Shown here: positions 1 to 64,000 of the stretch, in pieces
How positions within the stretch are numbered: position 1 is the stretch's first letter
Layout of the letters: each line of letters starts with the position of its first letter
Origin: Pseudomonadota bacterium
Lineage (GTDB): Bacteria > Myxococcota_A > UBA9042 > GCA-2863065
Length of the DNA stretch: 64,000 nt
Reading direction: 5' to 3'
Assembly: GCA_947498315.1 (NCBI GenBank)
Contig: CANMLD010000002.1
Coordinates: forward strand, 8,368-72,367
Program-made: the position numbers and the translations under genes
The notes under the pieces: generated by a model
The model's database searches: none
Told to the model about the DNA's origin: nothing
What the model saw: the letters and a program-made list of their open reading frames with translations, nothing else

Positions 1-480
1 GCGAGCCCCGAAGGCGGGCCCGAGCTGCGAGTACGTGCGGACCGGTTGCGCGAGAGAGGCCGTTGCCCTCGCGAACGCATCGAAGGTGGGAGCGCCGTCG
101 TCCCCTTCGTTCGCGACGACGACGTCATGATCGTCGACGTGCTCCTGAACGACATGGTCAAGGCCAAGATGATCCTCGATACCGGCGCGTCGTCCGTCGC
201 GTTGACCGCTGAGTTCGCGGAGAGAGCCGGCCTCGATTGGCGCAATGGCGAACCCTACTACGTGGGGACTGCGGGCGGTGTCACGACGGCGCGACGAGTG
301 AAGCTCGACAGCCTCATGCTCGGCCCCGCGCGGGTCGATGGGGTGCAGGCGTCGGTCGTCTCAGCGATGAACTTCGACGACGGAACCGACGGCTTGCTGG
401 GTAACAGCTTCTTGTCGCACTTCGAGATCATGGTGAACGCGGAGTCACGCACCGTGACGCTCACGCCACGTCAGCGGTGA
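1..480 (+). CDS. Retropepsin-like (clan AA) aspartic protease domain protein, 3' part; reading frame is open to window position 1 so the gene probably starts upstream
   Basis: ORF 46..480 contains the DTGAS active-site motif (ILDTGASSVALT) and a retropepsin-like fold pattern (GG..T, LLGNSFL). No in-frame stop between nt 1 and 46. Confidence 0.5.
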   Translation, partial: ASPEGGPELRVRADRLRERGRCPRERIEGGSAVVPFVRDDDVMIVDVLLNDMVKAKMILDTGASSVALTAEFAERAGLDWRNGEPYYVGTAGGVTTARRVKLDSLMLGPARVDGVQASVVSAMNFDDGTDGLLGNSFLSHFEIMVNAESRTVTLTPRQR

Positions 481-498
481 GGGCCCGCTCGGGACGAA

Positions 499-2763
499 TC
501 AGGGGATCACGCGCCACAGCTTCAGCGAGCCATCGGGATTGAGTGCGCCCGTCGCGATGAGGCCGGAGGGCAGGGTGCGAACGCAGCACGGATTTGCTTT
601 GCCCGCCGAAGTGACTGCTTGCGACGCTCCGTCCCGGAGCGACCACGCTCGAAGCTCGCCCAGCTCGTCGATGGTGAGAGCGAGTGGCAACGTCGGGTGG
701 AACGCGAAGTCCACAAGGTCGACCGTGCTGCCGGTGAAGGAGCGGTTGCGGCCCTTCTTCTCCTCTTCTGTGGCGCCCTCGCGGTACGCGTCGAGGTTCA
801 CGAGCTCGATGCTGCGGTCGTTCTCGATGAAGCCGAGGGTCTTGCCGTCCGGAGAGAAGGCCATGCCAAGGAGCTCGCGTCCTAGCCGTGTCCAAAGGAT
901 GTGTCCGTTCTCCAGCGAGCGAACGACAGCGACGTCGTCTCTCTCGGCGCTCGCGATGCGGGTCCCGGTGGGATCGATCGCAAGGGTCACAACCGGGCTC
1001 GAGTGCTCGGACAGGTTCTCGCGGTCAGCCAGGTCGGCCGTATCGTCCGCGGGCGCCTCACCGCTCCGCGGCGGAAGGAGCCGTTTCGGATTCACTCGCA
1101 TGATCCGGCTGTCTCTGCCCGCCGAGACGAGAAGGGGCCCCTTCGCACCCGTCGCCGTCACCAGCCCTCGTATCTGTCCGTAATGGTTCCGAATGGCGGG
1201 GCGGTCCGCCGGCGGGATGCCCCCGGTCGAAGCGAACTCGGTCCCTTCGAAGTCCCCGGCGTCGAAGACGGCGCCGTCTTCGAGGCCGACGTACACCCGT
1301 GAGCCGTCCGGGCTGAGCGCGACCGCGCTGGCGTCCACCTCAAACGGCGGGAGCACTCGCACAGCCCACCCGGGCGCCTCCGCGAGCGCCACTCGACCGC
1401 GGCTCACAACGGCCAACCTCTCTCTCCCTCCGCCCCCGCTCGCGGCCATGGCCCAGACGCCCCCCCCGGGCGACGGGAGGGCAGGGAGCGCGGGTACTGC
1501 CAGCTCGGTGGGCTTGCTCGGCGAGACGGCGACAACCCCCTGCGCTGTCGCGACGTAGAGCGTCTTCCCGTCCGGCGAGAGCCGCAGGCCCTCGATGTTC
1601 CCCCTGCCGAGCTGGTCCGGCTCGGCGACCACGCCATCGGCAGTGGGATCGCGGTGATAGACGCCGATGCGTCCATCCTGCTCACCGATGGCCAGCGAAC
1701 CATCCGGTCCGACCGCGACGTCGACGAGGCGCGACGTGCCAATCTCCCGCATCGCCAACTCTTTCAGCGAGTCGGGAGCGAGCCAGCTCACCTGGCCACC
1801 AAGGCCGACGGCGAGCACGTAGGCCGAGAGCGCTCCCGGCGCACCGTTGTCCTTCGACGGCGCCACGGCCGACTTCGAGGGCATCTCGGGTGCGGCGTCT
1901 CCGACGTCCCCGGCACCGTCCCCTCCCTCATCGCCCATCTCGGGCTCCGAGTCGCCATCGCCGTCGATCTCGTTGTCCTCGTCTTCAGGGAGGTCTTCCA
2001 GTTCCGGCAACGTGGCCGCCTTGACGTGCGCAAGTGCGATGACCGAGTTCGGGAGCTTCGGTGACGTACCCAGCGATTCGCCATTGTCGAGGCTCCAACG
2101 ACGCACCGTAGCGTCCCGAGCCCCGGAGTAGAGGCTCTTGCCGTCTTCCGCGAAGAGGAGCGTGTAGACGGACATCGTGTGGCCCTTGAAGGTGTGCGTC
2201 CGCTTGCCGCTCGCCGTGCTCCAGACGCGGACGTCGTCGTCGACAGAGCCCGTCGCCACGTGTTTGCCGTCCGGGCTGACGGCCAGGGCCTTCACGTCGC
2301 CATCGTGGGCAGGGACGTCTCGCAGGAGCTTTCGGGTGGGTACGTCCCAAATGAGCAGTCGGTTGTCGGCACCCGCGGTCGCTAGGACCTTGCCATCGGC
2401 GGAGAAGGCCGCTTCGAAGACGGCCTCGGTGTGCCCTCTCAACGCCACGCTAGCCGCCTTCCCATCCGTCCTGACGAGGTGGAAGAGCCCGTCCGACGCA
2501 CCGACGACCAGAAGCGAACCGTCGGGCGAGAGCGCAAGGGCACCGCTCACCTCTCCGGTCGGGACCACGATGGAGCGGACGGCTTCGAAACGGGCCGTCG
2601 ATGGGGGCGCATCGACAGTTCCTGCGGCGGACTTCGCAGCAGATTCGATGGGAGGTCCATCTTTCTTGCAGCCCGCAGCACTCACAGCGAGGGCTGCCAA
2701 GGACGAGGAGACTGCGGTCAAGACGACGTTGTTCATGGGGTCGACGCTACTATAAGGCCACAC
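499..2763 (-). CDS. WD40-repeat (beta-propeller) lipoprotein; the likely true start is the second Met at 2736 (MNNVVLTAV...AAGC lipobox)
   Basis: Repeated WD40 units (e.g. GHTMSVYTLLFAEDGKSLYSGARDATVRRWSL; LLIWDVPTRKLL...GDVKALAVSPDGKHVATGSVDDDVRVWS). N-terminal signal peptide with lipobox LAVSAAGC. Acidic low-complexity linker in the middle. Confidence 0.7.
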   Translation of the reverse strand: MWPYSSVDPMNNVVLTAVSSSLAALAVSAAGCKKDGPPIESAAKSAAGTVDAPPSTARFEAVRSIVVPTGEVSGALALSPDGSLLVVGASDGLFHLVRTDGKAASVALRGHTEAVFEAAFSADGKVLATAGADNRLLIWDVPTRKLLRDVPAHDGDVKALAVSPDGKHVATGSVDDDVRVWSTASGKRTHTFKGHTMSVYTLLFAEDGKSLYSGARDATVRRWSLDNGESLGTSPKLPNSVIALAHVKAATLPELEDLPEDEDNEIDGDGDSEPEMGDEGGDGAGDVGDAAPEMPSKSAVAPSKDNGAPGALSAYVLAVGLGGQVSWLAPDSLKELAMREIGTSRLVDVAVGPDGSLAIGEQDGRIGVYHRDPTADGVVAEPDQLGRGNIEGLRLSPDGKTLYVATAQGVVAVSPSKPTELAVPALPALPSPGGGVWAMAASGGGGRERLAVVSRGRVALAEAPGWAVRVLPPFEVDASAVALSPDGSRVYVGLEDGAVFDAGDFEGTEFASTGGIPPADRPAIRNHYGQIRGLVTATGAKGPLLVSAGRDSRIMRVNPKRLLPPRSGEAPADDTADLADRENLSEHSSPVVTLAIDPTGTRIASAERDDVAVVRSLENGHILWTRLGRELLGMAFSPDGKTLGFIENDRSIELVNLDAYREGATEEEKKGRNRSFTGSTVDLVDFAFHPTLPLALTIDELGELRAWSLRDGASQAVTSAGKANPCCVRTLPSGLIATGALNPDGSLKLWRVIP

Positions 2764-2880
2764 GGATAACGATCTCTAGCACCGGGGGGCGGTTGTCCAC
2801 CCCCGGGGCGCGTGCTACAACCACAGCGCTCGTCTGGAGCGTCACGCCGTCGTGCCGCTCTAACGCCACACCACAAAATC

Positions 2881-5800
2881 ATGCCCTCTGGAGAGCCGCC
2901 GATGGACATCGCCGAGATGCGGGACGCGATTGCCAAGAACCCGACGGACGCCGTGACGTTCGAGAAGCTCCAGAACGCGCTTCTGGACGAGCGAAAGCTC
3001 CCGGAGCTCAAGGCAGTCTACGAGTCGGTGTTCCCAGCGATCAAGGATTCTCCCGACAAGGAGAAGATCCTCCGCCTCGTAGACAACGCCGCGCGCCTCT
3101 ATGACGACGAGGGCATTAAGCACTGGCTCAACGCCCAGCTAGGGATCCTCTATTGGCGTGTACTCGACAGCCTTGATCGCGCTGAGGTCTATTTCCGCCG
3201 CGTACAAGATGCCGCGGGCCACTCGGGCGGCATGGTCGGTGAGTTCTATATCGAGTTCTACGCGCGCCGTGACAATTGGCGCCGTCTCGAAGAGCTCTTT
3301 CAGAAGCAGGGCCTCGAGGACATCGAGATCAAGCGGAAGCTCGCGGTCATCGCGGAGGAGCGCGACAAGAAGGACAAGGCGCTCGCCTTCTGGCAGGAGG
3401 TCTACAACTACGATCCCTCCGACGAGACCGTCTTCGACCGGCTTCGTCAGCTCTACGTGGGCGCCGAAAAGTGGCACAGCCTCGTCGAGCTCCTGAAGAA
3501 GCGTCTTGCCGCTGTCGACGGCGACGTCGCTGCCGCGGTCACGCTTCACTTCGAGATGGTCGGGATCTACCGCGAGTACATCAAGAGCGAGACCAAGGTC
3601 ATCGCCGAGCTCCAAGCGCTGTTGAAGCTCGACCCGTCGAACGCCGATGCGCTCGACCAACTCGAGCAGCTCTATGAGGGCATGAAGCGCTGGCCGGACC
3701 TCGTGCGCGTCCTTCAAGAGCGCATCGTCCATGCCACCGGCGAGACGAAGCTCGGTCTCCACGCCCGAATCGCGTCGATCATGCTCGAGCGCTTCTCGAA
3801 TGCGTCGGAAGCGATAAAGCACTATCAGGCCATCCTCGAGCTCGACGGGCAGAACCTCGACGCCATCCGGAAACTCAAGGAACTCTACGAGCAACGGAAG
3901 ACGTGGGAGCAGTACGTCGAAGTCGCGCAGCTCGAGATCCGTCTCGCGGGCGGGTCGCCACAGGACCGAACGAACTCCCTCATCCAACTCGCCGGGCTCG
4001 CCAGCGAGAAGATCCGGGTCCCGCGTATCGCGGTCTCCCTCTGGGAGCAGATCCTCGAGACCGATCCGACGCACGCAGACGCCCTCGCTCAACTCGAGCA
4101 ACTCTATGAGCGCGACAAGGCGTACGACAAGCTCGCCGACATCATCTCTGCCCGCGCTGATCAGACCTCGGACGTCGCGGCACAGGTCGCGCTTCTCGAG
4201 AAGTTGGGCGCGGTCATCTCGACTCGCTTGAAGGACGAAGAGCGCACAGCGGACGTCTGGCGCCGGCTCCTCGCGATCCAGACCGGCCACAAGAAGGCCT
4301 TCGACGAGCTCCGCAAGCGCTACCTTGCGGCATCGGACTTCGACGCGCTCGAAGGGCTGTATCGCCAGCATGGGACCCTCTCCGAGCTCACGCGCGCCCT
4401 CGAAGCGCAGGTGAAGTCCGAGTCGGACACGGGCAAGATCTCGCTATTGCAGCGCATCGCCGGTCTCCGCCGCGAAGAAGGAAACGCGCCGAAGGCGATC
4501 GCGGCCCTCGAAGAGATCCTGGCCCTCGACTCGCAGAACGCCGCCGCCGCTAGGGCCCTCATCCCGGATTACGCGTCGCTCGGCCAGTGGGACAAGCTTG
4601 CAGGCGCCTACGACGTCGTGCTCGGCGCTACCGAAGACGCCGCCACGCGCCGTCCCATTCTCGAGTCCAAGGCTCGAATCGCGGAGACCCAGCTCGGCGA
4701 CAGCAACGCCGCCTACTTCTGCCTCGTCGAGTGCCTCCGCAACGCGCCTGGTGACACCGACTTGCGTAGCGAGCTCGACCGTCTCGCCCAGGCCAGCGAC
4801 AACCTCGAAGGCTTCGCCGAGGTCCTCGAGGAGGCCCTCGAGCTCCTCGACGAATCGTCTCCAGAGGTGCTCCGAACCACGCTCCGAGTCGCCGAGATAT
4901 GGCACGGCCTCGGCAGCCCCGGACGCGCGCTCGGTCACTACGCCCGCGTCGTTCAGGTGTTGCAGCCCGGTCACACGGGCGCCCTCGCCGCGATGGAAGC
5001 CATCTATCGCGAGACGGGCCAGTGGGATGAGCTCCTCGAGCTCCTCCAGGACAAGCAGAACGGCAGCAACCTCGACGCCGAGGGGCAGAAGTCGCTGCGG
5101 TTCGAGATCGCGGCTGTGTGCCGCGACAAGCTCGGTCGTGCGGAAGATGCGATGCGCGTCTACCGCGAGATGATGGATCAGTTCCCGGACGACCTCCGCA
5201 TCTACGACGAGCTGGCCCAACTCCACCTTCTGGCCGAAGACTGGATCGAGCTCATCTCGGTGCTCGAGCGCAAGCTCGGGGCGCTCAGCGACCGCTCCGA
5301 CACGAAGCCGCAGGCTATCTCGGAGCTCCGCGCTCGCCTCGGCCTTGAACACGTGCGCTTCGGAGAGTCGGCTCGCGCCGTCGAGTACTTCATCGACGCC
5401 CTCAACGCCGACGGCAACAACGACGTCGCCATCGCACAGCTCACCATCCTCATGGCTCAGTCGGCGCTCGAGCGTACCGTGGCTGAGGCCCTCGAACCGG
5501 TCTGGGTACGCCGTGGCGACGATAAACAACTCGCCGCGGTCATCGAGATCCAGCTGCGCTACGCGCGCGACAAGAAGGCCAAGAAGAAGCTCATCGAGCG
5601 CTTGGTCGTCCTTTACCGCGACAAGATTGCCGATGACGCAGCCGCTCTCGATGCGGCCAGCCGCCTCTTCGTGCTCGATCCCGAGGCAGGCTTTGCCAAG
5701 GGCGCTCGCCCCACTGTCGAGGCCATCGCCCTCAAGCTCGGTGCTCACGCCGCGCTCGCGGACCTCTACGAGCAGAACGTCGATCGTATCGACGAGCCTG

Positions 5801-8800
5801 CCACGCGCCTCATCGTCCACAACGCCATCGCGCGAAGTGTCTACGAACACGGCAGCGACTTCATCCGAGCCGAGAAGCACTTCCGCTCCATCCTGGACAT
5901 CGACGGGGGCCATGCGGACACCCTCGACGCGCTCGAAGAGCTCTACGCCGTTACAGAGCAATACGAACTGCTCCTCGAGATCGTGCTTAAAAAGGAGCAG
6001 CTCGCTACGAGCGACGACGCTCGGGTCGCGTTCCGCTTCCAGACCGCCACACTCCTCGCCGAGCAGCTCGGCCGAATTCCGGAAGCGATCGACGACCTTC
6101 GCCGGATCCTGGGCATCGAACCCGGCAATGCGCAAGCGCTCGCTCGCCTCGACGACCTCTACACCCGCACGGAAGCCTGGCTAGACCTCCACGACATCCT
6201 GCGTTCGCGCATCGATGGCGCCGCGTCCGACGATGACCGGGTCTCGCTCTTGGTGCGCCTCGCCGAGCTGCAGGAGACCCGGCTCGACATGCCGACGGAC
6301 GCGGTCATCACGTACGCCGACGTCATCGCCATCGACTTCGTGCAGCCGGACGCCGTGGGCGCCCTCGAGCGTCTCTTCGCGGAGCCTGACTACGCAGGGA
6401 TTATCGCGCCCATCCTCGAGGCTACCTACCAAGCCACCGGTCGATGGGACGGCCTCGTGGCGGTCTACACCGAGATGGAGCGTGCCGCCGAGACCACTGA
6501 CGAGAAGGTTGACCTCCAGTTCAAGATCGCCGGCCTCTACGAAGGCCCGGGCCAGTCGCCGGCGCAGGCGTATCAACACCTCGGTGAAGCGTACCGCTAC
6601 GATCCGGCGCGCGAGACCACGGTCAAGGAGCTCATCCGCCTCGCAGACGTCCTGGGCGATCAGCGCGGTCTCACGGTCTTGCTCGCAGAGAAGGTCGAAC
6701 TCATCGCGGACGAGACCCGCCGTCGAGAGACCCAGCGCGTCATCGCTCAAACCCTCGCGGACAAAGTCGGCGACGCACCGAAGGCCATCGAAGCGTATCG
6801 GGCCGTACTCGATCTCGCGCCGGGCGATGTGCAAGCGACCGACGCCCTCATCACGCTCTACCGCAAGACCGAGCAATACCCTCAGCTCGTCGACATGCTG
6901 CGCCAACGTGCAGGTCTCGAGAACGACGTCAAGCGCAAGAAGGCGCTCCTCGCCGAAGCGGGCGAGATCGCCTCGGCCGCCATCGGCGCAGAAGAAGCCA
7001 TCTCGGTCTACGAGTCCGCGCTCGAGGTCGATCCGAACGACGTCGCCACCCTCGACGCGCTTGCTCGGGTCTACGAGGAGACCGAAGCCTGGAACGACCT
7101 CTGCCGTATCCTTGGCCGCAAGATCGAGCTCGAAAGCGACCTCGAGACGAAGAAGGCCTACGCCCGAGAGCTCGCCGGCGTTCAGGAGCAGCGGATCGAA
7201 GACCCGGACAGCGCCATCGAGACGCAGCGGGTCATCCTCGGATGGGACGAGGCGGACCTCGCCGCGCTCGCGTCACTCGACGATCTCTTCGGACTCACCG
7301 AGCGCTGGATCGAGCTCATCGAGATCATCGATCGCCAAAACGCGCTCGGCGCGGGCGACAGCGCTGACTTGATGCTCCGTAAAGCCTCGGTGTGGAACGA
7401 GAAAGTCGGCGATACGGGCCAAGCCATCAACGTCCTGTCGGCCATCCTCACCGAACGTCCGCAAGAGACGCGCGCCATCGCGGCGCTCGAAGCCATCGTC
7501 CGCGACAGCGACGAGCGTGAAGCCGCCTACGCGGCTCTCCGGCCGGTTCTAGAGAATAGTGGAGCCTGGTCCGCCATCCTCGGCCTCTCCGAGATCTTGG
7601 TCTCAACTCGCGATATCCCTGCGGCCCAAGTGCAGGCCCTCGCCGACATGGCGACGATCGCCGAGGCGCGGCTCAACGCGCCAGAGAACGCCTTCAGCTT
7701 CTGGGGTCGTGCCCTCGCCCTTGACGGAGACGACACCGACGCCATGGCGGCGGTCGAGCGGCTTGCGAAGGCTCACGGACTCTGGGAGGCGCTCGTCGAG
7801 CTGCTCGACGCTGCCGCCAAGCGCAACGACGATCCGTCTCGCAGCGTCACCCTGCGTCTGCGCGCAGCTGACGTCTTGAAGGACGAGATCGGCGCTTACG
7901 ACCGCGCCATCGTCTCTTATAACGTGGTCCTCCAAGACGACGATCAGAACGCGACGGCGCTCCTGGCCCTCGACGAGCTGTATACCGCGACCGACGCGCA
8001 TGCGGAACTGCCTGGCATCCTCGCCCGTCGCATCGACATCACGACCGACGCCGCCGAAAAGATCGGGCTCTACTTCCGCCTCGCTGACGTCGCGGAGAAC
8101 CGACTCGGCGAGTCCGACCGCCCCGTCGAGTGCTTCCGCGAGATCTTCTACCTGAACTCCAACAATGCAGCCGCGATCTCCGAACTCGAGCGGCTCATGC
8201 GCACGACAGGGCACCGTCTCGAGATCGCAGACCTGCTCGAGCCGGTGTACGCGGACCGCGGCCAGTGGCCGCAGCTCCTCGCGCTCCTCGACCTGCGCCT
8301 CGACTTGGCGAAGGACCCGACCGACCGCCTCGACCTGCTCCGCCGGATGGCATCGGTCAGCCTCGACCAGCTTGGGAACAAGGGCGACGCCCTTCACCGC
8401 TACAGCTTGGCCTTCAAGATCGATCCCGGCGACGACAGCCTCCTCGAACGCGTGGAGACCCTCGCCTCCGAGACCGGCGACTACGCCTCCCTGAAGGAGA
8501 CGCTTCTCGCCGTTGCAATCGGTCTTCAGGAGAAATCCCGCAAAATCGAGCTCTGGCACAAGGCTGCTCTGGTCGTTATGAACCAGCTCGCCGATAAGGA
8601 CCAGGGCGAGCGTATCTACGAGTACGTCCTCAATGAGGACCAGTCGGATCTGACGGCGCTCCGCGCCCTCGACACGCTCTACGTCCAGCAGAACCGCTGG
8701 ACCGAGCTCGACGTATGCCTTCAGAGCCAAGTCGCCGCCGTCGAGTTCGACGACGAACGGGTCGGGCTGCTCCTCCGCCTCGGCGAGCTGTGCACGGGCA

Positions 8801-11800
8801 AACTCGGCCGTCCCGCCGACGCCATCGCTGCCTACGTCGATGCCTTGGCTTACAACGAGACCGAACCGACGGCGCTCGCCGCGCTCAACACACTCTATCG
8901 TGACGTGGGTGAGTGGGAGCCGCTCTTCGACATCGCGACGCGTCAGTCGGAGATCGCGTCGGACGACGCCACGCGTCTCGCCCACAAGCGAGACTTGGCC
9001 GAGCTCGCCGAGAACAAGCTCGGACGTGCCGAGGACGCTCTCCACCTCTGGGAGGACGTGCTCTCGATCACCCCGGCCGACCTCGACGCCATCCGCCACA
9101 TCGAGCGTCTCCACAGGGGCGCCGGCAACGACGAGGGTGTGGCCGAAGCCATGGAACGCGAGCTCCGTACGCTCGGCGGGGAGGACCCCGTCCGTGCATC
9201 GGATCTCTACCGCGAGTTGGGTCGCCTCTTCGCAGGCAAGCTCGACGACCCCTTCAAGGCGCAGGAGGCCTGGGAGCGTCTCCTCGACCTCGAGGACAAC
9301 GACGTCGAGGCACTCAAGGCCCTCGCGAAGCTGCACGAAGACGGGTCGAACCTCGAGGCACTCGCCAAGACGCTCGAGAAGATGGTCGCGTCGCGTCGCT
9401 TCTTCGGCGACGAGGTGCTCGCTCTCTGGCAACAGCTCGCCCGGCTCTACACCGAGTCGGTGCCCGAGCCGCAGAACGCCATCCGCGCGTGGAGCCAAGT
9501 CCGCGACGTTCGTCCGGACGATCTCGAAGCGGTTCGCGCTCTAGAGACGCTCTACAGCGATGGCGGACAGTGGGCGCCGGCGGTGGCCATGATGACCGTC
9601 AAGGCTGGCCTCGTGCCGGCGGCCGAGGCGGTCGGCGTCTGGTTCGCGATCGGTGAGGCGCAGCAGTTCCAGCTGAGCGACCCGGCGTCAGCGGCGGTCT
9701 CGTACGCCCGGGTGCTCGAGCTCGACAACGCACATCAAGATGCCGGAGAGCGCCTCGAAGGCATCTACCAGGACTCTGGACGCTTCGCTGACCTCGCCAA
9801 GCTCCTCGAAGCCCGCGCGGATCTCCTCGACCGTCCCGAAGACAAGCGCGACCTCTTCGTGCGGCTGGCCGACCTCTACGAGACGCGCCTCGGCGACCTC
9901 GCGGCGGCGCTCGTCTATACCATCGCAGCGCACGATCAAAAGCACGGTGACCTCGATATCGTCCTCTCTATCGAGCGGATCGCCACGGTGATCGAGCAGT
10001 GGAGCGATCTGCACGAGCAGTACGCCTTCGCGCTCGACGCGACCACCGACGAGACCGACCGCATCGACATCGCGCTCCGCGATGCGCGGCTTCTCGAGTC
10101 CAAGCTTCAGGACTCGCAGGGGGCCATCGAGCGCTACCGGCATGTCTTGGAGCTCAACCCGGATCACGCTGAGGCGATGCTCGAGATCGCGGGTCTTTAC
10201 GAGAAGACCGGAGCCTGGGAAGACCTCGTCGCGATCCTCGAGCGTCGCTTCGGGTCGTCCAACGACTCGTTCGAGCGCGGTGAGATCGGCGTCAAGATCG
10301 GCTCGGTGCTTCGTGACCAGCTCGGCGCCATCGACCGTGCCGTCGATGCCTTCAAACGGGTCTTGGACCTCGGTGTGGCCGAACAGCGCGTCATCGAGGC
10401 CCTCGAAGCGATCTTCCGCAGCGCGTCCCGCTACGACGACCTCGTGGAGATCCTCTTCGCCAAGGCGAATTCGGGCCTCGGCAACGAGACGGCGCTCAAG
10501 CTCGAGATCGGCTCCATCCGTGAAGAGAAGCTGTCCGACCCGCGTGGCGCCATCGACATCTACGAGTCGATCCTGAGCCTCGATGAGTCGAATCGCGACT
10601 CGCTCGACCGCTTGATGAGTCTCTACGCCGACGTGAACGACATGGAGCGTCTCACGAGCGTCTACGAGCGGCTCCTCCACGCGGCCGAGTCGGACGAGGA
10701 ACAGATCACCTACTGCGAGGCGCTGGCCGTCCTCCAGAAAGACGTCCACCAAAACCCGGAAGCGGCAGCGGACTACTACTTCCGCATCCTCACCATCGAC
10801 ACGAAGCACTCGGACGCCATGGCGGCGCTCGAGGAGCTTTACGAGACGATGGAGCGCTGGGAGGACCTCATCGAGATCTTCCGCCGGCGCCTAGAGCAGT
10901 CGGATGACACGACGACGTGGTCCTCCTACAAGGAGAAGTCGGCGCGCCTCTACTCCGAGAAGCTTCAGGATCTCGGCAGCGCCATCGACGCCTACCAGCA
11001 GCTCATCGATCGCGTCCCGGGGAACCGCGCCGCGCTCGACGCGCTCGAGGCGCTCTACCGCGCTGACGCACACTGGGAGCGCGTGCAGGACGTGCTCGCG
11101 CAGAAGGCCGAGTACACCAAGGGACCCGAGCGGCTCGCGCTGCTCATCGATCGCGCTCGCATCGTGCTCGAAGAGCTGTCCGATCCGGATGGTGCGCTCG
11201 AGATCGCACGTCGCGCCGAAGTCGAGGCGCCGAGTGACGCGACCATCTCCAGCTTGCTCGAGGCGGTCTACGGGCGACGCGGCGAGTGGGACCAAGTGGT
11301 TCAGGTCCTCAGCCGACGCGGCTCTCACGCCCGGTCGGACGCCGATTCGGCCGCCGCCGAAGTCGCGATCGCAAAGGTCTACGAAGAGAAGCTGCACGAC
11401 GGCGAAGCGGCCATTCGGCACTATGAGCGGGCGCTCGAGTTGGTCCCATCCGACGTTCAGACGTCGGAGCGCCTCGCAGGCCTCTACGTCATCGCGGAGG
11501 ACTGGATCAAGGCGGAGGCACTCCTGTCTCTCATCGTTCGTCGGGCTCCGACCGACGCCGAACCTGAGTGGATGAGTCGCACGTACAAGAACCTGGGTCT
11601 CTCGCTCGAGAACATGCTCCGCCCCTCGGAGGCCCTCGAGGCGTACGAGCAGGCGCACAACTTCGCCCCAGAGGACATGGAGATCCTGAAGGCGCTGGGC
11701 CGCGCGGCCGAAGCGACCGGAGACTTTGGCACGGCGGAGAAGGTCTTCACACAGCTCATCGAAGCGGCGCGTCTCGACGCGACCGAAGCGGAGCTCGTGA

Positions 11801-13644
11801 ATCTCTACAAGACCCTCGGTCAAATGGCGTTCAAGGCTGGCAAGGTCGACAAGGCTCGCGAGTACCTCGAGAAGACGGTGTCGCTCCAGCCGGGCAGCAC
11901 GGACGCGCTCCGCAACCTCATGTCGCTGTGCGAGCAGCAGGGTTACTGGCAGGGCGTCGTGGAGTACGGCGTCGAGCTTCGGGACATCCTCACCGAGCCC
12001 ATGGAGAAGTTCGAGCTTCAGCTCCGCCTCGGTGACGCTTACCTGAAGCACCTGAAAGACATCGACGAGGCCGCTCGAGCATACCGCACAGCGCTCGACT
12101 TCCAGCCGGAGTCGAAGGGTGCGCACTTCAAGATCTTCCAGGTTCTCGTCGATGCCGAGCGCTACGACGAAGCCGTCGAGATTCTAGAGAAGCTGGTTAC
12201 GCTCGAAGCCGACCCGAAGCGCAAGGCACAGTACCTCGGAGCGGTCGGCGACATCTTCCGCGAGAAGAAGGGCGACCTCATCGGGTCGGTCGATTACTAC
12301 GAGCGCGCGCTCGACTACGACTCGAGCCTGCTCAAGCTCTTCCGTAGCATCGATGAGATCCTGACCCAGGCGAAGGACTGGCGTCGCCTGGAGAAGGCGT
12401 ACCGCAACATGTTCAAGCGCGTGGCGGACGACGAGACGCAGGAGCAGCTCCAGTACAAGTTGCTCTTCCTCCTCGGCGAGATCTACCGGACGCGGCTCGC
12501 GAGGCCGGACGCATCCAAGGCAGCGTTCGAGAACGCGCTCGAGCGTAAGCCGCGTGACGCCAAGTCGCTGCAGATCCTGGCGGAGATGTACGAGGCGGAC
12601 GAGCAGTACGAGGACGCCGTCCGCTGTAAGCGCCGTCTGCTGGAGATCGAGCCGGGTAACGTCGACCACTACCGCGATTCGAAGCGCCTCATGTTCGCGC
12701 TGAAGGATCTCGACGGAGCGTGGGTGGCCTGCGCGGTTCTGACGCTCCTCGGTCAGGCCAACGAGAAGGAAGAGGCGACCTACAATCAGCACGCGCCGAA
12801 GCAGATCGCCGAAGACGCGCTGACGCCGACGACCAACCTGTGGGGTCAGCTATTCTCAAAGGGCGAAGAACTCCTGATCGGTCACATCTTCTGGACCATC
12901 TACCAGGGCATCGGTTCCCAGCTCGCTACCAAGGAGTTGAAGGACTACGGGCTGAAGAAGAAGAGCCAGATCGATCCGAACGAGAAAGAGCTGCTCATGC
13001 ACGTCTACCGTCACACGGTGCGCGTGCTCGGGCTCAACCCGCCGCCGGAGCTCTACCACTCGCCCAAGACGCCTGGCTTGCAGCTCGCCGAGATCTTGCC
13101 GCCGGTCCTTTTGGTTGGCGACAATGTCCGACAGGGACAGACCGACCAGGAGCTCGGCTTCGTGCTCGGCAAGTCTCTGACGTACTTCCACAATTTGCAT
13201 CTCGCCGTGGCGCTCTCTCCACTCGAGACGCTCGAGACGCTCTTCAACGCGGCGGTCAAGCTGTTCGTGCCGTCCCACGACGTCGGCGCGCTCGAACAGA
13301 ACGAGGCGTTCCAGGAGCTCCTCGTAGCCCTCGGGGGCATGCCGCCGCAGCTCCGTCAGGGCCTGCAGCGCTACGTCGGCGAGTACATCGAGCGCGGCCA
13401 AAAGGCGAACCTCACGCGTTGGCTGAACCAGATCGAGCTGACGGCCAACCACGTCGGGTTGCTCATGTGCAACGACCCGCACGTCGCAGGCCAGATCATC
13501 AAGAACGAAGCGCATCGCACGCTCTTCCAGGCGCCTAGCCGGCTCGCGACCCGCGACAAGCTCGTCGATCTCGCCGTCTACTCGTTGTCTGAGGAGTACC
13601 TCGGCCTACGCAAGACGCTCGGGATCGCGATCGAGGCTGAGTAG
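2881..13644 (+). CDS. Giant (~3,590 aa) cytoplasmic TPR-like repeat protein with a ~480-aa non-repeat C-terminal domain; alternative upstream start at 2812
   Basis: Single uninterrupted 10.8-kb ORF. About 45 units of a ~76-78-aa double-helical-hairpin repeat with consensus ...Y..(V/I)LElDP.N..AL.aLe.LY......W..L..iL... No signal peptide. The last ~480 aa (from ~LKDLDGAWVACAVLTLLGQANEKEE) lose the periodicity. Confidence 0.8.
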   Translation: MPSGEPPMDIAEMRDAIAKNPTDAVTFEKLQNALLDERKLPELKAVYESVFPAIKDSPDKEKILRLVDNAARLYDDEGIKHWLNAQLGILYWRVLDSLDRAEVYFRRVQDAAGHSGGMVGEFYIEFYARRDNWRRLEELFQKQGLEDIEIKRKLAVIAEERDKKDKALAFWQEVYNYDPSDETVFDRLRQLYVGAEKWHSLVELLKKRLAAVDGDVAAAVTLHFEMVGIYREYIKSETKVIAELQALLKLDPSNADALDQLEQLYEGMKRWPDLVRVLQERIVHATGETKLGLHARIASIMLERFSNASEAIKHYQAILELDGQNLDAIRKLKELYEQRKTWEQYVEVAQLEIRLAGGSPQDRTNSLIQLAGLASEKIRVPRIAVSLWEQILETDPTHADALAQLEQLYERDKAYDKLADIISARADQTSDVAAQVALLEKLGAVISTRLKDEERTADVWRRLLAIQTGHKKAFDELRKRYLAASDFDALEGLYRQHGTLSELTRALEAQVKSESDTGKISLLQRIAGLRREEGNAPKAIAALEEILALDSQNAAAARALIPDYASLGQWDKLAGAYDVVLGATEDAATRRPILESKARIAETQLGDSNAAYFCLVECLRNAPGDTDLRSELDRLAQASDNLEGFAEVLEEALELLDESSPEVLRTTLRVAEIWHGLGSPGRALGHYARVVQVLQPGHTGALAAMEAIYRETGQWDELLELLQDKQNGSNLDAEGQKSLRFEIAAVCRDKLGRAEDAMRVYREMMDQFPDDLRIYDELAQLHLLAEDWIELISVLERKLGALSDRSDTKPQAISELRARLGLEHVRFGESARAVEYFIDALNADGNNDVAIAQLTILMAQSALERTVAEALEPVWVRRGDDKQLAAVIEIQLRYARDKKAKKKLIERLVVLYRDKIADDAAALDAASRLFVLDPEAGFAKGARPTVEAIALKLGAHAALADLYEQNVDRIDEPATRLIVHNAIARSVYEHGSDFIRAEKHFRSILDIDGGHADTLDALEELYAVTEQYELLLEIVLKKEQLATSDDARVAFRFQTATLLAEQLGRIPEAIDDLRRILGIEPGNAQALARLDDLYTRTEAWLDLHDILRSRIDGAASDDDRVSLLVRLAELQETRLDMPTDAVITYADVIAIDFVQPDAVGALERLFAEPDYAGIIAPILEATYQATGRWDGLVAVYTEMERAAETTDEKVDLQFKIAGLYEGPGQSPAQAYQHLGEAYRYDPARETTVKELIRLADVLGDQRGLTVLLAEKVELIADETRRRETQRVIAQTLADKVGDAPKAIEAYRAVLDLAPGDVQATDALITLYRKTEQYPQLVDMLRQRAGLENDVKRKKALLAEAGEIASAAIGAEEAISVYESALEVDPNDVATLDALARVYEETEAWNDLCRILGRKIELESDLETKKAYARELAGVQEQRIEDPDSAIETQRVILGWDEADLAALASLDDLFGLTERWIELIEIIDRQNALGAGDSADLMLRKASVWNEKVGDTGQAINVLSAILTERPQETRAIAALEAIVRDSDEREAAYAALRPVLENSGAWSAILGLSEILVSTRDIPAAQVQALADMATIAEARLNAPENAFSFWGRALALDGDDTDAMAAVERLAKAHGLWEALVELLDAAAKRNDDPSRSVTLRLRAADVLKDEIGAYDRAIVSYNVVLQDDDQNATALLALDELYTATDAHAELPGILARRIDITTDAAEKIGLYFRLADVAENRLGESDRPVECFREIFYLNSNNAAAISELERLMRTTGHRLEIADLLEPVYADRGQWPQLLALLDLRLDLAKDPTDRLDLLRRMASVSLDQLGNKGDALHRYSLAFKIDPGDDSLLERVETLASETGDYASLKETLLAVAIGLQEKSRKIELWHKAALVVMNQLADKDQGERIYEYVLNEDQSDLTALRALDTLYVQQNRWTELDVCLQSQVAAVEFDDERVGLLLRLGELCTGKLGRPADAIAAYVDALAYNETEPTALAALNTLYRDVGEWEPLFDIATRQSEIASDDATRLAHKRDLAELAENKLGRAEDALHLWEDVLSITPADLDAIRHIERLHRGAGNDEGVAEAMERELRTLGGEDPVRASDLYRELGRLFAGKLDDPFKAQEAWERLLDLEDNDVEALKALAKLHEDGSNLEALAKTLEKMVASRRFFGDEVLALWQQLARLYTESVPEPQNAIRAWSQVRDVRPDDLEAVRALETLYSDGGQWAPAVAMMTVKAGLVPAAEAVGVWFAIGEAQQFQLSDPASAAVSYARVLELDNAHQDAGERLEGIYQDSGRFADLAKLLEARADLLDRPEDKRDLFVRLADLYETRLGDLAAALVYTIAAHDQKHGDLDIVLSIERIATVIEQWSDLHEQYAFALDATTDETDRIDIALRDARLLESKLQDSQGAIERYRHVLELNPDHAEAMLEIAGLYEKTGAWEDLVAILERRFGSSNDSFERGEIGVKIGSVLRDQLGAIDRAVDAFKRVLDLGVAEQRVIEALEAIFRSASRYDDLVEILFAKANSGLGNETALKLEIGSIREEKLSDPRGAIDIYESILSLDESNRDSLDRLMSLYADVNDMERLTSVYERLLHAAESDEEQITYCEALAVLQKDVHQNPEAAADYYFRILTIDTKHSDAMAALEELYETMERWEDLIEIFRRRLEQSDDTTTWSSYKEKSARLYSEKLQDLGSAIDAYQQLIDRVPGNRAALDALEALYRADAHWERVQDVLAQKAEYTKGPERLALLIDRARIVLEELSDPDGALEIARRAEVEAPSDATISSLLEAVYGRRGEWDQVVQVLSRRGSHARSDADSAAAEVAIAKVYEEKLHDGEAAIRHYERALELVPSDVQTSERLAGLYVIAEDWIKAEALLSLIVRRAPTDAEPEWMSRTYKNLGLSLENMLRPSEALEAYEQAHNFAPEDMEILKALGRAAEATGDFGTAEKVFTQLIEAARLDATEAELVNLYKTLGQMAFKAGKVDKAREYLEKTVSLQPGSTDALRNLMSLCEQQGYWQGVVEYGVELRDILTEPMEKFELQLRLGDAYLKHLKDIDEAARAYRTALDFQPESKGAHFKIFQVLVDAERYDEAVEILEKLVTLEADPKRKAQYLGAVGDIFREKKGDLIGSVDYYERALDYDSSLLKLFRSIDEILTQAKDWRRLEKAYRNMFKRVADDETQEQLQYKLLFLLGEIYRTRLARPDASKAAFENALERKPRDAKSLQILAEMYEADEQYEDAVRCKRRLLEIEPGNVDHYRDSKRLMFALKDLDGAWVACAVLTLLGQANEKEEATYNQHAPKQIAEDALTPTTNLWGQLFSKGEELLIGHIFWTIYQGIGSQLATKELKDYGLKKKSQIDPNEKELLMHVYRHTVRVLGLNPPPELYHSPKTPGLQLAEILPPVLLVGDNVRQGQTDQELGFVLGKSLTYFHNLHLAVALSPLETLETLFNAAVKLFVPSHDVGALEQNEAFQELLVALGGMPPQLRQGLQRYVGEYIERGQKANLTRWLNQIELTANHVGLLMCNDPHVAGQIIKNEAHRTLFQAPSRLATRDKLVDLAVYSLSEEYLGLRKTLGIAIEAE

Positions 13645-13659
13645 CTCTGCGCGGTCAGC

Positions 13660-14330
13660 TTTCAGCCCCAGCGCCGGCGTCGCCTGCATCAGCCGGAGGT
13701 GACTCAGGGCTATCAGCGATCAGCGTTCAGCGGTCAGCCCGTCGAGGCCAGGGAAGCGCCTCACCCTGCGAGACATGTAGCCCGGCCGGCCGGCTGGCCG
13801 GAGCTTACCGCCGACCGCTTACCGCTGAGCGCTCAGAAGCAGCACTGAGCGCCGCGCCGGCATCGCCGGCAGCCGCCCCGGACATCGAGTCAGTCATGAG
13901 TCCCAGCCCCCACGCCGGCTGTTGCCGGCGACAGCCGGAGCTAACGCAAGCGCTCAGCCATCAGCCCTCAGCGTTCAGCCAGGCAACGTCCGTGGCTCCC
14001 CTAAGTGAGATGCTACGTCGGCCGGCCAGGGCCGGAGCTTACCGCCGACCGCTGACCGCTGATAGCCCCGGGGCAGGTCTACGCGACGCGCCGGCTCAGC
14101 CGGCAGCAGCCCTGGGAGTCGAGTTAGTTACGAGCGGTCAGCCGGGCAACAACCACGGTACTTCGAGCCGCCGTGTAGGCTCGGCCGGCTGGCCGGAGCT
14201 GGCGGCTGATCGCTGTGCGCTGAACGCTTTCGCGTCGCACCGAGCGCTGCGTCGGTATCGCCGACAGTCGCCCGGGCGTCGGAGTCAGTCACAAGCTGGG
14301 TCGACAGCAGCCGTCCCAGGGACGGCGGCC
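13660..14330. repeat. Intergenic mosaic of ~3 degenerate ~230-bp tandem units with embedded 12-bp inverted repeats and GC palindromes (ggccggccggctggccgg)
   Basis: 'cggccggctggccggagcttaccgccgaccgct' recurs near 13790, 14020 and 14175. 'gggctatcagcg' (13706) and 'cgctgatagccc' (~14057) are an inverted pair, as are 'tcagcggtcagc' (13729) and 'gctgaccgctga' (~14048). 'gagtcagtcatgagtc', 'gagtcgagttagttacgagc' and 'ggagtcagtcacaagc' end each unit. Confidence 0.5.
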
Positions 14331-14341
14331 GACGTGGCTTC

Positions 14342-15142
14342 ATGAGCACCCTCTACGTCGTCGCGACGCCGATCGGAAACCTGGAGGACATCACCCTCCG
14401 GGCCATCCGAACACTGAAGGAGTGTGGAGCTATCCTCGCGGAGGACACGCGCCACTCCCTCGGGCTCCTACAGCACCTCGGGGTGCCAAAGAAGCCCCTC
14501 CACGCCTACCACGACCACAACGAAGCCGAGATGGTCCCGCGCGCCTTGCGCTGGCTCGCTGAGGGCACGACCCTGGCGCTCGTGACCGACGCTGGCACAC
14601 CTGCCATAAGCGACCCGGGCTACCGTCTCGTTCGGGCCGCACGAGACGAGGGGTTCCAGGTCGTGCCAATCCCAGGTGCGTGCGCGGCGGTCGCGGCGCT
14701 CTCCGTAGGAGGGCTCCCCACCGACCGCTTTACCTTCGCCGGATTCCCGCCCAAGAAGGCCGGCGCGCTCGGGCGCTTCTTCGAAGAGCTCGCAGGCAGC
14801 GCTGGCACACTCGTCCTCTACGCGGCCGCCCGAGACGTCGTGGAGGTCCTCCAAGCCGCCATAGCTTCCCGGGGCGACACGGACGTCGCCATCTTCCGCG
14901 AGCTCACCAAGACCTTCGAGGAAGTCAGCCGAGGTCCCGCCAGCGTCGTCATCGCTGACTGGACGACGACCCCTCGAAAAGGAGAAGTAACCCTCCTCTT
15001 GGGCGAGCCCGCCTCCCTCAATTGGGACGACGACACCCTTCGCGCCATGCTCGGAAAGGGCAGCCTCGACGACGTACGCGCGGCCACCGGGGTCAGCAAG
15101 AAGCGGCTCTACTCCCTCAAGTTAGGGCTCGGTCGAAAATAA
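14342..15142 (+). CDS. rsmI: 16S rRNA (cytidine1402-2'-O)-methyltransferase RsmI
   Basis: N-terminus LYVVATPIGNLEDITLRAIRTLKECGAILAEDTRHS and the motifs TDAGTPAISDPG and PIPGACA are typical of the RsmI/tetrapyrrole-methylase fold. Confidence 0.85.
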   Translation: MSTLYVVATPIGNLEDITLRAIRTLKECGAILAEDTRHSLGLLQHLGVPKKPLHAYHDHNEAEMVPRALRWLAEGTTLALVTDAGTPAISDPGYRLVRAARDEGFQVVPIPGACAAVAALSVGGLPTDRFTFAGFPPKKAGALGRFFEELAGSAGTLVLYAAARDVVEVLQAAIASRGDTDVAIFRELTKTFEEVSRGPASVVIADWTTTPRKGEVTLLLGEPASLNWDDDTLRAMLGKGSLDDVRAATGVSKKRLYSLKLGLGRK

Positions 15143-15412
15143 GTGGTTCGATTTGCCCGCCTTCGGGCGACTGCGAGTGACGCTTGACTGGCCCTGTGCG
15201 CGCCGGCGAATTGGTTCATCGGCGGGGGTTGGCGGACGACACGAACCGGTTCAGCGTGAGCGACGATTCTGGCGTCGCGGCCGTCGAGCAAGCCCTTCAC
15301 GCTCCGCTTCGAGCTGGTTGTGCGTGGCACAGTGAATCGTCAGGTTCTCGGCCGTGTCCGACCCACTTAGAACGACTCGACAGCCCCTAGTACGTTCTGA
15401 TATCGATTCTCC

Positions 15413-17836
15413 ATGAGTCGCGTGTTTTTTGGTCCGGCGAGTTCGGTACGACGTGGTCGGAACCCGGGTGCAGCTACCGTGGTGGGTTCGCTCCTGGCGT
15501 CATGGGGCCTAGGCTGTAGCTCGCCAGAGAGTGAGAGCGCTCTGGTGACGGGCGCACAGACCGAGAGCTGCGCCATCGACACCGACTGCGACGACAGGGA
15601 TCCGTGCACCGCTGAACGGTGCAGTGCGCTCAAACTCTGCGCCACGGTGGAGCTCGGCAGGGCGTGTCGAGCTCCCGAGCTCGTGGGACAGGCGGGCCTC
15701 GAGATGGTGCAGACGGTCAACCAAGGCCAGGGTGGGCGCGAGGGCTTGCTCGGCGCCAGCGCCATGGCGGCCTCCTCTATCGGCGATATCTACGTCGCGG
15801 CGCCGAGCGAAGGGCGTCTGACCCGACTCTTGTGGAAGGACAACCAGCTCTCTCTGGGCGAGTCCATCGAGACTGGCGTCATCTGCGACATTGCGCTGAC
15901 CGACGAGGAATCGCACCTGTACGCTCTTGGAGATGAGCGACTCGCCGTCTTTCCGCGTGAGGTGTTGACCGGAGACCTCGGCGAGCCACTTCGGGTCGGC
16001 GTCGGAGGGACTGCGATTGCCCTCCACCGAGACTCGGCGTGGCTACTAGGTACTGGGCGTCTCAACGAGGTTCGTCTTGGTAGCGACGGGGTCCTCACGA
16101 TGGGGCTTTCAGTCGATGCACCAAGTACAATCTCCGCGACGAGGGCAAGATGGTGCGGCTCCCCTGGCGCAGGACGCCAGGTGCTAGTCGTCTCGAGCCG
16201 CGAAGCGTCATCCATCACACTCTGGGACTTCTCGAATGACGATGGGGAGCCCGTTCTGCTTGGCGCGCTCGGCAGGGAGGATGGGCTCGATGGTGTGGTC
16301 GGCGCTGCCTGTAGTCCCAAGGGCGATGAGATGGTGGCCGTCACCCGCGACAATGGCGAGCTGGTCATGTTTGATTGGCCAGACGACTCTCTTCTCCCGA
16401 TCGTAACAAGTCGAACCTCTATAGCGGCGGCGCAAGCAGAGCTCGAGGGCCGTCAAGCCGATGAGTTCGTGGTCGATCCCATCGACGTCGGTTTTGGCGG
16501 TGCAGGCGGCAAGTCGAGGGCGTTGGTCGTCTTGGCAGCGCGAGAGATTGGCGCCGTCCTCTTCGACCTTGACGGCGTTGCCCCAGTCCTTCTGCCTTCG
16601 CACGGCCTGAGGTTCGAGGTCGTAGACTATCTCCGTTCCGAAGTGGAAGAGGGGCAGCGCAGTGGCTCGCCCGACTCGGGCTCCACAGTGGCGTCGGGTG
16701 TCGTGCTTCCCTTCGGCCAAGACCTGATCTTCACGTCTGGCTTACACTCGGCGGTGGGCGTCGTTCGGCCAGACGGGTCGCTGGTGACGGTGCGACAAGG
16801 CGACGGCGGGGTCGATGGCCTCACAGGCGCAAACAACCTCGACGTGTCGCCAGACGAACGCACGCTGGTCGTCGCGTCGAGATACGCGAACGCCATCACC
16901 AGTTTCCGTATTGTCGCCAACGGCGGCGCCGTCGTGCCGCTCCCCGCCACGAAAGCCCCCGGGCCGCAGTTGTCGTTTCACGACGCGGTCGTCTCCAGGC
17001 CGAACGGGCACCTCGTACACGGGCTCGAGAACATGTTGGGCCGCGTGCATACGTATGCGTTGGACGCCGAGACCAGTGAACTCACGCCCATCGACATCGC
17101 TGCCGTACCGCCACCGTCCGGCGGTGAGCAGGCGTTCCCTGTGAGGATGCGGGGGTCACCAGACGGCCGTAGCCTGTACGTAGGCGACTTCCAAAGAGAC
17201 CTCCCGAGCGGGCTCATCGAGTTCGCCGTCGACCTCGCGTCCGGGCGCACCGAGGCAGTGATGCGCCACGAGCAGGACGAACTTGCTGGCATCGAGGATA
17301 TCATCATCAACGCCGATGGCAGCCACATCCTGGCGACCTGCTACCTCGCTAGTTCGGTCGTTCACTACTCTCGCGCGGCTAGCGGCGCTCTGACAGCGAT
17401 GACGCCCCTCGTCGATGAACGGTTCTTTGGAGCTGAGTTCCTCGCACTGTCCCCAGACGAGACGCATCTATACGTGGCGACAGCGGCCCGGCCCAGCGGC
17501 AATCTTCTCTCGGTGCTCGAGGTGGACCTCGATGGCGACCACATGACGATCACACAGAGTTTATCGTCGGACGATGGCATCAAGTTCGAGGAGGCTGGGG
17601 GTCTCTCAGTTTCCGCGAGCGGCCTGCTTTGGGCGGCGTCCCGAGCCGACGATGCCATCAACCTTCTCGAACCCCGCCCCGATGGTCGACTCTCGCCCGT
17701 CACCTCCGCGCAAAGCGCAGACAAGCTCGGTTGGGCCAACGATTTGCAGGTTTCCAAGAACGGGAAGTGGCTCTACGTGGCGGCGGCGGTGTCGGATGGG
17801 ATCGCAGTCCTTGCGACGGGCGTAGCTCCCAAGTAG
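15413..17836 (+). CDS. Secreted/lipo-protein with an N-terminal Cys-rich knot followed by two lactonase-type (COG2706-like) 7-bladed beta-propeller regions
   Basis: Signal peptide (RRGR...LLASWGLGC). Motif CAIDTDCDDRDPCTAERCSALKLC. Repeated blades of the type SPDERTLVVASRYANAITSFRI / SPDETHLYVATAARPSGNLLSV / SKNGKWLYVAAAVSDGIAVL. Confidence 0.5.
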   Translation: MSRVFFGPASSVRRGRNPGAATVVGSLLASWGLGCSSPESESALVTGAQTESCAIDTDCDDRDPCTAERCSALKLCATVELGRACRAPELVGQAGLEMVQTVNQGQGGREGLLGASAMAASSIGDIYVAAPSEGRLTRLLWKDNQLSLGESIETGVICDIALTDEESHLYALGDERLAVFPREVLTGDLGEPLRVGVGGTAIALHRDSAWLLGTGRLNEVRLGSDGVLTMGLSVDAPSTISATRARWCGSPGAGRQVLVVSSREASSITLWDFSNDDGEPVLLGALGREDGLDGVVGAACSPKGDEMVAVTRDNGELVMFDWPDDSLLPIVTSRTSIAAAQAELEGRQADEFVVDPIDVGFGGAGGKSRALVVLAAREIGAVLFDLDGVAPVLLPSHGLRFEVVDYLRSEVEEGQRSGSPDSGSTVASGVVLPFGQDLIFTSGLHSAVGVVRPDGSLVTVRQGDGGVDGLTGANNLDVSPDERTLVVASRYANAITSFRIVANGGAVVPLPATKAPGPQLSFHDAVVSRPNGHLVHGLENMLGRVHTYALDAETSELTPIDIAAVPPPSGGEQAFPVRMRGSPDGRSLYVGDFQRDLPSGLIEFAVDLASGRTEAVMRHEQDELAGIEDIIINADGSHILATCYLASSVVHYSRAASGALTAMTPLVDERFFGAEFLALSPDETHLYVATAARPSGNLLSVLEVDLDGDHMTITQSLSSDDGIKFEEAGGLSVSASGLLWAASRADDAINLLEPRPDGRLSPVTSAQSADKLGWANDLQVSKNGKWLYVAAAVSDGIAVLATGVAPK

Positions 17837-17893
17837 CTGCTGAGCCGCCGCCCGGAGCAAATGGCTCGACGGGCGGCGTACGCTCCGAACACA

Positions 17894-18817
17894 TTACTCG
17901 GCAGCGGGGGCCTCGCCGTCGCCTGGCGCGGGTGGCGCCTTCGGCCCTTCGGCACAATGGGCGGCGATCTTCTCGCACAGCTCGGCCGGTGCGTCGCTCT
18001 CCTCACAGTGCGCCAGCTTCTCTTCGCACTTCTTCGCAAACGCGGCTTCGGCCGATGACTTCAGGCAGTCGCGCGCTTCGGTCGCACAGTCGGCGGGTAC
18101 GCCGCCGTCCGTGACGCAGGCATCGAGGTCATCGATGCAGGCCTTGACGACCTCCTGGTGGTGTTCGCACTTGGCCTTGGCCTTCCCGGCCGCCTTCATG
18201 ATCTTGCCGCAACCGGCCTTCATCGGGCCGCCATTGGGGCCAGCGTCGTCGGGCAGTTCGCCTTCGGGCAGCTCGCCTGCTGTGGGCGGTGCATCGCCAC
18301 CTTCCGGGGGCGGGGGCGGTGCATCGCCACCCTCCGGAGGCGGGGGCGGTGCATCGCCACCTTCCGGGGGCGGGGGCGGTGCATCGCCACTCTCCGGGGC
18401 GCCCTCCGTCGGCGGCCCGTTCTTGGGGGGCTTTCCACCTCCGGGTTTACCCGCGGCCTCCCCGTCCGAACCGGCGAGCTCATCCGTGCTCATGGCTGGG
18501 GGCGCTTCGCCGGCCTTGCAGGCCTTCACGGCCTCCTTCAGCTTCTCGAGCTTCGGGGGCTTGGGTGCGCATGCCTTCAGCGCGTCATGGCAGTCCTCGC
18601 CCCCATCGGCGACGCACGCGGCGAAGTCCTCGAGGCAGCCGCCCCCCTGTTCTTCGAGCTCACCGAGGCCCTCTTGCGCGGCCACGACGGCAGCGAGCGC
18701 CGACTCGGTCTCCGAGACCGGAGCGAGCTCGCCGGTGGCCGAACAGCCGGCCATCAGGCCCGCAGCGATGAAGGAGCGGAGGATCGAACGGGAGAAGCTG
18801 GCGAAGTTGCGGGTCAT
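17894..18817 (-). CDS. Cys-rich lipoprotein with an internally duplicated Cx6C-V(A/T)DGG-x-C-x6-C motif flanking a (PPPPPEGGDA)n proline-rich linker
   Basis: Lipobox LMAGCS. N-terminal CLEDFAACVADGGEDCHDALKAC mirrors C-terminal CIDDLDACVTDGGVPADCATEARDC. 16 Cys with alternating x6/x9 spacing. Four exact 10-aa repeats. Confidence 0.5.
   Translation of the reverse strand: MTRNFASFSRSILRSFIAAGLMAGCSATGELAPVSETESALAAVVAAQEGLGELEEQGGGCLEDFAACVADGGEDCHDALKACAPKPPKLEKLKEAVKACKAGEAPPAMSTDELAGSDGEAAGKPGGGKPPKNGPPTEGAPESGDAPPPPPEGGDAPPPPPEGGDAPPPPPEGGDAPPTAGELPEGELPDDAGPNGGPMKAGCGKIMKAAGKAKAKCEHHQEVVKACIDDLDACVTDGGVPADCATEARDCLKSSAEAAFAKKCEEKLAHCEESDAPAELCEKIAAHCAEGPKAPPAPGDGEAPAAE
18285..18404. repeat. 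Four perfect 30-bp tandem repeats (ggcggtgcatcgccacc(t/c)tccgg(g/a)ggcgggg) encoding the PPPPPEGGDA repeat of the lipoprotein on the minus strand
   Basis: Copies start at 18285, 18315, 18345 and 18375. The units abut with no spacers, so this is not a CRISPR array. Confidence 0.8.
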
Positions 18818-19105
18818 GGGGGCTCCTGCATGTCGTGAGAGGTTCGGCCCAGGTCGGCGGCTAACTGCCGGAGTATTCCGACCGCCGCCCGGGCTGCTTC
18901 CTCACAGAGCAACGCGCGTGCCACGCCTTTCGTCAGGGAGAGGATCGCGGCCACGACGACGTTCTCGCGCGTTCCAGTCTCCTCGCGCCTCAAAACACCT
19001 GACAAGCAAAACTGCCAGTTTCCGGGTGCATGACTGTTCTGCTTGTCGGTGGAGCGAGGGAGGTCAGCGAGCGGTGGAGCGAGGGAGGTCAGCGAGCGGT
19101 GGAGT

Positions 19106-19675
19106 TCAAGGACTGAGCGACCGTAACAACGATGCGAGCCGAATCAGCCCGTCCGGCCATGGGCCGTGCCCGGATGCGACGTTCAGGTGACCCGAATCGC
19201 CCGCGTCCACGAGCTCGGCATCCCAGCGTTTCGACAGCGTCTCGGCTTCGTCATAGCCGCAAAAGGGGTCGCTACGGCTGGCGACGAGCACACTAGGGAA
19301 CGGGAGCGTGGTGTGGCGTATGCCTGCGAACGAAGCTAGCGGCGTGGTCGCCGCCGTGATCGCGTCTGCGGGCGGCGCCACGAAGAAGGCTCCTTTGACG
19401 TTGCTCGCCCCCTGTTCGCTTTCTTGAAGCGCGTAGACTGCCTGAACGGCCGCAAGCACGCCGACGGAGTGCGCGATGAAGACGACGGGGCGGGTCGCCA
19501 GTCGAACCGCGTCAGCGATGTTGTTCGCCCAAACGTCGCGATGTGGCGCATCGAAGTCCGGCTGCGATACGCGTCGTGCCGTCGACATTCGAGCCTGCCA
19601 GCGGGATTGCCAATGATCGGGCTCCGAGTCGTGCCATCCCGGGATGACGAGCAGGTCCAGTTCAGCGATTCGCAT
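19106..19675 (-). CDS. RBBP9/YdeN-family alpha/beta serine hydrolase
   Basis: Matches B. subtilis YdeN in length and motif positions: (L)VIPGW..S...HW, nucleophile elbow AHSVG, downstream SRSDP...D.G.SGHLN catalytic Asp/His region. Confidence 0.65.
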   Translation of the reverse strand: MRIAELDLLVIPGWHDSEPDHWQSRWQARMSTARRVSQPDFDAPHRDVWANNIADAVRLATRPVVFIAHSVGVLAAVQAVYALQESEQGASNVKGAFFVAPPADAITAATTPLASFAGIRHTTLPFPSVLVASRSDPFCGYDEAETLSKRWDAELVDAGDSGHLNVASGHGPWPDGLIRLASLLRSLSP

Positions 19676-19681
19676 GGCGCT

Positions 19682-21607
19682 TCAGCTCACCGATCCGCCC
19701 GGCGCGACCGGAGCCAGAGGACTGACCACGGAGAGGACCGCCCCGGACTTGCCGGCCAGGATCATGCCTTGGCTCTCGAGCCCGAAGAGCTTTCGCGGCT
19801 TCAGGTTGGCGACGACCACGAGGTGCTGCCCGATCAACGCCTCCGGCGCGTAGGTGAGGCCGATCCCCGCGACGATCTGCCGGCGAGTTCCGCCAAGATC
19901 AACCTGCAGTTTCAATAGTTTATCCGATTTCGGCACCCGTTCGGCTTCGACGACGCGGGCGACGCGCAAGTCGACCTTCGCGAAGTCCCCAAACTCGATC
20001 TCGGGGAGTAACGGCCCGGGGGCGAACTCGCCTGTAGATACCTCGGTCGCGGTAGCCAGGGCAGTGGCAGTCGCCGGCGCCACCGGGGCGGGAGGCGCAG
20101 GCACAGCTTCGGTCGTAGTCACAGGGACCTCGTACTTCGGGAAGAGGGGCTCACCCTTGACGACCGGCGCGCCCACCACGAGAACACCGGAAGCCGCGCC
20201 GATGCGGAACAGAAGGTCAGCCATCGTCTTCGGCATCACCGGGCTAAGCAGACGCGCCACGGTCGTAACACCGTTCAGCACGACCCAGAGCGACGTTGCC
20301 GCTCGGGCCTCGTCGGTCTTGACGACCGTGAACGGCTTCGTGTCATTGACGTACTTGTTCAGACGACGCACGTAAGCCACGACTGAGTCGAGCGCCTTGT
20401 GAAGCTCTAGCGCGGCCGTCAAGTCGCGAACTCGCGCTTCGAGCGCATCGGCGTCACCCACCAAGGTGGCGTCGTCCTCGAGGAGTGTCCCCCGCGCGGG
20501 AACGGCGCCATCAAAGCGCTTCTCGACGAGGTTCAACACCCGGTTGACGAGGTTGCCCAGATCGTCCGCCAGCTCCGAGTTGTTCCGCAGGATGAGCCCT
20601 GACTCGGAGAAGCTCGCGTCTTGTCCGATCACCATCTCGCGCAACAAGAAGAAGCGAAAGACCTCGACGCCATAGCGGTCCTTGAGGGCGAGCGGGTCGA
20701 CGACGTTGCCGGCGCTCTTGCTCATCTTCGAGTCGCCCATCAGCCACCAGCCGTGCGCGAAGACGCGCTTCGGGACATCTACCCCGAGCGCCATCAGCAT
20801 CGACCACCAGTACACGGTGTGAGTGGTCAGGATGTCCTTGCCTATGAAATGGGTCGCTTCAGCCCAGCGTTCTGGCCAGCCCGGCGCGTTTGGGTAGCCG
20901 ATGCCGGTCAGGTAGTTCAGCAGCGCATCGAACCAGACATAGGTCACGAAGTCGCTGTCGAAGGGGAGCTCGATGCCCCACTCGAGGCGCGACTTCGGCC
21001 TGGAGATACACAGGTCGGCGAGCGGCTGCCGCAGGAAACCGAGCACTTCCTGTCGGCGGTAGCTCGGGAGGATGGCGCCTGGGTTTTGCTCGATGTGGTC
21101 GATGAGGCGAGTCTGATAGAGGCTCATCTTAAAGAAGTAGTTGACCTCTTCGACCCACTCGACCGGCTTGCCGCTCACGGGATCCTTGCCGTCTACGAGC
21201 TCCTTCTCGTCGAAGAAGCGCTCTTCGCCGACCGAGTACCAGCCACCATACTGTCGCTTCTCGATGAGCCCTTCGTCCTTCAGCCTGGCGAGCGCGCCTT
21301 GCACGACCGCGACGTGGTCGGCGTCGGTCGTACGGATGAAGCGGTCGTACTCGATCTCGAGGTCGGCGCACATCGTCTTGAACGCGAGGTGGAGCTCATC
21401 GACGTGCTGGCGAGCAGGGACGCCACGTCTCTGCGCTGCCTGTTGCACCTTCTGTCCGTGTTCGTCCGTGCCGGTAAGCAGGAACGCGTCCGAGCCAAAG
21501 AGGCGCGCGTAGCGGGTAGCGACGTCGGCCAGTACCGTCGTGTATGCATGGCCAATGTGGGGGCGGTCGTTGACGTAGTAGATCGGCGTCGTGAAGTAGT
21601 CGGTCAT
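19682..21607 (-). CDS. metG: Methionine--tRNA ligase with C-terminal EMAP/tRNA-binding domain
   Basis: HIGHAYTT (HIGH) and KMSKS motifs. 641 aa. C-terminal ...DLRVARVVEAERVPKSDKLLKLQVDLG tRNA-binding OB fold. Confidence 0.9.
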   Translation of the reverse strand: MTDYFTTPIYYVNDRPHIGHAYTTVLADVATRYARLFGSDAFLLTGTDEHGQKVQQAAQRRGVPARQHVDELHLAFKTMCADLEIEYDRFIRTTDADHVAVVQGALARLKDEGLIEKRQYGGWYSVGEERFFDEKELVDGKDPVSGKPVEWVEEVNYFFKMSLYQTRLIDHIEQNPGAILPSYRRQEVLGFLRQPLADLCISRPKSRLEWGIELPFDSDFVTYVWFDALLNYLTGIGYPNAPGWPERWAEATHFIGKDILTTHTVYWWSMLMALGVDVPKRVFAHGWWLMGDSKMSKSAGNVVDPLALKDRYGVEVFRFFLLREMVIGQDASFSESGLILRNNSELADDLGNLVNRVLNLVEKRFDGAVPARGTLLEDDATLVGDADALEARVRDLTAALELHKALDSVVAYVRRLNKYVNDTKPFTVVKTDEARAATSLWVVLNGVTTVARLLSPVMPKTMADLLFRIGAASGVLVVGAPVVKGEPLFPKYEVPVTTTEAVPAPPAPVAPATATALATATEVSTGEFAPGPLLPEIEFGDFAKVDLRVARVVEAERVPKSDKLLKLQVDLGGTRRQIVAGIGLTYAPEALIGQHLVVVANLKPRKLFGLESQGMILAGKSGAVLSVVSPLAPVAPGGSVS

Positions 21608-21658
21608 GGAGCCTCTAAGGCCGGGGGAGCGATTCCGGAGTAAGAGAGGGTCTCGGGG

Positions 21659-22678
21659 TCAGGGGCCAATGGTCAGCCGTTGGACAAGCCCGAGCCCGTA
21701 TCCCTCGTAGACCACGCCGAGCGTGATGAGCAGCGCGATCCCGAGGGTGGCGAGCCGAGCGGCGCCGCGGGCGAATCCGCCGAGCAGCGGGATCCAAGCG
21801 ACGAGTTGTACCAGGGGCCCGAGAAACATCGACAGGCCAATCCAAAGCAGGAGGCCGCCGCCCCCTCGGAAGAGCCACGCATAGGGCGACCTCGTATGGT
21901 TTACGGCGTCGACGAGTGCGAGCCGCGACCCCTTCGTGAGCAATACGGTTGCGCCTTGAGGCGCTTCGATGTGCGCACCGCGAAGCACCCCGAATGCGGT
22001 GACGAGATCACCCTTCCGCAGAACGCGGAAGCCGACGCGTTGGTCTCCCACCCCCGCGCCACCGTCTTTGCACTCCGTCGACGACGCGAGGTAGGCCCAC
22101 TGTTCCTGAACCAGCCGAGCGCCCTGGACGTCGGTGCGGCTCGGCGCGAGCGTCTCCGCGCCCAGGACCACGATGGGATCGCGCAGGAGGCGCTTTTCGA
22201 TGAGGAGACCTTCTCCGAAGGTCTCACCGCTCATCGCCAACGTGCTCCCCTCCTTGCCGCTCGTTCGCCCCGGGTTGTCGTGTCCGCGTACCTTGAATTG
22301 CCGCGAGTCCGGCACGTCGCGAACCCAGCGCTTCTTATAGACCGGTGGAGCCGCGTCGGTCTTACCCGGTGATTCGATCCAGACGCACGTCTCTACGATT
22401 CGTTGAACGTACACGAAGTCCCCACGCAGGAGCGGATCTATGGCCGGCCGGACGGCGTCGAGCGCGCCTGTCGCTGTGACTTGAGCTCCGAAGCGGGCCG
22501 TCTGCTCGTTCGCGTTGAGCGAGCGGCTTACCGCGGCACCTTGGTTCATTCGCGCTTCGCCGTAAGCGAGAACCAGAAAGCCGCTTGCGGCGAAGAGCGC
22601 ACCGATGACCATGCCCATCAGACCGCGCAGGGGGCGGCTCGCGATGGACTTCGGCGGGTCATTTCGGTCGGCGGCCAT
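21659..22678 (-). CDS. Membrane protein, TMEM43/DUF1625-like (N-terminal TM helix, large soluble middle, C-terminal TM pair); start taken at Met-97 of the annotated ORF
   Basis: The first 96 codons of ORF 21659..22966 read as non-coding low-complexity. From MAADRN... there is a TM helix (LMGMVIGALFAASGFLVLAY) and C-terminal hydrophobic helices (LLLWIGLSMFLGPLVQLVAWIPLLGG...). Sits immediately upstream of metG on the same strand. Confidence 0.4.
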   Translation of the reverse strand: MAADRNDPPKSIASRPLRGLMGMVIGALFAASGFLVLAYGEARMNQGAAVSRSLNANEQTARFGAQVTATGALDAVRPAIDPLLRGDFVYVQRIVETCVWIESPGKTDAAPPVYKKRWVRDVPDSRQFKVRGHDNPGRTSGKEGSTLAMSGETFGEGLLIEKRLLRDPIVVLGAETLAPSRTDVQGARLVQEQWAYLASSTECKDGGAGVGDQRVGFRVLRKGDLVTAFGVLRGAHIEAPQGATVLLTKGSRLALVDAVNHTRSPYAWLFRGGGGLLLWIGLSMFLGPLVQLVAWIPLLGGFARGAARLATLGIALLITLGVVYEGYGLGLVQRLTIGP

Positions 22679-23052
22679 GAGATGCGGACTATCAGGAAAG
22701 GTCGGCTTGGGGAAGTTCAGCCAGCATCGCGCCTCTAGGAGCCTGCTGCGTTTCTCCCGTCGCCGGCCTTCGCGCTTCCCCTCGATAGCGGCGTCAGATG
22801 TCTGCGATACGTCCTCACGTACCTTTTGGTACGCTCCGGGCGTTTCTCGACATCTTCCTTGCTCTCGAAGGGAATCGCTTCGGCCTGCTCGGTCCGAAAA
22901 ACAGCAGGCTCCTATGACGCAGGCTGGTCGAAGTTCGCCGACATCGCTCCGGGTCGTTGTCCCCACGTCTTGACGATGCCCCTGGTCATCGTCTCAGCAC
23001 GCTCCCAGGGCAGGCGTCGACGTGCCCCGGCCGAGCCGCTAAGCTCTCGCGC

Positions 23053-23847
23053 ATGTCCGACTCCACGCCCGTCGTCATCGCCGAACGCACCGCCGAAGAC
23101 ATCGTCATCCTCACCGTGTCTCGCCCATCGCACCGCAACGCGCTCTCCCTCGAGGTGGTCGAAGCCCTCCGCGCCGAGGTCGCGCGCGTCGCGTCGGACG
23201 AGAGCGTCCGCGCCCTCGTGTTGACCGGGGCAGGCGGCGTCTTCGTCTCGGGCGCCGACATCGCCGAGCTCAAAGAGCGAACGCGCGCCGACGCGATGCG
23301 CCGAATCAACACGAGCCTCTTTCGCGCGATCGAGTCGTTGCCCTTCCCGACCATCGCTGCCATCGAGGCTTATGCTCTTGGCGGCGGGCTCGAGCTGGCG
23401 CTCGCCTGCGATCTCCGCGTTGGGACGGCGTCGTCACGCTACGGACAGCCCGAGGTCGGCCTCGGAATCATCCCCGGCGCGGGCGCCACGTACAGGCTTC
23501 CACGCGTCGTCGGCCTTGGGCATGCTCGGGAGCTCATCTTCACGGGAGCGCTCATCAGCGCCGAACACGCTCACCGGATCGGGCTACTGAACCGCATCAC
23601 CCCCGATGGCGGTGCGCTCGACGGGGCCTTGGAGCTCGCCCGCACCATCAGTCGCCACAGTGGCCTCGCTGTCCGCTTCTCGAAGAGCCTCTTGAACCTC
23701 AGCCAAGAGCTCACTGTCGACGCCGCGATGGCCTACGAATCGACTGCCCAGGCCGTCCTGTTCGAGACCGAGGACAAGCGAGCCCGGATGAGCGCCTTCC
23801 TCGAACGCCGTTCCGGCAAGTCCACCCCACCCAGGAGCTCCGAGTGA
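23053..23847 (+). CDS. Enoyl-CoA hydratase/isomerase (crotonase family)
   Basis: ALVLTGAGGVFVSGADIAEL oxyanion-hole region. AYALGGGLELALACDLRV. ~265 aa. The upstream part of ORF 22957.. is probably not coding. Confidence 0.8.
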   Translation: MSDSTPVVIAERTAEDIVILTVSRPSHRNALSLEVVEALRAEVARVASDESVRALVLTGAGGVFVSGADIAELKERTRADAMRRINTSLFRAIESLPFPTIAAIEAYALGGGLELALACDLRVGTASSRYGQPEVGLGIIPGAGATYRLPRVVGLGHARELIFTGALISAEHAHRIGLLNRITPDGGALDGALELARTISRHSGLAVRFSKSLLNLSQELTVDAAMAYESTAQAVLFETEDKRARMSAFLERRSGKSTPPRSSE

Positions 23848-24743
23848 CCTATCGCATCTCACCCGAAACGACCATCCTCGCCGTCCTCGGAGCCGGCACC
23901 ATGGGCCACGGCATCGCGCAGATCGCGGTCGCTGCGGGCTTTCAGACGCGTCTTCAGGACATCTCCGAGGCCGCCATCGAGCGTGGTCGTGGCCGTATCG
24001 CCGCGGTCCTCGACGGTGGTGTCTCTCGGGGTAAGTCCTCGCCCGAGGCGCGTGACGCCGCCCTCGCCCGCCTCTCGGTCACAACGGACCTCGCTACAGC
24101 CGTTCGCGGCGCGGACATCGTCATCGAGGCCGCCCCCGAACGCACGGAGCTGAAGCAGCAGCTCCTCGCCGCCGTCCACGCGGCGAATCCGGGCGCCATC
24201 TTCGGCACGAACACGTCGTCTCTGAGCGTTACCGCCATCGCCTCAGCCTCGCCGCATCCGGAGCGCGTGGTCGGGATGCACTTCTTCAACCCGCCTCACA
24301 TCATGAAGCTGCTCGAGGTCGTGCGGGGCCGGTTGACGTCGACGGAGGTCATCGACGCTACGCGGACGCTCGGCGCTGCTCTTGGGAGAGAGCTTATCGT
24401 GGTCTCCGACTCGGCGGGTTTCGCGACCAGCCGTCTTGGCCTCGTCATTGGTCTCGAGGCCATCCGAATGCTCGAACAAGGCGTGGCGTCCGCGGCCGAG
24501 ATCGACCTCGCGATGAAGTCGGGCTACCGCCACCCGATGGGGCCTCTCGAGCTCACTGACCTCGTTGGGCTAGATGTAAGGCTCGCCATCGCAGAACATC
24601 TCCACCGCGAGCTCGGGGAGGTCTTCCGCCCGCCCGAGCTGCTACGGCGTCTGGTCGCCGACGGTCGCTTCGGCAAGAAGAGTGGCCTCGGCTTCTATGA
24701 TTGGTCGTCCGGCGAAGCGCGCGCGCCCGCTGACAACCCGTAG
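23844..24743 (+). CDS. 3-hydroxyacyl-CoA (3-hydroxybutyryl-CoA) dehydrogenase
   Basis: Rossmann motif LGAGTMGHGIAQ. The sequence GMHFFNPP and the C-terminal dimerisation domain match Hbd/FadB-type enzymes. 4-bp overlap with the crotonase gene. Confidence 0.85.
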   Translation: MTYRISPETTILAVLGAGTMGHGIAQIAVAAGFQTRLQDISEAAIERGRGRIAAVLDGGVSRGKSSPEARDAALARLSVTTDLATAVRGADIVIEAAPERTELKQQLLAAVHAANPGAIFGTNTSSLSVTAIASASPHPERVVGMHFFNPPHIMKLLEVVRGRLTSTEVIDATRTLGAALGRELIVVSDSAGFATSRLGLVIGLEAIRMLEQGVASAAEIDLAMKSGYRHPMGPLELTDLVGLDVRLAIAEHLHRELGEVFRPPELLRRLVADGRFGKKSGLGFYDWSSGEARAPADNP

Positions 24744-24806
24744 CCAACATTGTCCTCAGTCGCATCCTGACCGACTGGACAGGGCAACACTTCCTCGGTT
24801 ATTCTC

Positions 24807-24826
24807 CTGACTGACCGGTCAGTCAG
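24807..24826. promoter_or_regulatory. Perfect 20-bp palindrome ctgactgaccggtcagtcag, a candidate TetR operator ~40 bp upstream of the TetR gene
   Basis: Exact dyad symmetry seen directly in the sequence. A weaker half-site-like copy (ctgaccgactggacag) lies ~40 bp further upstream. Confidence 0.5.
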
Positions 24827-24865
24827 GGCGCAGCGCTCCGGCACTCGACCGAGTCAGGAGCCACT

Positions 24866-25534
24866 TTGACCCGTCCCAAGCTCATCACGACCGAGAACCG
24901 TGCTTCCGAGACGCCCCCCCACGCAGGGGATCCGGCCGCCGAAGACTCACGTCACCGCATCGTCCGCGCCGCGGCCAGTTGCTTCGGACAGCTTGGCTTC
25001 AAGGGCGCTTCCACGGCGGCCATCGCCCTTGAAGCGGGTGTGTCGAAGTCCCTCGTGCTCTACCACTTCGAGAGCAAGGAGCATCTCTTCGTGGCCGTGC
25101 AGCTCGACCTGCTGGGGTCGGTACTCGACCGCATTCGATCGGTGACGCCGCCGGGAGGGACGCCTCTCGAGCTCGCGAGGGCAATGGACGAGGTCATGGC
25201 CTTCGTAGAATCCGACATCACTCACCTGCGAGTGATGCTAGAGCTCCACAACGCCGCGGCGACGCGGCCGGAGCTCGCCGCGCGCATCACCGAGTTCAAC
25301 GAGGCTGTCGAGGCCCTGGTCGTGCGTGGGCTCGTTGAGGTCCTCGGCCCGGCGGCGAGCCGTCTGAGCCTGCCTCTCGAACGTGTGGTGCGGCTGCTAC
25401 GCACCTTGTTCAACGGTCTCATTCTAGAGCTGGCCTTCGCGCCAGGTGAGGAAGCGCACGCTCGCATCCGAGAGACCTTCTCGGACGCGAAAGTGCTGCT
25501 CGTGAACGCAATCATCCCCGCGTCGGCGGCCTGA
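24866..25534 (+). CDS. TetR/AcrR-family transcriptional regulator (TTG start)
   Basis: N-terminal HTH RIVRAAASCFGQLGFKGASTAAIALEAGVSKSLVLYHFESKEHLF. ~220 aa all-helical. Confidence 0.8.
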   Translation: MTRPKLITTENRASETPPHAGDPAAEDSRHRIVRAAASCFGQLGFKGASTAAIALEAGVSKSLVLYHFESKEHLFVAVQLDLLGSVLDRIRSVTPPGGTPLELARAMDEVMAFVESDITHLRVMLELHNAAATRPELAARITEFNEAVEALVVRGLVEVLGPAASRLSLPLERVVRLLRTLFNGLILELAFAPGEEAHARIRETFSDAKVLLVNAIIPASAA

Positions 25535-25544
25535 GGAGGACTCG

Positions 25545-26564
25545 ATGGCGACCAAGCGATCCATCCCCTATTCCATGTTCGATCGTGACTCGTACGGGCT
25601 CGCGGCCAAGAACGCCAAGATACTGGAGCGCGTCTATCACAAGGGACATGCTCACGGCTGGGACGGCAAGGAGGTCCTCAGCAGTCTCATTGCCGAACAC
25701 GGCACTCCGACCATGAACGACACACAGAAGCAGGCGCTCGGCCGCGTGTTCTCCATCATCTTGTGGGGAGAGCTCGCCGCATGGCGAATCAGTGCGGAGC
25801 TGGCCGATGAGATCGAGCCGTTTGAACCCAAGATGGCGGCGACGAGTCAGGCCTTTGACGAAGCGCGCCACTTCTACGTGATGCACGACTACCTCGAGGT
25901 GCTCGGCGTACGGCCAGATGGCATCCACTGGGGAGCCCGACGTCTGCTCGAGAAGGTCATGAACGCCGACAACCTCGCGAAGAAGTTGCTTGGTATGCAG
26001 CTCATGGTCGAGCCCGTCGCGCTCACGCTCTTCCACATCGTCAAGGACCTCAACGTCGAGCCAGTCCTCACCCACCTCTTGCCCTACTACGAGCGCGACG
26101 AAGCTCGGCACGTCGCCCTCGGGGTGCAGTACCTTCCCGCCTTGATGAAGAACATGTCCGTGAGCGAGCGTCTCGGCCTCTTCGCCTTTCAGTTCGAGCT
26201 GATCAGCTATGAGATCGCTACGAACTACTTGCTGATGCGGGACCTCGAAGTCCTCGGGGTCGACCCCCGTGCTCTCATCGATGTCGGAAAGGCCAAGCAG
26301 ATCAAGGCGATGGAGGCGGTGCTCGAGTCACTCGACGTAAAGGCCACCTATCCGACCATGATCATCGACCGCTATGCCGATGCGGTGACCGAGCTCACGC
26401 TGCCGGCGTCGTCCAACGCGGGCAACCTCTGGACGCGGCTCAAGAGCGTGTCCGACATCATCCGCAATGGTCGGCCCTCTGTGGCAGACCACGAGCTCGT
26501 CCCCACCATCGGCGACGAACAGACGCCCCTCGCCACCGGGGGGAGGATGCGCCGCGCCGCCTGA
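25545..26564 (+). CDS. Ferritin-like diiron-carboxylate protein (putative oxygenase/desaturase-like), probably co-transcribed with the TetR gene
   Basis: Two E...(~30 aa)...ExxH pairs (WGELAAW...DEARHFYV and MVEPVA...RDEARHVALG), the canonical four-helix-bundle diiron ligand set. 10-bp gap from tetR. Confidence 0.5.
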   Translation: MATKRSIPYSMFDRDSYGLAAKNAKILERVYHKGHAHGWDGKEVLSSLIAEHGTPTMNDTQKQALGRVFSIILWGELAAWRISAELADEIEPFEPKMAATSQAFDEARHFYVMHDYLEVLGVRPDGIHWGARRLLEKVMNADNLAKKLLGMQLMVEPVALTLFHIVKDLNVEPVLTHLLPYYERDEARHVALGVQYLPALMKNMSVSERLGLFAFQFELISYEIATNYLLMRDLEVLGVDPRALIDVGKAKQIKAMEAVLESLDVKATYPTMIIDRYADAVTELTLPASSNAGNLWTRLKSVSDIIRNGRPSVADHELVPTIGDEQTPLATGGRMRRAA

Positions 26565-26683
26565 GCACGCGAGAACGCGATGTCCCCGAGCTCCCGCGTG
26601 GATCCAGCTTGCTTCCGGGCCTCAGTCCCGTTATCACGCCGAGTTAGTTGAGCGCGGTCGCCCTTTCGGCCGCTCGGGAGTGA

Positions 26684-28687
26684 GTGACGATGCGGCGGAT
26701 GACTCGATTTAGTGCGATCTCGACGGCCCTGATTGCCATGGCAGCGTCTGGCTGTGAATCCGAGACCACCTCCAACACGGGGACGTCGGATAGCCGCGGA
26801 TCGGACGCCGTTTCTTCCGGGGACACGAGCGGCCTAACGGACGTCGTTCAGGACGATGTCGCCAGCGCCGACGGCGTCGACGGGCTCACCGATGTCCCCA
26901 GCACCGATGGCAGTGACGGTTCGGATGGCCTTACCGACGTCCTCACGCCCGACCTCGTTCAACCTGACATCCACTCGGACACGGGTGCTGACATCAAGGA
27001 CACGGGTGCTGACATCAAGGACACGGCGACGCCGGACACGAGCTTGCCCGACGTGTTCGTTGGGCAAGATACCGACGATGCGGGGCCCGTTGACCCGAAC
27101 CCCTTCCTCCGCCTCAACCTGTCCACCGAAGCGCCCGCCGTAGCCTTCGTCGCGGTGGGCCTCGTCGATGACGACGACGTGGTTGACGTGGTCGCATCCG
27201 AGGTTGGGTTCGCTGCTGCCGGCCCCTTCCCGGGACTGTCCGCGCCTCCTATCGGTCGGGTGGTCCTTTACCGCCGCGACGCCACCGACGCGCTCGACTC
27301 GTGGTCCGCGTCCATCGTAGTCCCCGACACGGCTGGGATCTCTTACCCGAACGAGCCTCACCTCGCCGACGTCGACGAAGACGGCGACACCGACGTAATC
27401 CTTCCGGCTGGGTCCTCCGGGTGCGCATCCCTTGGCATCCCGATCCCGGGCCTCGGTGGCGGCCCATGCGGTGCGCTCACCTGGTACGAGCAGGACACGT
27501 CTGGCACGCCAACCACATGGATCCCGCACGACATCGTGCCTAAGGGAAGTGAGTACTACTTCACTAGGGTGGAGCTCGTCGATCTCGACGGCGACGGTTT
27601 CAAGGACCTCGTCACCGTCGGTGAGAAGATGGAGGCAGGCTTCGGGGGGATCGGTGGTACCGGCGCGGGCGAAGCCATCACGCAGTGGTTCAAGGGCAAC
27701 GCCGAGGTCGATCGCTTCGAGGCCACTCCGTTCATCATCGGGAGTGGGCTGGGCGCGTCTTTGCAAGCCATCGATGTCGACTTCGACGAGGACATGGACT
27801 TCGTGAGCGCCGAGTTCGCGATGGGCGCGACCGCGTCGTTCGCCTGGTTCGAGCAGCTCGAGCCGCCCTACGAAGACTTCCCTGCTGGCGTCTGGGCCCG
27901 ACACGTCATCGGTGACGACGTCGGCCCGTCTCGCCAGATGCGCGTCATCCCGGATCTCTACGCGGACGGCGCGGTTGTCGCAATCGGCACCAATAACGCC
28001 AACCCGACCGGCCTGCCGCCCTTCGTGGAAGGCGACCCATGGACGCCAGGCGTCTACGCCTACACCATGCCCGACGGTGATCCCACGGCGAAGTGGACCG
28101 GCGAGCTCGTCTCCGCTGGTATCATGCCAGGAGGAGGCGACTTCCTCTCCGCACCCAAAGCACCAGGGCTCTTCGACTTCGGTGACGTCGATGGCGACGC
28201 GGACATCGACCTCGTCGTGAGTGGCGATGGCGACCCCCGGATGTTCTGGCTCGAACAGACTGGTCCGGGGAGCTTCGTCACTCACGTCCTAGACCCCAAC
28301 GTCCCAAAGACCGGCGGCGTCCGCGTCGCGGATCTGAACGACGACGGCATGCCCGAGGCGGTCGTCGCCTGCGCCAGCACGAACACCATCTACATCTACC
28401 AGTGGGTAGGCTGGCCAGCCGGCACGGGCGACGATGGCGGTGACACCGACGGGACGGACGGCACGGTCGGGATGGAAGACATCGTTGAGGTTCAAGATGC
28501 CGGAAGCATGGAGGACGTGGACGGGGTCGACGGCACCGATGGCGCCGACGGGGCCACTGGCGTGGACGACGTCGATGGCTCGTCAAGTGCTGACGGATCG
28601 GTCGGCGCCGACGACGTCGATGGAGCCACAGGGACCGACGCTCCCGAAGACGCGGGCCCGGCTCCCGAGGAAGACGCTGGCCCCTGA
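26684..28687 (+). CDS. FG-GAP/VCBS-repeat lipoprotein with D/T-rich low-complexity N- and C-terminal tails
   Basis: Lipobox AMAASGC. Repeats DVDEDGDTDVILPAG, VDLDGDGFKDLVTVG, GDVDGDADIDLVVSGDG and ADLNDDGMPEAVVACAS are FG-GAP-like. (GLTDV)n and (DGxDGxxG)n tails. Confidence 0.55.
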   Translation: MTMRRMTRFSAISTALIAMAASGCESETTSNTGTSDSRGSDAVSSGDTSGLTDVVQDDVASADGVDGLTDVPSTDGSDGSDGLTDVLTPDLVQPDIHSDTGADIKDTGADIKDTATPDTSLPDVFVGQDTDDAGPVDPNPFLRLNLSTEAPAVAFVAVGLVDDDDVVDVVASEVGFAAAGPFPGLSAPPIGRVVLYRRDATDALDSWSASIVVPDTAGISYPNEPHLADVDEDGDTDVILPAGSSGCASLGIPIPGLGGGPCGALTWYEQDTSGTPTTWIPHDIVPKGSEYYFTRVELVDLDGDGFKDLVTVGEKMEAGFGGIGGTGAGEAITQWFKGNAEVDRFEATPFIIGSGLGASLQAIDVDFDEDMDFVSAEFAMGATASFAWFEQLEPPYEDFPAGVWARHVIGDDVGPSRQMRVIPDLYADGAVVAIGTNNANPTGLPPFVEGDPWTPGVYAYTMPDGDPTAKWTGELVSAGIMPGGGDFLSAPKAPGLFDFGDVDGDADIDLVVSGDGDPRMFWLEQTGPGSFVTHVLDPNVPKTGGVRVADLNDDGMPEAVVACASTNTIYIYQWVGWPAGTGDDGGDTDGTDGTVGMEDIVEVQDAGSMEDVDGVDGTDGADGATGVDDVDGSSSADGSVGADDVDGATGTDAPEDAGPAPEEDAGP

Positions 28688-28716
28688 GTGTTAGCCAGGC
28701 GGACCTGGGCGGCACG

Positions 28717-29964
28717 TCAGGCGGCGCGCTCCTGTTTCTGCGTATCGCCAAAGAACGCACGGATCTCGTCCCTACGAGCCAGCGCGTCCTCGAGCCCGAG
28801 CTTGATCAGCTTCTGAGCGAATGAGCCGTCGAAGAGCAGGTAGGACGCCAGGTCTGCTTCCCACGCGCCGCCATTGGTCGCCGCTCCACGCCCGAGAAGC
28901 CAATCCTCGATGCGGTCGAGACCAAAGCGATGTTTACGGTCGATGAGGTGCTGACCAGCCATCTGACCGATGTCTCGTGACGGGTTGAATACCAGGGCCT
29001 GTATCTGTCGATATCCGGCGCCGCGAGTCTCTTCGAGCACCGTCGCCAAGGCGTTCTGCCAGTCCATCCCGAGCCCTGCCTCCATGACCTCGAGGAGCTT
29101 GTTGAAGCGCTCCAAGACGTACAGATCGTAGGCCACCGGGTCCAAGATGAGGGCGTTCATCAGCTTGCCCAGCAAGAAGGCTGGGTGTGGATACTGAGCC
29201 TCTGCGTCGGACTCGCCAGCCGGAGACGCGACGCCGTAGGGACGATGCATCACCGAGACGATGACGAGCTTGTCGGAACCCGCTCGGATGGCCGGCGAGA
29301 TCGGTGTGTTGAAGCGCAGGCCACCGTCCGCGTAGTAGCCGTTGCCGATCCGGCGCGCGGGGAAGAGGAGGGGAATGGCGGCCGAGCCGAGGACGTGATC
29401 GGCCGAGATCCGTTCGTATCGAGCGACACGTCGTGGGTCGCGAGTAGCGCGAAACTCGGCGTCCGGAGCCTTCTCGATGAACATCGTCGTACGGCCTGAC
29501 GAGATGTGGAGCGCAGCGATGATCAGCGCATGAACGAGACCTGAGCTGACATTGTGGTGCAGGCGGTTCCAAGGCACGGCGTCGGCCACGAGGCGCTCGA
29601 GCGGCCGGGGATCGAGGAAGTAGTGCCCAAAGCGGGTCGGTTCACCTCGCCCCATGATTCGACGTAGTGGTCCCGAACGATCGATCCCGAGTACGCCCAG
29701 TAAGTCGATCCGCAGATGTCGATCGATTCGGAGGTTGGTCCAAAGCCGAAGGAGCTCGTCGACGCCGAGATCGCCCCGGTCCGCCTTCGACGCCAGATAG
29801 GTGCTGTTGATGGCGCCCACGGAGGTGCCTGCGAAGATCTGGAAAGGAGCCCGGTCGCGCGGACGCAGCGCGAGCGATTCCACGATTCCGGCCATGACGC
29901 CAGCTTCGTAGGCGCCGCGGGCACCACCGCCAGATAGAACGAGTCCAATTTTTTCTTGAGTCAC
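28717..29964 (-). CDS. Patatin-like phospholipase
   Basis: GLVLSGGGARGAYEAGV oxyanion motif, GTSVGA (GxSxG) nucleophile, and a DGG catalytic Asp motif (YADGGL). Confidence 0.8.
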   Translation of the reverse strand: MTQEKIGLVLSGGGARGAYEAGVMAGIVESLALRPRDRAPFQIFAGTSVGAINSTYLASKADRGDLGVDELLRLWTNLRIDRHLRIDLLGVLGIDRSGPLRRIMGRGEPTRFGHYFLDPRPLERLVADAVPWNRLHHNVSSGLVHALIIAALHISSGRTTMFIEKAPDAEFRATRDPRRVARYERISADHVLGSAAIPLLFPARRIGNGYYADGGLRFNTPISPAIRAGSDKLVIVSVMHRPYGVASPAGESDAEAQYPHPAFLLGKLMNALILDPVAYDLYVLERFNKLLEVMEAGLGMDWQNALATVLEETRGAGYRQIQALVFNPSRDIGQMAGQHLIDRKHRFGLDRIEDWLLGRGAATNGGAWEADLASYLLFDGSFAQKLIKLGLEDALARRDEIRAFFGDTQKQERAA

Positions 29965-30046
29965 GCCCCGACCATACGGTCAGTGACGCTGCACGCCAAA
30001 AAAAGGGGGTGCTAAGTCGAGAAGCCCCAGCCGAAGGACTGCGCGG

Positions 30047-30676
30047 CTACTTGATGACGCGGAGGTGGCCGATTCGGCGAACTGCTGCTCCGACCTCAGG
30101 CTCATCGCCATCCTCCTTCTGCACTGCAGTCTTGGATGGCACGCTGCGAAGACCGCCGGACCGTGGCCGAAGCGCCGTTACGACCGACGCGTCATCCGGG
30201 TCGCTCGCGTGGCTGCTCGACAGCGTAATCGACCGATGGGCCTCGAGGCCGTCGCCCGCCATCGCCTGATCGAGTGCCTGCTCTCCAGTGTCCTCGTCCT
30301 CGGCGCTCTCGCCGTCCGTTCCCGTGGGTAGCAGCTCGGCGGGAGCGTCTTCGGGCCAGAGGAGGAACTGACCGTTCACATGACCGTACATGCCGAAGAC
30401 CGCCGTCCAAGGGATCTTGCAGAGGTGGTTGCGGCCCCCGAAGCTGAGGCTTGCTGTGACCCCGCGCTCGTTGACCTGGAAGACGTCGAGTCTGAACCGG
30501 TAAGAGAAATCGAGGCGTAGATGATGCTGCTCGCGATGGCCGTCAGGGACGTCGACACCGAAGCGGCGCGCGTCGAGGTGAATCATGACCTTGCCGAGGT
30601 CGAGCATTCGCTCGAACGAATCGCGCTTTTCGTGTCCCGTGCCCATCGAGCCCTCGCTTACGACTGAAAGTGCCAT
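30047..30676 (-). CDS. sspB: SspB-like ClpXP specificity-enhancing adaptor (stringent starvation protein B homologue)
   Basis: The N-terminal ~110 aa align in pattern to E. coli SspB (V.DVP......L.L..........FGG.....PW.AV...Y). Long acidic unstructured linker. C-terminus GHLRVIK resembles the SspB ClpX-binding tail ...ALRVVK. Confidence 0.55.
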   Translation of the reverse strand: MALSVVSEGSMGTGHEKRDSFERMLDLGKVMIHLDARRFGVDVPDGHREQHHLRLDFSYRFRLDVFQVNERGVTASLSFGGRNHLCKIPWTAVFGMYGHVNGQFLLWPEDAPAELLPTGTDGESAEDEDTGEQALDQAMAGDGLEAHRSITLSSSHASDPDDASVVTALRPRSGGLRSVPSKTAVQKEDGDEPEVGAAVRRIGHLRVIK

Positions 30677-30816
30677 CGAGCTCCCTCGTTGAGTTCCGCG
30701 GCGTCTACCGCGCGGCTTTCGGCGTTGTCAAGCGCATCGTGTCGCTTTCGCGAGCGCGAGAGTGGCGACAATCCGATTCGGGCCGCGGTGCGGCCGAGTG
30801 ATGCCGAGTGCGGCGT

Positions 30817-33800
30817 TCATGGGACCGTCGAATTGTTCACCGTGAGCGCAAAGGCCACCGACGCGACTTTGGCATCGTGTTCTAGACTCACGACGTAGCT
30901 CCCCGCTGCGTTGGTGAGGTATGAGCCAGCCGCTGGCGCATCGAGTAAAAGTACACGTTCGAGCTCGCCGTTACGTCGGATGGCCACTGTCCCGCTGCCG
31001 ACGGTCGCCGTGGCAGTCAAGCTCGCGGTCTCACCCGAACTGAGCGAGAACGCAAGGGAGTCGGTGTCGTCGTCGCAGACCGTCAGGAGCGCCGGCTCGA
31101 CCATGCCCCCGGCGTCTCTCGGCCAATCGGCCGGCGCCGCCAAGCTCGATGGTTCGAGGAGGTCGTTGGGACAGCTCGCGGTCGTCAACAGAGTGGTGCT
31201 GCTCGCACTCCAGCCATCAGACGAGCCCGCGTCAAGGTCACACAATGTCCAGCTCTGCCCTCCGTCGCCACTGAAGCGGACGATGACCGCGACATCGCCA
31301 GGTGCCGACGGGGCACTGAGCGTCCCCATCCACTCATCGTTATTCGGCTCGGGTGAGGCCGAGGTCAGGCCGTCATAGAGCGTGTTTGGCTCCATGGGGA
31401 ACCACGTGACCACCTCCTGCTCCCCTGATCCGACGGGAGCGAGCCCCATCTCCGCGCGGACGCGGTCCTCAGGGTCGAGGTCGGTCCCCAACGTTTGGGT
31501 CGTCAGCAGCGCGTTGTACCAGCGTGCGTAGATGGTTGCGGTCTCACCTGGATACGCCGACACCTGTATCGGGAACTGAGTGCGACAGAACGTGATCGCC
31601 AGCGCGCAGGCGTCGTTGGCGTCGTTGGGCGTGCCAATGCCCCCCGCCCACGTCGTGCGCTGGGCGCAGAAGGCCGCTGGGAGGTCGTTGGCGGTCGATG
31701 ACGGCAGAACAGCCGGGTCGAGGCCGATGGCGCCGGGTTCGTCGCCAGCGTCTACTGTCGCCTGATCGAGCAGCAGCCCGAAGGCCGAGAGCCGAAGAGT
31801 GCCCGAGAGCGGGACCGCTAGCCCAGGCGCGACGATGGTGGGGCCCGCCATGAGGGCTTCGGAAGCAGGGTCGGTGAAGACGATCGTCGAGCCCGGCGGG
31901 ACCAGCGTCGTGCCCGTTACTAGCGCCATCGGTCCACTCGGCCCTTCGAGCGTCACGCCGTCCAGGTTCAGTGTGGCGTCAGTGAAGTTGATTACTTCCA
32001 GGTAGTTACCTCGGCCTTCCGACGCGACTTCCGTGATGAGAAGCTCTCCACTTCCCGGCCGCCGCCAAGGGGTACACGCGCCGTCGTTGCAGAAGTCGGG
32101 GCAGTCGATCCGAGCCGTCTCGGGCCCGTCGCAGTTGGCCACTCCGGCATCACTCGTGCAGTCGTCGCTCGCGTACACGACCTGCTCATCACCCTGGCAA
32201 GCCGTGCGAGGCGACGCACACGGGCTCGGCGCGCAGGGGTCGTCTGCGGCAGAGAGGCTGAGCGAATAGACCGCGTTCGACGCGGCGAGTAGCCCCCTGA
32301 CCGAAACGACCCAAACGGGAGAGACGGCCGACTCTGGGATGCTCAGCCCTTGGGTCACCGTGGTGCTATCGACGATGAACCCGACGACACCAGCGCCCTT
32401 CCCGTCGATCACCTCCACGAGGACCGGGTCGCCCTTGAGACGGGTCACCGACAGCGTGACGAGATCACCTGGCGCGACGGCGACACGGCGAAAGTCGTCG
32501 TCGCCAGCGCACAGGACTCTCTCGCTCTCGAAAGGCATCGCTACGAGCGGGCCGGTCTCGGCCGTGTCGTCAGGCTCCGCGTCGTCGTCGAGGCACAAGT
32601 TGGTGCAGGTCGCGCTACCATCGCAGGTGCCGAAGGGCGCTCCGCACTCCGCGTCACTGGTGCACCCGCGGCACTCTAGCGCCGACGGGTCGCAAATCTT
32701 CCCGACGGCCCCGCAGTCCTCTATGAACGATGGCGCAAACGCGCACTGGACCGTCCCGGAGTCGATGATGCACGCACCAGAATCCGCAGGGTAGACTCGC
32801 AGCAACCCGGCTTCGCACGCGTCAGGCGGCGTAACGCACGGGTTTGGCTCACACGGATCGGGCAGCACTGTCACCTTCCCGGCATTGCCGGATGCATAGC
32901 CGTCCTCCGAACCGTCTCGGCCGCTGCCGACGTCGCGATCGCAGTAGGTCCATGTCGTCCCAGCGTCGCCCGAGAAGCGCGCGGCGACGTCATGTCCCCC
33001 CACGGGCGCCGTGAGCGTGATGGCGTACTCGTCTTCCGTGTCGTTCGAACCCGCCACGCCCTTTTGCGGCACCCACGTGCTCCAGGTTTCAGGCGAGCTG
33101 CCGACCGGGCCATACCCGGCCTCACTTCGAAGGAGGGGATGCAGGTTCAGTTGCGAAGACGTGTCCGTGAGCCCTGGCGCGTGAACCTCGCTCGTCACTT
33201 CGAAGGACGCTCCGACTGAGAGCGTGGCAGATGTCGGCGCCGTGACGCGACATCGCTCAATTCCATAGGGGCAGGGGTCGTTCTTCTTCCCGGGTGAGCC
33301 TGCCCCACCGGGACCGTAGCCGAGGGCTGAGGCGCACCATGACGTCACCAGGTCATTGTCCTCGGCCGTTGACAGGGCAGGGGACAGCATCAGCGACCTC
33401 GCCGGAAGGTGAGCGTAGGTTGCGTCCCACGACGCGACGTCGAGCGTCGTCGCGTCGACGCTGAGGGTGATGCTGCTCGCCACTGTCAGGAGCGCCCCCA
33501 CGTACACTCGGTCGACGGCGACGCCCCCATTGGCCTTCGGGTCCACGTTGCGCCCGAAGAGCAGAGCGCCCCCTGGTGCGACGTAGAGCGGGCTCGATTG
33601 CGTGAAGGTGGTCTTGGACTCGCCGCCCACGGTGGCAGGTGCTCCAGTCAGGGTCACCGTCACGCCTTGCAGGGTAAGCGACTCTGACCCGGCGTTTCGC
33701 ACCTCGAACCACTGGCCGTCCGCTGCAGGGACGCCGTCCGGCGCAATCATGACCTCTGAGACGACGAGCTCGCCGGTCTCCGGTTGGCGATAGGGCGAGC

Positions 33801-34857
33801 ATGCTCCCGCGAGACAGAAGCCGGGTGCGCAGTCGACGGGCAAGGCGGCCGCGTACGAACAATCGTGACCCTCTCCGGCGATCGAGCACAGCCCTGTCGC
33901 GGCGAATGTAACGATGCCCTCGCCTTCGCAGGCGGCTGCGGGCGGGGACGTGCACGGGTTCGGGACGCACGGGTCGTCCTCCAGCGTCGTCAAGGAGAGC
34001 GCGTAGTCCACGATCAGTCCGAAGGCCGAAGACGCCACCGCGATGACATACCCACCGGGCGGCAGGCCCTTGGCAGCGACCTCATAGCTCCCACCCTTGG
34101 CGGTCGCCGTCGAGACGACGGACCCGTCGGCTCGAAGTAACCCGACGTCTAGCTCGCCGCCGGCCGCCGGGGACACCGTGACGAAGAGATCACCCCCGAG
34201 AGGTAAAGGGACCGCGTAGTAGTCGGAGTCCGTATCGCAGACGTGAAGACCGTTGACTGTCGCTGGGACGGCAATGGTGGCGCCCGTTTCGACGGAGTCG
34301 TTCTCTTCGAAGGGGTCGAACGTACAGATCGGCAAGCAAGCGTAAGTGGCTAGGTCGCAGCGCTCGGAATCGTCGCAATCGGTGTCGGCGAGGCAGTCGA
34401 CGCAAAGAGCAAGCTCATCTGAACAACGCCTGCCCAGGGCGCCACAGTCGGTCGTGCTCGACAGGGCGTATTGACACTCGGGAGGGCCGGTGAGCTCCCC
34501 CCCGGCCTCGGGCTCGATGCAGGTGCCGGGCGTCGTATGCAGTTTCAGAGTATCGCCATCACAGAGCGGAGGCGGCGTGATGCACGGGTTCGCAAAGCAC
34601 AGGCTGTCGGGGTCCTCGATGTCGGGGTCGATGACCTCGTCCGTCGGACCCGAATCGGGGCCGTCTCCGTCTCCGGGTGGGCCGTCGCTGCCATCGCTGC
34701 CGTCGCTGCCGTCGACTCCGCCGAAGTCGAACTGTGGAAGGTCCGAAAGGTTGATTACCGACGTGTCGCCTGACGTTGCCACGGTCGCGTCGTCGGTACA
34801 TGCCTGCGCGACCAGGAGTAGCGCGTATAGCCAAGGTCGATTCGCACGTAGGGCCAT
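30817..34857 (-). CDS. Very large secreted modular protein: four copies of a Cys-rich module (NPC..PP..C...C...DC...C..GAC), each followed by a lamin-tail-domain (LTD)-like or pre-peptidase-C-terminal (PPC)-like beta-sandwich
   Basis: Signal peptide MALRANRPWLYALLLVAQAC. LTD-like segments GELVVSEVMIAPDG...GQWFEVRNAGSESLTLQGVTV and GELLITEVASEGRGNYLEVINFTDATLNLDGVTL. PPC-like segments with the D.D.DYY/...GDL.V signature (LHVCDTDSDYYAVPLPLGGDLFVTV; LCAGDDDFRRVAVAPGDLVTLSV; LTVCDDDTDSLAFSLSSGETASLTA). Confidence 0.55.
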   Translation of the reverse strand: MALRANRPWLYALLLVAQACTDDATVATSGDTSVINLSDLPQFDFGGVDGSDGSDGSDGPPGDGDGPDSGPTDEVIDPDIEDPDSLCFANPCITPPPLCDGDTLKLHTTPGTCIEPEAGGELTGPPECQYALSSTTDCGALGRRCSDELALCVDCLADTDCDDSERCDLATYACLPICTFDPFEENDSVETGATIAVPATVNGLHVCDTDSDYYAVPLPLGGDLFVTVSPAAGGELDVGLLRADGSVVSTATAKGGSYEVAAKGLPPGGYVIAVASSAFGLIVDYALSLTTLEDDPCVPNPCTSPPAAACEGEGIVTFAATGLCSIAGEGHDCSYAAALPVDCAPGFCLAGACSPYRQPETGELVVSEVMIAPDGVPAADGQWFEVRNAGSESLTLQGVTVTLTGAPATVGGESKTTFTQSSPLYVAPGGALLFGRNVDPKANGGVAVDRVYVGALLTVASSITLSVDATTLDVASWDATYAHLPARSLMLSPALSTAEDNDLVTSWCASALGYGPGGAGSPGKKNDPCPYGIERCRVTAPTSATLSVGASFEVTSEVHAPGLTDTSSQLNLHPLLRSEAGYGPVGSSPETWSTWVPQKGVAGSNDTEDEYAITLTAPVGGHDVAARFSGDAGTTWTYCDRDVGSGRDGSEDGYASGNAGKVTVLPDPCEPNPCVTPPDACEAGLLRVYPADSGACIIDSGTVQCAFAPSFIEDCGAVGKICDPSALECRGCTSDAECGAPFGTCDGSATCTNLCLDDDAEPDDTAETGPLVAMPFESERVLCAGDDDFRRVAVAPGDLVTLSVTRLKGDPVLVEVIDGKGAGVVGFIVDSTTVTQGLSIPESAVSPVWVVSVRGLLAASNAVYSLSLSAADDPCAPSPCASPRTACQGDEQVVYASDDCTSDAGVANCDGPETARIDCPDFCNDGACTPWRRPGSGELLITEVASEGRGNYLEVINFTDATLNLDGVTLEGPSGPMALVTGTTLVPPGSTIVFTDPASEALMAGPTIVAPGLAVPLSGTLRLSAFGLLLDQATVDAGDEPGAIGLDPAVLPSSTANDLPAAFCAQRTTWAGGIGTPNDANDACALAITFCRTQFPIQVSAYPGETATIYARWYNALLTTQTLGTDLDPEDRVRAEMGLAPVGSGEQEVVTWFPMEPNTLYDGLTSASPEPNNDEWMGTLSAPSAPGDVAVIVRFSGDGGQSWTLCDLDAGSSDGWSASSTTLLTTASCPNDLLEPSSLAAPADWPRDAGGMVEPALLTVCDDDTDSLAFSLSSGETASLTATATVGSGTVAIRRNGELERVLLLDAPAAGSYLTNAAGSYVVSLEHDAKVASVAFALTVNNSTVP

Positions 34858-35000
34858 GAACAGTCACCTCCGGGGGACCTTGTACCGGCTCGCCCAGCAG
34901 TATTCCAGCGTGTCGCTCGCAAGGGGGCCGTGGTAGCCTCGACGCCTCGGCGGGGAGAGCCCGCCCACGCCCGCTCCGGTGTCTTGCATCGGGTGGAAGG

Positions 35001-35474
35001 TTGGAGGAAAGCTCGTTGAAGATCATCTCCGTTCGTTTTGAAGACTTCGAGTCCGCCTTCATCGTCGGATCGCCCGACTCCCGCTACTTCGTCAGTACCG
35101 AGACCGGCGAGGTTACGCACACGAGCCACTTTGATGATGAGACTGTCCGGAGGCGCATTCTGGACAAGGTCTCCGCGCCGAGCTGGCTCGAGGTCCCCCG
35201 CCCGACGGAAGCCGACGCTCATGCGGAGATCGACGCGTTCATCGCCGCCGAAGGAAGAGATGGGGAGATCGGGCAGGCGCTCACGGCAGGCTTGAACGAG
35301 AAGAAGCCCTTCGTCGGGTTCAACAAGGCGCTCGGCAAGTTCCCTGACGCCCGGCGGCGCTGGTCTGACGCGCGGATGGCGGCCATTCACCGCCGCCTGC
35401 TCGCCTTCACGACCGAGCACGGGCTCCACATCGACGATCCCGCGTACGCCGCCATCGTGGCGACGAGCCGCTGA
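35001..35474 (+). CDS. Hypothetical cytoplasmic protein (157 aa), family not recognised
   Basis: ORF with coding-like composition, divergent from the large secreted protein gene. No recognisable motif. Confidence 0.4.
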   Translation: MEESSLKIISVRFEDFESAFIVGSPDSRYFVSTETGEVTHTSHFDDETVRRRILDKVSAPSWLEVPRPTEADAHAEIDAFIAAEGRDGEIGQALTAGLNEKKPFVGFNKALGKFPDARRRWSDARMAAIHRRLLAFTTEHGLHIDDPAYAAIVATSR

Positions 35475-35519
35475 GCAGACGCAGCCACCGCCACGCACCG
35501 GTGTGCTACGCTTCGTCCG

Positions 35520-38054
35520 ATGCCCTACGCTCAAGCCCGCCGCGTCAGCCTCATCGTTTGCAGCGTCCTTGCCAGCACGCGCTGCTCCGAGTTCGTCGAC
35601 CGCGTCCCCGATGCGGGCCCAGTTGCGACGGAGGAGTGCACGGCGACCTGCTTTACGGTGGGTCTGCTCGATTGCGCCGCTGAGGGCCAACGCCGCGTGT
35701 GCGTGGAGTCAGCATCTGGGTGTCTCGATTGGCAACCTGCGGCCGCTTGTCCGAACGGGACCACGTGCCGTGATGCAGGGAGCTGCGGAGCCGATGGTTG
35801 CGGCTCCGATGGGCTCCGAGTGTGTCGCGGCGACGCTGGATTCGAGACGTGCGAGCGCAAACCCGATGGCTTCCTAGGTTGGAGCGGGTTCCAGGCCTGT
35901 ACCGCCGGCACGTCATGTGTCGACGCCGGCGAGTGCGCCGCCACCGAACCCGAGTGTCCGAGTGTCGGGTTGAAGCGCTGCGAGGGTGGCCTCGTTCAGA
36001 CCTGCGCCGTCATTGACGCCGTCCTCGCGTTCGGGCCGGCAAGCGCGTGCCCCGACGGCGAGTCCTGCCGCGGCGACGGTGTCTGTGGCCTCGACCTGTG
36101 CGGTTTGGGCGAGTCGCGATGCGGCGAAGCGGGACTCGAGACCTGCGTTGCGGACGCGGTTGGGTTCCTCGACTACGACGGGGGGACGCCGTGCCCTGGT
36201 GAAGGCGGCGTGTGCCGCAATGACCGCTGCGGCATGGACTCCTGCTCGGCCCCGGGACAGCGCGTCTGCACCACAGAGGGGCTGCTCGACGAGTGTCAAC
36301 TGGCCGCCGAAGGCTTCTTGGCCTGGAGCGGCGGGGTCGGCTGCCCAGACGGCGGCGTTTGCAGAGACGGGCTTTGCGGAGCTGACCTCTGCCCCACGGT
36401 GGGCACGTCCGAGTGTATTGGTGCTGACATCCGCGTGTGTGACTTCAGCGGCCCTTTCCTGGAGTGGGGCGAGTCTGCATCCTGCCAAGGTGGCGTCTGC
36501 TTCGGAGGCGCTTGCATCACGAGCGAGTGCGCCGGGCTCGGAGCCTCGAAATGCGCGGATGATGCGTTCGTCTCTCTCTGCCAGAAGCAGACGACCGGCG
36601 CGTTCGCCTGGGGGCCGCCAATCCCGTGTCCCGGCGTAGGCACCGTCTGTCGGGCCGCCGGCGTCTGCGGCAAGGACTCGTGCGCTGCAGAAGGAGGTAT
36701 TGGTTGCCTCGGGGAGGCTGCGACTCGACGCTGCGGCTACTACGGCGCTCCCTTCCTGACATGGGGGCCAGGTGATGACTGCGCAATAGGGCTCGAATGT
36801 CGCGGCGGCGTCTGCAGCGCTGACGAGTGTGATGGCGGCGCCCCAGTCTGCACGCTCGACGGCCAAATCGAGCGATGTGAGCTCAGCAACGATGGCTTTT
36901 TCGCCATCGTCGGTCCCGAACCATGTCCCGCACCCGAGATGGTCTGCGTGACGGGTTCCGAAGGCGCCGCGTGCGAGTTCGAAGGCCCCTTCACCGTGGC
37001 CATGGACGTGGATCATTATGCGGTCGCCGCAGGGCAGGACGGTGGTGCCGTCGTGGTCTGGGGCACCGCGGGTACGTTGGAGCTCGTCTACCTCAGGGGT
37101 GACGGAATCCCAGAATCACCCGTCACGACCGTCGGTAACGGGGCAGGGGGCACTGGCGCAGGGGGCACTGGCGCAGGGGGCAACGGCGTACCTGGGACGC
37201 GCGCATCTGTCGCGGTCCCCGCCACGGGGCCTCTCGCAGGGCAAGCCGTCGTGGTCTGGTACGACGCGACCGATGAGGCGTTGCGAGTCCGGGTCGTCCC
37301 CAAGGCAGGCGTCGCTCCCGCCGCCTTCGCGTTACCTGTGAAATACGAACTCACGGCCGAGACGAGCCTCGCTTCAGTCGGGGATCCTTCCGGTGGTCTC
37401 GCGTTGCGGCACGAAGTGAACGGCGCGAACGGCGCGCGTCTCTTCGCAAGCCAAGTTGACGCCACCGGTGTTGCTTACAGCGTGGAGTTCGGCCAAACCG
37501 CCGGCGGGACCTTCCGTGGTCTCGCGGCGGCTCCCGACGGCCCATCGGGCTTTGTCTCGGTGTGGGCGAGCGGCGCGGAGACATCGTCGACACTCGCACT
37601 CAGGCGAGTCGACCTCACCGGCGGGACCATCGACCCTGTGAGACAGGCCGACTTCTCAGAGGCGCTTTCGGCGTTGTCGATCTGCTCTCACGGTGCGACG
37701 TGGCTCGTCGCGTCAGAGCGTGCCTTTGGGTCTGCAGTGCTCGGCGTGGGCCTCGCCGTCTTTGGCGCTGGCGTTCAGCCGATCTCGCCCGTCTGGCAGA
37801 CCGAGCTCGCCGGGCTCTTGTCGCCGCGACTCGTCTGCTTACCCGACGGCGCCTTGCTCCTCGGACTCATCCCGGACACAAAAGCCCTTGTTGGTCGGCG
37901 CGTTCTCTCCACCGGGACGTTGGCGGGCGGGACGGTGGCCTTTACGGGCGCCGGGGATGACTCCATGCCGGATGGTGCTCGACTTGCAGACGGCCGAGTC
38001 CTGGTGCTAGCGGTGCAGGATGGCCTCTTGCGTGCCCGTTTCTGGGAGCCCTAG
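35520..38054 (+). CDS. Secreted Cys-rich repeat protein (~10 tandem ~45-aa units, C..G.C....C..G...C.......GFL.W.....C) with a C-terminal ~330-aa non-Cys domain
   Basis: Repeats such as CPDGESCRGDGVCGLDLCGLGESRCGEAGLETCVADAVGFLDYDGGTPCPGEGGVCRNDRCGMDSC. A Gly/Ala run (GNGAGGTGAGGTGAGGNG) separates the C-terminal domain. Confidence 0.5.
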   Translation: MPYAQARRVSLIVCSVLASTRCSEFVDRVPDAGPVATEECTATCFTVGLLDCAAEGQRRVCVESASGCLDWQPAAACPNGTTCRDAGSCGADGCGSDGLRVCRGDAGFETCERKPDGFLGWSGFQACTAGTSCVDAGECAATEPECPSVGLKRCEGGLVQTCAVIDAVLAFGPASACPDGESCRGDGVCGLDLCGLGESRCGEAGLETCVADAVGFLDYDGGTPCPGEGGVCRNDRCGMDSCSAPGQRVCTTEGLLDECQLAAEGFLAWSGGVGCPDGGVCRDGLCGADLCPTVGTSECIGADIRVCDFSGPFLEWGESASCQGGVCFGGACITSECAGLGASKCADDAFVSLCQKQTTGAFAWGPPIPCPGVGTVCRAAGVCGKDSCAAEGGIGCLGEAATRRCGYYGAPFLTWGPGDDCAIGLECRGGVCSADECDGGAPVCTLDGQIERCELSNDGFFAIVGPEPCPAPEMVCVTGSEGAACEFEGPFTVAMDVDHYAVAAGQDGGAVVVWGTAGTLELVYLRGDGIPESPVTTVGNGAGGTGAGGTGAGGNGVPGTRASVAVPATGPLAGQAVVVWYDATDEALRVRVVPKAGVAPAAFALPVKYELTAETSLASVGDPSGGLALRHEVNGANGARLFASQVDATGVAYSVEFGQTAGGTFRGLAAAPDGPSGFVSVWASGAETSSTLALRRVDLTGGTIDPVRQADFSEALSALSICSHGATWLVASERAFGSAVLGVGLAVFGAGVQPISPVWQTELAGLLSPRLVCLPDGALLLGLIPDTKALVGRRVLSTGTLAGGTVAFTGAGDDSMPDGARLADGRVLVLAVQDGLLRARFWEP

Positions 38055-38161
38055 TGCCTGAGAGGACTCGCTGCGGTGTGCCATCGAATTGGACACTGGA
38101 CGGATTCGGAGTTAGCTCAGCGACCAACCATCGCCCACATTGAGGGCCCCGAGGAGCTGCC

Positions 38162-38782
38162 GTGAAGGTCACTGGACTTGCCATCTCATTGGCGCCCCTG
38201 CTGTTAGCGTCGACCGCGGCGAACGCCGGCCCCTACGACGGCTTTCGTCTCGGCTTCCTGGGGAGCTTCGGCTTTGGCGGTGAGACCGAGACCAAATTCG
38301 ACGCAAGCGTCAAGTCCGACTCCGATAACGAAGCTACGGCTGGCTTCGTCATCACCGGCCAATACCCTGTTTGGACTTACGTCACAGTCGGGCTGGAGTT
38401 CGGTGTGCTCTTCTCCAAGACCGAACGGATGGACCACGCCAACCTTGACCGGAACAGCATCATCGACATCTCACCCGTCATCGAGGGCAAGTACCCGCTC
38501 CTCGGTGGCCGGCTCGAGCCCTTCATCAAGATGCCTTTCGGCCTCTCTATCTTCGTGCCGAGCGACGATCTCAAGGAGAACAGCACCGGGATCGGCTGGA
38601 ATGTGGGCCTCATGGCAGGCGCGCGCTACGTCGTCTGGAGAGGGCTGGCCGTTGAGGCCGAGCTGGGGTGGCAAGGGCACGGGGGCTCCTACGATGAAGA
38701 GCGCGAGGGCTACAAGAAGCGCGAGGCCGACTTCGAAAGCCATCAGCTCCAACTCCGCTTCGGCATGCTCTGGAGCTTCTGA
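38162..38782 (+). CDS. Small outer-membrane beta-barrel protein (OmpW/OmpA-barrel-like)
   Basis: Signal peptide ending ANAGP. Alternating amphipathic beta-strands. C-terminal aromatic residue (..LRFGMLWSF), the typical OMP sorting signature. Confidence 0.6.
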   Translation: MKVTGLAISLAPLLLASTAANAGPYDGFRLGFLGSFGFGGETETKFDASVKSDSDNEATAGFVITGQYPVWTYVTVGLEFGVLFSKTERMDHANLDRNSIIDISPVIEGKYPLLGGRLEPFIKMPFGLSIFVPSDDLKENSTGIGWNVGLMAGARYVVWRGLAVEAELGWQGHGGSYDEEREGYKKREADFESHQLQLRFGMLWSF

Positions 38783-38806
38783 ACACGGTCTGTTACGGTC
38801 GAGGCC

Positions 38807-40018
38807 GTGAGTTACGAAGAGAAGCGCCTCTTCCATCGCTATCCGTCAGGGCTCCGCGCAGCCTTTAGAATCGGTGGCACCGGCTTTCGCGGCATGATTG
38901 TGAACGTTGGCGCCGCCGGCGGCTTCGTCGCGACTAAAGCGCCCCCCACCGTCGGAACGCGGGTACAGATGGCGGCACAAGTCGACCGGACCCAACCGTC
39001 GGTTTGGCTCGATCTCCGTGTGACGTGGGTCAGCACGAACATGTCGGGTGGCCGGTCGGACGGACATGGCGCTGTGCCCACTTCCGGGTTCGGCGGATTC
39101 TGGTTGCATGCGTCCTCCCGGCACGGCGAAGAGCCTCTCTCGTCCTTCCTACGCGACGTCCTCGGCATTGGGCAGACGGTGATTCGCCCCATGACCCCAC
39201 CTGAGGGTGGTGCCGTCGTCCATGTCTATCGCTTCCCCGACATCTACGACGGCGCGGAGCTGTCCGACATCCCGTGGTGGGCAGGGCGTGAACGGACTCC
39301 ACGCCGACCCGTCTCGCTCGCATCGGCTCAAGTCTCACCACGCCAAGACACGACCACTCGGGCGTCGGCGGCAAGCACCCGAGCGGCGGACGCGCGCGCC
39401 GCAGGGAAAGGCAGCACTGCGTCGACACGGGCTCGTGGGGTCCACTCAGGTGGAGACCGCGGGCTAGACTTACCGACCGCCGACGAGATCGAAGGCATCG
39501 CTCCGATCGGCAGCGCTGTGGGTAGCAACACCGGCGTGTTCTTTGCCGACGTGGCCGACGAAGCCGAGCCCCCGCGTATCGAGGCCGCGCCATCCGGAAA
39601 GACCGGGGCTTGGAACGCCATCGTCGGCCGCTTCAGCGGACTTCGGTCGCGCGAGAGCTCGCCAGAGACGCCCACATCGGGCGCGCGGGTCCGTGTCGCT
39701 AGCCTACCCACCGTGGAATACATGATTGGCAAGAAGGCGAGCCCGGCGACGCTCTCCCGCATCGGGACTGGCTGGGTCGTCCTCACGGCGCCGGTCGGCG
39801 CGAGGCCACCCGAGGTCTGGTCGCGCCTCGTCGTCACTCTCAAGCCACCCGCTGGCCACAAGGGCGAGAACGTCGAGGTGAACGCAACCGTGACCCGCAT
39901 CAAGGAGGTCCCTGAGGGGGTCGTCATCCATTGCAAGGTAAACAGTATCAACGAATACAATAAGCAGGGCACCTACGCATTGTACGTGGACGCGTTCAAC
40001 AACGCCCAACCGGGTTGA
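38807..40018 (+). CDS. PilZ-domain protein (likely c-di-GMP receptor) with a second degenerate PilZ-like C-terminal domain
   Basis: N-terminal RLFHR (RxxxR) followed ~20 aa later by NVGAAGGF ((D/N)xSxxG-like). The central ~170 aa are Ala/Arg/Ser-rich and disordered. 24 bp downstream of the OMP gene. Confidence 0.5.
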   Translation: MSYEEKRLFHRYPSGLRAAFRIGGTGFRGMIVNVGAAGGFVATKAPPTVGTRVQMAAQVDRTQPSVWLDLRVTWVSTNMSGGRSDGHGAVPTSGFGGFWLHASSRHGEEPLSSFLRDVLGIGQTVIRPMTPPEGGAVVHVYRFPDIYDGAELSDIPWWAGRERTPRRPVSLASAQVSPRQDTTTRASAASTRAADARAAGKGSTASTRARGVHSGGDRGLDLPTADEIEGIAPIGSAVGSNTGVFFADVADEAEPPRIEAAPSGKTGAWNAIVGRFSGLRSRESSPETPTSGARVRVASLPTVEYMIGKKASPATLSRIGTGWVVLTAPVGARPPEVWSRLVVTLKPPAGHKGENVEVNATVTRIKEVPEGVVIHCKVNSINEYNKQGTYALYVDAFNNAQPG

Positions 40019-40199
40019 ACGCAATCAACGGAGGTGATTGTCGCCCAGGGAGCCGAGCGCTCCAGCCGACAACGAGCCGAGTTGAACGTGGGCCCGAGAG
40101 CACACCGCGTTAGCCTGAGCGACGACCCAGCGCGATGGGAGGCCTGGTTCGACCCCCGCGCACTGGCGTTCGATGCCGGGCTTCTGTTAACCTCCCCAC

Positions 40200-43100
40200 A
40201 TGATCCGAAACCACCGGCCCCGTCATACCGTCTTGACCTCTCGATTCGTGCTCACCGATTGGGTGGCCCGAACTTCAGCGCTCTGGCACGTCGGGATCGC
40301 CATTCTCGTGGTGGGTTGCGGCGAGATCATCGTCCCAACCGACCCGGACACATCGACGAGCGCTGATGAGCCAGTCTTTACGAACCCTGGGCCTCAAGAA
40401 GCCATCGAGGGTGTCTCTTTGGCACTTCAGCTCAGCGCGACAGACCCGGGTGGTGGCAGCCTCGGCTATTCTCTGGAGTCGGGGCCCGACACGGCGGCCA
40501 TGTCGCCTCAAGGTCGCTTCACGTGGACCCCGGGCGCCGACGTCTCGACCCCTGCGGCCGATCAGACCGTCACCGTTACCGTTGCTGCCACCAACGCGGC
40601 TGGCTTGAAGGGGACCTTGGATCTCGACGTCACCGTACTCAACAACTCAGATGACGACGACTTGCCCGACTATCTCGATGAGGACGACGACAACGATGAC
40701 CTCACCGACGTTCAGGAGGGCGTCAAGAAGACCGACCCTACGCTGCCGGACACTGACGGAGACTCCATTGGTGACGCGACTGACCTGTGCCCGACGACCT
40801 CCGACAAGGAGCAGAAGGATACCGACGGAGATGACCTCGGTGACGCCTGTGATCCCGACGATGACGCTGACGGCACTCCAGATGCCGACGACAACTGCCC
40901 ACTCGTCGTCAACCCCCCGGTTGCGACCCCAGGGGGAGGGCAAGCACAGCCCGACTTCGACGAAGACGGCCTCGGTGATGCCTGCGATGCTGATGCTGAC
41001 GGTGACGACGTCGAAGACGACTCGGACAACTGTCCCGGCGTAGCCAACACCGCGGGCCCTGGAGGGCAGCCGGACCTGAATGGCGACGGCGAGGGTGACG
41101 CGTGTGATCTAGACGACGACGGTGATCTCATCCCAGACGGCGCTGACAACTGTCCAGAGGTCATCAACTCGAACCAGGGCGACAACGACGACGACGAACT
41201 CGGTGACGTCTGCGACACCGACGACGACAACGACGGCGTCGTCGACGACAACGACAACTGCCCGATCGACTTTCAGGCCAGTCAGAAGGACACCGATGGC
41301 GATGGGGAAGGCGATGAGTGCGACGTCTGCGTTACCAGCACGACGAACCTCGACGCCGACTCGGATGGGGTCTGCGACGACGACGACAACTGCCTCGGGC
41401 TGAACAGCGCGGACCAAACCGACAACGACGACGACGGCCAGGGCGATCCGTGCGACACGGATGATGACGCAGACGGCGTTCCGGACATGAACGACAACTG
41501 TAACCTAGTGATGAACGCGCTGCAGCAGGACTGTAACAACGACAAGGTCGGCGACGCGTGCACGCCGGACGATGACGGCGACGGCGTCTCCGATGTCAAT
41601 GACAACTGCGTCTGCGCTCAGAACGCTGACCAGAGCAACTGCGACAATGACGACGTCGGCGACGCGTGTGACGACGACATCGACGGAGACAACGCGACGG
41701 AAGCGCTCGACAATTGCCCCGGCTGCGCAGTCAACCCGGAACAGGCCGACACGAACTCCGACGACCAAGGCGACGCGTGCGATCCAGATGACGACGGGGA
41801 CCTCGTCCTCGACGCTGACGACAACTGCCCGTTGCGGGACAACCCCAACCAGACGAACTCCGACGCAGACCCGAATGGTGACGCCTGTGATCTCGACGAC
41901 GACGACGATGGGCTCGCCGACGAAGACGACAACTGCCCGACCATCGTCAATCTCGACCAAGCCGACTTTGACGACGACGGAGCAGGCGACGCCTGTGATC
42001 CCGACGACGACGGCGACGACCGAAACGACGATGTGGACAACTGCCCCCGAGTTGCCAATCCCATCCAGACGAACATCGACCAAGACTTAGTCGGTGACGT
42101 GTGTGATCCCGTTCTGAGGCTACCGCCCGAGGTGGCGTCGTCGAGCGAGTCGGTCAGGGCGGACTCCCGTGGGGGCGTCACTGCCATCGCGTTCGGCGGC
42201 CCTGTGCCCTGTGGGGCTTCTCCGGCATGCGGCTCCGCCGGCTACGTCGTCGTCGACCAGGCCGACTATGCCGCCATCGTCCCGGCGTGGATTACGAACA
42301 TGATCGGCCTTGGTGCTGCACACGTCTCCGGTGACCGGGCCGCCTACTTTTCGGGCATTGGCGCGCTCGGCAACGCTTCGCTGACGCGCGTGTTCGAGGG
42401 CAACTCCACCACGCCGTCCATCATCGCGACGGCGCAGTCGCCAAACGTCGTCGACCTTGCCGACGGAAGCGTTCTCGTCTTCACGGACGAAGGCGCGAAC
42501 TCCAAGGTCACGCAGGTCTTCTCTAGCAAAAAGCCGGCCGAGATCCACAAGACGGCGCTCGCCTTCCGAACGTCGCTGAACGACGCCCCATTCGCTCTCG
42601 ACAGTGGGCTCGTATTCGTGCCCTACGAGGTGTCGGCGGCAGGGTCGAAGTTCTCCGTCATGGTCTTCGGGCCAGAAGGGGCAAAGACCGAACCGCTACT
42701 ACCCGCCAGCGGCGTGCCGAACGCGACGAGCCTTGGCTTCGAGTTCATCGACAGGCTTATCGGGACGCCGTGGTGGTGTGTGCGTCGTAGCGGCCAGACC
42801 GAGCTCGTGCACACCACGGCAGCCGCCACGCCGAAGTTCAGCCAAAGCGTGCCCGCGCCCGATTGTGGCGCGCTCTGGTCAGGACAGGCGGACACCGGCG
42901 ATGTCTGGTACGACGCCACCAAGAGCGCTGCCGTGCACGAGGTCGGCCGTATCGACCCTTCGGGCGCCGTCGCGGTCGCGCGGCGCAGCTTCACGTGTGA
43001 CCCAACCGTCTACCTCGTCGGGAAGAGCGCCGCCGTGGTCGCCGACTGTGGCAGCGAGTCGTATGAGCTCGTGGACGCTCAGGCGGGCGTCACCGTGGAT

Positions 43101-44057
43101 GCGTGGGCGTCAGAGGCCATCAATGGCTACGGCCTCACCGTCGCTCGGAACGCGCAGAGCGGTCGGCTCGCGGCCGCCTTCCGCACCAACAAGTCCCTCG
43201 CGAGCCCGGTCGAGGCACGACTCGTCGGTGATGGCATCGAGAGCCTCATCCTCACCCACGTCACCGCCCTCGACAAGCCGACGATACAAGGGCTTTGGGT
43301 CACTCGCGAGGGCTATGTCTTCGCCCAGATCCTAGGGCGTTTCGATCCCGTAAACCCAAGTCAAAACTCAACCGTCCTCGTCTCGGCCGGCCCGACCCTC
43401 GGGACGCGGATCGCGACCACGAAGGGCTACGCCGAGCTCTTCGAGACCGAGAAGACGACGTTGCTGGCCCATAACGGCGCCGAGGGGCCCGGCCTCTATC
43501 TCGTCCTCGGCAATACGCCCGAGCTGGTGCAGTCCGCCTTCGTGGACGGCTCGACGGCCCGTCCTATGGCCCTTGGCGACACGGGCTCAGGCCATGTCCT
43601 CGTCTTCCTCCAGACGTCGCAAGGTGGCGCATGGTCCCTCTTCGACATCGACCCTGTCGCAAAGACGTCTACGGCGGTCCTCGAAGCGGTCTTGGCGCCA
43701 CCACTCTCCGTCGATCGCACTGGCGACGGGAAGGCCTTCGTGTTCGAGCGCGGTGGGAAGCTCGGCTATGCGGTGGTTCATGCCGACGGGTCACTGACCG
43801 TCACGCCGAACTTCAGCGAGGTCACCACGCTACTGGACCACAATGGGCTCGCGTGGGGCTATCGAGGACGTACCAACTTCGCCGATGACTGGACCGTCTG
43901 CCGCCTGGGCTCGCCAAACGATTGCCTCGCGCTCCCCACCGCCGCGTTCCTCGTTTACGAAGCCGTGGATGACGGCGGGCTGTACCATGCCCTCTGGTTC
44001 GACGAATCGGCCTCCCCCTCCGTCCCGACACTCTTCCGCAGTCTCGAGTTGCCCTGA
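40200..44057 (+). CDS. Lipoprotein with ~20 thrombospondin type 3 (TSP3) calcium-binding repeats followed by a ~650-aa C-terminal domain of unknown function
   Basis: Many DxDxDGxxDxxDNCPxxxNxxQxDxDxDGxGDACD units across ~40650-42100. Lipobox-like LVVGCGE near the N-terminus. Confidence 0.65.
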   Translation: MIRNHRPRHTVLTSRFVLTDWVARTSALWHVGIAILVVGCGEIIVPTDPDTSTSADEPVFTNPGPQEAIEGVSLALQLSATDPGGGSLGYSLESGPDTAAMSPQGRFTWTPGADVSTPAADQTVTVTVAATNAAGLKGTLDLDVTVLNNSDDDDLPDYLDEDDDNDDLTDVQEGVKKTDPTLPDTDGDSIGDATDLCPTTSDKEQKDTDGDDLGDACDPDDDADGTPDADDNCPLVVNPPVATPGGGQAQPDFDEDGLGDACDADADGDDVEDDSDNCPGVANTAGPGGQPDLNGDGEGDACDLDDDGDLIPDGADNCPEVINSNQGDNDDDELGDVCDTDDDNDGVVDDNDNCPIDFQASQKDTDGDGEGDECDVCVTSTTNLDADSDGVCDDDDNCLGLNSADQTDNDDDGQGDPCDTDDDADGVPDMNDNCNLVMNALQQDCNNDKVGDACTPDDDGDGVSDVNDNCVCAQNADQSNCDNDDVGDACDDDIDGDNATEALDNCPGCAVNPEQADTNSDDQGDACDPDDDGDLVLDADDNCPLRDNPNQTNSDADPNGDACDLDDDDDGLADEDDNCPTIVNLDQADFDDDGAGDACDPDDDGDDRNDDVDNCPRVANPIQTNIDQDLVGDVCDPVLRLPPEVASSSESVRADSRGGVTAIAFGGPVPCGASPACGSAGYVVVDQADYAAIVPAWITNMIGLGAAHVSGDRAAYFSGIGALGNASLTRVFEGNSTTPSIIATAQSPNVVDLADGSVLVFTDEGANSKVTQVFSSKKPAEIHKTALAFRTSLNDAPFALDSGLVFVPYEVSAAGSKFSVMVFGPEGAKTEPLLPASGVPNATSLGFEFIDRLIGTPWWCVRRSGQTELVHTTAAATPKFSQSVPAPDCGALWSGQADTGDVWYDATKSAAVHEVGRIDPSGAVAVARRSFTCDPTVYLVGKSAAVVADCGSESYELVDAQAGVTVDAWASEAINGYGLTVARNAQSGRLAAAFRTNKSLASPVEARLVGDGIESLILTHVTALDKPTIQGLWVTREGYVFAQILGRFDPVNPSQNSTVLVSAGPTLGTRIATTKGYAELFETEKTTLLAHNGAEGPGLYLVLGNTPELVQSAFVDGSTARPMALGDTGSGHVLVFLQTSQGGAWSLFDIDPVAKTSTAVLEAVLAPPLSVDRTGDGKAFVFERGGKLGYAVVHADGSLTVTPNFSEVTTLLDHNGLAWGYRGRTNFADDWTVCRLGSPNDCLALPTAAFLVYEAVDDGGLYHALWFDESASPSVPTLFRSLELP

Positions 44058-45112
44058 TGATGACCCGTCGTCCGTCCCGCCCCGCGCTATGGTCTCCGAC
44101 TGTCAGCATGACGCTGACGCCTCTGAGTCTCCTGGCACTGCTGACCATCCTCACCGCTTGCGCCACCACGAGCGAGACCCGTCCATGGAACGCCGTTGTG
44201 CCCTCGGTCCCTTTCAGGGGCGGTCTCCCGGCGGCCAAGGAGCGGCTCGACCGGGGTGACGTGGAGGGGGCGATGCGCGTGACCGAGGAGCACCTCAGCC
44301 TCTCGCCCGACGACCCATCGGCCCACTACACTCGCGGGACGCTGCTGCTTGGAAAGGGCAGGTGGGTTGACGCTCGTGACGCGTTGGCCCGAGCTGTCGC
44401 CATCGAGCCCGACAACGCCGGCGCGTGGAACAACCTCGGGATCGCCCAAACTGAGCTCCATGAACGAAAGGCGGCGGAAGCCAGCTTTCGGAAGGCCGCC
44501 GGTCTTCGTGCTGAGGATCCCACGCCGTGGGTCAACCTGGGCAACGTCCATGCCCGCAGCGGTCGCTACGCCGACGCTCGCGAAGCCTACGATGAAGCGC
44601 TCTTTCGAGATCCACAGGATCAGACGCTAGCGATTGCCCACGCTGGCGTCCTGATTCGCTCCGGTGGCCATGAACAAGCGGTTGAGACGCTGGAGTCCGC
44701 GATGCAGACCTTCGGCGAGACCCCTGAAGGCCTATCGACCCTCGCGGCCGCGCTTCGTGGGCTAGGCCGTGGCCAGGAAGCGCTCGTGCAGTCCGAGAAG
44801 GCTCTGGCGCTAGCGCCGGATTCGCCAGCCGTCCTTCTGTGCGTGGCGATGTCCCTCGACTTCGCTGAGCGTCCGGAGGCCGCGTTGGCTTATGAGCGTG
44901 CCGTCACGGCAGCAGCCGGGACCGGCGTCGAGATGGGGGCCGTATACAACCGGGCTCTCTATGCGATGGAGAAGGGAGACAAGCCCCTCGCCACAGAACT
45001 CTTGACCCGGTACCTCGAGTTGGAACCCGGAGACACCCCTGAGCATCACAATGTGGTCGTGCTCCTTGATAGGCTGGCCAAGGAGACACCAAAGCCAGCG
45101 CCGCCGCCCTAG
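44057..45112 (+). CDS. TPR-repeat lipoprotein
   Basis: Signal peptide with lipobox LTILTAC. TPR units (AHYTRGTLLLGKGRWVDARDALARAVAIEPDNAGAWNNLGIA...). Start overlaps the TSP3 gene stop (tgATG). Confidence 0.6.
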   Translation: MMTRRPSRPALWSPTVSMTLTPLSLLALLTILTACATTSETRPWNAVVPSVPFRGGLPAAKERLDRGDVEGAMRVTEEHLSLSPDDPSAHYTRGTLLLGKGRWVDARDALARAVAIEPDNAGAWNNLGIAQTELHERKAAEASFRKAAGLRAEDPTPWVNLGNVHARSGRYADAREAYDEALFRDPQDQTLAIAHAGVLIRSGGHEQAVETLESAMQTFGETPEGLSTLAAALRGLGRGQEALVQSEKALALAPDSPAVLLCVAMSLDFAERPEAALAYERAVTAAAGTGVEMGAVYNRALYAMEKGDKPLATELLTRYLELEPGDTPEHHNVVVLLDRLAKETPKPAPPP

Positions 45113-45225
45113 AAGTCGGTAATGGAAGTGTGGCTGATTCTAGGCGCCGCCATACGGCGTCAACTTGCAACCGAAGGATGGCCCACACGAACTCGATGCC
45201 GGGCCTACGCACAGAAGGACCCACC

Positions 45226-46470
45226 ATGAGTAACCTGGAGCACGCTGACCCCGAGATCGCTTCCCTCATTGCCCGAGAGGACCACCGGCAGGCTCGGCAG
45301 ATACGGCTCATTCCGAGTGAAAACTACACGAGTGCGGCCGTAATGGAGGCCACCGGGTCGTCCCTCACGAACAAGTACTCCGAGGGCTACCCGAACAAGC
45401 GCTACTACGAGGGTCAGGAGTTCATCGACCAGATCGAGCTCATCGCCATCGGCAGGGCCAAGTCGCTCTTCGGCGCCGAACATGTGAACGTTCAGCCCTA
45501 CAGCGGCTCGCCGGCGAACCTTGCGGCCTTCGTCGCCCTCTGCCAACCGGGCGACACGATCATGGGTCTCTCGCTTCCGCACGGTGGTCACCTCACACAC
45601 GGATGGTCGGTCTCGGCGACGGGTCAGTTCTACAAGTCGGAGCGATACGAGGTCCATCCTGAGACTCACCGCCTCGACTACGACGCGATTCGCGCCAAAG
45701 CGCTCGCGGTAAGGCCGCGAGTGCTCATCGCAGGCGCCACCGCGTACTCGCGTCAGATTGACTTCGCGATCTTCGCCGAGATCGCCAAGGAGTGCGGCGC
45801 ATACCTGCTCTGCGACATCGCTCACATCTCCGGCCTAGTCGCCGGCGGTGCCCATCCGTCACCCATTCCACACGCCGACGTCGTGTCAACGACCACCCAC
45901 AAGACGCTGCGTGGTCCGCGAGGCGGCATGCTCCTCTGCAAGGAGCTTCACGCGAAAGCCGTCGACAGAGCGGTGTTCCCCGGCTTGCAGGGCGGCCCTC
46001 ACGAGAACGTCATCGCGGGACTGGCCGTGGCGCTCAAGGAGGCTGCAACACCGGCCTTCACTGCTTACGCGCACGCGATCGTCGCCAACGCCAAAGCGCT
46101 TGCAGAGCGTCTGCTCGAGCACGGCTTCTCCCTGGTCACTGGCGGAACGGACAACCACCTGATCCTGTTTGACGCGACGTCGAAGGGGGCGACCGGAAAG
46201 GAGATGGCTCGGGCCATGGCGATAGCCGGTCTCGAAGCGAACGCCAACACCATCCCCTTCGACCCTCGCAAGCCGTTTGACCCGAGTGGCGTCCGCATCG
46301 GGACCCCCGCCGTGACCTCACGCGGCATGGGGCCCGCCGAGATGATCCAGATCGCCGACTGGATCGCCCGAGTCTCCGAAGCGCGACAGAGCCCCGACTC
46401 GCTCGCTCGCATCACGACGGAGATCGACACGCTCTGCCAGCAATTCCCGGCACCTGGCATACCCGTCTAG
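45226..46470 (+). CDS. glyA: Serine hydroxymethyltransferase
   Basis: N-terminus LIPSENYTSAAVMEA, the PLP-lysine region (TTTHKTLRGPRGG) and the length from Met at 45226 (414 aa) match GlyA. The part of the annotated ORF upstream of 45226 is non-coding. Confidence 0.9.
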   Translation: MSNLEHADPEIASLIAREDHRQARQIRLIPSENYTSAAVMEATGSSLTNKYSEGYPNKRYYEGQEFIDQIELIAIGRAKSLFGAEHVNVQPYSGSPANLAAFVALCQPGDTIMGLSLPHGGHLTHGWSVSATGQFYKSERYEVHPETHRLDYDAIRAKALAVRPRVLIAGATAYSRQIDFAIFAEIAKECGAYLLCDIAHISGLVAGGAHPSPIPHADVVSTTTHKTLRGPRGGMLLCKELHAKAVDRAVFPGLQGGPHENVIAGLAVALKEAATPAFTAYAHAIVANAKALAERLLEHGFSLVTGGTDNHLILFDATSKGATGKEMARAMAIAGLEANANTIPFDPRKPFDPSGVRIGTPAVTSRGMGPAEMIQIADWIARVSEARQSPDSLARITTEIDTLCQQFPAPGIPV

Positions 46471-46589
46471 TACGAGCCTCATCGAGAAAGAGCAGGGAGC
46501 GGAGCGAATCGACTTCAGACGATTCCGCGACCGACCCACTCGAACTTCAGCTTCAACTTCTACAATCCAAGACCCTCTGCATTTTTCCC

Positions 46590-46617
46590 GTTGACAGGAG
46601 GGTCATCATCTCTACAC
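46590..46617 (+). promoter_or_regulatory. Candidate sigma70-type promoter for the str operon (TTGACA-16 nt-TACACT) with a ~170-nt leader before rpsL
   Basis: ttgacaggagggtcatcatctctacact read directly. Position fits an rpsL promoter. Confidence 0.35.
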
Positions 46618-46790
46618 TCCGCCCGTCCTCTCGTGGGGGACGTGCCTTTAGGGAACCGCATCCGCCCGGCCTTCGCCGGACCCCGGGTGAAGGCCTTGGA
46701 GCCGGCGCCTTGACGCCAACACACGACAACGAAGACGCCAATCATGCTTGAGTGCATGCCAGGCGAGGGTTTTGGGGTTACGGCCAACTT

Positions 46791-47165
46791 ATGCCGACGA
46801 TCAACCAGCTGATTCGACAGGGCCGCGAAAGGCGTCGCGAGAAGAGCGATGCTCCGGCACTGATGAGCTGTCCGCAGCGACGTGGGGTTTGCACCCGCGT
46901 ATACACGACGACCCCGAAGAAGCCGAACTCGGCCCTTCGTAAGATCGCACGTGTGCGCCTCACCAACGGAATGGAGGTAACCTCCTACATCCCTGGTGAA
47001 GGGCACAGCCTCCAGGAGCACTCGATTGTGCTCATCCGCGGTGGGCGTGTGAAGGACCTCCCGGGCGTCCGCTATCACATCATTCGCGGCACGCTCGACG
47101 CCACCGGCGTCAATGGTCGCAAGAACGGCCGGTCCAAGTACGGTACCAAGCGGGGCAAGAAATAA
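46791..47165 (+). CDS. rpsL: 30S ribosomal protein S12
   Basis: The sequence [12 protein letters not shown], the motif [10 protein letters not shown] and the length of 124 aa all match S12. Confidence 0.95.
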
Positions 47166-47168
47166 GCC

Positions 47169-47639
47169 ATGTCGCGACGTCGTGACGTTCCGAAGCGCGA
47201 GCTCGGCCGGGACCCCCGGTACGGTGACTCGCTCGTCCAGAAGTTCATCAACACGATCATGAGCGAAGGCCAGAAAGCCGTCGCCGAGCGAATCGTGTAC
47301 GCCACGTTCGACGACATCGAGCGCCGTCTGAAAGACGATCCGCTGAAGGTGTTCAAGCGCGCACTCGACAACATCCGCCCTGCGGTGGAAGTCAAGAGCC
47401 GGCGCGTCGGCGGTTCGACCTATCAGGTGCCAGTCGAAGTGCGACCCGAACGTCGCACAACCCTGGCGCTGCGCTGGATGATCTTGTTCGCCCGCAAGCG
47501 AGGCGAGCGCGGCATGATCCAGAAGCTGTCTGCAGAAGTGCTCGACGCGGCGAACAACCGCGGCAGCGCGGTGAAGAAGCGCGAAGACACGCACCGCATG
47601 GCCGAAGCCAACAAGGCTTTCAGCCACTTCCGCTGGTAG
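47169..47639 (+). CDS. rpsG: 30S ribosomal protein S7
   Basis: The motifs PDPRYGD and VQKFIN and the length of 156 aa match S7. Confidence 0.95.
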
Positions 47640-47699
47640 GCAACAGACCCGCCGGAGCTTCTCCAGTGGGCTGACCAGAACAATTACGTCGGTCTCGGG

Positions 47700-49832
47700 A
47701 TGTCTGGAACAGACAGTCCCGTGTCAGGCACCACCGGATTCGAACGGTCTTTTTCAGTGACTCGCTCGACTCCCATCGAAAGGCTGCGGAACATCGGAAT
47801 CATGGCCCATATCGACGCCGGTAAAACGACCACCTCGGAGCGCATGCTCCACTATGCAGGTGTGTCGCGTCGGATGGGCGAAGTGGACGATGGTTCCGCG
47901 ACGCTCGACTGGATGACGCAGGAGCAGGAGCGTGGCATCACCATCACGGCCGCTGCCACGTCTTTCCAGTGGCGCCAAAACCAGATCAACTTGATCGACA
48001 CGCCCGGCCACGTCGACTTCACGGTCGAAGTCGAACGAAGCCTCCGTGTCATCGATGGTGGGATCGCAGTCCTGTGTGGGGTTCGCGGGGTCGAGTCGCA
48101 GACGGAGACGGTGTGGCGCCAAGCAGACGCGCACCACATCCCCCGCCTCGCCTACATCAACAAAATGGACCGTCCCGGCGCCGACTTCGACGCGACAATC
48201 CAGTCGATGCGCGCACGACTCGGCGCCGCACCCGTCGCAGTCCAACTCCCCATTACAGATGACACCGGGCTCTGGGGCATCATCGACCTCGTCGAAATGA
48301 ACGCCGTCGTCTGGGGTGAAGATCCAACGGGCCGCACGCTCACGACGGAGAAAATCCCCGCGACGCACCTCGAAGCAGCGAACACTGCTCGCGACGTGCT
48401 CGTGGATGCAGTCGCCGTCAGCGACGACGACGTGCTCTCTGCCTGGCTCCATGGCACTCTAAACGCCGCCGCGCTGCGCGCTGGGCTTCGTCGCGCCACG
48501 CTGGCGGGGCGACTCATACCGACCCTCTGTGGTGCCTCGCGGAAGAACCGAGGCGTCCAGCCCTTACTCGACGCGGTAGTAGACTACCTCCCGTCGCCAC
48601 TCGACGTCGCGTCGGCGAGCCCGAACCACTTCGCGCCGTCGAACGACCCCACCGCACCGCTCGCGATGCTGGCCTTCAAAGTCCAGCGCCTCGCCGGCGG
48701 AGAACCAGCGTGCTTCGTACGCGTGTACTCAGGCACTCTCCGCGTCGGAGACCGAATCCTGAACGTCCGTTCCGGCGTTTCGTGCGAGGTCACACGTGTC
48801 GTGAAGGTCCATGCACGCGACGTCGACGACGTCGCTGCGGTCTTCGCCGGCGACATCGCTGCCATTTACGGCGTCGGCGAGGTCGCCACTGGTGACACAC
48901 TCACCGCGCCCGAGGCCCCGCTGACGCTGAGCCCCATCTTCGTAGCCGAACCGGTCGCTCGAGTGCGTCTCCTTCCGGCTACTGACCTCGACGCAGCACG
49001 GCTGCCGAACGCTCTCGGCGCGCTGCTGCTCGAAGACCCAACCCTGAAGGTCGAAACCGACCCAGAGACGGGCCTCCCGGTCCTCGCCGGTATGGGCGAG
49101 CTCCACCTCGAGCTCGCCGTGGAGCGCCTGATCCGTGAATCGCGGATCGCCGTTCGCGCCGGTCGTCCTTTCGTCGCCCTCCGCGAGACCATCCGCGAGA
49201 GCGCCAACGGCCGCATCGAGGTGAATCGCCCCGTCGCCGCCGCGTCCATTCAGGGTCGCACGCGCAACCCGGTGCAGTTCGCCGCCTTCCGTGCAGACCT
49301 CGCGCCTCTCCCGCGAGGGCAGGGCGTAGTCATCGACCTCGCCCCAGCGGGAATCGACAAGGCCTCGTTGGCAGCGCTCGAAATCGGCCTGCGCGAGGGG
49401 CTGAACCGCGGCGTCCTCGCGGGCTATCCGATGACGGACATCCTTGTGACCGTGTCACACGGGGAGTCACATCCCCTCGATTCGAGCCCAGCCGCGTTTC
49501 ACGCCGCCGGCCTCGCCATCCGTTCGCTTCTACCAGAAGCACGGCCCGCCATACTCGAGCCGCTCATGGCGCTCGAAGTGGTGACCCCCGATGCTTGCAT
49601 CGGTGAAGTTTTGATGGACCTCTCCATCCGTCACGCTACTGTGCGCGAAGTGACGGCGCGCGCGGGTACTCAGGTCGTGCGGGCGCTTGTGCCGCTCCGT
49701 TCGATGTTCGGTTACTCGACTGACCTTCGGTCGCGCACCCAGGGGCGCGCGACGTTTAGCATGACTTTCGACAGCTTCGATGTAGCAGCAGCGGAGACGA
49801 GCACTGCGCTCGCCGCTGCCGCCCGCGACTAA
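47700..49832 (+). CDS. fusA: Elongation factor G (divergent in domains III-V relative to canonical EF-G)
   Basis: G-domain motifs NIGIMAHIDAGKTT, DTPGHVDF and NKMD. 710 aa. Lies in the canonical position after rpsG. Confidence 0.85.
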   Translation: MSGTDSPVSGTTGFERSFSVTRSTPIERLRNIGIMAHIDAGKTTTSERMLHYAGVSRRMGEVDDGSATLDWMTQEQERGITITAAATSFQWRQNQINLIDTPGHVDFTVEVERSLRVIDGGIAVLCGVRGVESQTETVWRQADAHHIPRLAYINKMDRPGADFDATIQSMRARLGAAPVAVQLPITDDTGLWGIIDLVEMNAVVWGEDPTGRTLTTEKIPATHLEAANTARDVLVDAVAVSDDDVLSAWLHGTLNAAALRAGLRRATLAGRLIPTLCGASRKNRGVQPLLDAVVDYLPSPLDVASASPNHFAPSNDPTAPLAMLAFKVQRLAGGEPACFVRVYSGTLRVGDRILNVRSGVSCEVTRVVKVHARDVDDVAAVFAGDIAAIYGVGEVATGDTLTAPEAPLTLSPIFVAEPVARVRLLPATDLDAARLPNALGALLLEDPTLKVETDPETGLPVLAGMGELHLELAVERLIRESRIAVRAGRPFVALRETIRESANGRIEVNRPVAAASIQGRTRNPVQFAAFRADLAPLPRGQGVVIDLAPAGIDKASLAALEIGLREGLNRGVLAGYPMTDILVTVSHGESHPLDSSPAAFHAAGLAIRSLLPEARPAILEPLMALEVVTPDACIGEVLMDLSIRHATVREVTARAGTQVVRALVPLRSMFGYSTDLRSRTQGRATFSMTFDSFDVAAAETSTALAAAARD

Positions 49833-49847
49833 GACCAAGGCAGATCC

Positions 49848-50159
49848 ATGGCGTACAGTAACAAGATTCGTATCCGGCTCAAGGCCTACGACCACAAGCT
49901 CCTAGACCAATCCGTCGGCGAGATCACCGACACGGTGCGTCGAACGGGTGCTCGGATCGCGGGCCCGGTGCCGCTCCCGACGAAGATCAACAAGTACACG
50001 GTTCTGCGCGGCCCGCACGTGGACAAGAAGAGCCGCGAGCAGTTCGAGATTCGGACGCACAAGCGGCTCATCGACATCCTCGAGCCGACGCAGCAGACCT
50101 TGGACGCGCTGATGAAGCTCGACCTCTCCGCGGGCGTGGACGTCGAAATCAAGACCTGA
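49848..50159 (+). CDS. rpsJ: 30S ribosomal protein S10
   Basis: Protein [22 protein letters not shown]... of 103 aa. Confidence 0.95.
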
Positions 50160-50282
50160 CGCAGCCTGATGGCAACGGCACCGGGTGGTCAGAAGACCAC
50201 CGCCCACTCGAGCAGTCGAGCTGAGCCCACGGTTGCCCGGAGCCCCCTGGCAAGCCCGTGACTAGAGGAACGAGGAACTGAC

Positions 50283-50903
50283 GTGGCGACACAACCAGTC
50301 TACAACCTGAACAAGCAAGAAATCGGCTCGATCGAGCTCGACGACGCCGTATTCGGCGTCGAGATAAAGGAGCACCTCTTCCACGAGGTGGTCCGCTCGC
50401 AGCTCGCTTGCCGCCGCTCCGGCAATCACAGCACGAAGGACCGCAGCGAGGTCCACGGCCACAACAAGAAGCCGTTCAAGCAGAAGGGCACGGGCCAAGC
50501 TCGCCAGGGTGACGTCAAGTCCCCCATCTGGCGCGGCGGCGGTGTGGTCTTCGGACCACGTCCGCGCGACTACAGCTACAAGCCGCCTCGCAAGGTCCGC
50601 CGCGCCGCTCTGCGCTGCGCACTGGCCAAGCGCCTTGCAGACCAGAAGCTTTGGGTCATCGACTCTCTCGAACTTCCGGAGATCAAAACGAAGGCGATCG
50701 CTGCCGTCGCGACAAGATTCGGTTGGAACAGTGCGCTTTTCGTTGACGAGAGCAACGTCCACCTGCAGAAGTCCACTGCCAATCTCGTGAAGCACCAGTT
50801 CCTCGCTCGCGGGGGCCTGAACGTTTACGACATCCTCCGGTACGAGCACCTCGTGGTCTCCAAGGCTGCGGTGCAGAACATCATGGGAGCGCTTTCGAAA
50901 TGA
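50283..50903 (+). CDS. rplD: 50S ribosomal protein L4 (GTG start)
   Basis: The sequence [31 protein letters not shown] matches L4. Confidence 0.9.
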
Positions 50904-51202
50904 GCGAGCCGTCCTCCGATACCTACAAAGTCCTCAAGCGCCCTCTCATCACTGAGAAGGGGCAGGCCATGCGTGACGCTGCAGGGAAGTACCTCTTCGA
51001 GGTAGCCTCGTCCGCGAACAAGATCCAGGTCGCTCAGGCAGTCGAGGCGCTCTTCGGAGTTCGCGTCGACTCGGTGAACACCCAGTGGGTCCGCGGTAAG
51101 AACAAGCGAGTGGGCCGCCACATGGGCCGCAAGCCGAACTGGAAGAAGGCGATCGTGACGCTCCGCAAGGGCGACGCAATCGACCTGTACACGGGAGCTT
51201 AA
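50900..51202 (+). CDS. rplW: 50S ribosomal protein L23
   Basis: 100 aa, with the motifs [10 protein letters not shown] and KYLFEV. Confidence 0.9.
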
Positions 51203-51207
51203 TCGTA

Positions 51208-52035
51208 ATGGCCATTCAAGTTTACAAGCCGACCAGCGCAGGCCGCCGCGGTCAGACGTCGCAAGACTTCTCCGAGCTCGGCGGGGATCAGACCCCCGAA
51301 CGTTCGCTCGTCGAGGGCAAGCGTCAGACCGGTGGCCGTAATCACTACGGTCGCATCACCGCCCATCACCGTGGTGGTGGTCACAAGAAGCGCTACCGAC
51401 TCGTCGACTTCCGTCGCGAGAAGGACTCAGTGCCGGGCAAGGTCGTTGCAATTCAATACGACCCGAACCGCACCGCTCGCATCGCACTCGTGAACTATCA
51501 CGACGGCGAAAAGCGCTACATCATCGCTCCGTTTGGCCTCAAGGTCGGACAGAACGTGTTCAGCGCCGCCAGCGGCATCGACATTCAAGTCGGCAACGCC
51601 ATGCCGCTCAGCCAGATCCCCCTCGGCACGACTATTCATAATGTCGAACTGAAGCCGGGCGCTGGCGGGCAGATGGTTCGAAGCGCAGGTGTTTCGGCCC
51701 AGCTCATGGCCAAAGAGGGCAAGTACGCGCTTGTTCGTCTTCCGTCTGGCGAGCTTCGCCAAGTGCTTCTCACCTGCCGTGCGACGATTGGTCAGGTTGG
51801 TAACGTCCAACACTCCAACGTCAACCTCGGCAAGGCGGGTCGCAACCGATGGAAGGGCTGGCGCGGGCACGTTCGTGGCGTGGCCATGAACCCGGTCGAC
51901 CACCCACATGGTGGTGGCGAGGGCCGCACCAGCGGCGGTCGCCATCCCGTGACTCCGTGGGGTTTCCCCACGAAGGGCAAGAAGACCCGCCACAACAAGC
52001 GGACCGACCGTTTCATCGTCAAGCGTCGCAAGTAG
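51208..52035 (+). CDS. rplB: 50S ribosomal protein L2
   Basis: The motifs [12 protein letters not shown] and [13 protein letters not shown] are L2 signatures. Confidence 0.95.
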
Positions 52036-52110
52036 CAGCCGCACCCGAGACGGAACTCAGCGCCCCCCGTGGGGAAGCCATCTACTCGGCGGACAAAAGA
52101 GGAAGACAGC

Positions 52111-52389
52111 ATGCCCCGTTCGCTCAAAAAGGGTCCCTTCGTGGACACCCACCTCATCCGGAAGGTTACGGAAGCGCAGGCCAGCCAGAGCAAGAAGGTC
52201 ATCAAGACCTGGTCGCGTCGCTCCATGATCCTGCCCGAGATGATCGGCCTCAACTTCGCCGTCCACAACGGCCGCAAGTTCATGCCCGTCTATGTCACGG
52301 AGAACCACGTCGGCCACAAGCTCGGCGAGTTCTCGGGTACGCGCACCTTCCACGGCCACTCAGCCGACAAGAAGGGAAAGAAGAAGTAG
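52111..52389 (+). CDS. rpsS: 30S ribosomal protein S19
   Basis: The sequence [12 protein letters not shown] and the motif HNGRKF match S19. RBS ggaag lies upstream. Confidence 0.95.
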
Positions 52390-52392
52390 GCC

Positions 52393-52755
52393 ATGGATCA
52401 GCTCGAACAGCATGAAAACGAAGCTTGCGCGCGCGGTCGCTTCGTGCGAATCGCCCCGCGCAAGGTTCGCGTCGTCGCCAATCTCATCCGGACCAAGCCC
52501 GTCGCTGAGGCCCTAGAGATTCTGGCATTCACGAACAAGCGTGGCGCCAAGGTGCTTCGCCATCTCCTCGACTCCGCCGTAGCGAACGCCCAAGCGCGTA
52601 AGCTCAGCGACGTCGACCAACTGGTGGTGAAGCGCATCCTAGTCGACCAGGGCCCGGCGTACCGCCGGTTCCGTCCCCGCGCGATGGGGCGGGCTTCCCG
52701 CGTCAACAAGTTCACTAGCCACATTCACATCTTCGTCGGCGACGCGGCGCAGTAA
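52393..52755 (+). CDS. rplV: 50S ribosomal protein L22
   Basis: 120 aa with an L22-like pattern (ARFVRIAPRKVRVVANLIR). Confidence 0.9.
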   Translation: MDQLEQHENEACARGRFVRIAPRKVRVVANLIRTKPVAEALEILAFTNKRGAKVLRHLLDSAVANAQARKLSDVDQLVVKRILVDQGPAYRRFRPRAMGRASRVNKFTSHIHIFVGDAAQ

Positions 52756-52765
52756 GGAGTAGATC

Positions 52766-53392
52766 GTGGGTCAAAAGACACATCCGTATGGGTTCCGCCT
52801 CGGGGTGATCCGCGACTGGCAGTCCCGCTGGTTCGAGGAAAAAAACTACGCCCAATGGCTTCATGAGGATCTTCGCCTCAAGGAGTTCATTCGTACCCAG
52901 TTGAAGCACGCCGGGATCTCACACATCGAGATCGAGCGGGCTCGCACGCGCCTGAAGATCAACATCCACACCGCCCGCCCGGGGATCATCATCGGGAAGA
53001 AGGGGCAGGGTGCGGAAGATCTGAAGAAGCAACTGCAGAAGATCGCGAACGCCGACATCTCGCTCGCCATCCACGAGGTCCGAAAGGCCGAGTTGGACGC
53101 GCAGCTGGTGGCGGAGAACGTCGCGACCCAGCTCGAGCGTCGCGTGAGCTTCCGACGGGCGATGAAGAAAGCAGTCTCCACTGCCATGCGGTTCGGCGCC
53201 AAGGGAGTGAAGATCATGTGCAACGGCCGACTCGGTGGGGCCGAGATGAGCCGTCGCGAATGGTACCGTGAAGGACGCGTCCCGCTGCACACGCTGCGTG
53301 CGGACGTCCAGTACGGCCTAGCATTGGGCAAGACCACGTACGGCGTCATCGGCGTCAAGTGCTGGATCTTTAAGGGCGAGGTGTTCACGTAA
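52766..53392 (+). CDS. rpsC: 30S ribosomal protein S3 (GTG start)
   Basis: The sequence [22 protein letters not shown] contains a KH domain. Confidence 0.95.
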
Positions 53393-53808
53393 TGCTCTCT
53401 CCAAAAAAAGTGAAACATCGGAAGACGTTCAAAGGCGTTCGTGGCGGCATGGCCACGCGCGGTGCTGAAGTCTCCTTCGGTGAATACGGGCTCCTCGCGC
53501 TGCAAGACGGCTGGATAACGGCACGTCAGATCGAAGCCGCTCGTATCTCAATGACCCGCAAGATCAAGCGCGGCGGTAAGGTCTGGATCCGAATTTTCCC
53601 AGACAAGCCCATTACTCGGAAGCCAGCTGAGACTCGTCAAGGTCACGGTAAGGGCAACCCCGAGTTCTGGGTTGCCGTTGTCGAGCCAGGCCGCATCCTC
53701 TACGAGATGGAGGGGGCGGAGCCGCAAGTGATGATCGAAGCTCTCACGCTCGCTGCGTCCAAGCTTCCCATCAAGACGAAGGTCGTTCGTAAGGGAGAGT
53801 TCGCATGA
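53392..53808 (+). CDS. rplP: 50S ribosomal protein L16
   Basis: The sequence [19 protein letters not shown] and the motif RQIEAARI match L16. Confidence 0.95.
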
Positions 53809-54008
53809 AAGCCGGGGATGTCCGCGCAATGGGAGTCGAGCAGCTGAAGCTCGCCGAGCGCAACACCACTGAGGAGCTCTGGAAGCTCCGGTTCCAACAT
53901 CACACGGGTCAGCTCCAAAACACGGCTGGCCTCCGCGAGACGCGTAAGAAGCTCGCTCGCATCAAGACCGTGCTGAACGAGCGTCAGCGCGGCATGGAGG
54001 GCAACTGA
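53805..54008 (+). CDS. rpmC: 50S ribosomal protein L29
   Basis: 67 aa with the ELWKLRFQ motif. Confidence 0.85.
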
Positions 54009-54009
54009 C

Positions 54010-54282
54010 ATGAGCGAGCAAACGAGCGAGCGCGGTCGTGGCAAGCAACTGACCGGTCGCGTGGTCAGCAACAAGATGCAGAAGACCATCGTGGTCGAGG
54101 TCACGAGCCGGGTGAAGAATCCGCGGTACATGAAGTACATCACTCGTGCGAAGCGCTACAAAGCGCATGACGAAGCGAACGACTGTGGCATCGGCGACGT
54201 CGTCACCATCCAGGAATGCCGGCCGATGTCCGCCGACAAGCGGTTCCGCCTCTTGACGGTCAAGGAGCGCGCGGCGCAGTAA
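54010..54282 (+). CDS. rpsQ: 30S ribosomal protein S17
   Basis: The sequence GRVVSNKMQKTIVVEV and the motif KAHDE match S17. Confidence 0.9.
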   Translation: MSEQTSERGRGKQLTGRVVSNKMQKTIVVEVTSRVKNPRYMKYITRAKRYKAHDEANDCGIGDVVTIQECRPMSADKRFRLLTVKERAAQ

Positions 54283-54304
54283 GCGCCCGTGACGGGAACG
54301 AGCC

Positions 54305-54676
54305 ATGATTCAAGCACAGTCATTCCTCAGTGCCGCTGACAACTCGGGAGCAAAGCTCCTGCAGTGCATCAAGGTCCTTGGGGGCACCAATCGTACCACA
54401 GCGGGAATCGGCGATATCATCGTCGTGTCCGTGAAGGAGGCGATCCCCAAGGCCAAGGTCAAGAAGGGTCAAGTCCTTCGGGCCGTCATCGTGCGTACGG
54501 TGAAGGAAAACCGCCGTGAAGACGGCAGTTACATCAAGTTCGACGACAATGCAGCCGTTCTGCTCGGAGGCCAAGGCCTCGAGCCAGTCGGCACGCGAAT
54601 CTTCGGACCAGTGGCGCGCGAGCTTCGCAGCCGCAAGTTCATGAAGATAATCTCGCTAGCACCGGAGGTGCTGTGA
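54305..54676 (+). CDS. rplN: 50S ribosomal protein L14
   Basis: The sequence [17 protein letters not shown] and the motif IIVVSVKEA match L14. Confidence 0.95.
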
Positions 54677-54996
54677 TGTCTCGTATCCGAAGAGACGATT
54701 CGGTGATGATTGTCGCCGGGAAAGACAAGGGCAAGGTTGGTCGTGTGTTGAAGCTCGTCAATGGGGGGAAGAAGATCCTCATCGAGAAGCTGAACATCGC
54801 GCGCCGCCACATCAAGCGGACTCAGCAGAATCCGCAGGGTGGCATCGTGGACAAGGAAATGCCGCTCGACATTTCGAACGTCGCGCTCATCGGCCCTTCG
54901 GGGAAGACGACCCGCGTGCGCTTCAAGGTGGAGAACGTCGGTGGCAACTCCGTCAAGACCCGCGTTGCAGTCAAGACCAACGAGACGATCGGGTAG
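54673..54996 (+). CDS. rplX: 50S ribosomal protein L24
   Basis: KOW motif [17 protein letters not shown]. Confidence 0.9.
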
Positions 54997-55005
54997 GAGT
55001 GAGCC

Positions 55006-55581
55006 GTGGTCAATGATGCAGAGAAAGAAGCCGTGGCGCGCATTGAAGCCCGGCTGAAGCAAAAGTACGACTCCGAGGTTCGTGAGACCCTCGCTAAGGA
55101 GTTCGGTCTGGGTGCGATGGAAGTGCCTCGACTCCAGAAGATCGTGCTGAACATGGGTCTCGGTGAAGCTGCTCGCGAGCCGAAGGTCATGGATTCGGCC
55201 GTCAAGGAACTGGCGCTCATTACCGGACGCAAGCCGCTGGTCACGATCGCTCGGAAATCGATCGCCGTCTTCAAACTCCGCGAGGGGATGAAGATTGGCG
55301 CCAAGGTGACCCTGCGTCGCGATGCCATGTACGAGTTCCTCGATCGACTAATCCATGTCGCGCTCCCTCGGGTTCGTGACTTCCGCGGCGTCAGCCGCAA
55401 GGGATTCGACGGTCGCGGTAACTACTCGATGGGCATCCGGGAGCAGATCATCTTCCCCGAGATCGAGTACGACAAGATCGACAAGGTCAAGGGCCTCAAC
55501 GTGACCTTCGTCACGACGGCCAAGACCGACGAGCAGTGCCTGAGCCTCCTGACGCACCTTGGCGTGCCGTTCCGCAAGTAG
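55006..55581 (+). CDS. rplE: 50S ribosomal protein L5 (GTG start)
   Basis: The motifs [15 protein letters not shown] and [14 protein letters not shown] match L5. Confidence 0.95.
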
Positions 55582-55600
55582 TGCGGAGGAGTTGATCCCA

Positions 55601-55870
55601 ATGGCGAAAAAGTCCCATTTCGAGAAAGAGAAGAAGCGCGACGTCCTCATAAAGAAGTTCGCTGTGAAGCGTGCTGCTTTGAAGAAGAAGGGGGACTGGG
55701 CTGCGTTGTCGGAGCTTCCGCGCAATTCGAGCCCTGTCCGCAAGCGGAACCGCTGCGCCATTACCGGTCGTTCTCGTGCATTCATGCGCAAGTTCGGCCT
55801 CTGCCGTAACATGTTCCGTGAGCTCGCGCTCAGTGGCGAACTGCCCGGCGTGACCAAGTCGAGCTGGTAA
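55601..55870 (+). CDS. rpsN: 30S ribosomal protein S14 (89 aa, non-zinc-ribbon type)
   Basis: The sequences [13 protein letters not shown] and [21 protein letters not shown] match S14. Confidence 0.85.
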
Positions 55871-55880
55871 GGAGTCGACC

Positions 55881-56276
55881 ATGATGACCGACCCGATCGC
55901 AGATCTGCTGACGCGGATCCGCAACGCAGGCGCTGCGCGGCACGCTGGACTCCGGATTCCGGCGTCCAAAGTGAAAGAGCAGATCGCCTCCATCCTGAAG
56001 AACGAAGGGTTCATTGAGAGCGTCGAGCTCGTACCCGAAGGTCCACAGGGCACACTCAACATTCTGCTGAAGTACGGGCACGACAAGCAGTGCGTCATTC
56101 GTGGCGTGCGCCGTCTGTCGAAGCCCGGCTGCCGTCAGTACGTCAAGACGAACGACATTCCAAAGGTCCTCGGCGGCCTCGGAATTGCGATCGTCTCCAC
56201 GTCGCAGGGGATGATGACCGACCGCGCGGCCCGAAAGGCTCGTGTGGGCGGTGAGCTCATCTGCGCCGTCTGGTAG
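55881..56276 (+). CDS. rpsH: 30S ribosomal protein S8
   Basis: The sequence MTDPIADLLTRIRNA matches the S8 N-terminus. Confidence 0.95.
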   Translation: MMTDPIADLLTRIRNAGAARHAGLRIPASKVKEQIASILKNEGFIESVELVPEGPQGTLNILLKYGHDKQCVIRGVRRLSKPGCRQYVKTNDIPKVLGGLGIAIVSTSQGMMTDRAARKARVGGELICAVW

Positions 56277-56288
56277 GAGAACTCCGAC

Positions 56289-56834
56289 ATGTCTCGAATT
56301 GGTAAGCAGCCGGTCACCATTCCAGCAGGCGCATCTGTCGTCGTAGCTGCGGATGGTGCGACCGTCACAGTCAAGGGGCCGAAAGGCCAGCTCAGCCGAA
56401 CCCTTCCAATGGTCCATGTAGCCGTTGTGGGTGGTTCGGCTACGGTGACGCCTTCGGGCGATACCCTGCAGCACAAGGCCTGCCACGGACTCTCGCGAGT
56501 CCTTCTCGACAACATGGTCCACGGCGTGAGCGTGGGTCACAAGCGAGGCCTCGTGATCACGGGTACGGGCTACAAAGCGGAAATTTCGGGTCAGCTCCTC
56601 ACCATGAATCTGGGCTTCTCGCATCCCGTGGTCGTCGACATCCCGAAGATCATCAAGGTTGGGGTCGAGGGCAAAGGCACGGAAGTCGTGCTCGAGAGCC
56701 CAGACAAGGAGCTCCTCGGCCAAGTGGCCGCGAAGCTGCGTAGCTTCCGCCCGCCGGAGCCCTACAAGGGTAAGGGCGTTCGGTATTCGGACGAAGTCAT
56801 CCGCCGTAAGGCGGGTAAGGCCGGCAAGAAGTAG
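56289..56834 (+). CDS. rplF: 50S ribosomal protein L6
   Basis: The sequence [15 protein letters not shown] and the motif [10 protein letters not shown] match L6. Confidence 0.95.
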
Positions 56835-56851
56835 TCGGGCGGGGCACTGCG

Positions 56852-57220
56852 ATGAGCAAGACGAACGAACGAGTCGTTTCGCGCCTTCGGCGCGCGGCGC
56901 ATGTGAAAAAAACGGTACACGGCGACGCGGAGCGTCCGCGCCTCGTCGTCTACCGGAGCAACGCGCACATCTACGCGCAGGTCATCGACGACACCGTTGG
57001 GAAGACCCTCGCGGCGGCTTCGACACTGACGGGATCTGTGAAGAGTGCAATCTCCGACGTCGACAAGAAGGGCGCAGCCCGCGAAGTCGGCAAGGCACTT
57101 GCGCTCGCGGCGAAGCTAGCGGGGGTCACCAAGGTGGCCTTCGACCGCAACGGGTTCCGCTACCACGGGCGCATCGCTGCGCTTGCTGATGGCGCTCGCG
57201 AAGGCGGCCTAGACTTTTAG
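56852..57220 (+). CDS. rplR: 50S ribosomal protein L18
   Basis: The motifs [10 protein letters not shown] and HIYAQVIDD and the sequence [22 protein letters not shown] match L18. Confidence 0.9.
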
Positions 57221-57354
57221 TCGCCGGTCTAGCCTTCTAGACGCACTGAGCTTGGCCTGGTGAGCGCGCCCATGAGCTGACCTCGTCAGTTTCGGGTCCG
57301 CACCGGCCAAGCCCGACAGAATGAAGCGAGGGCAGCCTCGCACACCTGGAGCCA

Positions 57355-57906
57355 TTGACAATGTCGAACCAGAACCAGAACCAGAACAAGGGACGCCGTA
57401 ACGAGCGCTCCTTCGATGACCAGCCGCAAGACGACTTTCAAGAGAAGGTAGTCGCCATCAGCCGTGTCGCGAAGGTGGTGAAGGGTGGCCGCCGCTTCCA
57501 CTTCAACGCCATCGTGGTGGTCGGCGATGGCCGTGGACGCGTCGGCGCCGGACTCGGCAAGGCCAACGAAGTACCGGAGGCCATTCGTAAGGGCAAAGAG
57601 CGCGCTCGGAAGAACGCATTCACTGTTCCCTTGCGTGGAGGGACGATCCCCCACGAAGTTCTCGGTGAATCAGGCGCCGGCTCGGTCTTCCTCCGTCCGG
57701 CGGGTTCCGGCACGGGCGTCATCGCCGGTGGCGCCGTCCGGGCGCTGCTCGAGGTGGCCGGTGTGAAGGACGTGCTCACGAAGTGCATCGGCACGAGCAA
57801 CCCGCACAACGTCGTGCACGCGACTGTCGCCGCCCTCAAGCTGCTGACCAGCGCGGAAGACATGGCGAACCGTCGCGGGAAGACGCTCGAAGAGCTACTC
57901 TCCTGA
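57355..57906 (+). CDS. rpsE: 30S ribosomal protein S5 with a ~20-aa N-terminal QN-rich extension
   Basis: S5 core [16 protein letters not shown]...GDGRGRVG. N-terminal [17 protein letters not shown] is encoded by an (aaccag)3 microsatellite. Confidence 0.9.
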
Positions 57907-57914
57907 TGATTAGA

Positions 57915-57930
57915 CGGGGCTTCGGCCCCG
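57915..57930 (+). other. GC hairpin closed by a UUCG tetraloop (cggggc-uucg-gccccg) immediately 3' of rpsE. No U-tract follows, so it is a candidate RNA stability/processing element rather than an intrinsic terminator.
   Basis: Perfect 6-bp stem plus ttcg loop read directly at 57915-57930. Confidence 0.4.
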
Positions 57931-58020
57931 CTTCCAGATCGCCGGCGCACACGCGTCGGCTGTCCGGCTAGACACCAAACCACGCAAAAGACGTGTTGTT
58001 CCTGCGAGCGTAGAAAGTGC

Positions 58021-58049
58021 TTGCCGGGGGACACGTGCGAACGTACTAT
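58021..58049 (+). promoter_or_regulatory. Candidate internal sigma70-like promoter (TTGCCG-17 nt-TACTAT) upstream of rplO-secY-adk
   Basis: ttgccgggggacacgtgcgaacgtactat lies in the 192-bp rpsE-rplO spacer. Confidence 0.3.
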
Positions 58050-58098
58050 CCCGCCTCCCTTGCGCCGAGACGCGCGCGAGTGAAGCGAAGAGGCTGCC

Positions 58099-58608
58099 AT
58101 GAACGAACTTTCGAACCTTAGTCCCTCGCCCGGTTCCGTGAAGAAGGCCAAGCGCGTCGGTCGCGGCATCGGCTCCGGGCTCGGTAAAACCTGCGGTCGC
58201 GGATCGAAAGGCCAAAAAGCCCGGTCTGGCGGCAGCACGCGCGTCGGTTTCGAAGGCGGTCAGACTCCGCTGCATCGCCGGCTTCCGAAGTTCGGCTTCA
58301 GCAACTACGTTAGCAAGCAGAACTATCTGGCCATCAACGTGGACGACCTCGCGGTCTTCCCGGCTGGCTCGGTGGTTGATCTCGAGGCACTGAAGGCTGC
58401 TGGGATCGCCAAGGGCCATGACGTTCGCGTCAAGCTCCTGGGCGAAGGCGACCTGGCGCTCAAGCTGACTGTTCGGGCCTCACGGGTCGCGGTTACGGGT
58501 GAGCGTCCTTCTCGTGCGAAGTCGGAGCGGCGAGCGGAGCACTTCGTGGTGTCTGCGGCAGCTGCGGCGAAGATTCAGGCGGCCGGCGGCGCCGTCGAAG
58601 TCGGCTAA
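58099..58608 (+). CDS. rplO: 50S ribosomal protein L15 (169 aa; ~20-aa insertion near the C-terminus)
   Basis: The sequence [27 protein letters not shown] and the motif [18 protein letters not shown] match L15. Confidence 0.9.
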
Positions 58609-58617
58609 GGAAAGCTC

Positions 58618-59949
58618 GTGGCGAACGGCATAGCCAACGTGGGTCGAATCCCGGAGCTCCGGGCGCGGCTCGGTTACACCCTCATGATGCTGGCGGTGTA
58701 TCGAGTCGGTATCTTCATCATGATTCCCGGTGTAGACCGGGAACGCATGGCGGAGTACATGCAGAGCGCCAGCACCGGGTTCCTCGGACTCTTCAACATG
58801 TTCAGCGGCGGCGCCATCGAGCAGATGTCCGTCTTCGCGCTGGGCATCATGCCGTACATCTCTGCCAGCATCATCATTCAGCTTCTGACGGTGGTAGTCC
58901 CGCCATTGGAGCGGCTCTCGAAAGAGGGCGATCAAGGTCGGAAAAAGATCAACCAGTACACACGCTACGGTGCCATGGGCCTCGCGGTTGTTCAGGGCCT
59001 GATGTTGCTTCGGAGCCTCGCTGGTCAGCAGGACGGGCCCATCGTCGATGCGGGTACAGGCTGGCTCATGCTTGCTGTGCTCACCGTGACCACAGGAACA
59101 TGCTTCCTGATGTGGATCGGTGAACAAATCACTGAGCGCGGACTGGGGAACGGGACATCTCTCATCATCTACGCTGGCATCGTTTGCGAGCTTCCCGACT
59201 CCATCATTCGCCTCTTCCAGTTGTCGGAGAGCAACGGTGGCACCCTGACGCTCACGTCCATCGTGCTCCTGGGTCTCATTGTCCTCGCGGTTGTCGGTGC
59301 GATCGTGTTCATGGAGCGTGCTCAGCGGCGCATTCCAGTCCAGTACGCGAAGAAAGTCGTCGGACGAAAGCAGTTCGGTGGTCAGAGCACCTATCTTCCA
59401 CTCAAGCTCAACACCGCGGGCGTCATCCCGCCCATTTTCGCGAGCTCGATATTGATGCTCCCGATGACCCTACTCAATCTCTTCCCGAACAGCGCTTGGG
59501 TCGTCTCGATGACCAATAAGTTGGCTCCCGGAGCGATCCTCTACAACGTGCTCTTCGTAGCGCTGATTATCTTCTTCGCCTACTTTTACACTGCGGTGAC
59601 TTTCAATCCGCTAGACGTCGCCGAAAATTTGAAGAAGTCCGGTGGTTTCATACCGGGCGTCCGGGCTGGCAAGAAGACGGCTGACTTCATCGACGCGGTA
59701 CTGACACGCATCACCTTCGGCGGTGCTGTGTACATTGCAGCGGTCTGCGTGTTGCCGACGTTCCTTCAGCAGATGTGGGATGTTCCTTTCCAGTTCGGTG
59801 GAACTGGTCTCCTCATCGTTGTCGGCGTCGCCCTTGATACGGCCAACCAGATACAGAGCTACGGTATCTCGCAGAACTACGAGCAGTTCGCCCAGACCGG
59901 GGCACGGCAGCGTACTCGTGGTGGCGTCGGCACGGGGGCCGCGCGGTAA
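58618..59949 (+). CDS. secY: Protein translocase subunit SecY (GTG start)
   Basis: 443 aa with ten TM segments. SecY motifs [11 protein letters not shown] and [23 protein letters not shown]. Confidence 0.95.
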
Positions 59950-60617
59950 TGTACCTGATTCTTCTCGGCGCCCCCGGGGTCGGCAAGGGTACCCAAGCCA
60001 AGGTCCTCGAAGGGACCTTGGGCATTCCTCAGGTCTCAACGGGCGACATGCTGCGTGCTGCGAAGGCAAGCGGCTCGTCTCTCGGACAGCGCGTTGCGGC
60101 TGTGATGGACGCCGGTCACTTAGTTTCGGATGGCATCATCCTCGATGTTGTTCGTGCTCGACTTCAGGCGCTAGATGCGGCAAAGGGGGCCATCTTCGAC
60201 GGCTTCCCGCGTACGGTCGCTCAGGCGGAGGCTCTCGAAAAGATCGCCCCGATCTCGCATGTCGTCGCACTCGACGTCGTGGAGTCCGAGATTGTGGCAC
60301 GCATCAGCGCGCGCTACTCGTGCGGCACCTGCGGCAAGCCGTTCAATACGCTGTCGAGCCCGACTACCAGGGCAGATGGCCGTTGCGACGCCTGTGGCGG
60401 GGAAATGGTTCAGCGAGCGGATGACACAGCTTCGGCTGTCGTCACTCGTCTCAAGGCGTACGCGGACAACACGGCGCCGCTCGTGTCCTTCTACGAGGGC
60501 CGAGGTTTGCTTAGAAGAGTCGACGGTTGGGGAGATCCAACTGTCATTACAGAACGGGTGCTGGCTTCGATTGGACGCGAATCGCGTTCGGAGCCGGCAG
60601 CAGTCAAGCCGGGTTAA
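59949..60617 (+). CDS. adk: Adenylate kinase (long form with Cys4 LID)
   Basis: P-loop LLGAPGVGKGTQA. LID CGTCG...CDACGG. Confidence 0.95.
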   Translation: MYLILLGAPGVGKGTQAKVLEGTLGIPQVSTGDMLRAAKASGSSLGQRVAAVMDAGHLVSDGIILDVVRARLQALDAAKGAIFDGFPRTVAQAEALEKIAPISHVVALDVVESEIVARISARYSCGTCGKPFNTLSSPTTRADGRCDACGGEMVQRADDTASAVVTRLKAYADNTAPLVSFYEGRGLLRRVDGWGDPTVITERVLASIGRESRSEPAAVKPG

Positions 60618-60644
60618 TCCGGGTCGTTTCGAGTCGAGGCGAAG

Positions 60645-60761
60645 ATGAAAGTGCGAGCATCGGTCAGACCGATCTGTGAAAAGTGCAAGGTTGTGCGTCG
60701 ACGTGGCGTAGTGCGCGTCGTTTGCAAGGAGAATCCCCGCCACAAGCAGCGGCAGGGGTAG
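60645..60761 (+). CDS. rpmJ: 50S ribosomal protein L36 (38 aa; not in the ORF track because it is under 60 aa)
   Basis: Translation [38 protein letters not shown] with the C..C...C..H zinc ribbon. Confidence 0.9.
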
Positions 60762-60770
60762 GAGAGAGCC

Positions 60771-61139
60771 ATGGCGCGCATTGCCGGTGTCGACCTTCCA
60801 CGCAGGAAGCGGCTCGAAGTTGGGCTGACCTATATCTACGGGATTGGGCGTAATACGGCGCAGAGAATCTGCGACGAGCTGACCCTAGATCGTGGTCTTT
60901 CGACTGACGACCTCACGGACGGACAGGTGGCGCAGATCCGCCGCCTGATCGAAGAGAAGTACAAGGTCGAGGGTGACCGTCGGCGCGAGGTGCAGATGAG
61001 CATCAAGCGGCTGATGGATCTTCAGTGTTACCGCGGACTCCGGCACCGAAAGGGACTGCCGGTTCGTGGTCAGCGAACGCACACGAACGCGCGTACCCGG
61101 AAGGGTCCGCGCCGTGCGACGATCAAAAAGAAGAAGTGA
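60771..61139 (+). CDS. rpsM: 30S ribosomal protein S13
   Basis: The sequence [26 protein letters not shown] and the motif [15 protein letters not shown] match S13. Confidence 0.95.
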
Positions 61140-61236
61140 GCACTTCTGCCGGAGCCTTCGGGCTTCGGCAGGGGTTTTCGGGGCCTGCCCCGAACATCAG
61201 ATCCGGGCGGCGAGAGTCCGCGCGTGAGGTACCGTC

Positions 61237-61623
61237 ATGGCGAGTCCGAAGAAAGCCAAGAAGCGCGTCCGCAAGAATATCCAAAGCGGCGTGGCTCACA
61301 TTCAGTCGACGTTCAACAATACGATCGTCACCATCACCGACGTGAGCGGCAACGCGATCGCCTGGTCGAGCTCCGGTCGAAAAGGCTTTAAGGGCTCCCG
61401 CAAGAGCACGCCGTTCGCGGCCCAGCTCGCTGCGGAAGATGCGGCCCGCCAAGCGCAGGAGCATGGACTCAAGACCATCTCCGTATACGTCAAGGGCCCT
61501 GGCGCTGGTCGTGAGGCTGCGTTGCGGGCTCTCGGGAACACCGGGCTCCGCGTCAGCATCATCCGCGACGTAACCCCCGTTCCGCATAACGGCTGCCGTC
61601 CGCCGAAGCGTCGTCGCGTGTAA
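61237..61623 (+). CDS. rpsK: 30S ribosomal protein S11
   Basis: The sequence [30 protein letters not shown] and the motif [17 protein letters not shown] match S11. Confidence 0.95.
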
Positions 61624-61756
61624 CGCCGGCTCTTCCCGGTTCGCGTAGCGCGCTGGGAAAACTCGGTACGTACACGTTAGATTTCGGCCTGCGGGTCGTT
61701 TAGAGACGATGCAGCCTTGATGGTTGCGTCCACTGGTCACTAAGGAGAGACAAGCC

Positions 61757-62758
61757 ATGTACCGCAACTGGGCTGACCTGATCCGTCCCCGGACGCTCGA
61801 GATCGAGCACGCGACCGACACCTACGGTCGTTTCGTCTGTGAGCCGCTCGAGCGTGGCTACGGCTTGACGCTGGGTAACTCGCTGCGACGGGTTCTGCTG
61901 TCGTCCATCCGGGGCGCCGCCATCACCTCAATCCGCATCGACGGGACTCTCCACGAGTTCTCTTCCGTGTCGGATGTCTCAGATGACGTCACTGACATCA
62001 TCCTGAACCTGAAGGAAGTCCAGCTGACTATGTTCGGCTTGGGTCCCAAGACGGTCAGAATCTCCAAGGCGGGGCCTTGCGTTGTGACGGCTGGCGACAT
62101 CATCGCTGACGACACCATCACGGTCCTCAATCCGGCTCAGCGCATCTGCTCGGTATCCGAGGGCGGCAAGTTTGAGGCGGAGCTCGTGGTCCGTGATGGT
62201 CGCGGGTACAAGTCGGCGGAAGAGAACAAGGAATCGACTTCTGCGGTGGGAACCATCGCGATCGATGCCATCTACTCGCCGGTCACCCGGGTCAACTATC
62301 GCGTGACTAACGCCCGTGTGAAGCAGCGCACGGACTACGACAAGCTCACGCTCGAGATCTGGACCAACGGTTCGGTTCTTCCTGAGGACGCTCTCGCGCT
62401 CGCCGCGAAGATCCTCAAGGAGCAGCTGCAGGTGTTCATCAACTTCGATGAGGCGGTGGAAGAGCCGACTCATGAGGAGAGCCGCGAAGAGCCACGCTTC
62501 AACGACAACCTGTTTCGGACCGTGGACGAGCTCGAACTCAGCGTTCGCTCTGCCAACTGTCTCCAGAATGCAAACATCAAGTTCATTGGTGACTTGGTAC
62601 AGCGTTCGGAAGCAGAGATGCTCAAGACGAAGAACTTCGGCCGAAAGTCTCTCAAGGAGATCAAAGAGATCCTTGCAGAGATGGGCCTGCAACTCGGCAT
62701 GAAGGTCGACGGCTGGGACCCGGAGCGGCGCCCCGGCACCACCCCACCCGCCGCATAA
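61757..62758 (+). CDS. rpoA: DNA-directed RNA polymerase subunit alpha
   Basis: Start [17 protein letters not shown] preceded by RBS aaggagag. Motifs [17 protein letters not shown], and the C-terminal domain sequence [22 protein letters not shown] match RpoA. Confidence 0.95.
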
Positions 62759-62773
62759 CGCAAGGGATCAAAG

Positions 62774-63199
62774 ATGCGACACTTAAACAAAGGCCGAAAG
62801 CTCGGCCGTACCCACTCGCACCGGAAAGCGCTTCTGCGCAATCTGGTGACGGCGCTCCTGAAGCACGAGCGGATTACCACCACCGTGCCGAAGGCCAAAG
62901 AACTCCGCGGCGTTGCCGATCGGATGATCACCTACGCCAAGAAGGGGACGCTTCATCATCGCCGCTTGGCTGCGGCGTTTATCAACGACAAGACCGTGGT
63001 CCAGACGCTCTTCTCGGAGTACGCAGACCGCTTCAAGACTCGTGCGGGCGGCTACACGCGGATTGCAAAGCTTGGGCCGCGTAGGGGCGACGCCGCCGAG
63101 ATGGCCATCATAGAGCTCATGCCGGCGGATGCGGGCTCGGGCTCGGTAGGCGAGACAGCTTCTGCGCCTGTGACGTCGAAAGAGTCGTTCGGCAGCTGA
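62774..63199 (+). CDS. rplQ: 50S ribosomal protein L17
   Basis: The sequence [24 protein letters not shown] and the motif [10 protein letters not shown] match L17. Confidence 0.95.
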
Positions 63200-63358
63200 C
63201 GTAGGGCCCGGCCGGTGTTTCATTGAGCGTTTTACTGCTTGACTGAATTGCCGTTGGGTCATACAAGCTGCCCCGCGTCGCGCGAGCAGCGCGCATGCAG
63301 TTCGGGAGCGGTCGTAGTTGGTTCTTCGGGACCTAGTGCGAGTCACGAGTCAGAATGG

Positions 63359-63432
63359 TCGGGGATCGTCTAATGGCAGGACTACGGACTCTGACTCCGT
63401 TAATCTAGGTTCGAATCCTAGTCCCCGAACCA
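63359..63432 (+). tRNA. tRNA-Gln (anticodon CTG)
   Basis: Cloverleaf: acceptor tcgggga/tccccga, anticodon stem acgga/tccgt with loop ctCTGac, T-arm ctagg-ttcgaat-cctag, discriminator A plus encoded CCA. The variable loop is only 4 nt. Confidence 0.75.
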
Positions 63433-63433
63433 T

Positions 63434-63508
63434 GCCCCGTTAGTCTAGTGGTTAGGACGCTGGCCTCTCACGCCGGAGTCAGGGGTTCAATTCCCCTACG
63501 GGGTACCA
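63434..63508 (+). tRNA. tRNA-Glu (anticodon CTC)
   Basis: Acceptor gccccgt/acggggt, D-region gtc-tagtggttagg-ac typical of tRNA-Glu, anticodon stem ctggc/gccgg with loop ctCTCac, T-arm agggg-ttcaatt-cccct, encoded CCA. Confidence 0.8.
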
Positions 63509-63513
63509 CGAAG

Positions 63514-63545
63514 GACGCTGAGGAAACTCGGCGTCTTTTTTTTTG
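63514..63545 (+). terminator. Rho-independent terminator after the tRNA pair (stem gacgctgag/ctcggcgtc followed by T9)
   Basis: gacgctgaggaaactcggcgtcttttttttt read directly. Confidence 0.8.
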
Positions 63546-63613
63546 CTCATTGCGTGTTGTCCGCCTCGGATCGAGGCGGTGTGCCTAGTGGCGATCGCAC
63601 TACGGGCTGAACG

Positions 63614-63811
63614 TCATTCGACGCGATAGATGAACGGCACGACCGCAGGGTCATCGGTGAATGCCGCAAGCAGCGCGAGCAGCAGCAGAATCACTGCGAT
63701 GGGCGTAATCCACCATGCTTTATAGTGGGTCAGAAAGTACCATAAGTCCGCGAAGCCGCGCTTCTCGGGATCCGGAGGCGTCAAGTCGTTCACCGTTACA
63801 GAGTGCATCAC
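63614..63811 (-). CDS. Small single-TM membrane protein (65 aa) resembling the DUF5989 family (...DLWYFL..YKAWW..PI.VILLLL.L......APFIY..)
   Basis: Strong TM helix WWITPIAVILLLLALLAAF. C-terminal VPFIYRVE. The family assignment is from memory of the DUF5989 consensus, not from a search. Confidence 0.4.
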   Translation of the reverse strand: MMHSVTVNDLTPPDPEKRGFADLWYFLTHYKAWWITPIAVILLLLALLAAFTDDPAVVPFIYRVE

Positions 63812-63864
63812 AGTACGCTCGGTGGACAGGGTTTAGGTCACATTTACCATGGGTGACGGCCTCA

Positions 63865-64000
63865 TTATTTCTCGAGGGGCGGTACCGCTGGGAGTTGGAG
63901 TGTAGTGTAGATGACCGCCGTTGGGCCAGTCTGACCCTCGTACCAGGCCGGCTCCGAGTCGCCGTCGAGTGGGGAGGTGTAGTTGAAGATCAGTGACGTC
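63865..64000 (-). CDS. Possible 3' end of a minus-strand gene running off the window edge (...LIFNYTSPLDGDSEPAWYEGQTGPTAVIYTTLQLPAVPPLEK*)
   Basis: Open frame from the window end to a TAA at 63865-63867. Only 45 codons are visible, so this is very tentative. Confidence 0.2.
   Translation of the reverse strand, partial: TSLIFNYTSPLDGDSEPAWYEGQTGPTAVIYTTLQLPAVPPLEK

Follow-up and report, generated by a model that had tools for sequence, protein, structure and literature searches.

Introduction

Among the closest described systems, BepA/YfgC of E. coli (PDB 6sar) is a periplasmic M48 peptidase of 487 aa with a TPR domain, in which an active peptidase bearing HEISH precedes the TPR part. Other zincins to be compared are Ste24/ZMPSTE24, HtpX and the BlaR1 sensor domain (M48/M56 zincins) and the minigluzincins (proabylysin, projannalysin, and selecase), which carry the HExxH motif, being active enzymes or zymogens that are either embedded in the membrane or small and free-standing. 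Long uninterrupted TPR solenoids serving as non-enzymatic platforms are represented by TTC21B/IFT139 and SKI3/TTC37, which are irregular, have 1,300–1,600 aa and act with known partners, and bacteria also have Ser/Thr kinases and SIR2 proteins in which TPR regions form the C-terminal part.

The giant gene described here, found in a 64,000-nt stretch of a bacterial contig (CANMLD010000002.1; the whole stretch analyzed is called the window), differs from each of these systems. In contrast to BepA, its product has the reversed order with a TPR part of about 3,100 aa, lacks a signal peptide and has lost HExxH family-wide, and sequence similarity to BepA is undetectable. Unlike the domains of the other zincins, its C-terminal domain is a soluble domain joined to a giant solenoid and has no zinc histidines. 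The Pfam family ARM_TT21_5th, which was built from TTC21, matches the array (E 1.4e-21), and the sequences give no evidence of common descent with TTC21B/SKI3 beyond the TPR motif; the latter proteins also lack a terminal zincin-like domain. As compared with the bacterial kinases and SIR2 proteins, the window protein lacks an enzymatic head, and its array is about 2–3 times longer than that of its own kinase- and SIR2-headed relatives and is fixed in length.

The Giant Gene and Its Product

The maximal ORF (2812–13644 on the + strand, 3,610 codons, opening at GTG 2812) is uninterrupted, and colinear full-length orthologues in independent assemblies bear out the single 10.8-kb ORF proposed in the original prediction. 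Translation most likely begins at ATG 2902 (MDIAEM...), giving a gene of ~10.7 kb; we prefer this codon because of the GGAGAG upstream of it and the alignment to the MDI... N-termini of the closest orthologues (Table 1). GC contents at the three codon positions (0.71/0.39/0.85) give a strong coding signature, and a dN/dS of 0.044 points to strong purifying selection. Rfam had no match over positions 1–22000 of the window, and promoter and terminator scans gave nothing informative.

The product is very acidic, with a net charge of about -218, and its N-terminus (MDIAEMRDAIAKNPTD) is polar. Signal peptide, TM segment, and lipobox are absent as had been claimed for the signal peptide, the maximum Kyte-Doolittle mean over 19 residues being 1.43 and no 19-mer exceeding 1.6; the features that mark an envelope location in the M48 family (signal peptide, lipobox, or TM helices) are therefore lacking.

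TABLE 1. Features of the giant gene and its neighbors (positions in the window).
Feature	Position	Strand	Evidence and remarks
WD40 beta-propeller lipoprotein gene, divergent	499..2736	-	Pfam WD40, E 1e-41; lipobox N-terminus
Shine-Dalgarno-like GGAGAG	2890..2895	+	ends 6 nt before ATG 2902; read from sequence
Giant TPR CDS, most likely extent	2902..13644	+	3,580 aa plus stop; ORF listing, translation, orthologue N-termini
N-terminal head, 145 aa, helical, weakly repeat-like	2902..3336	+	conserved in closest orthologues
Array of ~43 double TPR-like hairpin units, 72 aa each	3337..12675	+	ORF aa 176-3288
C-terminal 314-aa domain, predicted M48-like zincin fold, without HExxH	12700..13641	+	
Repeat-rich spacer, giant gene to rsmI	13645..14341	.	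three ~110-nt copies plus inverted repeats; 697 nt
rsmI (16S rRNA C1402 2'-O-methyltransferase)	14342..15142	+	TIGR00096, 192.3 bits vs cut-off 167.9

TPR Array

The N-terminal head gives only marginal matches to the repeat HMM and has no match in NCBIfam, and it is similar to the extreme N-termini of family members (phmmer, E 1e-44 to 1e-7). In the array that follows, autocorrelation of the protein sequence peaks at 72, 144, and 216, and an iterated HMM of the unit gives 45 matches at E<0.01 spaced by 71–73 aa. The unit is accordingly 72 aa long (216 nt, two TPR motifs) and not ~77 aa as first proposed, whereas the proposed number of ~45 units holds, because the repeat HMM recognizes 42 units clearly, together with a few that are halved or degenerate, within aa 176–3288, about 43–45 in total. 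The repeat register originally quoted agrees with the unit consensus, RLARLYEEKLGDPDAAIDAYERALDLDPSDADALDALERLYEATGDWEDLVEILERRLELALGDDTERKLLL. Pfam matches of the giant protein belong to TPR-type families only, with TPR_1, TPR_2, TPR_7, TPR_8, TPR_14, and TPR_19 above their cut-offs (115 bits for TPR_2, whose cut-off is 27, and 111 bits for TPR_19), and its ~34-aa helix-turn-helix motifs exceed the curated thresholds of the TPR clan. The original view of a giant TPR solenoid, apparently located in the cytoplasm, that carries a separate domain at its C-terminus is supported.

At the DNA level, TRF found no tandem array in the gene (0 arrays), and only echoes of 30–56 nt with 60–80% identity were seen, spaced at multiples of ~216 nt; the array is thus not a recent amplification, in accord with the original prediction. 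TPR motifs form a superhelix with ~8 motifs per turn and a pitch of roughly 7 nm. By this published geometry, rather than by computation on the array itself, the rod formed by the array would measure several tens of nm. When conserved surface positions specific to individual units were sought, none was found, and conservation tracks the structural TPR positions.

C-terminal Domain

The sequence earlier quoted as belonging to the C-terminal domain (LKDLDGAWVACAV...) begins at ORF residue 3297, and residues 3130–3296 are three ordinary repeat units; the domain therefore has 314 aa and not ~480 aa starting from ~aa 3130. That it is a distinct domain was correctly predicted, but its fold is not wholly novel. 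In the AF2 model obtained from a 37-sequence alignment, three beta-strands (118–139 in domain numbering, used hereafter) are followed by a helix (149–161), which is the usual order of zincins, and the mixed beta-sheet, active-site helix, and third-ligand helix of the M48 gluzincin fold are all found. According to this model, the domain is an M48-like zincin fold that has lost the catalytic metal site, that is, a pseudo-peptidase.

The HExxH motif occurs nowhere in the domain in any of 131 domain sequences. Its positions are filled by K158, S159, and Y162 in the window protein and by the pattern K/R-x-x-x-Y/L/F (also W) in the family, with the position of the catalytic Glu being variable (H, Q, A, N, S, and others). 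Several positions are strongly conserved: K/R at 158 (120/131), E/D at 246 (124/131), R/H at 251 (129/131), and D at 259 (122/131). The sequence E246-x-x-A249-N250 fits the ExxAD pattern of the third ligand and is conserved in the family as E/D246-x-x-A/S249-N/C/D250, an equivalence that comes from motif and helix order and not from a significant alignment. When the domain profile was compared by hhalign with four E. coli M48 proteins, the best register placed K158, S159, and Y162 on the H, E, and H of these enzymes at a non-significant E of 0.28, and this was the only hhalign register used, as a consistency check; because the comparison is non-significant, topology and motif register are the basis for assigning residues to the lost active site. 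A comparison with BepA alone gave a spurious match in its TPR part.

Searches with the domain against Pfam, NCBIfam, and PADLOC gave no match, and neither phmmer nor the 37-sequence profile found a sequence match in the PDB. No peptidase family of Pfam, including PF01435, matched any of 37 diverse members even at E<=10, and a structure search of a viral fold library with the domain gave nothing significant. Since the HExxH site has been replaced, the domain is probably unable to cleave peptides; its former substrate groove may still accommodate a peptide in extended form.

Family and Conservation of Length

The family was collected by an exhaustive HMMER search, whose totals (9,435 and 3,448) were left out of our counts because they are inflated by generic TPR proteins, the profile having held about 220 TPR columns from the member P0002. 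Word-indexed homologue searches, whether started from one domain sequence or from the 37-sequence profile, gave two short fragments only, and a metagenome scan with close alignment gave two new loci only. A complete domain is present in 130 of the 150 best representatives, always at the extreme C-terminus (ending 0–11 residues from it), and the window protein shares with the family this terminal domain, the 72-aa double-TPR array and the colinearity. Members were found in Myxococcota/Bradymonadia, including Bradymonadales; they make up at least dozens of 50%-identity clusters and carry no annotation beyond "TPR repeat protein" or "hypothetical". The closest locus is that of "Myxococcales bacterium MAG_44" (96% identity over the last 313 aa), and among cultured species Lujinxingia litoralis has a giant protein with 28% identity (WP_111729458.1).

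The relatives are giant and not ordinary short TPR proteins, since 72 of the 130 domain-carrying representatives have at least 3,200 aa. Members with 23–64% identity align colinearly with the giant protein, and the 16 orthologues with 32–64% identity, which have 3,568–3,612 aa, are aligned end to end over ~3,600 columns with 29–86 gap positions; total length thus varies within about 1% down to 32% identity. Conservation is even along the array across these 16 orthologues, and repeat identity between orthologues is 28–36% on the diagonal vs 21–23% off the diagonal, which indicates that the repeats are conserved one by one between species, each unit having its own orthologue. On the basis of these individually conserved repeats and the nearly constant length, the array behaves as an object of fixed geometry and not as a variable tract. 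Other clades have extra N-terminal repeats and reach about 4,200 aa. In three relatives a Pkinase head (P0103, P0114, and P0151) and in one a SIR2_2 head (P0115) is joined to a shorter TPR array and the zincin-like domain, and these fusions suggest that the array and domain together serve in recognition or regulation and not as an enzyme.

Proposed Role and Genomic Neighborhood

From the gene, its repeats, the predicted fold, the loss of HExxH, the conserved length and the family distribution, we infer, with a probability of about 0.6, a non-enzymatic and length-constrained scaffold, spacer, or ruler with a peptide-binding pseudo-peptidase end. Almost all of the soluble, very acidic protein of ~3,580 aa would be one continuous alpha-solenoid of ~43 double-TPR units, offering an extended TPR surface on which partner proteins could be brought together, and its pseudo-peptidase end would hold on to one particular peptide or protein. 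On the cytoskeletal or polar landmark-like protein given as an example in the original prediction, sequence tools weigh neither way. A more specific possibility, which we consider rather unlikely, is a molecular ruler or cytoskeleton-like rod, the exact length of which sets a cellular dimension or spacing while the dead-protease end clamps an anchor peptide. The individually conserved repeats would then provide docking sites in ordered succession for a variety of partners, and in one variant the giant protein would act with the co-located RsmI on the ribosome.

The genomic neighborhood bears on two further explanations. According to the first, the protein works with RsmI in small-subunit maturation or translation-linked quality control and the two genes are co-transcribed. 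The next gene downstream of the giant gene, with the same orientation, is rsmI in 7 of 12 distinct loci, including that of Lujinxingia litoralis; in relatives rsmI follows by 45–116 nt or overlaps the stop of the giant gene (by 4 bp in locus L004), and metG is nearby in three loci. The scaffold account leaves this recurrent adjacency without explanation. The pair is broken in the other 5 loci, however, and in the window it is separated by the spacer, in which an exact 24-mer occurs twice (0 expected by chance), which is absent from relatives and whose 149-aa ORF (13896–14345) is probably spurious. Housekeeping clusters with rsmI–metG are widespread, so that the giant gene may simply sit at an insertion site of old date, and the strongly acidic protein gives no hint of RNA binding; we regard this partnership as doubtful. 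No conserved operon was found around the giant genes beyond rsmI and the occasional metG, and the other neighbors differ by locus (LolA, RuvX/YceG, TPR and FHA genes, PMT_2, and GDPD). The divergent WD40 lipoprotein gene upstream in the window, noticed originally, is confirmed by Pfam and by its lipoprotein signal (MNNVVLTAVSSSLAALAVSAAGC), but it is a neighbor only and lies outside the feature. Synteny with it is not conserved, because no homologue was found beside relatives in seven distinct loci with a readable upstream flank, the recurrent neighbor being rsmI on the downstream side; it therefore gives no functional clue.

The second explanation, to which we give a similarly low standing, is a sensor of a conflict or anti-phage system, in which the array and domain recognize an invader protein as STAND/Avs-type TPR sensors do. 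The SIR2_2 and protein kinase heads found on the TPR-plus-domain module of four relatives are in its favor, but the giant form lacks effector and NTPase domains, PADLOC matched neither the whole protein nor the C-terminal domain, and the viral structure search was without result. In addition, conservation of the protein is uniform and slow, and the loci with rsmI, metG, PSP1, and ruvX as neighbors span lineages with 24–28% identity; this housekeeping neighborhood argues for vertical inheritance rather than for a defense island.

An active BepA-like metallopeptidase with an unconventional metal site, to which the array would recruit substrates, is very unlikely. H164 and H167 of the subfamily of the window protein, together with E246, are a candidate alternative metal or catalytic site; against this, most of the family has Arg in place of H164, and the universal absence of HExxH, the variable catalytic Glu position and the lack of any Peptidase_M48 match point away from activity. 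Still less probable is a secreted or surface giant protein for predation or adhesion. Bradymonadales, in which the family is found along with Myxococcota, are predatory bacteria. A connection of giant genes with predation has been reported (bioRxiv 10.1101/2023.11.21.568195), but this protein has no signal peptide, TM segment, or lipobox and no adhesin, Ig-like, RTX, or enzyme domains, and no secretion genes are conserved nearby. An artefactual ORF, whether a pseudogene, a frame open by chance in GC-rich DNA, or a repeat put together wrongly in assembly, has a negligible probability in spite of the many long spurious ORFs in other frames of this high-GC region, being already refuted by the colinear full-length orthologues in independent assemblies and opposed by the contrast of GC3 with GC2 in its frame, the dN/dS and the lack of any DNA-level repeat able to mislead an assembler.

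Significance

TPR and the zincin fold are each familiar, and what we describe is their giant, length-fixed combination in an unstudied family. Repeat arrays usually expand, contract, and homogenize; ~43 individually orthologous units with a length variation of ~1% therefore suggest that the geometry itself is under selection. If the protein is a ruler, it would be a bacterial counterpart of the giant eukaryotic ruler and scaffold proteins. The C-terminal domain represents an undescribed domain family and, as a predicted pseudo-peptidase, would add a bacterial case to the growing number of pseudo-enzymes that have been turned into binding modules. Relatives with kinase and SIR2 heads offer a handle on what the TPR-plus-pseudo-peptidase module recognizes, and the presence of the family in the cultured Lujinxingia litoralis makes genetics and imaging feasible.

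Giant gene and its TPR array

The frame at 2812-13644 (+) was found in both the ORF listing and the translation of the window to be stop-free over 3,610 codons, and its GC contents at codon positions 1, 2 and 3 were 0.71, 0.39 and 0.85. Because this pattern fits coding in GC-rich DNA, we regard the frame as a real gene, uninterrupted as the original prediction had it, and an artefact ORF was excluded. Its most likely start, judged from the sequence, is the ATG at 2902 (MDIAEMRDAI...), directly 5' of which GGAGAG is present at 2890-2895; the closest full-length relatives begin with MDI..., MDL... or MDM... at the aligned position. The protein from this ATG has 3,580 aa, a polar N-terminus, no hydrophobic segment (19-residue Kyte-Doolittle mean, maximum 1.43) and 645 Asp+Glu versus 427 Lys+Arg, and we infer that it is soluble and cytoplasmic.

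Pfam assigned only TPR-type families to this protein, far over thresholds. Autocorrelation of the protein sequence gave peaks at lags 72, 144 and 216, and a unit HMM, built on ten clear units and then iterated on the protein, gave 45 matches at E<0.01 between residues 176 and 3288 (ORF numbering from nt 2812), spaced mostly by 71-73 residues. The repeat period is therefore 72 aa rather than the ~77 aa proposed originally, while the repeat register proposed with it agrees with the unit consensus RLARLYEEKLGDPDAAIDAYERALDLDPSDADALDALERLYEATGDWEDLVEILERRLELALGDDTERKLLL, which has two TPR-like hairpins. By the unit HMM the array is composed of 42 clear units and a few half or degenerate ones, corresponding to about 43 double-TPR units of 72 aa. 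Tandem Repeats Finder reported no tandem arrays in the DNA of the gene; the only recurring stretches are 30-56 nt long, share 60-80% identity and are spaced by multiples of about 216 nt, which bears out the view that the repeats were not recently amplified. Consensus TPRs have about 8 motifs per turn and a pitch near 7 nm; estimated from this published geometry, roughly 86-90 motifs would form a rod-like solenoid of several tens of nm.

We compared the array with those of orthologues. BLAST aligned the orthologue in the related locus L003 with the window protein at 64% identity in a single segment of 3,608 columns, and orthologues at 32-49% identity were also aligned over their full length, with gaps at 29-86 of about 3,600 columns. 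Sixteen full-length orthologues have 3,568-3,612 aa, and conservation among them is even over the entire array, with hardly any gaps in the query columns. Because of the end-to-end alignment, the few gaps and the higher identity on the diagonal (28-36%, versus 21-23% between non-equivalent units), every array unit has its own orthologue, and the array is old, non-homogenising and nearly fixed in length. Members of other clades (3,800-4,230 aa) match it colinearly when read back from the C-terminus and carry additional repeats at the N-terminal end.

C-terminal domain with a zincin fold

The sequence that the original prediction had quoted for a non-repeat C-terminal domain (LKDLDGAWVACAV...) begins with ORF residue 3297 (nt 12700), which leaves 314 residues to the C-terminus; the predicted extent, ~480 aa from ~aa 3130, was too long, since the unit HMM assigns residues 3130-3296 to three ordinary units of the array. 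The absence of a recognisable motif was borne out at the sequence level, where this domain had no match in Pfam (the query and 36 diverse relatives, with a cut-off as loose as E<=10), NCBIfam, PADLOC or PDB (phmmer and profile), but its fold is of the known zincin type. The AlphaFold model, obtained from a 37-sequence family alignment (A2), has a mean pLDDT of 93.9 and a pTM of 0.92, and shows three short strands at 118-139 (numbering within the domain), then a helix at 149-161, plus other helices. The structure table for this model gives BepA/YfgC (8.6), ZMPSTE24 (8.1), the M48 peptidase 3c37 (7.8), BlaR1 (7.6), Ste24p (7.3), Proabylysin (7.1) and Projannalysin (6.9), and the modelled domain is a zincin fold without HExxH.

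When the domain was compared by hhalign with E. coli BepA, LoiP, YcaL and HtpX, the best register, which is not significant alone (E 0.28), was exactly that predicted by the strand-strand-strand-helix order; it aligns K158 and Y162 with the first and second histidines, respectively, and S159 with the catalytic glutamate. In the family, the K158 column has K/R in 120/131 sequences, the S159 column is variable, and the Y162 column has Y/L/F/W. Further along the domain, E/D246-x-x-A-N/D, R/H251, G253 and D259 are conserved, and E246-x-x-A-N resembles, at the motif level, the ExxAD third-ligand motif of M48 enzymes. The dN/dS of the domain is 0.044 against the 96%-identical relative in L001 ('Myxococcales bacterium MAG_44'), showing strong purifying selection. 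We read the domain as a predicted pseudo-peptidase, which has kept the fold and lost the metal site and perhaps retains the substrate groove. An active protease is unlikely, as HExxH is wholly lost, occurring in none of the family C-terminal domains (0/131).

In the model the domain is structurally like the M48 peptidase domain, and the giant protein overall is reminiscent of BepA (M48 plus TPR), with the domain order reversed. It stands outside M48 because HExxH and a profile match are absent and its predicted location is outside the envelope. Within the broad TPR class, to which it belongs, long non-enzymatic scaffolds such as TTC21B/IFT139 or SKI3 would be functionally closest, by resemblance and not by homology.

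Genomic neighbourhood

Directly 3' of the giant gene and on the same strand, rsmI is found in 7 of 12 distinct loci (the window, L001, L002, L004/L005/L020, L015 from Lujinxingia litoralis, L018 and L019). This adjacency extends to a relative with only 28% identity, and in L004 the rsmI start overlaps the giant-gene stop by 4 bp; rsmI does not directly follow in L003/L017, L006, L007, L008 and L016. The metG gene is near the giant gene in the window, L001 and L016. We take the rsmI/metG context as evidence that the giant gene has been inherited vertically at an old site among housekeeping genes, with a functional link between the giant protein and RsmI as a minor possibility.

Upstream genes vary by locus (LolA, RuvX/YceG, other TPR and FHA genes). 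The divergent WD40 lipoprotein neighbour of the original prediction is present with its signal, but its synteny is not conserved, no homologue being near the giant gene in the related loci compared. It is somewhat unusual for a WD40 propeller of eukaryote style to be exported in lipoprotein form. In the ~4,100-aa clade, a common block precedes the giant gene in an uncultured relative (L008) and in L. litoralis (L015), containing a ~1,100-aa TPR protein, a 470-aa unknown, a small ORF, an FHA/Yop-YscD_cpl protein of 660-740 aa and a 300-aa TPR protein, which may be clade-specific partners.

The 697-nt spacer before rsmI in the window is filled with direct and inverted repeats, including inverted repeats of 23-39 nt (type GCGATCAGCGTTCAGCGGTCAGC) and an exact 24-mer, GGCCGGAGCTTACCGCCGACCGCT, with two copies in the spacer and none elsewhere in the window. 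A comparable spacer is absent in the relatives, and the one in the window may represent a small intergenic element, repetitive or mobile; within it, the 149-aa ORF had no genuine match to any family and is likely to be spurious.

Features of the window and of related loci (window coordinates unless a locus is named)
Feature	Coordinates	Strand	Remarks
WD40/PD40 beta-propeller protein, 745 aa	499-2736	-	lipoprotein signal MNNVVLTAVSSSLAALAVSAAGC; divergent, upstream of giant gene
Giant ORF	2812-13644	+	
Repeat-rich spacer	13645-14341		
~110-nt repeat, three copies	13787-13896, 14021-14130, 14182-14291		
149-aa ORF	13896-14345		
rsmI (16S rRNA C1402 2'-O-methyltransferase)	14342-15142	+	TIGR00096, 192 bits vs cut-off 167.9
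807-aa protein	15413-17836	+	lactonase-type 7-bladed propeller in C-terminal part; homologue (70% identity) downstream of rsmI in L001; 817-aa gene without Pfam match at equivalent position in L004
Gene run with eukaryote-like or extracellular-matrix-type domains	21659-45112		
TMEM43-like	21659-22966	-	
FG-GAP	26684-28687		
Patatin	28717-29964	-	
Lamin-tail-domain protein, 1,346 aa	30817-34857	-	
PilZ	38807-40018		
Thrombospondin type-3 repeat protein, 1,285 aa	40200-44057		
TPR protein, 351 aa	44057-45112		directly after thrombospondin type-3 repeat gene
tRNA-Gln(CTG) and tRNA-Glu(CTC)	63359-63508		adjacent, gap 1 nt
Common upstream block	L008 1-7745; L015 1-7722		
Loci listed for headed relatives (P0103, P0114, P0151, P0115)	L014 1917-7235; L013 7001-11884		

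Family distribution and proposed function

An exhaustive HMMER search covered 1.84 billion cluster representatives, and the 150 best matches were listed; total match counts were ignored, because the profile also held TPR columns. The complete C-terminal domain was present in 130 of these best 150, always ending 0-11 residues from the C-terminus. At least 3,200 aa were found in 72 of the 130, and 68 of the 72 were Met-initiated, which argues against the possibility that homologues are ordinary short TPR proteins; many shorter members look like fragments, since they start within a repeat or lie on short contigs. The source names read for these proteins go no further than 'hypothetical protein' or 'tetratricopeptide repeat protein', and their sources are Myxococcota, Deltaproteobacteria and Bradymonadia MAGs and one cultured species, L. 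litoralis (Bradymonadales; WP_111729458.1, 4,109 aa); in the species-genome collection, three loci carry labels of Myxococcales or (Delta)proteobacteria MAGs. The family is sizeable, uncharacterised and of near-constant length, and our literature search found no paper on it.

Among the family representatives, P0103, P0114 and P0151 have a Ser/Thr protein kinase head, and P0115 a SIR2_2 head, before a shorter TPR array and the same C-terminal domain; P0128 and P0139 have unassigned N-terminal regions of 650-800 aa with this domain. Because the headed relatives, whose neighbourhoods are unremarkable, carry the same domain after a shorter array, the TPR array with its zincin-like end may be a module that is reused for recognition or regulation. 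These SIR2- and kinase-headed relatives are the only hint of a defence sensor; against it, the giant protein is missing an effector, has no PADLOC match and lies in housekeeping synteny. Nothing supports a secreted predation factor, because no export signal was found in the giant protein.

The window protein is a head-less, much lengthened form of the TPR-plus-zincin-like module. Its pseudo-peptidase end would bind peptide, and the whole protein would serve as a scaffold, spacer or ruler. What sets it apart most is an old array that does not homogenise and is nearly fixed in length.

Follow-up and report, generated by a model that had tools for sequence, protein, structure and literature searches.

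Much work has gone into repeats of the REP, BIME, REPIN and MITE kinds in enterobacteria, pseudomonads, neisseriae and cyanobacteria, and IHF, gyrase and Pol I are binding partners of BIMEs. When we searched the literature, no described REP or MITE families turned up for Myxococcota or myxobacteria. In this work we describe the spacer between a giant TPR protein gene and rsmI in a window of 64,000 nucleotides, by which we mean the whole stretch of DNA that was analysed. We consider it probable that this spacer is a three-copy cluster of a lineage-restricted, dispersed, non-coding mosaic repeat, which lies 3' of the TPR stop codon and before a remnant of a ~70-nt spacer.

The gap reaches from the TAG of the TPR gene to the ATG of rsmI and measures 697 nt (13645-14341). 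The initial annotation had remarked that a 700-bp non-coding stretch is unusual here, and a rough gene map bears this out, as it is the largest non-coding gap of the window; three larger apparent gaps are occupied by an 844-aa ORF, a PilZ-domain gene and adk. The upstream gene has its TPR Pfam matches in the last 499 aa, and the downstream gene belongs to the 16S rRNA C1402 2'-O-methyltransferase family, its name being taken from the sources of its homologues. Independent assemblies carry the same 697-nt spacer (L120 is identical, L122 and L123 are identical over the part covered), and L121 matches the window at 99.8% over the 13.2 kb compared; the spacer is therefore not an assembly artefact. 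Of the 23 differences that separate the window from its conspecific L121, seven lie within the 697 nt (P 1.3e-4, at an L121 contig coverage of 3.8x), an enrichment that we list in favour of our preferred explanation as a mark of relaxed constraint.

The repeat is built from two modules. Module E is a long hairpin of 105-130 nt, whose arms are tandem heptads (TCAGCGN and its complement) around a CCGG-rich palindrome. It has a basal heptad stem of ~22 bp, a variable loop of ~40 nt, and the palindrome followed by GGAGCT. Module Y, of ~50 nt, consists of a GCCGGC-N3-GCCGGC hairpin (6 bp) and a tail that ends in ...GAGTCAGTCATGAG, with the consensus ...CCGGA..TCGAGTCAGTC(A/C)(T/C)GAG. The modules are ordered Y-E-Y or E-Y within the units, and the features of the locus are as follows.

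2812..13644, + strand: giant TPR protein gene, 3610 aa, the upstream flank (ORF list; TAG at 13642-13644)
13645..14299, + strand: inserted block of 655 nt, a 9-nt junction (ctctgcgcg) and three head-to-tail units; absent in sister lineages
13654..13903, + strand: unit 1, comprising the Y-like X1, E1 and Y1 (nhmmer 13654-13897, E 1.4e-23)
13654..13708, + strand: X1, the Y-like 5' module, with an imperfect hairpin GCCGGC-gtc-GCCTGC at 13673-13687 (direct-repeat family D2)
13712..13739, + strand: H1+, four tandem heptads (TCAGCGN), the left arm of E1 (TRF period 7; inverted repeats I1, I8, I12)
13781..13801, no strand: P1, CCGG-rich palindrome (cccggccggccggctggccgg) with GTAG before it (palindrome I13)
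13802..13833, + strand: H1-, agct and heptads complementary to H+, the right arm of E1 (TRF, pattern matches)
13854..13903, + strand: Y1, hairpin GCCGGC-atc-GCCGGC (13856-13870) and tail ...ggacatcgagtcagtcATGAGtcc (D2; pattern match with 0 mismatches)
13904..14137, + strand: unit 2, comprising X2, E2 and Y2, 234 nt (nhmmer 13904-14130, E 6.7e-50)
13950..13980, + strand: H2+, heptad array, the left arm of E2 (TRF, pattern matches; inverted repeat I2)
14019..14035, no strand: P2, CCGG-rich palindrome (cggccggccagggccgg; palindrome I14)
14036..14067, + strand: H2-, agct and complementary heptads, the right arm of E2 (I1, I3, I12)
14088..14137, + strand: Y2, hairpin GCCGGC-tca-GCCGGC (14090-14104) and tail ...gagtcgagttagttacgagcgg (D2, pattern match)
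14133..14299, + strand: unit 3, truncated, with one heptad, inner loop, P3, H3- and Y3, about 161 nt (nhmmer 14133-14294 and 14126-14297)
14182..14229, + strand: P3 palindrome (14182-14196) and H3- heptads (14197-14229) (D6, I6, I7; pattern matches)
14249..14299, + strand: Y3, hairpin GTCGGT-atc-GCCGAC (14251-14265) and tail ...ggagtcagtcacaagctg (sequence, helix pair counts)
14300..14341, + strand: what is left of the short ancestral spacer, GGTCGAC...GACGTGGCTTC (judged against those of L208 and L209)
14342..15142, + strand: rsmI, the downstream flank (PF00590, E 8.5e-30)
13896..14345, + strand: 149-aa ORF, an artefact of a frame left open across GC-rich repeats
14128..14349, - strand: 73-aa ORF, an artefact with no Pfam match, no six-frame homologue and no entry in the protein collection

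The initial annotation proposed three tandem units of ~230 bp, each with a palindromic 33-mer. There are indeed three units in the gap, head-to-tail and all on one strand, but they are unequal (about 250, 234 and 161 nt). Their shared core of 105-110 nt starts at 13787, 14021 and 14182, at distances of 234 and 161 nt, with 72-78% identity. The 33-mer is exact in unit 1 only (13787-13819), and its CCGG-rich part alone is palindromic. The 24-mer GGCCGGAGCTTACCGCCGACCGCT is exactly common to units 1 and 2, where the chance expectation is 0, and CGGCCGGCTGGCCGGAGCT is common to units 3 and 1. Both pairs of inverted 12-bp segments reported earlier are real; tcagcggtcagc / gctgaccgctga lie at 13727-13738 / 14051-14062, and the wider arms at 13700-13738 / 14037-14075 are 82% complementary. 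The heptad pattern gives 14 matches against 0.58 expected, all within 13648-14230, with one to four heptads per arm; repeats, heptads and palindromes are restricted to 13645-14300, far above chance. The two ends of a unit, X and Y, repeat each other in direct orientation (family D2), and the inverted repeats are internal. Unit 2 has its X2 hairpin, GCCGGC-N3-4-GCCGGC, at 13914-13929, and in the global fold H2- additionally pairs with H1+ across about 300 nt.

This architecture can be compared with several known systems. Like the BIMEs and REP clusters of enterobacteria and pseudomonads, the window repeat is extragenic and non-coding and puts a small set of short GC-rich modules, palindromic or hairpin-forming, together in several ways; X/Y, H+, P and H- recur as Y-E-Y, as E-Y, and as Y-Y without E. 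Like them it is found after stop codons and between co-directional genes, single or clustered, and its presence varies between close relatives. It has, however, no sequence similarity to the enterobacterial PU/REP, its long-hairpin arms are tandem heptads whereas REP/PU arms are not, its units run head-to-tail whereas BIME units alternate in orientation, and its host is an uncultured Myxococcales lineage.

REPINs, which are mobilised by RAYT, provide a second comparison (PMC3116915, PMC3337134). E is an inverted doublet that forms a hairpin of ~105-130 nt, the copies cluster, there is no target duplication, and decayed copies stand beside near-perfect ones (here L211). A GTAG precedes two of the three window palindromes, P1 (13777-13780) and P3 (14175-14178), but it is absent before P2 in unit 2 and before the L211, L213 and L215 copies. 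Nothing in REPINs corresponds to the flanking direct Y modules, and no RAYT gene (Y1/HUH, PF01797) was found among the scanned window ORFs or in the precomputed Pfam matches of L120 and L213. REPINs are expected at tens to hundreds per genome (PMC3116915, PMC3337134); three loci of our repeat are documented.

With MITEs such as Correia/NEMIS, ERIC/IRU and RU-2 (PMC2759123) the repeat shares a length of 160-250 nt and a non-coding, intergenic, hairpin-forming, dispersed and strain-polymorphic nature, and some copies have spurious ORFs and abut gene starts. It is small and non-coding with dispersed copies, yet its unit ends are direct repeats (X similar to Y) without terminal inverted repeats, and the empty site of L208/L209 reveals no target-site duplication. 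Tandem head-to-tail arrays would also be unusual for MITEs of the DDE type. The likeness to PATEs derived from IS200/IS605 is one of architecture only. The GCCGGC-N3-4-GCCGGC hairpins near both ends and on the same strand, with no terminal inverted repeats and no target duplication, appear PATE-like, but no TnpA/TnpB partner was identified, and at the three loci no conserved tetra- or pentanucleotide target is evident 5' of the left end. Mycobacterial MIRUs likewise stand in tandem between cistrons, with an open frame that closes on the start of the next gene; ours exceed them three- to fivefold in length, include lengths that 3 does not divide, and lack a coding signature. Finally, cyanobacterial STRR and hairpin repeats also place tandem heptamers between genes, together with hairpins and small nested repeats, but their heptamers are unrelated in sequence to our heptads and they come from another phylum.

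Since terminal inverted repeats, a target duplication and a transposase are all missing from view, we do not place the repeat in any named family. The best reading is that it is non-autonomous and mosaic, and of the REP/BIME/MITE kind in a functional sense. The REP/BIME-like or MITE-like cluster suggested earlier is thus retained for its dispersal, its absence from sister spacers and its mosaic hairpins, but not extended to REP/RAYT, BIME or MITE proper. No transposase appeared in a Pfam scan of window ORFs, which covered a part of them, nor in the precomputed Pfam matches of L120 and L213.

The dispersal check proposed in the initial annotation gave a positive answer. Related units occur at two further, unrelated loci in metagenomes of the same study. 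One is L213, a different contig from the same ENA sample as L120, where genes for a Dicty_CTDC-repeat protein and a MopE-motif protein converge on the repeat. At the other (L214, L215) its neighbours are a gene for an MFS transporter and one of 298 aa. Each of the two loci is also present in further assemblies, and in all we document three loci with seven to eight units, two found through ORFs that gene callers had placed on repeats. Shared samples or study, GC content and repeat similarity suggest that L213 and L215 come from the same genome as the window. The units have the orientation of the upstream gene at all three loci; the left flanks differ (GCGCG, TACATG and ACGAG). The junction Y|cggtcagcc is common to the window and L213, Y1 has a near-identical copy in L213, and L213a is a unit precisely without E (Y-Y).

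The closest relatives of the window units are found at other loci. Unit 2 is closest to the solo unit of L215 (87.6%) and unit 1 to L213b (86.7%); unit 3 is the most diverged, at 59-68% to all others. Because the three units belong to different subfamilies, the array does not derive from a recent local triplication. The earlier tandem-duplication picture thus put the emphasis in the wrong place, with neighbours (unit 1 and unit 2) 71% alike versus 87-88% at unlinked loci.

Searches elsewhere added no copies. The rest of the window (~63 kb), a further 15 kb of L213 and 8 kb of L208 contain none, and plasmids and phages (by blastn) and viral contigs (by pattern scan) gave nothing. A strict 25-base pattern had 0 matches in JGI metagenomes, a weak negative because that pattern would also miss the L211 copy (AGCT in place of CGCT). 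A search of metagenomes with RsmI had a best match of 55% identity and no close relative, its results being swamped by the universal PIGNLEDI motif. Matches to GGCCGGAGCTNNCNGCNGANCGCT at 119 loci of genome contigs were rejected as repeat copies, as all are NRPS adenylation-domain genes with codons for G-RPELTAERF; anyone who runs BLAST with the core should expect such matches.

The same locus in relatives, compared within the 90% RsmI cluster labelled Myxococcales bacterium, supports an inserted block. The TPR-rsmI gene order is kept in L206, L207, L208 and L209. In the sister lineages L208 and L209 the spacer is 70 and 78 nt long and holds one Y-like module; the P0001 contig has 78 nt between called genes, and the more distant L206 and L207 have spacers of 65 and 42 nt. 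Homology to L208/L209 ends exactly at 13644 and resumes at 14323 by BLAST, or at GGTCGAC (14300) by eye. A third lineage, L211, has one E directly upstream of rsmI on a contig that begins inside the heptads. The comparison among relatives that the initial annotation called for thus shows that the ancestral locus lacked the three-unit array in its present form. Against the empty site of L208/L209 we see no target-site duplication (the block stands between TAG and GGTCGAC), although short ones could be blurred, as the flanks are 10-15% diverged. Since these "empty" spacers hold a Y-like module, part of the repeat family may originate at the TPR-rsmI locus. A simple copying of the ancestral rsmI spacer is nevertheless insufficient to explain the Y modules, as near-identical ones occur at L213 and L215.

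The fold check suggested in the initial annotation gave a divided result. Single window units fold no better than shuffles (z -0.4 to -2.1), whereas the whole spacer folds better than shuffled sequence (z -3.6 and -4.4) and the L211 copy reaches -67.5 kcal/mol (z -5.6). Across six copies pairing is kept in 87% of cells, versus 15-50% when partners are slid; the heptad arms H+/H- form a 22-bp stem that is 85.6% paired, and five pairs have changes on both sides (1/500 shuffles). The Y3 hairpin combines a compensatory change from C-G to T-A with a G.U wobble.

We regard the cluster as an ordinary selfish-type repeat of an uncultured myxobacterium, from a family not described before. The units would be non-autonomous and would depend on a trans-acting function that recognises their hairpins and copies them from one intergenic site to another. 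Fresh copies would land next to existing ones and so form clusters, and recombination between direct Y copies or across the hairpin would delete E and leave solo Y or E-less units. A single-strand mode of the HUH/Y1 type (IS200/IS605 or RAYT-like) might fit better than a MITE moved by a DDE transposase, because terminal inverted repeats and a target duplication are absent and like-oriented subterminal hairpins stand at both unit ends. The repeat family might also have spread by recombination and not by transposition. Any effect on the host is most likely incidental; a hairpin-rich, co-directional spacer in a TPR-rsmI transcript could alter read-through or mRNA stability.

A bolder form of this explanation, which we think has little chance of being correct, holds that the Y-E units are a new kind of element, mobilised as a single strand (HUH/Y1-type), that inserts without target duplication beside its own 3' end or before start codons, and whose 3' tail (GGAG..N11..ATGAG) donates a ribosome-binding region and start codon to the gene downstream. 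The Y tail ends in CATGAG, and in L215 this ATG is the called start of the 298-aa gene, which has a lipoprotein-like N-terminus; that gene and the clade-specific ATGAGC start of rsmI would fit. If true, the repeat would be a mobile translation-initiation cassette and not inert junk.

The spacer might instead be a selected cis-acting RNA, with units transcribed together with the TPR gene and acting as an mRNA stabiliser, as a partial terminator or attenuator, or as a translation-initiation cassette in which the Y tail supplies GGAG...ATG. The maintained stems with some compensatory changes and the fold of the whole spacer would suit this reading, as would the L215 start codon and the Y-like spacer of L208/L209, which adjoins the rsmI ATGAGC. 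Units also share the orientation of the upstream gene at all three loci, but the chance probability of this is about 1/4. The array is absent in sister lineages with the same gene pair, single units fold like shuffles, and a promoter/terminator scan found no promoter-like or terminator-like site in the gap. Two tRNAs were the sole Rfam matches at gathering score over the whole window, and 13500-14500 had none even at E<=1. RsmI N-terminal extensions vary freely among relatives, and a start-codon role is meaningless for the L213 copy because it lies between convergent genes. On this evidence we judge a selected RNA unlikely; neither a dedicated regulator nor the structured sRNA or attenuator array entertained in the initial annotation is supported.

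A purely local origin is a more doubtful proposal. Here a ~70-nt ancestral spacer with a Y-like hairpin would have been amplified in place by slipped-strand events, tandem duplication and inversion, and would now be decaying, with neither mobility nor function. The Y-like hairpin and tail of the L208/L209 spacers agree with a Y native to the locus, the heptad arrays (one to four per arm) are slippage-prone, and the window copies fold poorly and have a high SNP density. These observations are outweighed by the related units at two non-homologous loci, the greater likeness of off-locus units to individual window units than of window units to one another, and the E of the third lineage, L211. We find this origin improbable, as the off-locus copies and the identity matrix have already largely refuted it.

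That the gap codes for a small protein (the 149-aa ORF, or a 232-codon frame with MIRU-like translational coupling to rsmI) is scarcely credible, despite a frame +2 that is open through all 697 nt and ends at a TGA overlapping the rsmI ATG (ATGA overlap), an 80-aa ORF of the L215 unit that also ends on ATGA at the start of the next gene, and a spacing of 234 nt (78 codons) between units 1 and 2. The gap is non-coding, and the two ORFs are artefacts of the repeats, as the initial annotation supposed. GC1/2/3 is flat in all its frames, in contrast to a GC3 of 0.73-0.88 in genes, and the substitutions that separate unit 2 from the L215 unit are spread 11:10:9 across the codon positions. As 161 cannot be divided by 3, unit 3 falls into another phase. 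In three assemblies the gene callers placed nothing in the gap, and by a rough estimate such open frames are not rare at 69% GC, with the in-phase repeat discounted. Neither ORF has a Pfam match, and the spacer translated in six frames matched none of 5.8 billion proteins at E<=1e-3. An exhaustive HMMER scan with the open-frame translation returned two proteins, both spurious ORFs over other repeat copies. The protein homologue that would have made ORF 13896..14345 coding thus comes down to these, its sole relatives in the databases.

The repeat is unusual in its construction, with hairpin arms of tandem heptads and, on either side, a small GC hairpin module in direct copies, and informative in its state, as close relatives present one orthologous site in filled, single-copy and near-empty form. 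It would raise a new biological question only if the start-codon association or a new mobilising enzyme were confirmed. For annotators it accounts for a gap too large for so compact a genome, for spurious entries (P0148-P0151) that public annotations list as 'hypothetical proteins', and for the contig break at which L211 starts inside the heptads. The spacer remnant has a local hairpin of its own, GCCGTCCC-a-GGGACGGC at 14310-14326, 15 nt upstream of the rsmI ATG (inverted repeat I11).

The 697 nt between the giant TPR gene and rsmI are occupied by three clustered units of a mosaic repeat that is non-coding and forms hairpins. This repeat is confined to a small clade of uncultured Myxococcales, is polymorphic at the orthologous TPR-rsmI site and is also found at other loci. 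On our rough gene map the spacer is the largest non-coding gap of the window, in agreement with the initial annotation, which had remarked on its unusual length. An assembly artefact is excluded because the spacer recurs in independent assemblies: that of L120 is identical, the 13.2 kb compared in L121 agree with the window to 99.8%, and L122 and L123 show no difference in the portion they cover. The exact RsmI is present on four contigs, all of the same species.

Features of the spacer and its flanks (window coordinates)
2812..13644, TPR gene (3610 aa), upstream flank
start of the array, 9-nt junction ahead of X1
13654-13903, unit 1 (X1-E1-Y1)
13904-14137, unit 2 (X2-E2-Y2)
about 14133-14299, unit 3 (E3-Y3, E truncated)
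13796-13819, 14030-14053 and 14191-14214, core GGCCGGAGCT..C.GC.GA.CGCT
14300-14341, short-spacer remnant (42 nt), matching the ends of the relatives' short spacer
14342..15142, rsmI (PF00590, E 8.5e-30), downstream flank

Repeats, heptads, palindromes and small hairpins are restricted to 13645-14300 within the 64 kb, and are far above shuffled expectation. A segment of 105-110 nt occurs three times in direct orientation (starts 13787, 14021 and 14182; 72-78% identity), at spacings of 234 and 161 nt. The spacer also contains tandem heptads (TCAGCGN) on both strands (14 matches vs 0.58 expected), CCGG-rich palindromes and five to six copies of the small hairpin GCCGGC-N3-GCCGGC. Aligning the repeat copies resolved two modules. 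E is a long imperfect hairpin, in which one to four heptads make up the left arm (H+) and lead to a variable loop of ~40 nt; next come a CCGG-rich palindrome (P), GGAGCT and, as the right arm, complementary heptads (H-). Y, of ~50 nt, comprises a linker ending in ...CTGAGCGCC, then the GCCGGC hairpin and finally a tail, ...CCGGACATCGAGTCAGTC(A/C)(T/C)GAG. X is a Y-like variant found 5′ of E in full units. Three tandem units of ~230 bp had been described earlier; the number stands, but the copies are not equal, given their uneven spacing and the truncated unit 3. The inverted 12-mers described with them are real, and lie within 39-nt arms that are 82% complementary.

The RsmI 90%-identity cluster, labelled Myxococcales bacterium, includes further close relatives. 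In L208 (GCA_018780435.1) the order TPR, rsmI, lactonase-like gene, Ser_hydrolase, MetRS is that of the window and the flanks are 85-90% nucleotide-identical, with a spacer of 70 nt. The spacer of L209 is 78 nt, and 78 nt separate the called genes on the contig of another cluster protein, P0001. Window homology to L208 and L209 ends exactly at the TAG of the TPR gene and restarts at 14323 according to BLAST; judged by eye, it restarts at GGTCGAC (14300). In both relatives the short spacer carries a Y-like hairpin and tail abutting the rsmI ATGAGC (nhmmer E 0.097 in a 1.7-Mb search). L211, a third lineage of the cluster, has a single E immediately 5′ of rsmI. This contig, 1 kb long and from Logan, begins inside the heptads (a perfect (AGCGGTC)x3 run, 1-25), which suggests that the repeat interrupted the assembly and that this genome has more copies or a longer array. 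By rsmI nucleotide identity the window, L211 and L208/L209 are about equidistant (85-87%; L208-L209 92%). The copy-number comparison proposed in the initial annotation thus yields three units in the window, one E in L211 and spacers of 70-78 nt in L208/L209; the three-unit array is not a conserved feature of the locus. The giant TPR to rsmI order itself is retained in L206-L209, down to ~50% protein identity, with a conserved TPR C-terminal region (49-58% identity among relatives). The spacer is 65 nt in L206 and 42 nt in L207, which are more distant, and two further relatives (RsmI identity 65-67%) have another upstream gene, overlapping rsmI. One relative with the TPR-rsmI order is a TARA ocean contig, and in the L208 MAG a scaffold gap of 100 N follows closely after rsmI (1968-2067).

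Could the spacer be a selected RNA element, such as the structured sRNA or attenuator array once suggested for it? Pairing in the heptad stem (22 bp) and the Y stem (6 bp) reaches 87% over six copies, compared with 15-50% when the stem partners are slid, and five pairs are changed on both sides across copies (1/500 shuffles), GTCGGT/GCCGAC in Y3 being one of these. We regard this as moderate evidence, the structure having been derived from one of the sequences compared. In L211 the copy forms an almost perfect hairpin (-67.5 kcal/mol, z -5.6); folding is weak for the window copies (z -2.1, -0.4 and -1.6), and for a whole solo unit it is no better than for shuffled sequence. The entire 697 nt does fold better than its shuffled versions (z -3.6, -4.4), owing to pairing between arms that belong to different units. 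The case for a selected RNA is weakened by the absence of the array from sister lineages and by negative RNA evidence: no Rfam family matches the spacer, which contains neither promoter-like nor terminator-like sites. Of the 23 differences between the window and its conspecific L121, seven lie inside the spacer (P 1.3e-4), three of which match the state of other repeat family members; this suggests relaxed constraint or conversion, although the coverage of L121, at 3.8x, calls for caution. Any effect of the repeat on TPR-rsmI expression is probably incidental.

An exhaustive HMMER scan of the open-frame translation against 1.84 billion representative proteins gave only two protein matches, both ORFs overlying other copies of the repeat. 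The first is on L213, a 16.5-kb contig from the same ENA sample as L120 but distinct from it. There, convergent genes for a Dicty_CTDC-repeat protein and a 1990-aa MopE-motif protein flank an X, a Y, a truncated E and a second Y. The second is on L214 and L215, from two sibling samples, where an MFS transporter gene and a 298-aa gene flank one full unit. Both loci are found again in other NCBI and JGI assemblies. The remaining ~63 kb of the window, a further 15 kb of L213 and 8 kb of L208 yielded no additional copy. Public annotations contain spurious ORFs placed over repeat copies.

Spurious ORFs over repeat copies
L215 429-671 and L214 199-441, 80-aa 'hypothetical protein' (P0148, P0150)
L213 5289-5873, 194-aa ORF (P0149, P0151), continuing into the antisense of the convergent gene

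Purely local amplification of the array is contradicted by these unlinked copies, which are closer to individual window units than window units are to each other. The closest relative of unit 2 is the L215 unit, at 87.6% identity, and that of unit 1 is L213b, a unit at L213, at 86.7%, whereas units 1 and 2 share only 71% and unit 3 shares 59-68% with every other unit. Kinship between array neighbours is thus older than kinship with copies at unlinked loci. A recent local triplication is thereby ruled out, and the identities indicate subfamilies. L213a is precisely a unit without E, and the window (units 2/3) has the junction of Y tail and CGGTCAGCC in common with L213; both observations show that modules come and go as blocks. 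As a repeat finder the core pattern was rejected: its matches (L001-L119) are NRPS genes and no repeat copies, the core being, by chance, the usual codons for the adenylation-domain motif G-RPELTAERF. Scanning with it yields hundreds of NRPS genes from Myxococcota, Acidobacteriota, Gemmatimonadota and actinomycetes.

One frame is open across all 697 nt, to a TGA overlapping the rsmI ATG, but a protein-coding role is contradicted by GC that is flat by codon position (0.64-0.74 in every frame), unlike that of genes (GC3 0.73-0.88, GC2 0.36-0.57), and by substitutions between unit 2 and its closest relative that fall 11:10:9 across the three codon positions. Neither spacer ORF has a Pfam match and a six-frame query of the spacer against proteins found none, so the two ORFs were rightly taken for artefacts; the coding alternative, a protein homologue of the ORF, meets only the two overlying ORFs.

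The initial annotation had also likened the region to REP/BIME-like or MITE-like clusters. The likeness holds for a dispersed hairpin mosaic, which works like REP/BIME/REPIN clusters and small MITEs, but we assign the repeat to none of REP, BIME, REPIN or MITE, as the defining features of each failed or gave no result here. We infer that the units are non-autonomous and that their copying would depend on a function that acts in trans and recognises the hairpins. Clusters would enlarge via insertion next to existing copies, and recombination, whether across the hairpin or between Y copies in direct orientation, may delete E again. No transposase was found among the window ORFs scanned. We conjecture that a single-strand HUH/Y1 mechanism fits better than a DDE-type MITE, given no terminal inverted repeats in the units, no target duplication relative to the empty site, and like hairpins close to either end, on one strand.

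In unit 1, L213b and L215 the last bases of the Y tail are CATGAG.

Y-tail and start-codon sites
L215 655-672
window 13890-13903 and 14336-14347
L208 1150-1165

In L215 the ATG of this CATGAG is the called start of the downstream 298-aa gene, whose product has a lipoprotein-like N-terminus (MSAPKAGLITTSSLAFLLGVC). In the window clade rsmI starts with ATGAGC directly after the Y-like spacer, giving RsmI an MST- extension that some relatives lack. Either the element donated both start codons or the match is a coincidence, which it may be, since RsmI N-terminal lengths vary. Donation would underlie a novel but improbable reading, in which the unit is a mobile translation-initiation cassette. A perfect 8-bp hairpin, GCCGTCCC-a-GGGACGGC, lies at 14310-14326, 15 nt upstream of the rsmI ATG, where sister lineages have the Shine-Dalgarno-like CCGGAGG; in the window lineage no obvious ribosome-binding site precedes rsmI.

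Elsewhere in the window, a 30-nt unit (GGGCGGTGCATCGCCACCTTCCGGGGGCGG) is repeated in tandem at 18284-18397, in three to four copies of 94-98% identity, inside a 307-aa minus-strand ORF (17894..18817) that has no Pfam match. An inverted repeat at 22736-22914 (54-nt arms, 72% complementary, 71 nt apart) is near the divergent junction of a TMEM43-like gene and an enoyl-CoA hydratase gene. Finally, the 108-nt periodic DNA repeats at 40.8-42.0 kb encode ten thrombospondin type 3 repeats (PF02412, E 9e-62) of a 1285-aa protein (40200-44057), whose gene is followed by those for a TPR protein and then SHMT.

Follow-up and report, generated by a model that had tools for sequence, protein, structure and literature searches.

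What does this locus encode: one surface module built from four genes, or separate things that happen to lie side by side? The genes in question encode a small outer membrane β-barrel (OMP), a PilZ-family protein, a TSP3-repeat lipoprotein, and a TPR lipoprotein, and they lie within the 64,000-nucleotide stretch of DNA analyzed here (the window). The original prediction grouped them as a c-di-GMP-responsive, calcium-dependent surface module. We think it probable that two unrelated things adjoin: a conserved TSP3-TPR unit, followed by glyA, and a clade-specific trio of genes upstream.

Gene layout and junctions

The genes and intergenic features considered are as follows.

35520..38054, plus strand: Cys-rich repeat lipoprotein-like gene, 844 aa, 5′ of the OMP gene
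38162..38782, plus strand: small outer membrane β-barrel gene (Pfam OMP_b-brl)
38807..40018, plus strand: PilZ-family protein gene (Pfam PilZ)
40144..40191, plus strand: conserved 48-nt block just 5′ of the TSP3 start codon (38/48 columns invariant)
40200..44057, plus strand: TSP3-repeat lipoprotein gene, 1285 aa (Pfam TSP_3)
44057..45112, plus strand: TPR lipoprotein gene, 351 aa (Pfam TPR families)
45226..46470, plus strand: glyA, serine hydroxymethyltransferase (Pfam SHMT, 511 bits); the called start is at 45226 rather than at the GTG at 45130

Open reading frames and Pfam assignments, the latter judged against curated cutoffs that all four proteins pass, agree with the four genes, domain calls, and junctions originally described. 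OMP and PilZ are 24 bp apart and PilZ and TSP3 181 bp apart, while the TSP3 and TPR genes overlap as TGATG (junction letters, CCCTGATGATGACC), the final base of the TGA stop codon being the A of the next ATG. Judged from these junctions, TSP3 and TPR are predicted to be translationally coupled, and the 24-bp spacing suggests that OMP and PilZ are co-transcribed. The shared strand of the four genes is unspecific, because they belong to a series of at least 20 plus-strand genes, which extends past glyA into the ribosomal operon (rpsL-rpsG-fusA-S10).

Consensus scans of the intergenic spacers gave no promoter. They did give a weak terminator-like hairpin (40163-40179), no more frequent than the background rate. 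The 48-nt block was defined by comparing the window with two relatives, L014 and L008, in which the remaining spacer is indel-rich; an Rfam search with the block gave no match, and it had no significant fold. The block may hold a promoter or other regulatory region belonging to the TSP3 gene, or may act as a weak terminator for the genes upstream.

Conservation of gene order in relatives

The order OMP-PilZ-TSP3-TPR was found at three loci alone, those of the window, L014, and L008 (75 to 85% identity), which form a narrow clade of uncultured Myxococcota. Synteny in relatives had been named beforehand as a check on the original prediction, and loss of the linkage as a result that would tell against it; beyond these three loci, the linkage is absent. 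The TSP3-TPR-glyA order was found in four more distant lineages, with a Ser/Thr kinase gene next in each. Identity of the TSP3 protein to that of the window is 43% in L009/L015 (full protein), 32% in L010, and 32% in L011/L012; the L019 homolog has 27% identity over the C-terminal domain. In all five lineages with downstream sequence (window clade included), the TSP3 and TPR genes are adjacent and on the same strand, and the lipoboxes of both proteins are conserved. A stop/start overlap at the junction recurs as ATGA in L009 and GTGA in L010, and possibly in L014. glyA follows the TPR gene in every relative with downstream DNA (L009, L010, L011, L014, and L019).

The 5′ flank was visible in three of the four distant lineages and in a fifth, for which the contig stops within the TSP3 gene. 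Neither OMP nor PilZ was found 5′ of the TSP3 ortholog in L009/L015, L010, L011/L012, or L020. In L009, the flank carries ppk, encoded on the opposite strand; in L010, L011, and L020, it encodes a conserved membrane protein of ~800 aa. The upstream flank has undergone at least three rearrangements, none of which disrupted the TSP3-TPR junction. We conclude that the barrel and PilZ are not part of the TSP3-TPR unit, because the linkage is absent in distant relatives. Tight same-strand spacing beside a domain-rich gene is not evidence for a module without support from synteny.

The upstream trio

The OMP gene encodes a 206-aa protein with a signal peptide (...STAANA/GPYDG) and an aromatic C terminus (LWSF). 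The barrel is predicted by profile (Pfam OMP_b-brl, PF13505; 32.2 bits, with a cutoff of 28.7). Homologs with 77 to 79% identity occur in L008 and L014, and none was found in the other relative loci compared, in a metagenome scan, or in the PDB. The small OMP is a clade-specific neighbor outside the conserved unit. The 844-aa Cys-rich gene upstream likewise accompanies OMP-PilZ only in the close clade (69% identity in L014 and 80% in L008), and its product has no Pfam or NCBIfam match. We considered whether this protein is kin to the ~800-aa membrane protein 5′ of TSP3 in L010; on comparison, the two were unrelated.

The PilZ protein (403 aa) is cytoplasmic, with no signal peptide or membrane segment. 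After the N-terminal PilZ domain (PF07238, 33.8 bits versus a cutoff of 22.5; aa 5-78, nt 38819-39040) come a middle region that is conserved and, past a variable linker, a C-terminal domain that is conserved as well. The RxxxR motif is preserved as RLFHR (R7-R11, nt 38825-38839), and R7 and R11 are nearly invariant across 13 homologs (alignment A3). The second c-di-GMP motif, which the original prediction had rightly called degenerate, reads NVGAAG (N33-G38, nt 38903-38920) in place of (D/N)xSxxG, with Gly for Ser. In alignment A3, most orthologs keep a canonical NVSxGG; the Ser-to-Gly change occurs in the window, L014, and P0003, all of the close clade, and in P0006, an ortholog with 53% identity. 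The protein thus resembles canonical PilZ receptors (YcgR, Alg44, and PlzA type) in passing the Pfam cutoff and in its RxxxR motif, but differs from them in its second motif, in the conserved middle and C-terminal domains of its own family, in having no PDB relative found by sequence, and in having no conserved partner among the other three genes.

PilZ orthologs at 38 to 56% identity occupy four other genomic contexts. They lie beside M74 peptidase/Metallophos genes in three lineages, 3′ of a metalloprotease-like gene in L002/L003, and divergent from uppS-cdsA in L018. The OMP-PilZ-TSP3-TPR linkage was absent around six sampled PilZ ortholog loci. PilZ and TSP3 orthologs lie on separate contigs both in MAG GCA_005776725.1 and in sample ERZ24794647, where the two contigs have similar coverage (about 15x). 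In L004 and L006, the PilZ ortholog is followed ~3 kb downstream by the gene of a different TSP3/MopE protein, and PilZ-TSP3 proximity recurs weakly in this form. Overall, nothing conserved ties the upstream trio to the TSP3-TPR pair.

The TSP3 and TPR lipoproteins

The TSP3 lipoprotein divides into the following parts.

40200..42110, plus strand: N-terminal half, with lipobox, Ig-like domain, and TSP3 units
40317-40319, plus strand: Cys40 of the lipobox LVVGC, conserved in all full-length homologs
40371-40637, plus strand: Ig-like domain, aa 58-146 (weak He_PIG match, 21.5 bits, under the cutoff of 24)
40644-42110, plus strand: 11 TSP3 units with ~22 Ca2+ loops, aa 149-637 (Pfam TSP_3 and motif counts)
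42111..44057, plus strand: C-terminal domain, 648 aa (residues 638-1285), predicted β-propeller(s)

The TSP_3 family (PF02412) matches with 204.9 bits over 10 stretches. The repeat number depends on what is counted: there are 11 full DNC-containing units, ~22 non-overlapping DxDxDxxxD loops, and 31 overlapping matches by regular expression, so that the ~20 copies originally reported are right as a count of Ca2+ loops. The repeat region is 32% Asp and has 30 Cys residues.

The C-terminal domain, put at ~650 aa and left without assignment in the original prediction, matches no sequence in Pfam, NCBIfam, or the PDB. Structure prediction, which had been proposed for it, modeled the domain as all-β and as β-propeller(s), probably two in tandem. 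Its structural matches are mostly scaffold propellers, e.g., WD40, LRP6, and integrin alpha. The domain holds 8 Cys residues, and alignment A1 has no invariant columns that would mark a catalytic site. The family that it defines is rare: only 8 relatives turned up in a set of 1.84 billion cluster representatives.

The TPR lipoprotein matches many Pfam TPR families and has the lipobox LTAC/ATT, in which the Cys is followed by A-T-T in 5/5 orthologs compared. Orthologs with 31 to 85% identity lie directly 3′ of the TSP3 gene in L014, L009/L015, L010, L011/L012, and L019.

Alternative explanations

Our best reading of the conserved pair, which we favor with some reserve, is, by analogy with the nearest characterized proteins (CglD and MtsC of Myxococcus xanthus), a Ca2+-dependent, adhesin-like protein of the envelope or surface together with a TPR partner. 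Both lipoproteins would be exported and lipid anchored in the envelope. The acidic TSP3 region would bind many Ca2+ ions in disulfide-stabilized loops and so form a Ca2+-rigidified stalk, which could present the propeller as a binding module, as in an adhesin or receptor; the TPR lipoprotein could serve in assembly, sorting, or docking of its neighbor. The trio of Cys-rich protein, outer membrane barrel, and cytoplasmic PilZ protein would have come to lie beside the TSP3 gene at a boundary prone to rearrangement. Of the surface module as originally proposed, one part agrees with the adjacency seen in 5/5 lineages, namely an envelope lipoprotein that binds Ca2+ and has a TPR partner of its own, whereas the barrel and PilZ fall outside the unit. 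An operon restricted to the clade and created by a recent juxtaposition, in which the barrel anchors or exports the TSP3 lipoprotein and PilZ couples assembly to c-di-GMP, would keep all four genes together. The 24-bp OMP-PilZ gap, the common strand, and the order kept in L014 and L008 agree with such an operon, as do the TSP3 protein near PilZ in L004 and L006 and a PilZ family with conserved RxxxR and mostly canonical NxSxxG motifs. However, identities of 75 to 85% among the three carriers mean that retained order weighs little, and every more distant lineage lacks the linkage, as does one MAG. The PilZ protein lacks the signal peptide or membrane segment with which to reach an envelope complex, four family members including that of the window have Gly for Ser in the second motif, and the conserved block in the 181-bp spacer suggests separate control of TSP3. 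To our knowledge, a 206-aa barrel is too small for any known lipoprotein or protein translocon. We consider this operon very unlikely, and experimental follow-up of a c-di-GMP-controlled four-gene surface machine is unwarranted on present evidence.

Two further alternatives concern the conserved pair itself. TSP3, TPR, and glyA might adjoin purely by inherited order, with the TSP3 protein working alone; glyA and the Ser/Thr kinase gene also keep their places, so order can persist with no obvious functional link, and TPR proteins are generic. Against this stand the junction that survived at least three rearrangements of the upstream flank and is often a stop/start overlap, the predicted delivery of both lipoproteins to the same compartment, and the nearly equal divergence of the TPR and TSP3 proteins (31 to 39% versus 32 to 43% identity). 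We regard the complete absence of a functional module as unlikely, although the TSP3-TPR-glyA order could in part be inherited and not functional, glyA being a housekeeping gene. A catalytic propeller (e.g., a lactonase, phytase-like, or glycoside hydrolase or lyase domain) would instead make the protein a Ca2+-dependent envelope enzyme and not an adhesin, and many bacterial propellers are enzymes. That role is unlikely, given that the sequence of the domain matches no enzyme family in Pfam or the PDB, that alignment A1 has no invariant columns of catalytic type, and that the structural matches are mostly scaffold propellers; an architecture of Ig, TSP3, and propeller would also be typical of binding proteins.

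Comparison with known systems

If the adhesin-like reading of the TSP3-TPR pair is true, a rare architecture (lipobox, Ig-like domain, 11 TSP3 units, predicted β-propeller(s), and a dedicated TPR lipoprotein) joins the few bacterial thrombospondin/COMP-like Ca2+-binding surface proteins. In cultured myxobacteria, adhesion, gliding, and cell-cell cohesion depend on such proteins (CglD and MtsC). CglD of Myxococcus xanthus, a lipoprotein of the cell surface, has a COMP-like DxDxDG region and functions in gliding in a Ca2+-dependent manner (bioRxiv 10.1101/2023.10.19.562135). Like the window protein, which has a lipobox and a TSP_3 match, CglD is a large, Cys-rich lipoprotein of the Myxococcota (1130 aa versus 1285 aa), and in both an N-terminal COMP/TSP3-like Ca2+ region (a dozen DxDxDG repeats) precedes a C-terminal binding module. 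In contrast, CglD has a VWA/MIDAS domain and EGF-like repeats, whereas the window protein has no VWA or EGF Pfam match and has instead the Ig-like domain and predicted propeller(s); no glt or cgl genes lie near the locus. It is conceivable, but highly improbable, that the TSP3-propeller and TPR proteins make up an undescribed Ca2+-dependent adhesion system of uncultured marine Myxococcota, an integrin-alpha-like counterpart to the beta-integrin-like CglD, possibly also controlled by c-di-GMP in the window clade through a captured OMP-PilZ cassette.

MtsC (MXAN_1334, NF047638), also from Myxococcota, is named as a TSP3-repeat MYXO-CTERM protein with a role in cell-cell cohesion and social motility. 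The window TSP3 region matches this model with 454.9 bits against a cutoff of 350, a total over 4 repeat stretches; the best of them spans profile positions 89-266 of 428. The window protein has three times the length (1285 aa versus ~428), has a propeller domain in addition, carries an N-terminal lipobox, and ends in ...PTLFRSLELP, with no Cys/hydrophobic tag and no MYXO-CTERM model among the matches listed. We rejected it as an MtsC equivalog because of the partial profile cover, the length, the lipobox, and the propeller; there is neither an end-to-end match nor a MYXO-CTERM. An NCBIfam equivalog model that can be passed by repeat content alone would spread a wrong name.

TSP3 Ca2+-binding repeats also occur in envelope proteins of the OmpA family. 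The original prediction held that such repeats are usually fused to an OmpA-like anchor and that the barrel here is a separate small OMP gene. We take that anchor to be the C-terminal peptidoglycan-binding domain of OmpA (PF00691), not a barrel. PF00691 is absent from all four window proteins, and the 206-aa barrel is an OMP_b-brl protein unlinked to the TSP3 gene in other lineages.

The TPR lipoprotein is similar in size to the Tgl pilotin and GltE, lipoproteins that help envelope machines of myxobacteria, and to the TPR domain of Neisseria Slam, and like them it lies beside the gene of an envelope protein that it might assist. All named NCBIfam TPR equivalogs gave weak matches, far under their cutoffs: Tgl (53.9 bits; cutoff, 225), GltE (42.5; 225), PilW (65.7; 154), and PrsT (83.6; 312). 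The window has no nearby secretin, Glt genes, or DUF560 barrel, and the resemblance is one of generic TPR repeats. The L010 ortholog matches TPR_Slam (39.8 bits versus a cutoff of 35.2) among 32 overlapping TPR families.

The four genes in their setting

The window sequence is an exact match to ENA metagenome contig ERZ27280213 k141_2501231 (78 kb) and has a GC content of ~65%; its relatives, near and distant, come from MAGs that carry a Myxococcales or Myxococcota annotation. The genes under study are as follows.

38162-38782 (+), OMP gene
38807-40018 (+), PilZ gene
40200-44057 (+), gene for a TSP3-repeat lipoprotein of 1,285 aa
44057-45112 (+), gene for a TPR lipoprotein

The open reading frames are as originally described, and so are their junctions, two gaps of 24 and 181 bp followed by a TGATG overlap. 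Pfam bore out the domain calls, with OMP_b-brl in the first product (32.2 bits; cut-off, 28.7), PilZ in the second (33.8 bits; cut-off, 22.5; residues 5 to 78), TSP_3 in the third (204.9 bits over 10 stretches; an Ig-like He_PIG match fell below threshold), and many TPR families in the fourth. Since the four genes lie within a long plus-strand run (844-aa protein, OMP, PilZ, TSP3, TPR, glyA, rpsL, rpsG, fusA, rpsJ, and onward), their codirectionality alone has little meaning.

The 844-aa protein (35520-38054) has a lipoprotein-like N terminus, then ~14 C-x-C-type Cys-rich units and a C-terminal half that is rich in beta structure; it had no match in Pfam or NCBIfam. Divergent from its gene is that of a 1,346-aa Lamin Tail Domain (LTD) protein (30817-34857, minus strand), which has a counterpart at one relative's locus, L014.

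Conservation of gene order

The original prediction joined all four genes in a c-di-GMP/Ca2+ surface module. We compared gene order at relatives' loci that carry a TSP3-family gene.

Gene order around TSP3-family genes (locus; identity of the TSP3 protein to that of the window; order)
Window; reference; 844aa - OMP - PilZ - TSP3 - TPR - glyA
L014; 75% (full protein), 77% (C-terminal domain); as in the window
L008; 64%, first 99 aa only; as in the window
L009 (= L015); 43%; ppk(-) / TSP3 - TPR - glyA - Ser/Thr kinase
L010; 32%; 365aa(-) / 814-aa membrane protein - TSP3 - TPR - glyA - kinase
L011, L012; 32%; 332aa(-) / 796-aa membrane protein - TSP3 - TPR - glyA - kinase
L019; 27% (C-terminal domain); TSP3 (C-terminal part) - TPR - glyA - kinase
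L020; 33%; 367aa(-) / 797-aa membrane protein - TSP3, contig ending there

The order TSP3-TPR-glyA was invariant across lineages, and the upstream side varied. OMP and PilZ genes were found upstream of TSP3 in a single shallow clade (window, L014, and L008), and their linkage was absent beyond it. The 844-aa gene, together with the OMP gene, was likewise conserved in L014 and L008 only, and no OMP homolog turned up outside this close clade, either in homolog searches or when metagenomes were scanned with the OMP alignment. For the OMP and PilZ genes, the loss of linkage in relatives is an outcome that the original prediction had itself named as refuting; the four-gene c-di-GMP/Ca2+ surface module is not supported.

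At the TSP3/TPR junction, stop and start codons overlap in the window (TGATG), L009 (ATGA), and L010 (GTGA); in L014 the junction measures 3 to 4 nt, and in L011 it measures 72 nt. Each of the five TPR orthologs is a lipoprotein in which Cys-Ala-Thr-Thr comes after the lipobox, and the divergence of the TPR orthologs (31 to 39% identity) is comparable to that of the TSP3 protein (32 to 43%). This pattern of junctions, lipoboxes, and matched divergence, together with repeated rearrangement just upstream, supports a narrower, two-gene unit, the TSP3-TPR lipoprotein pair. The TPR protein reached none of the cut-offs set for Tgl, GltE, PilW, and PrsT. In L009, glyA overlaps the TPR gene by 4 nt; its adjacency may reflect either cotranscription or inherited order.

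Directly upstream of the TSP3 gene in L010 (7500-9944), L011 (7562-9952), and L020 (1321-3714) is a gene, not present in the window, for an ~800-aa multi-TM protein with 55 to 58% identity between lineages and a faint BK_channel_a match; it may be an ion-channel-like partner. We considered the 844-aa protein of the window as its counterpart and rejected this (BLASTP E = 0.31); the former is a Cys-rich repeat protein and the latter multi-TM, and the two are unrelated.

A Ser/Thr protein kinase gene follows glyA in L009 (9429-11336), L010 (16114-18153), L011 (16117-18105), and L019 (4072-6069). The window has the rpsL-rpsG-fusA operon in its place, indicating that the downstream boundary has also been rearranged in the window's clade.

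The PilZ family

The PilZ orthologs align over their full length, with conserved middle and C-terminal domains, and constitute a cytoplasmic family of their own. Its members are nearly invariant at RxxxR, and most have the canonical N-V-S-x-G-G. The window protein has RLFHR and, as originally read, NVGAAG; the change of Ser to Gly in the second motif is shared with L014 and with the homologs P0003 and P0006. The protein probably is, or formerly was, a c-di-GMP receptor.

Outside the window's clade, PilZ orthologs occupy other contexts. The gene is divergent from Peptidase_M74 and Metallophos genes on the P0004 contig (56% identity), in L004/L005 (38%), and in L006/L007 (38%). In L002/L003 (53%) it follows a metalloprotease-like gene, with M74 and Metallophos genes 6 kb off. 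A scan with the PilZ alignment added only one new context, L018 (49%), where it is divergent from uppS-cdsA. Beside these orthologs (L002 to L007, P0004 contig, and L018), there was no OMP, TSP3-propeller, or TPR gene. In MAG GCA_005776725.1, the PilZ and TSP3 orthologs are on SXOO01000199 and SXOO01000069, respectively, and on the equivalent 156-kb contig the 10 kb around PilZ are free of TSP3. The pair of orthologs in sample ERZ24794647 is likewise on separate contigs, with coverage of 14.5x and 15.1x; this similarity suggests, short of proof, that both contigs come from one genome. We concluded that the output partner of the PilZ protein is not among the other three genes.

The repeated adjacency of PilZ orthologs to the pair of Peptidase_M74 (a MepA-like murein endopeptidase) and Metallophos genes (L004, 8547-9743; L006, 8353-9588; P0004 contig; L002, 1768-4074) hints at a cell-wall-related context for the family; both genes are absent from the window. 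In L004 (14002-16404) and L006 (14102-16501), another protein, of 800 aa and with TSP_3 and Cu-binding_MopE repeats, is encoded ~3 kb beyond the PilZ ortholog on its downstream side; argG and a minus-strand gene lie in between. PilZ-TSP3 proximity thus recurs weakly, and the two loci count as one observation since they share synteny.

The OMP gene and the PilZ-TSP3 spacer

The OMP product is plausibly a small barrel, with a signal peptide and a C-terminal Phe. The 24-bp gap suggests that the OMP and PilZ genes may be cotranscribed. The 181-bp PilZ-TSP3 spacer is variable and full of indels except for a 48-nt block (40144-40191) just before the TSP3 start, in which the window, L014, and L008 agree at 38 of 48 columns. 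The block would fit separate control of TSP3. A weak terminator-like hairpin (40163-40179) lies within it. Scans of the spacers for consensus promoters and terminators gave background levels, Rfam had no match in 35000-47000 at E ≤ 1, and no riboswitch or structured leader was found in the spacers (fold z-score, -0.67). A sigma-54 reading of the block was rejected on inspection by eye: GG and GC are spaced by N8 (GG-N8-GC) instead of N10, and L014 does not conserve the elements.

The TSP3 protein and its C-terminal domain

The TSP3 region (aa 149 to 637) is 32% Asp and has 30 Cys residues. The ~20 repeat copies counted originally correspond to the about 22 Ca2+-type loops, which form 11 full DNC-containing units. 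The C-terminal domain that had been left unassigned (residues 638 to 1285, 648 aa) indeed had no sequence match in Pfam, NCBIfam, or PDB. Word-indexed homolog searches, with the single sequence or an 8-sequence profile, returned only an identical fragment; relatives surfaced only in an exhaustive HMMER search of 1.84 billion cluster representatives, which gave nine matches, eight besides that fragment. Four relatives are full length (1,239 to 1,273 aa) and share the entire architecture, and all full-length TSP3 homologs have an N-terminal lipobox with a conserved (G/P/A/S)(E/K)I(I/V) motif after it.

Single-sequence AF2 modeling of the domain was of no use (pLDDT, 37), and an 8-row alignment rescued it, giving an all-beta model with 51 strands (pLDDT, 76.3; pTM, 0.72). 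Top Foldseek matches included the double-propeller proteins LRP6 P3E3P4E4, Aip1, and BT4673, at E values of ~1e-9 and TM-scores of just 0.17 to 0.29; the search gave no specific homolog. We concluded that the predicted fold is of the beta-propeller class, probably two propellers in tandem, with an inferred blade count. The eight Cys residues of the domain fit an extracytoplasmic location.

Proposed function and relation to known systems

TSP3 stretches (PF02412), such as those of thrombospondin and COMP, bind many Ca2+ ions, and propellers in extracellular architectures of this type are usually ligand-binding platforms. We propose that the TSP3 and TPR proteins would both be exported and lipid-anchored. 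By binding many Ca2+ ions, the TSP3 stretch would form a disulfide-stapled, Ca2+-stiffened stalk with the Ig-like domain at one end and the propeller(s) at the other, and the TPR lipoprotein would likely serve as an assembly, sorting, or docking factor. Either the periplasm or the cell surface would be compatible as the site of the TSP3 protein. In Myxococcus xanthus, the TSP3/COMP-like lipoprotein CglD can be surface exposed and confer Ca2+-dependent adhesion (bioRxiv 10.1101/2023.10.19.562135).

The window TSP3 protein may work like CglD and MtsC, yet it belongs to neither family: it lacks the VWA and EGF domains of the former and the MYXO-CTERM tag of the latter. Nor is it an OmpA-TSP3 fusion, because it has no PF00691 match. 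It joins the TSP3-repeat envelope or surface proteins already known from Myxococcota, to which it adds a rare architecture and a propeller family that is so far unclassified. Slam-like export, in which a TPR protein and a barrel export a surface lipoprotein, was also considered and rejected: the barrel is not DUF560 and has no linkage in relatives, and TPR_Slam is just one of many TPR families whose matches overlap.

NF047638, the NCBIfam "equivalog" for MtsC, scored 455 bits against the product of 40200-44057 (cut-off, 350), purely from summed TSP3 repeats, the best stretch covering profile positions 89 to 266 of 428. Automatic annotation by this model would probably misname the protein, whose architecture differs.

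Elsewhere in the window, a 3,610-aa open reading frame (2812-13644) encodes a giant protein with TPR repeats mainly in its C-terminal third.
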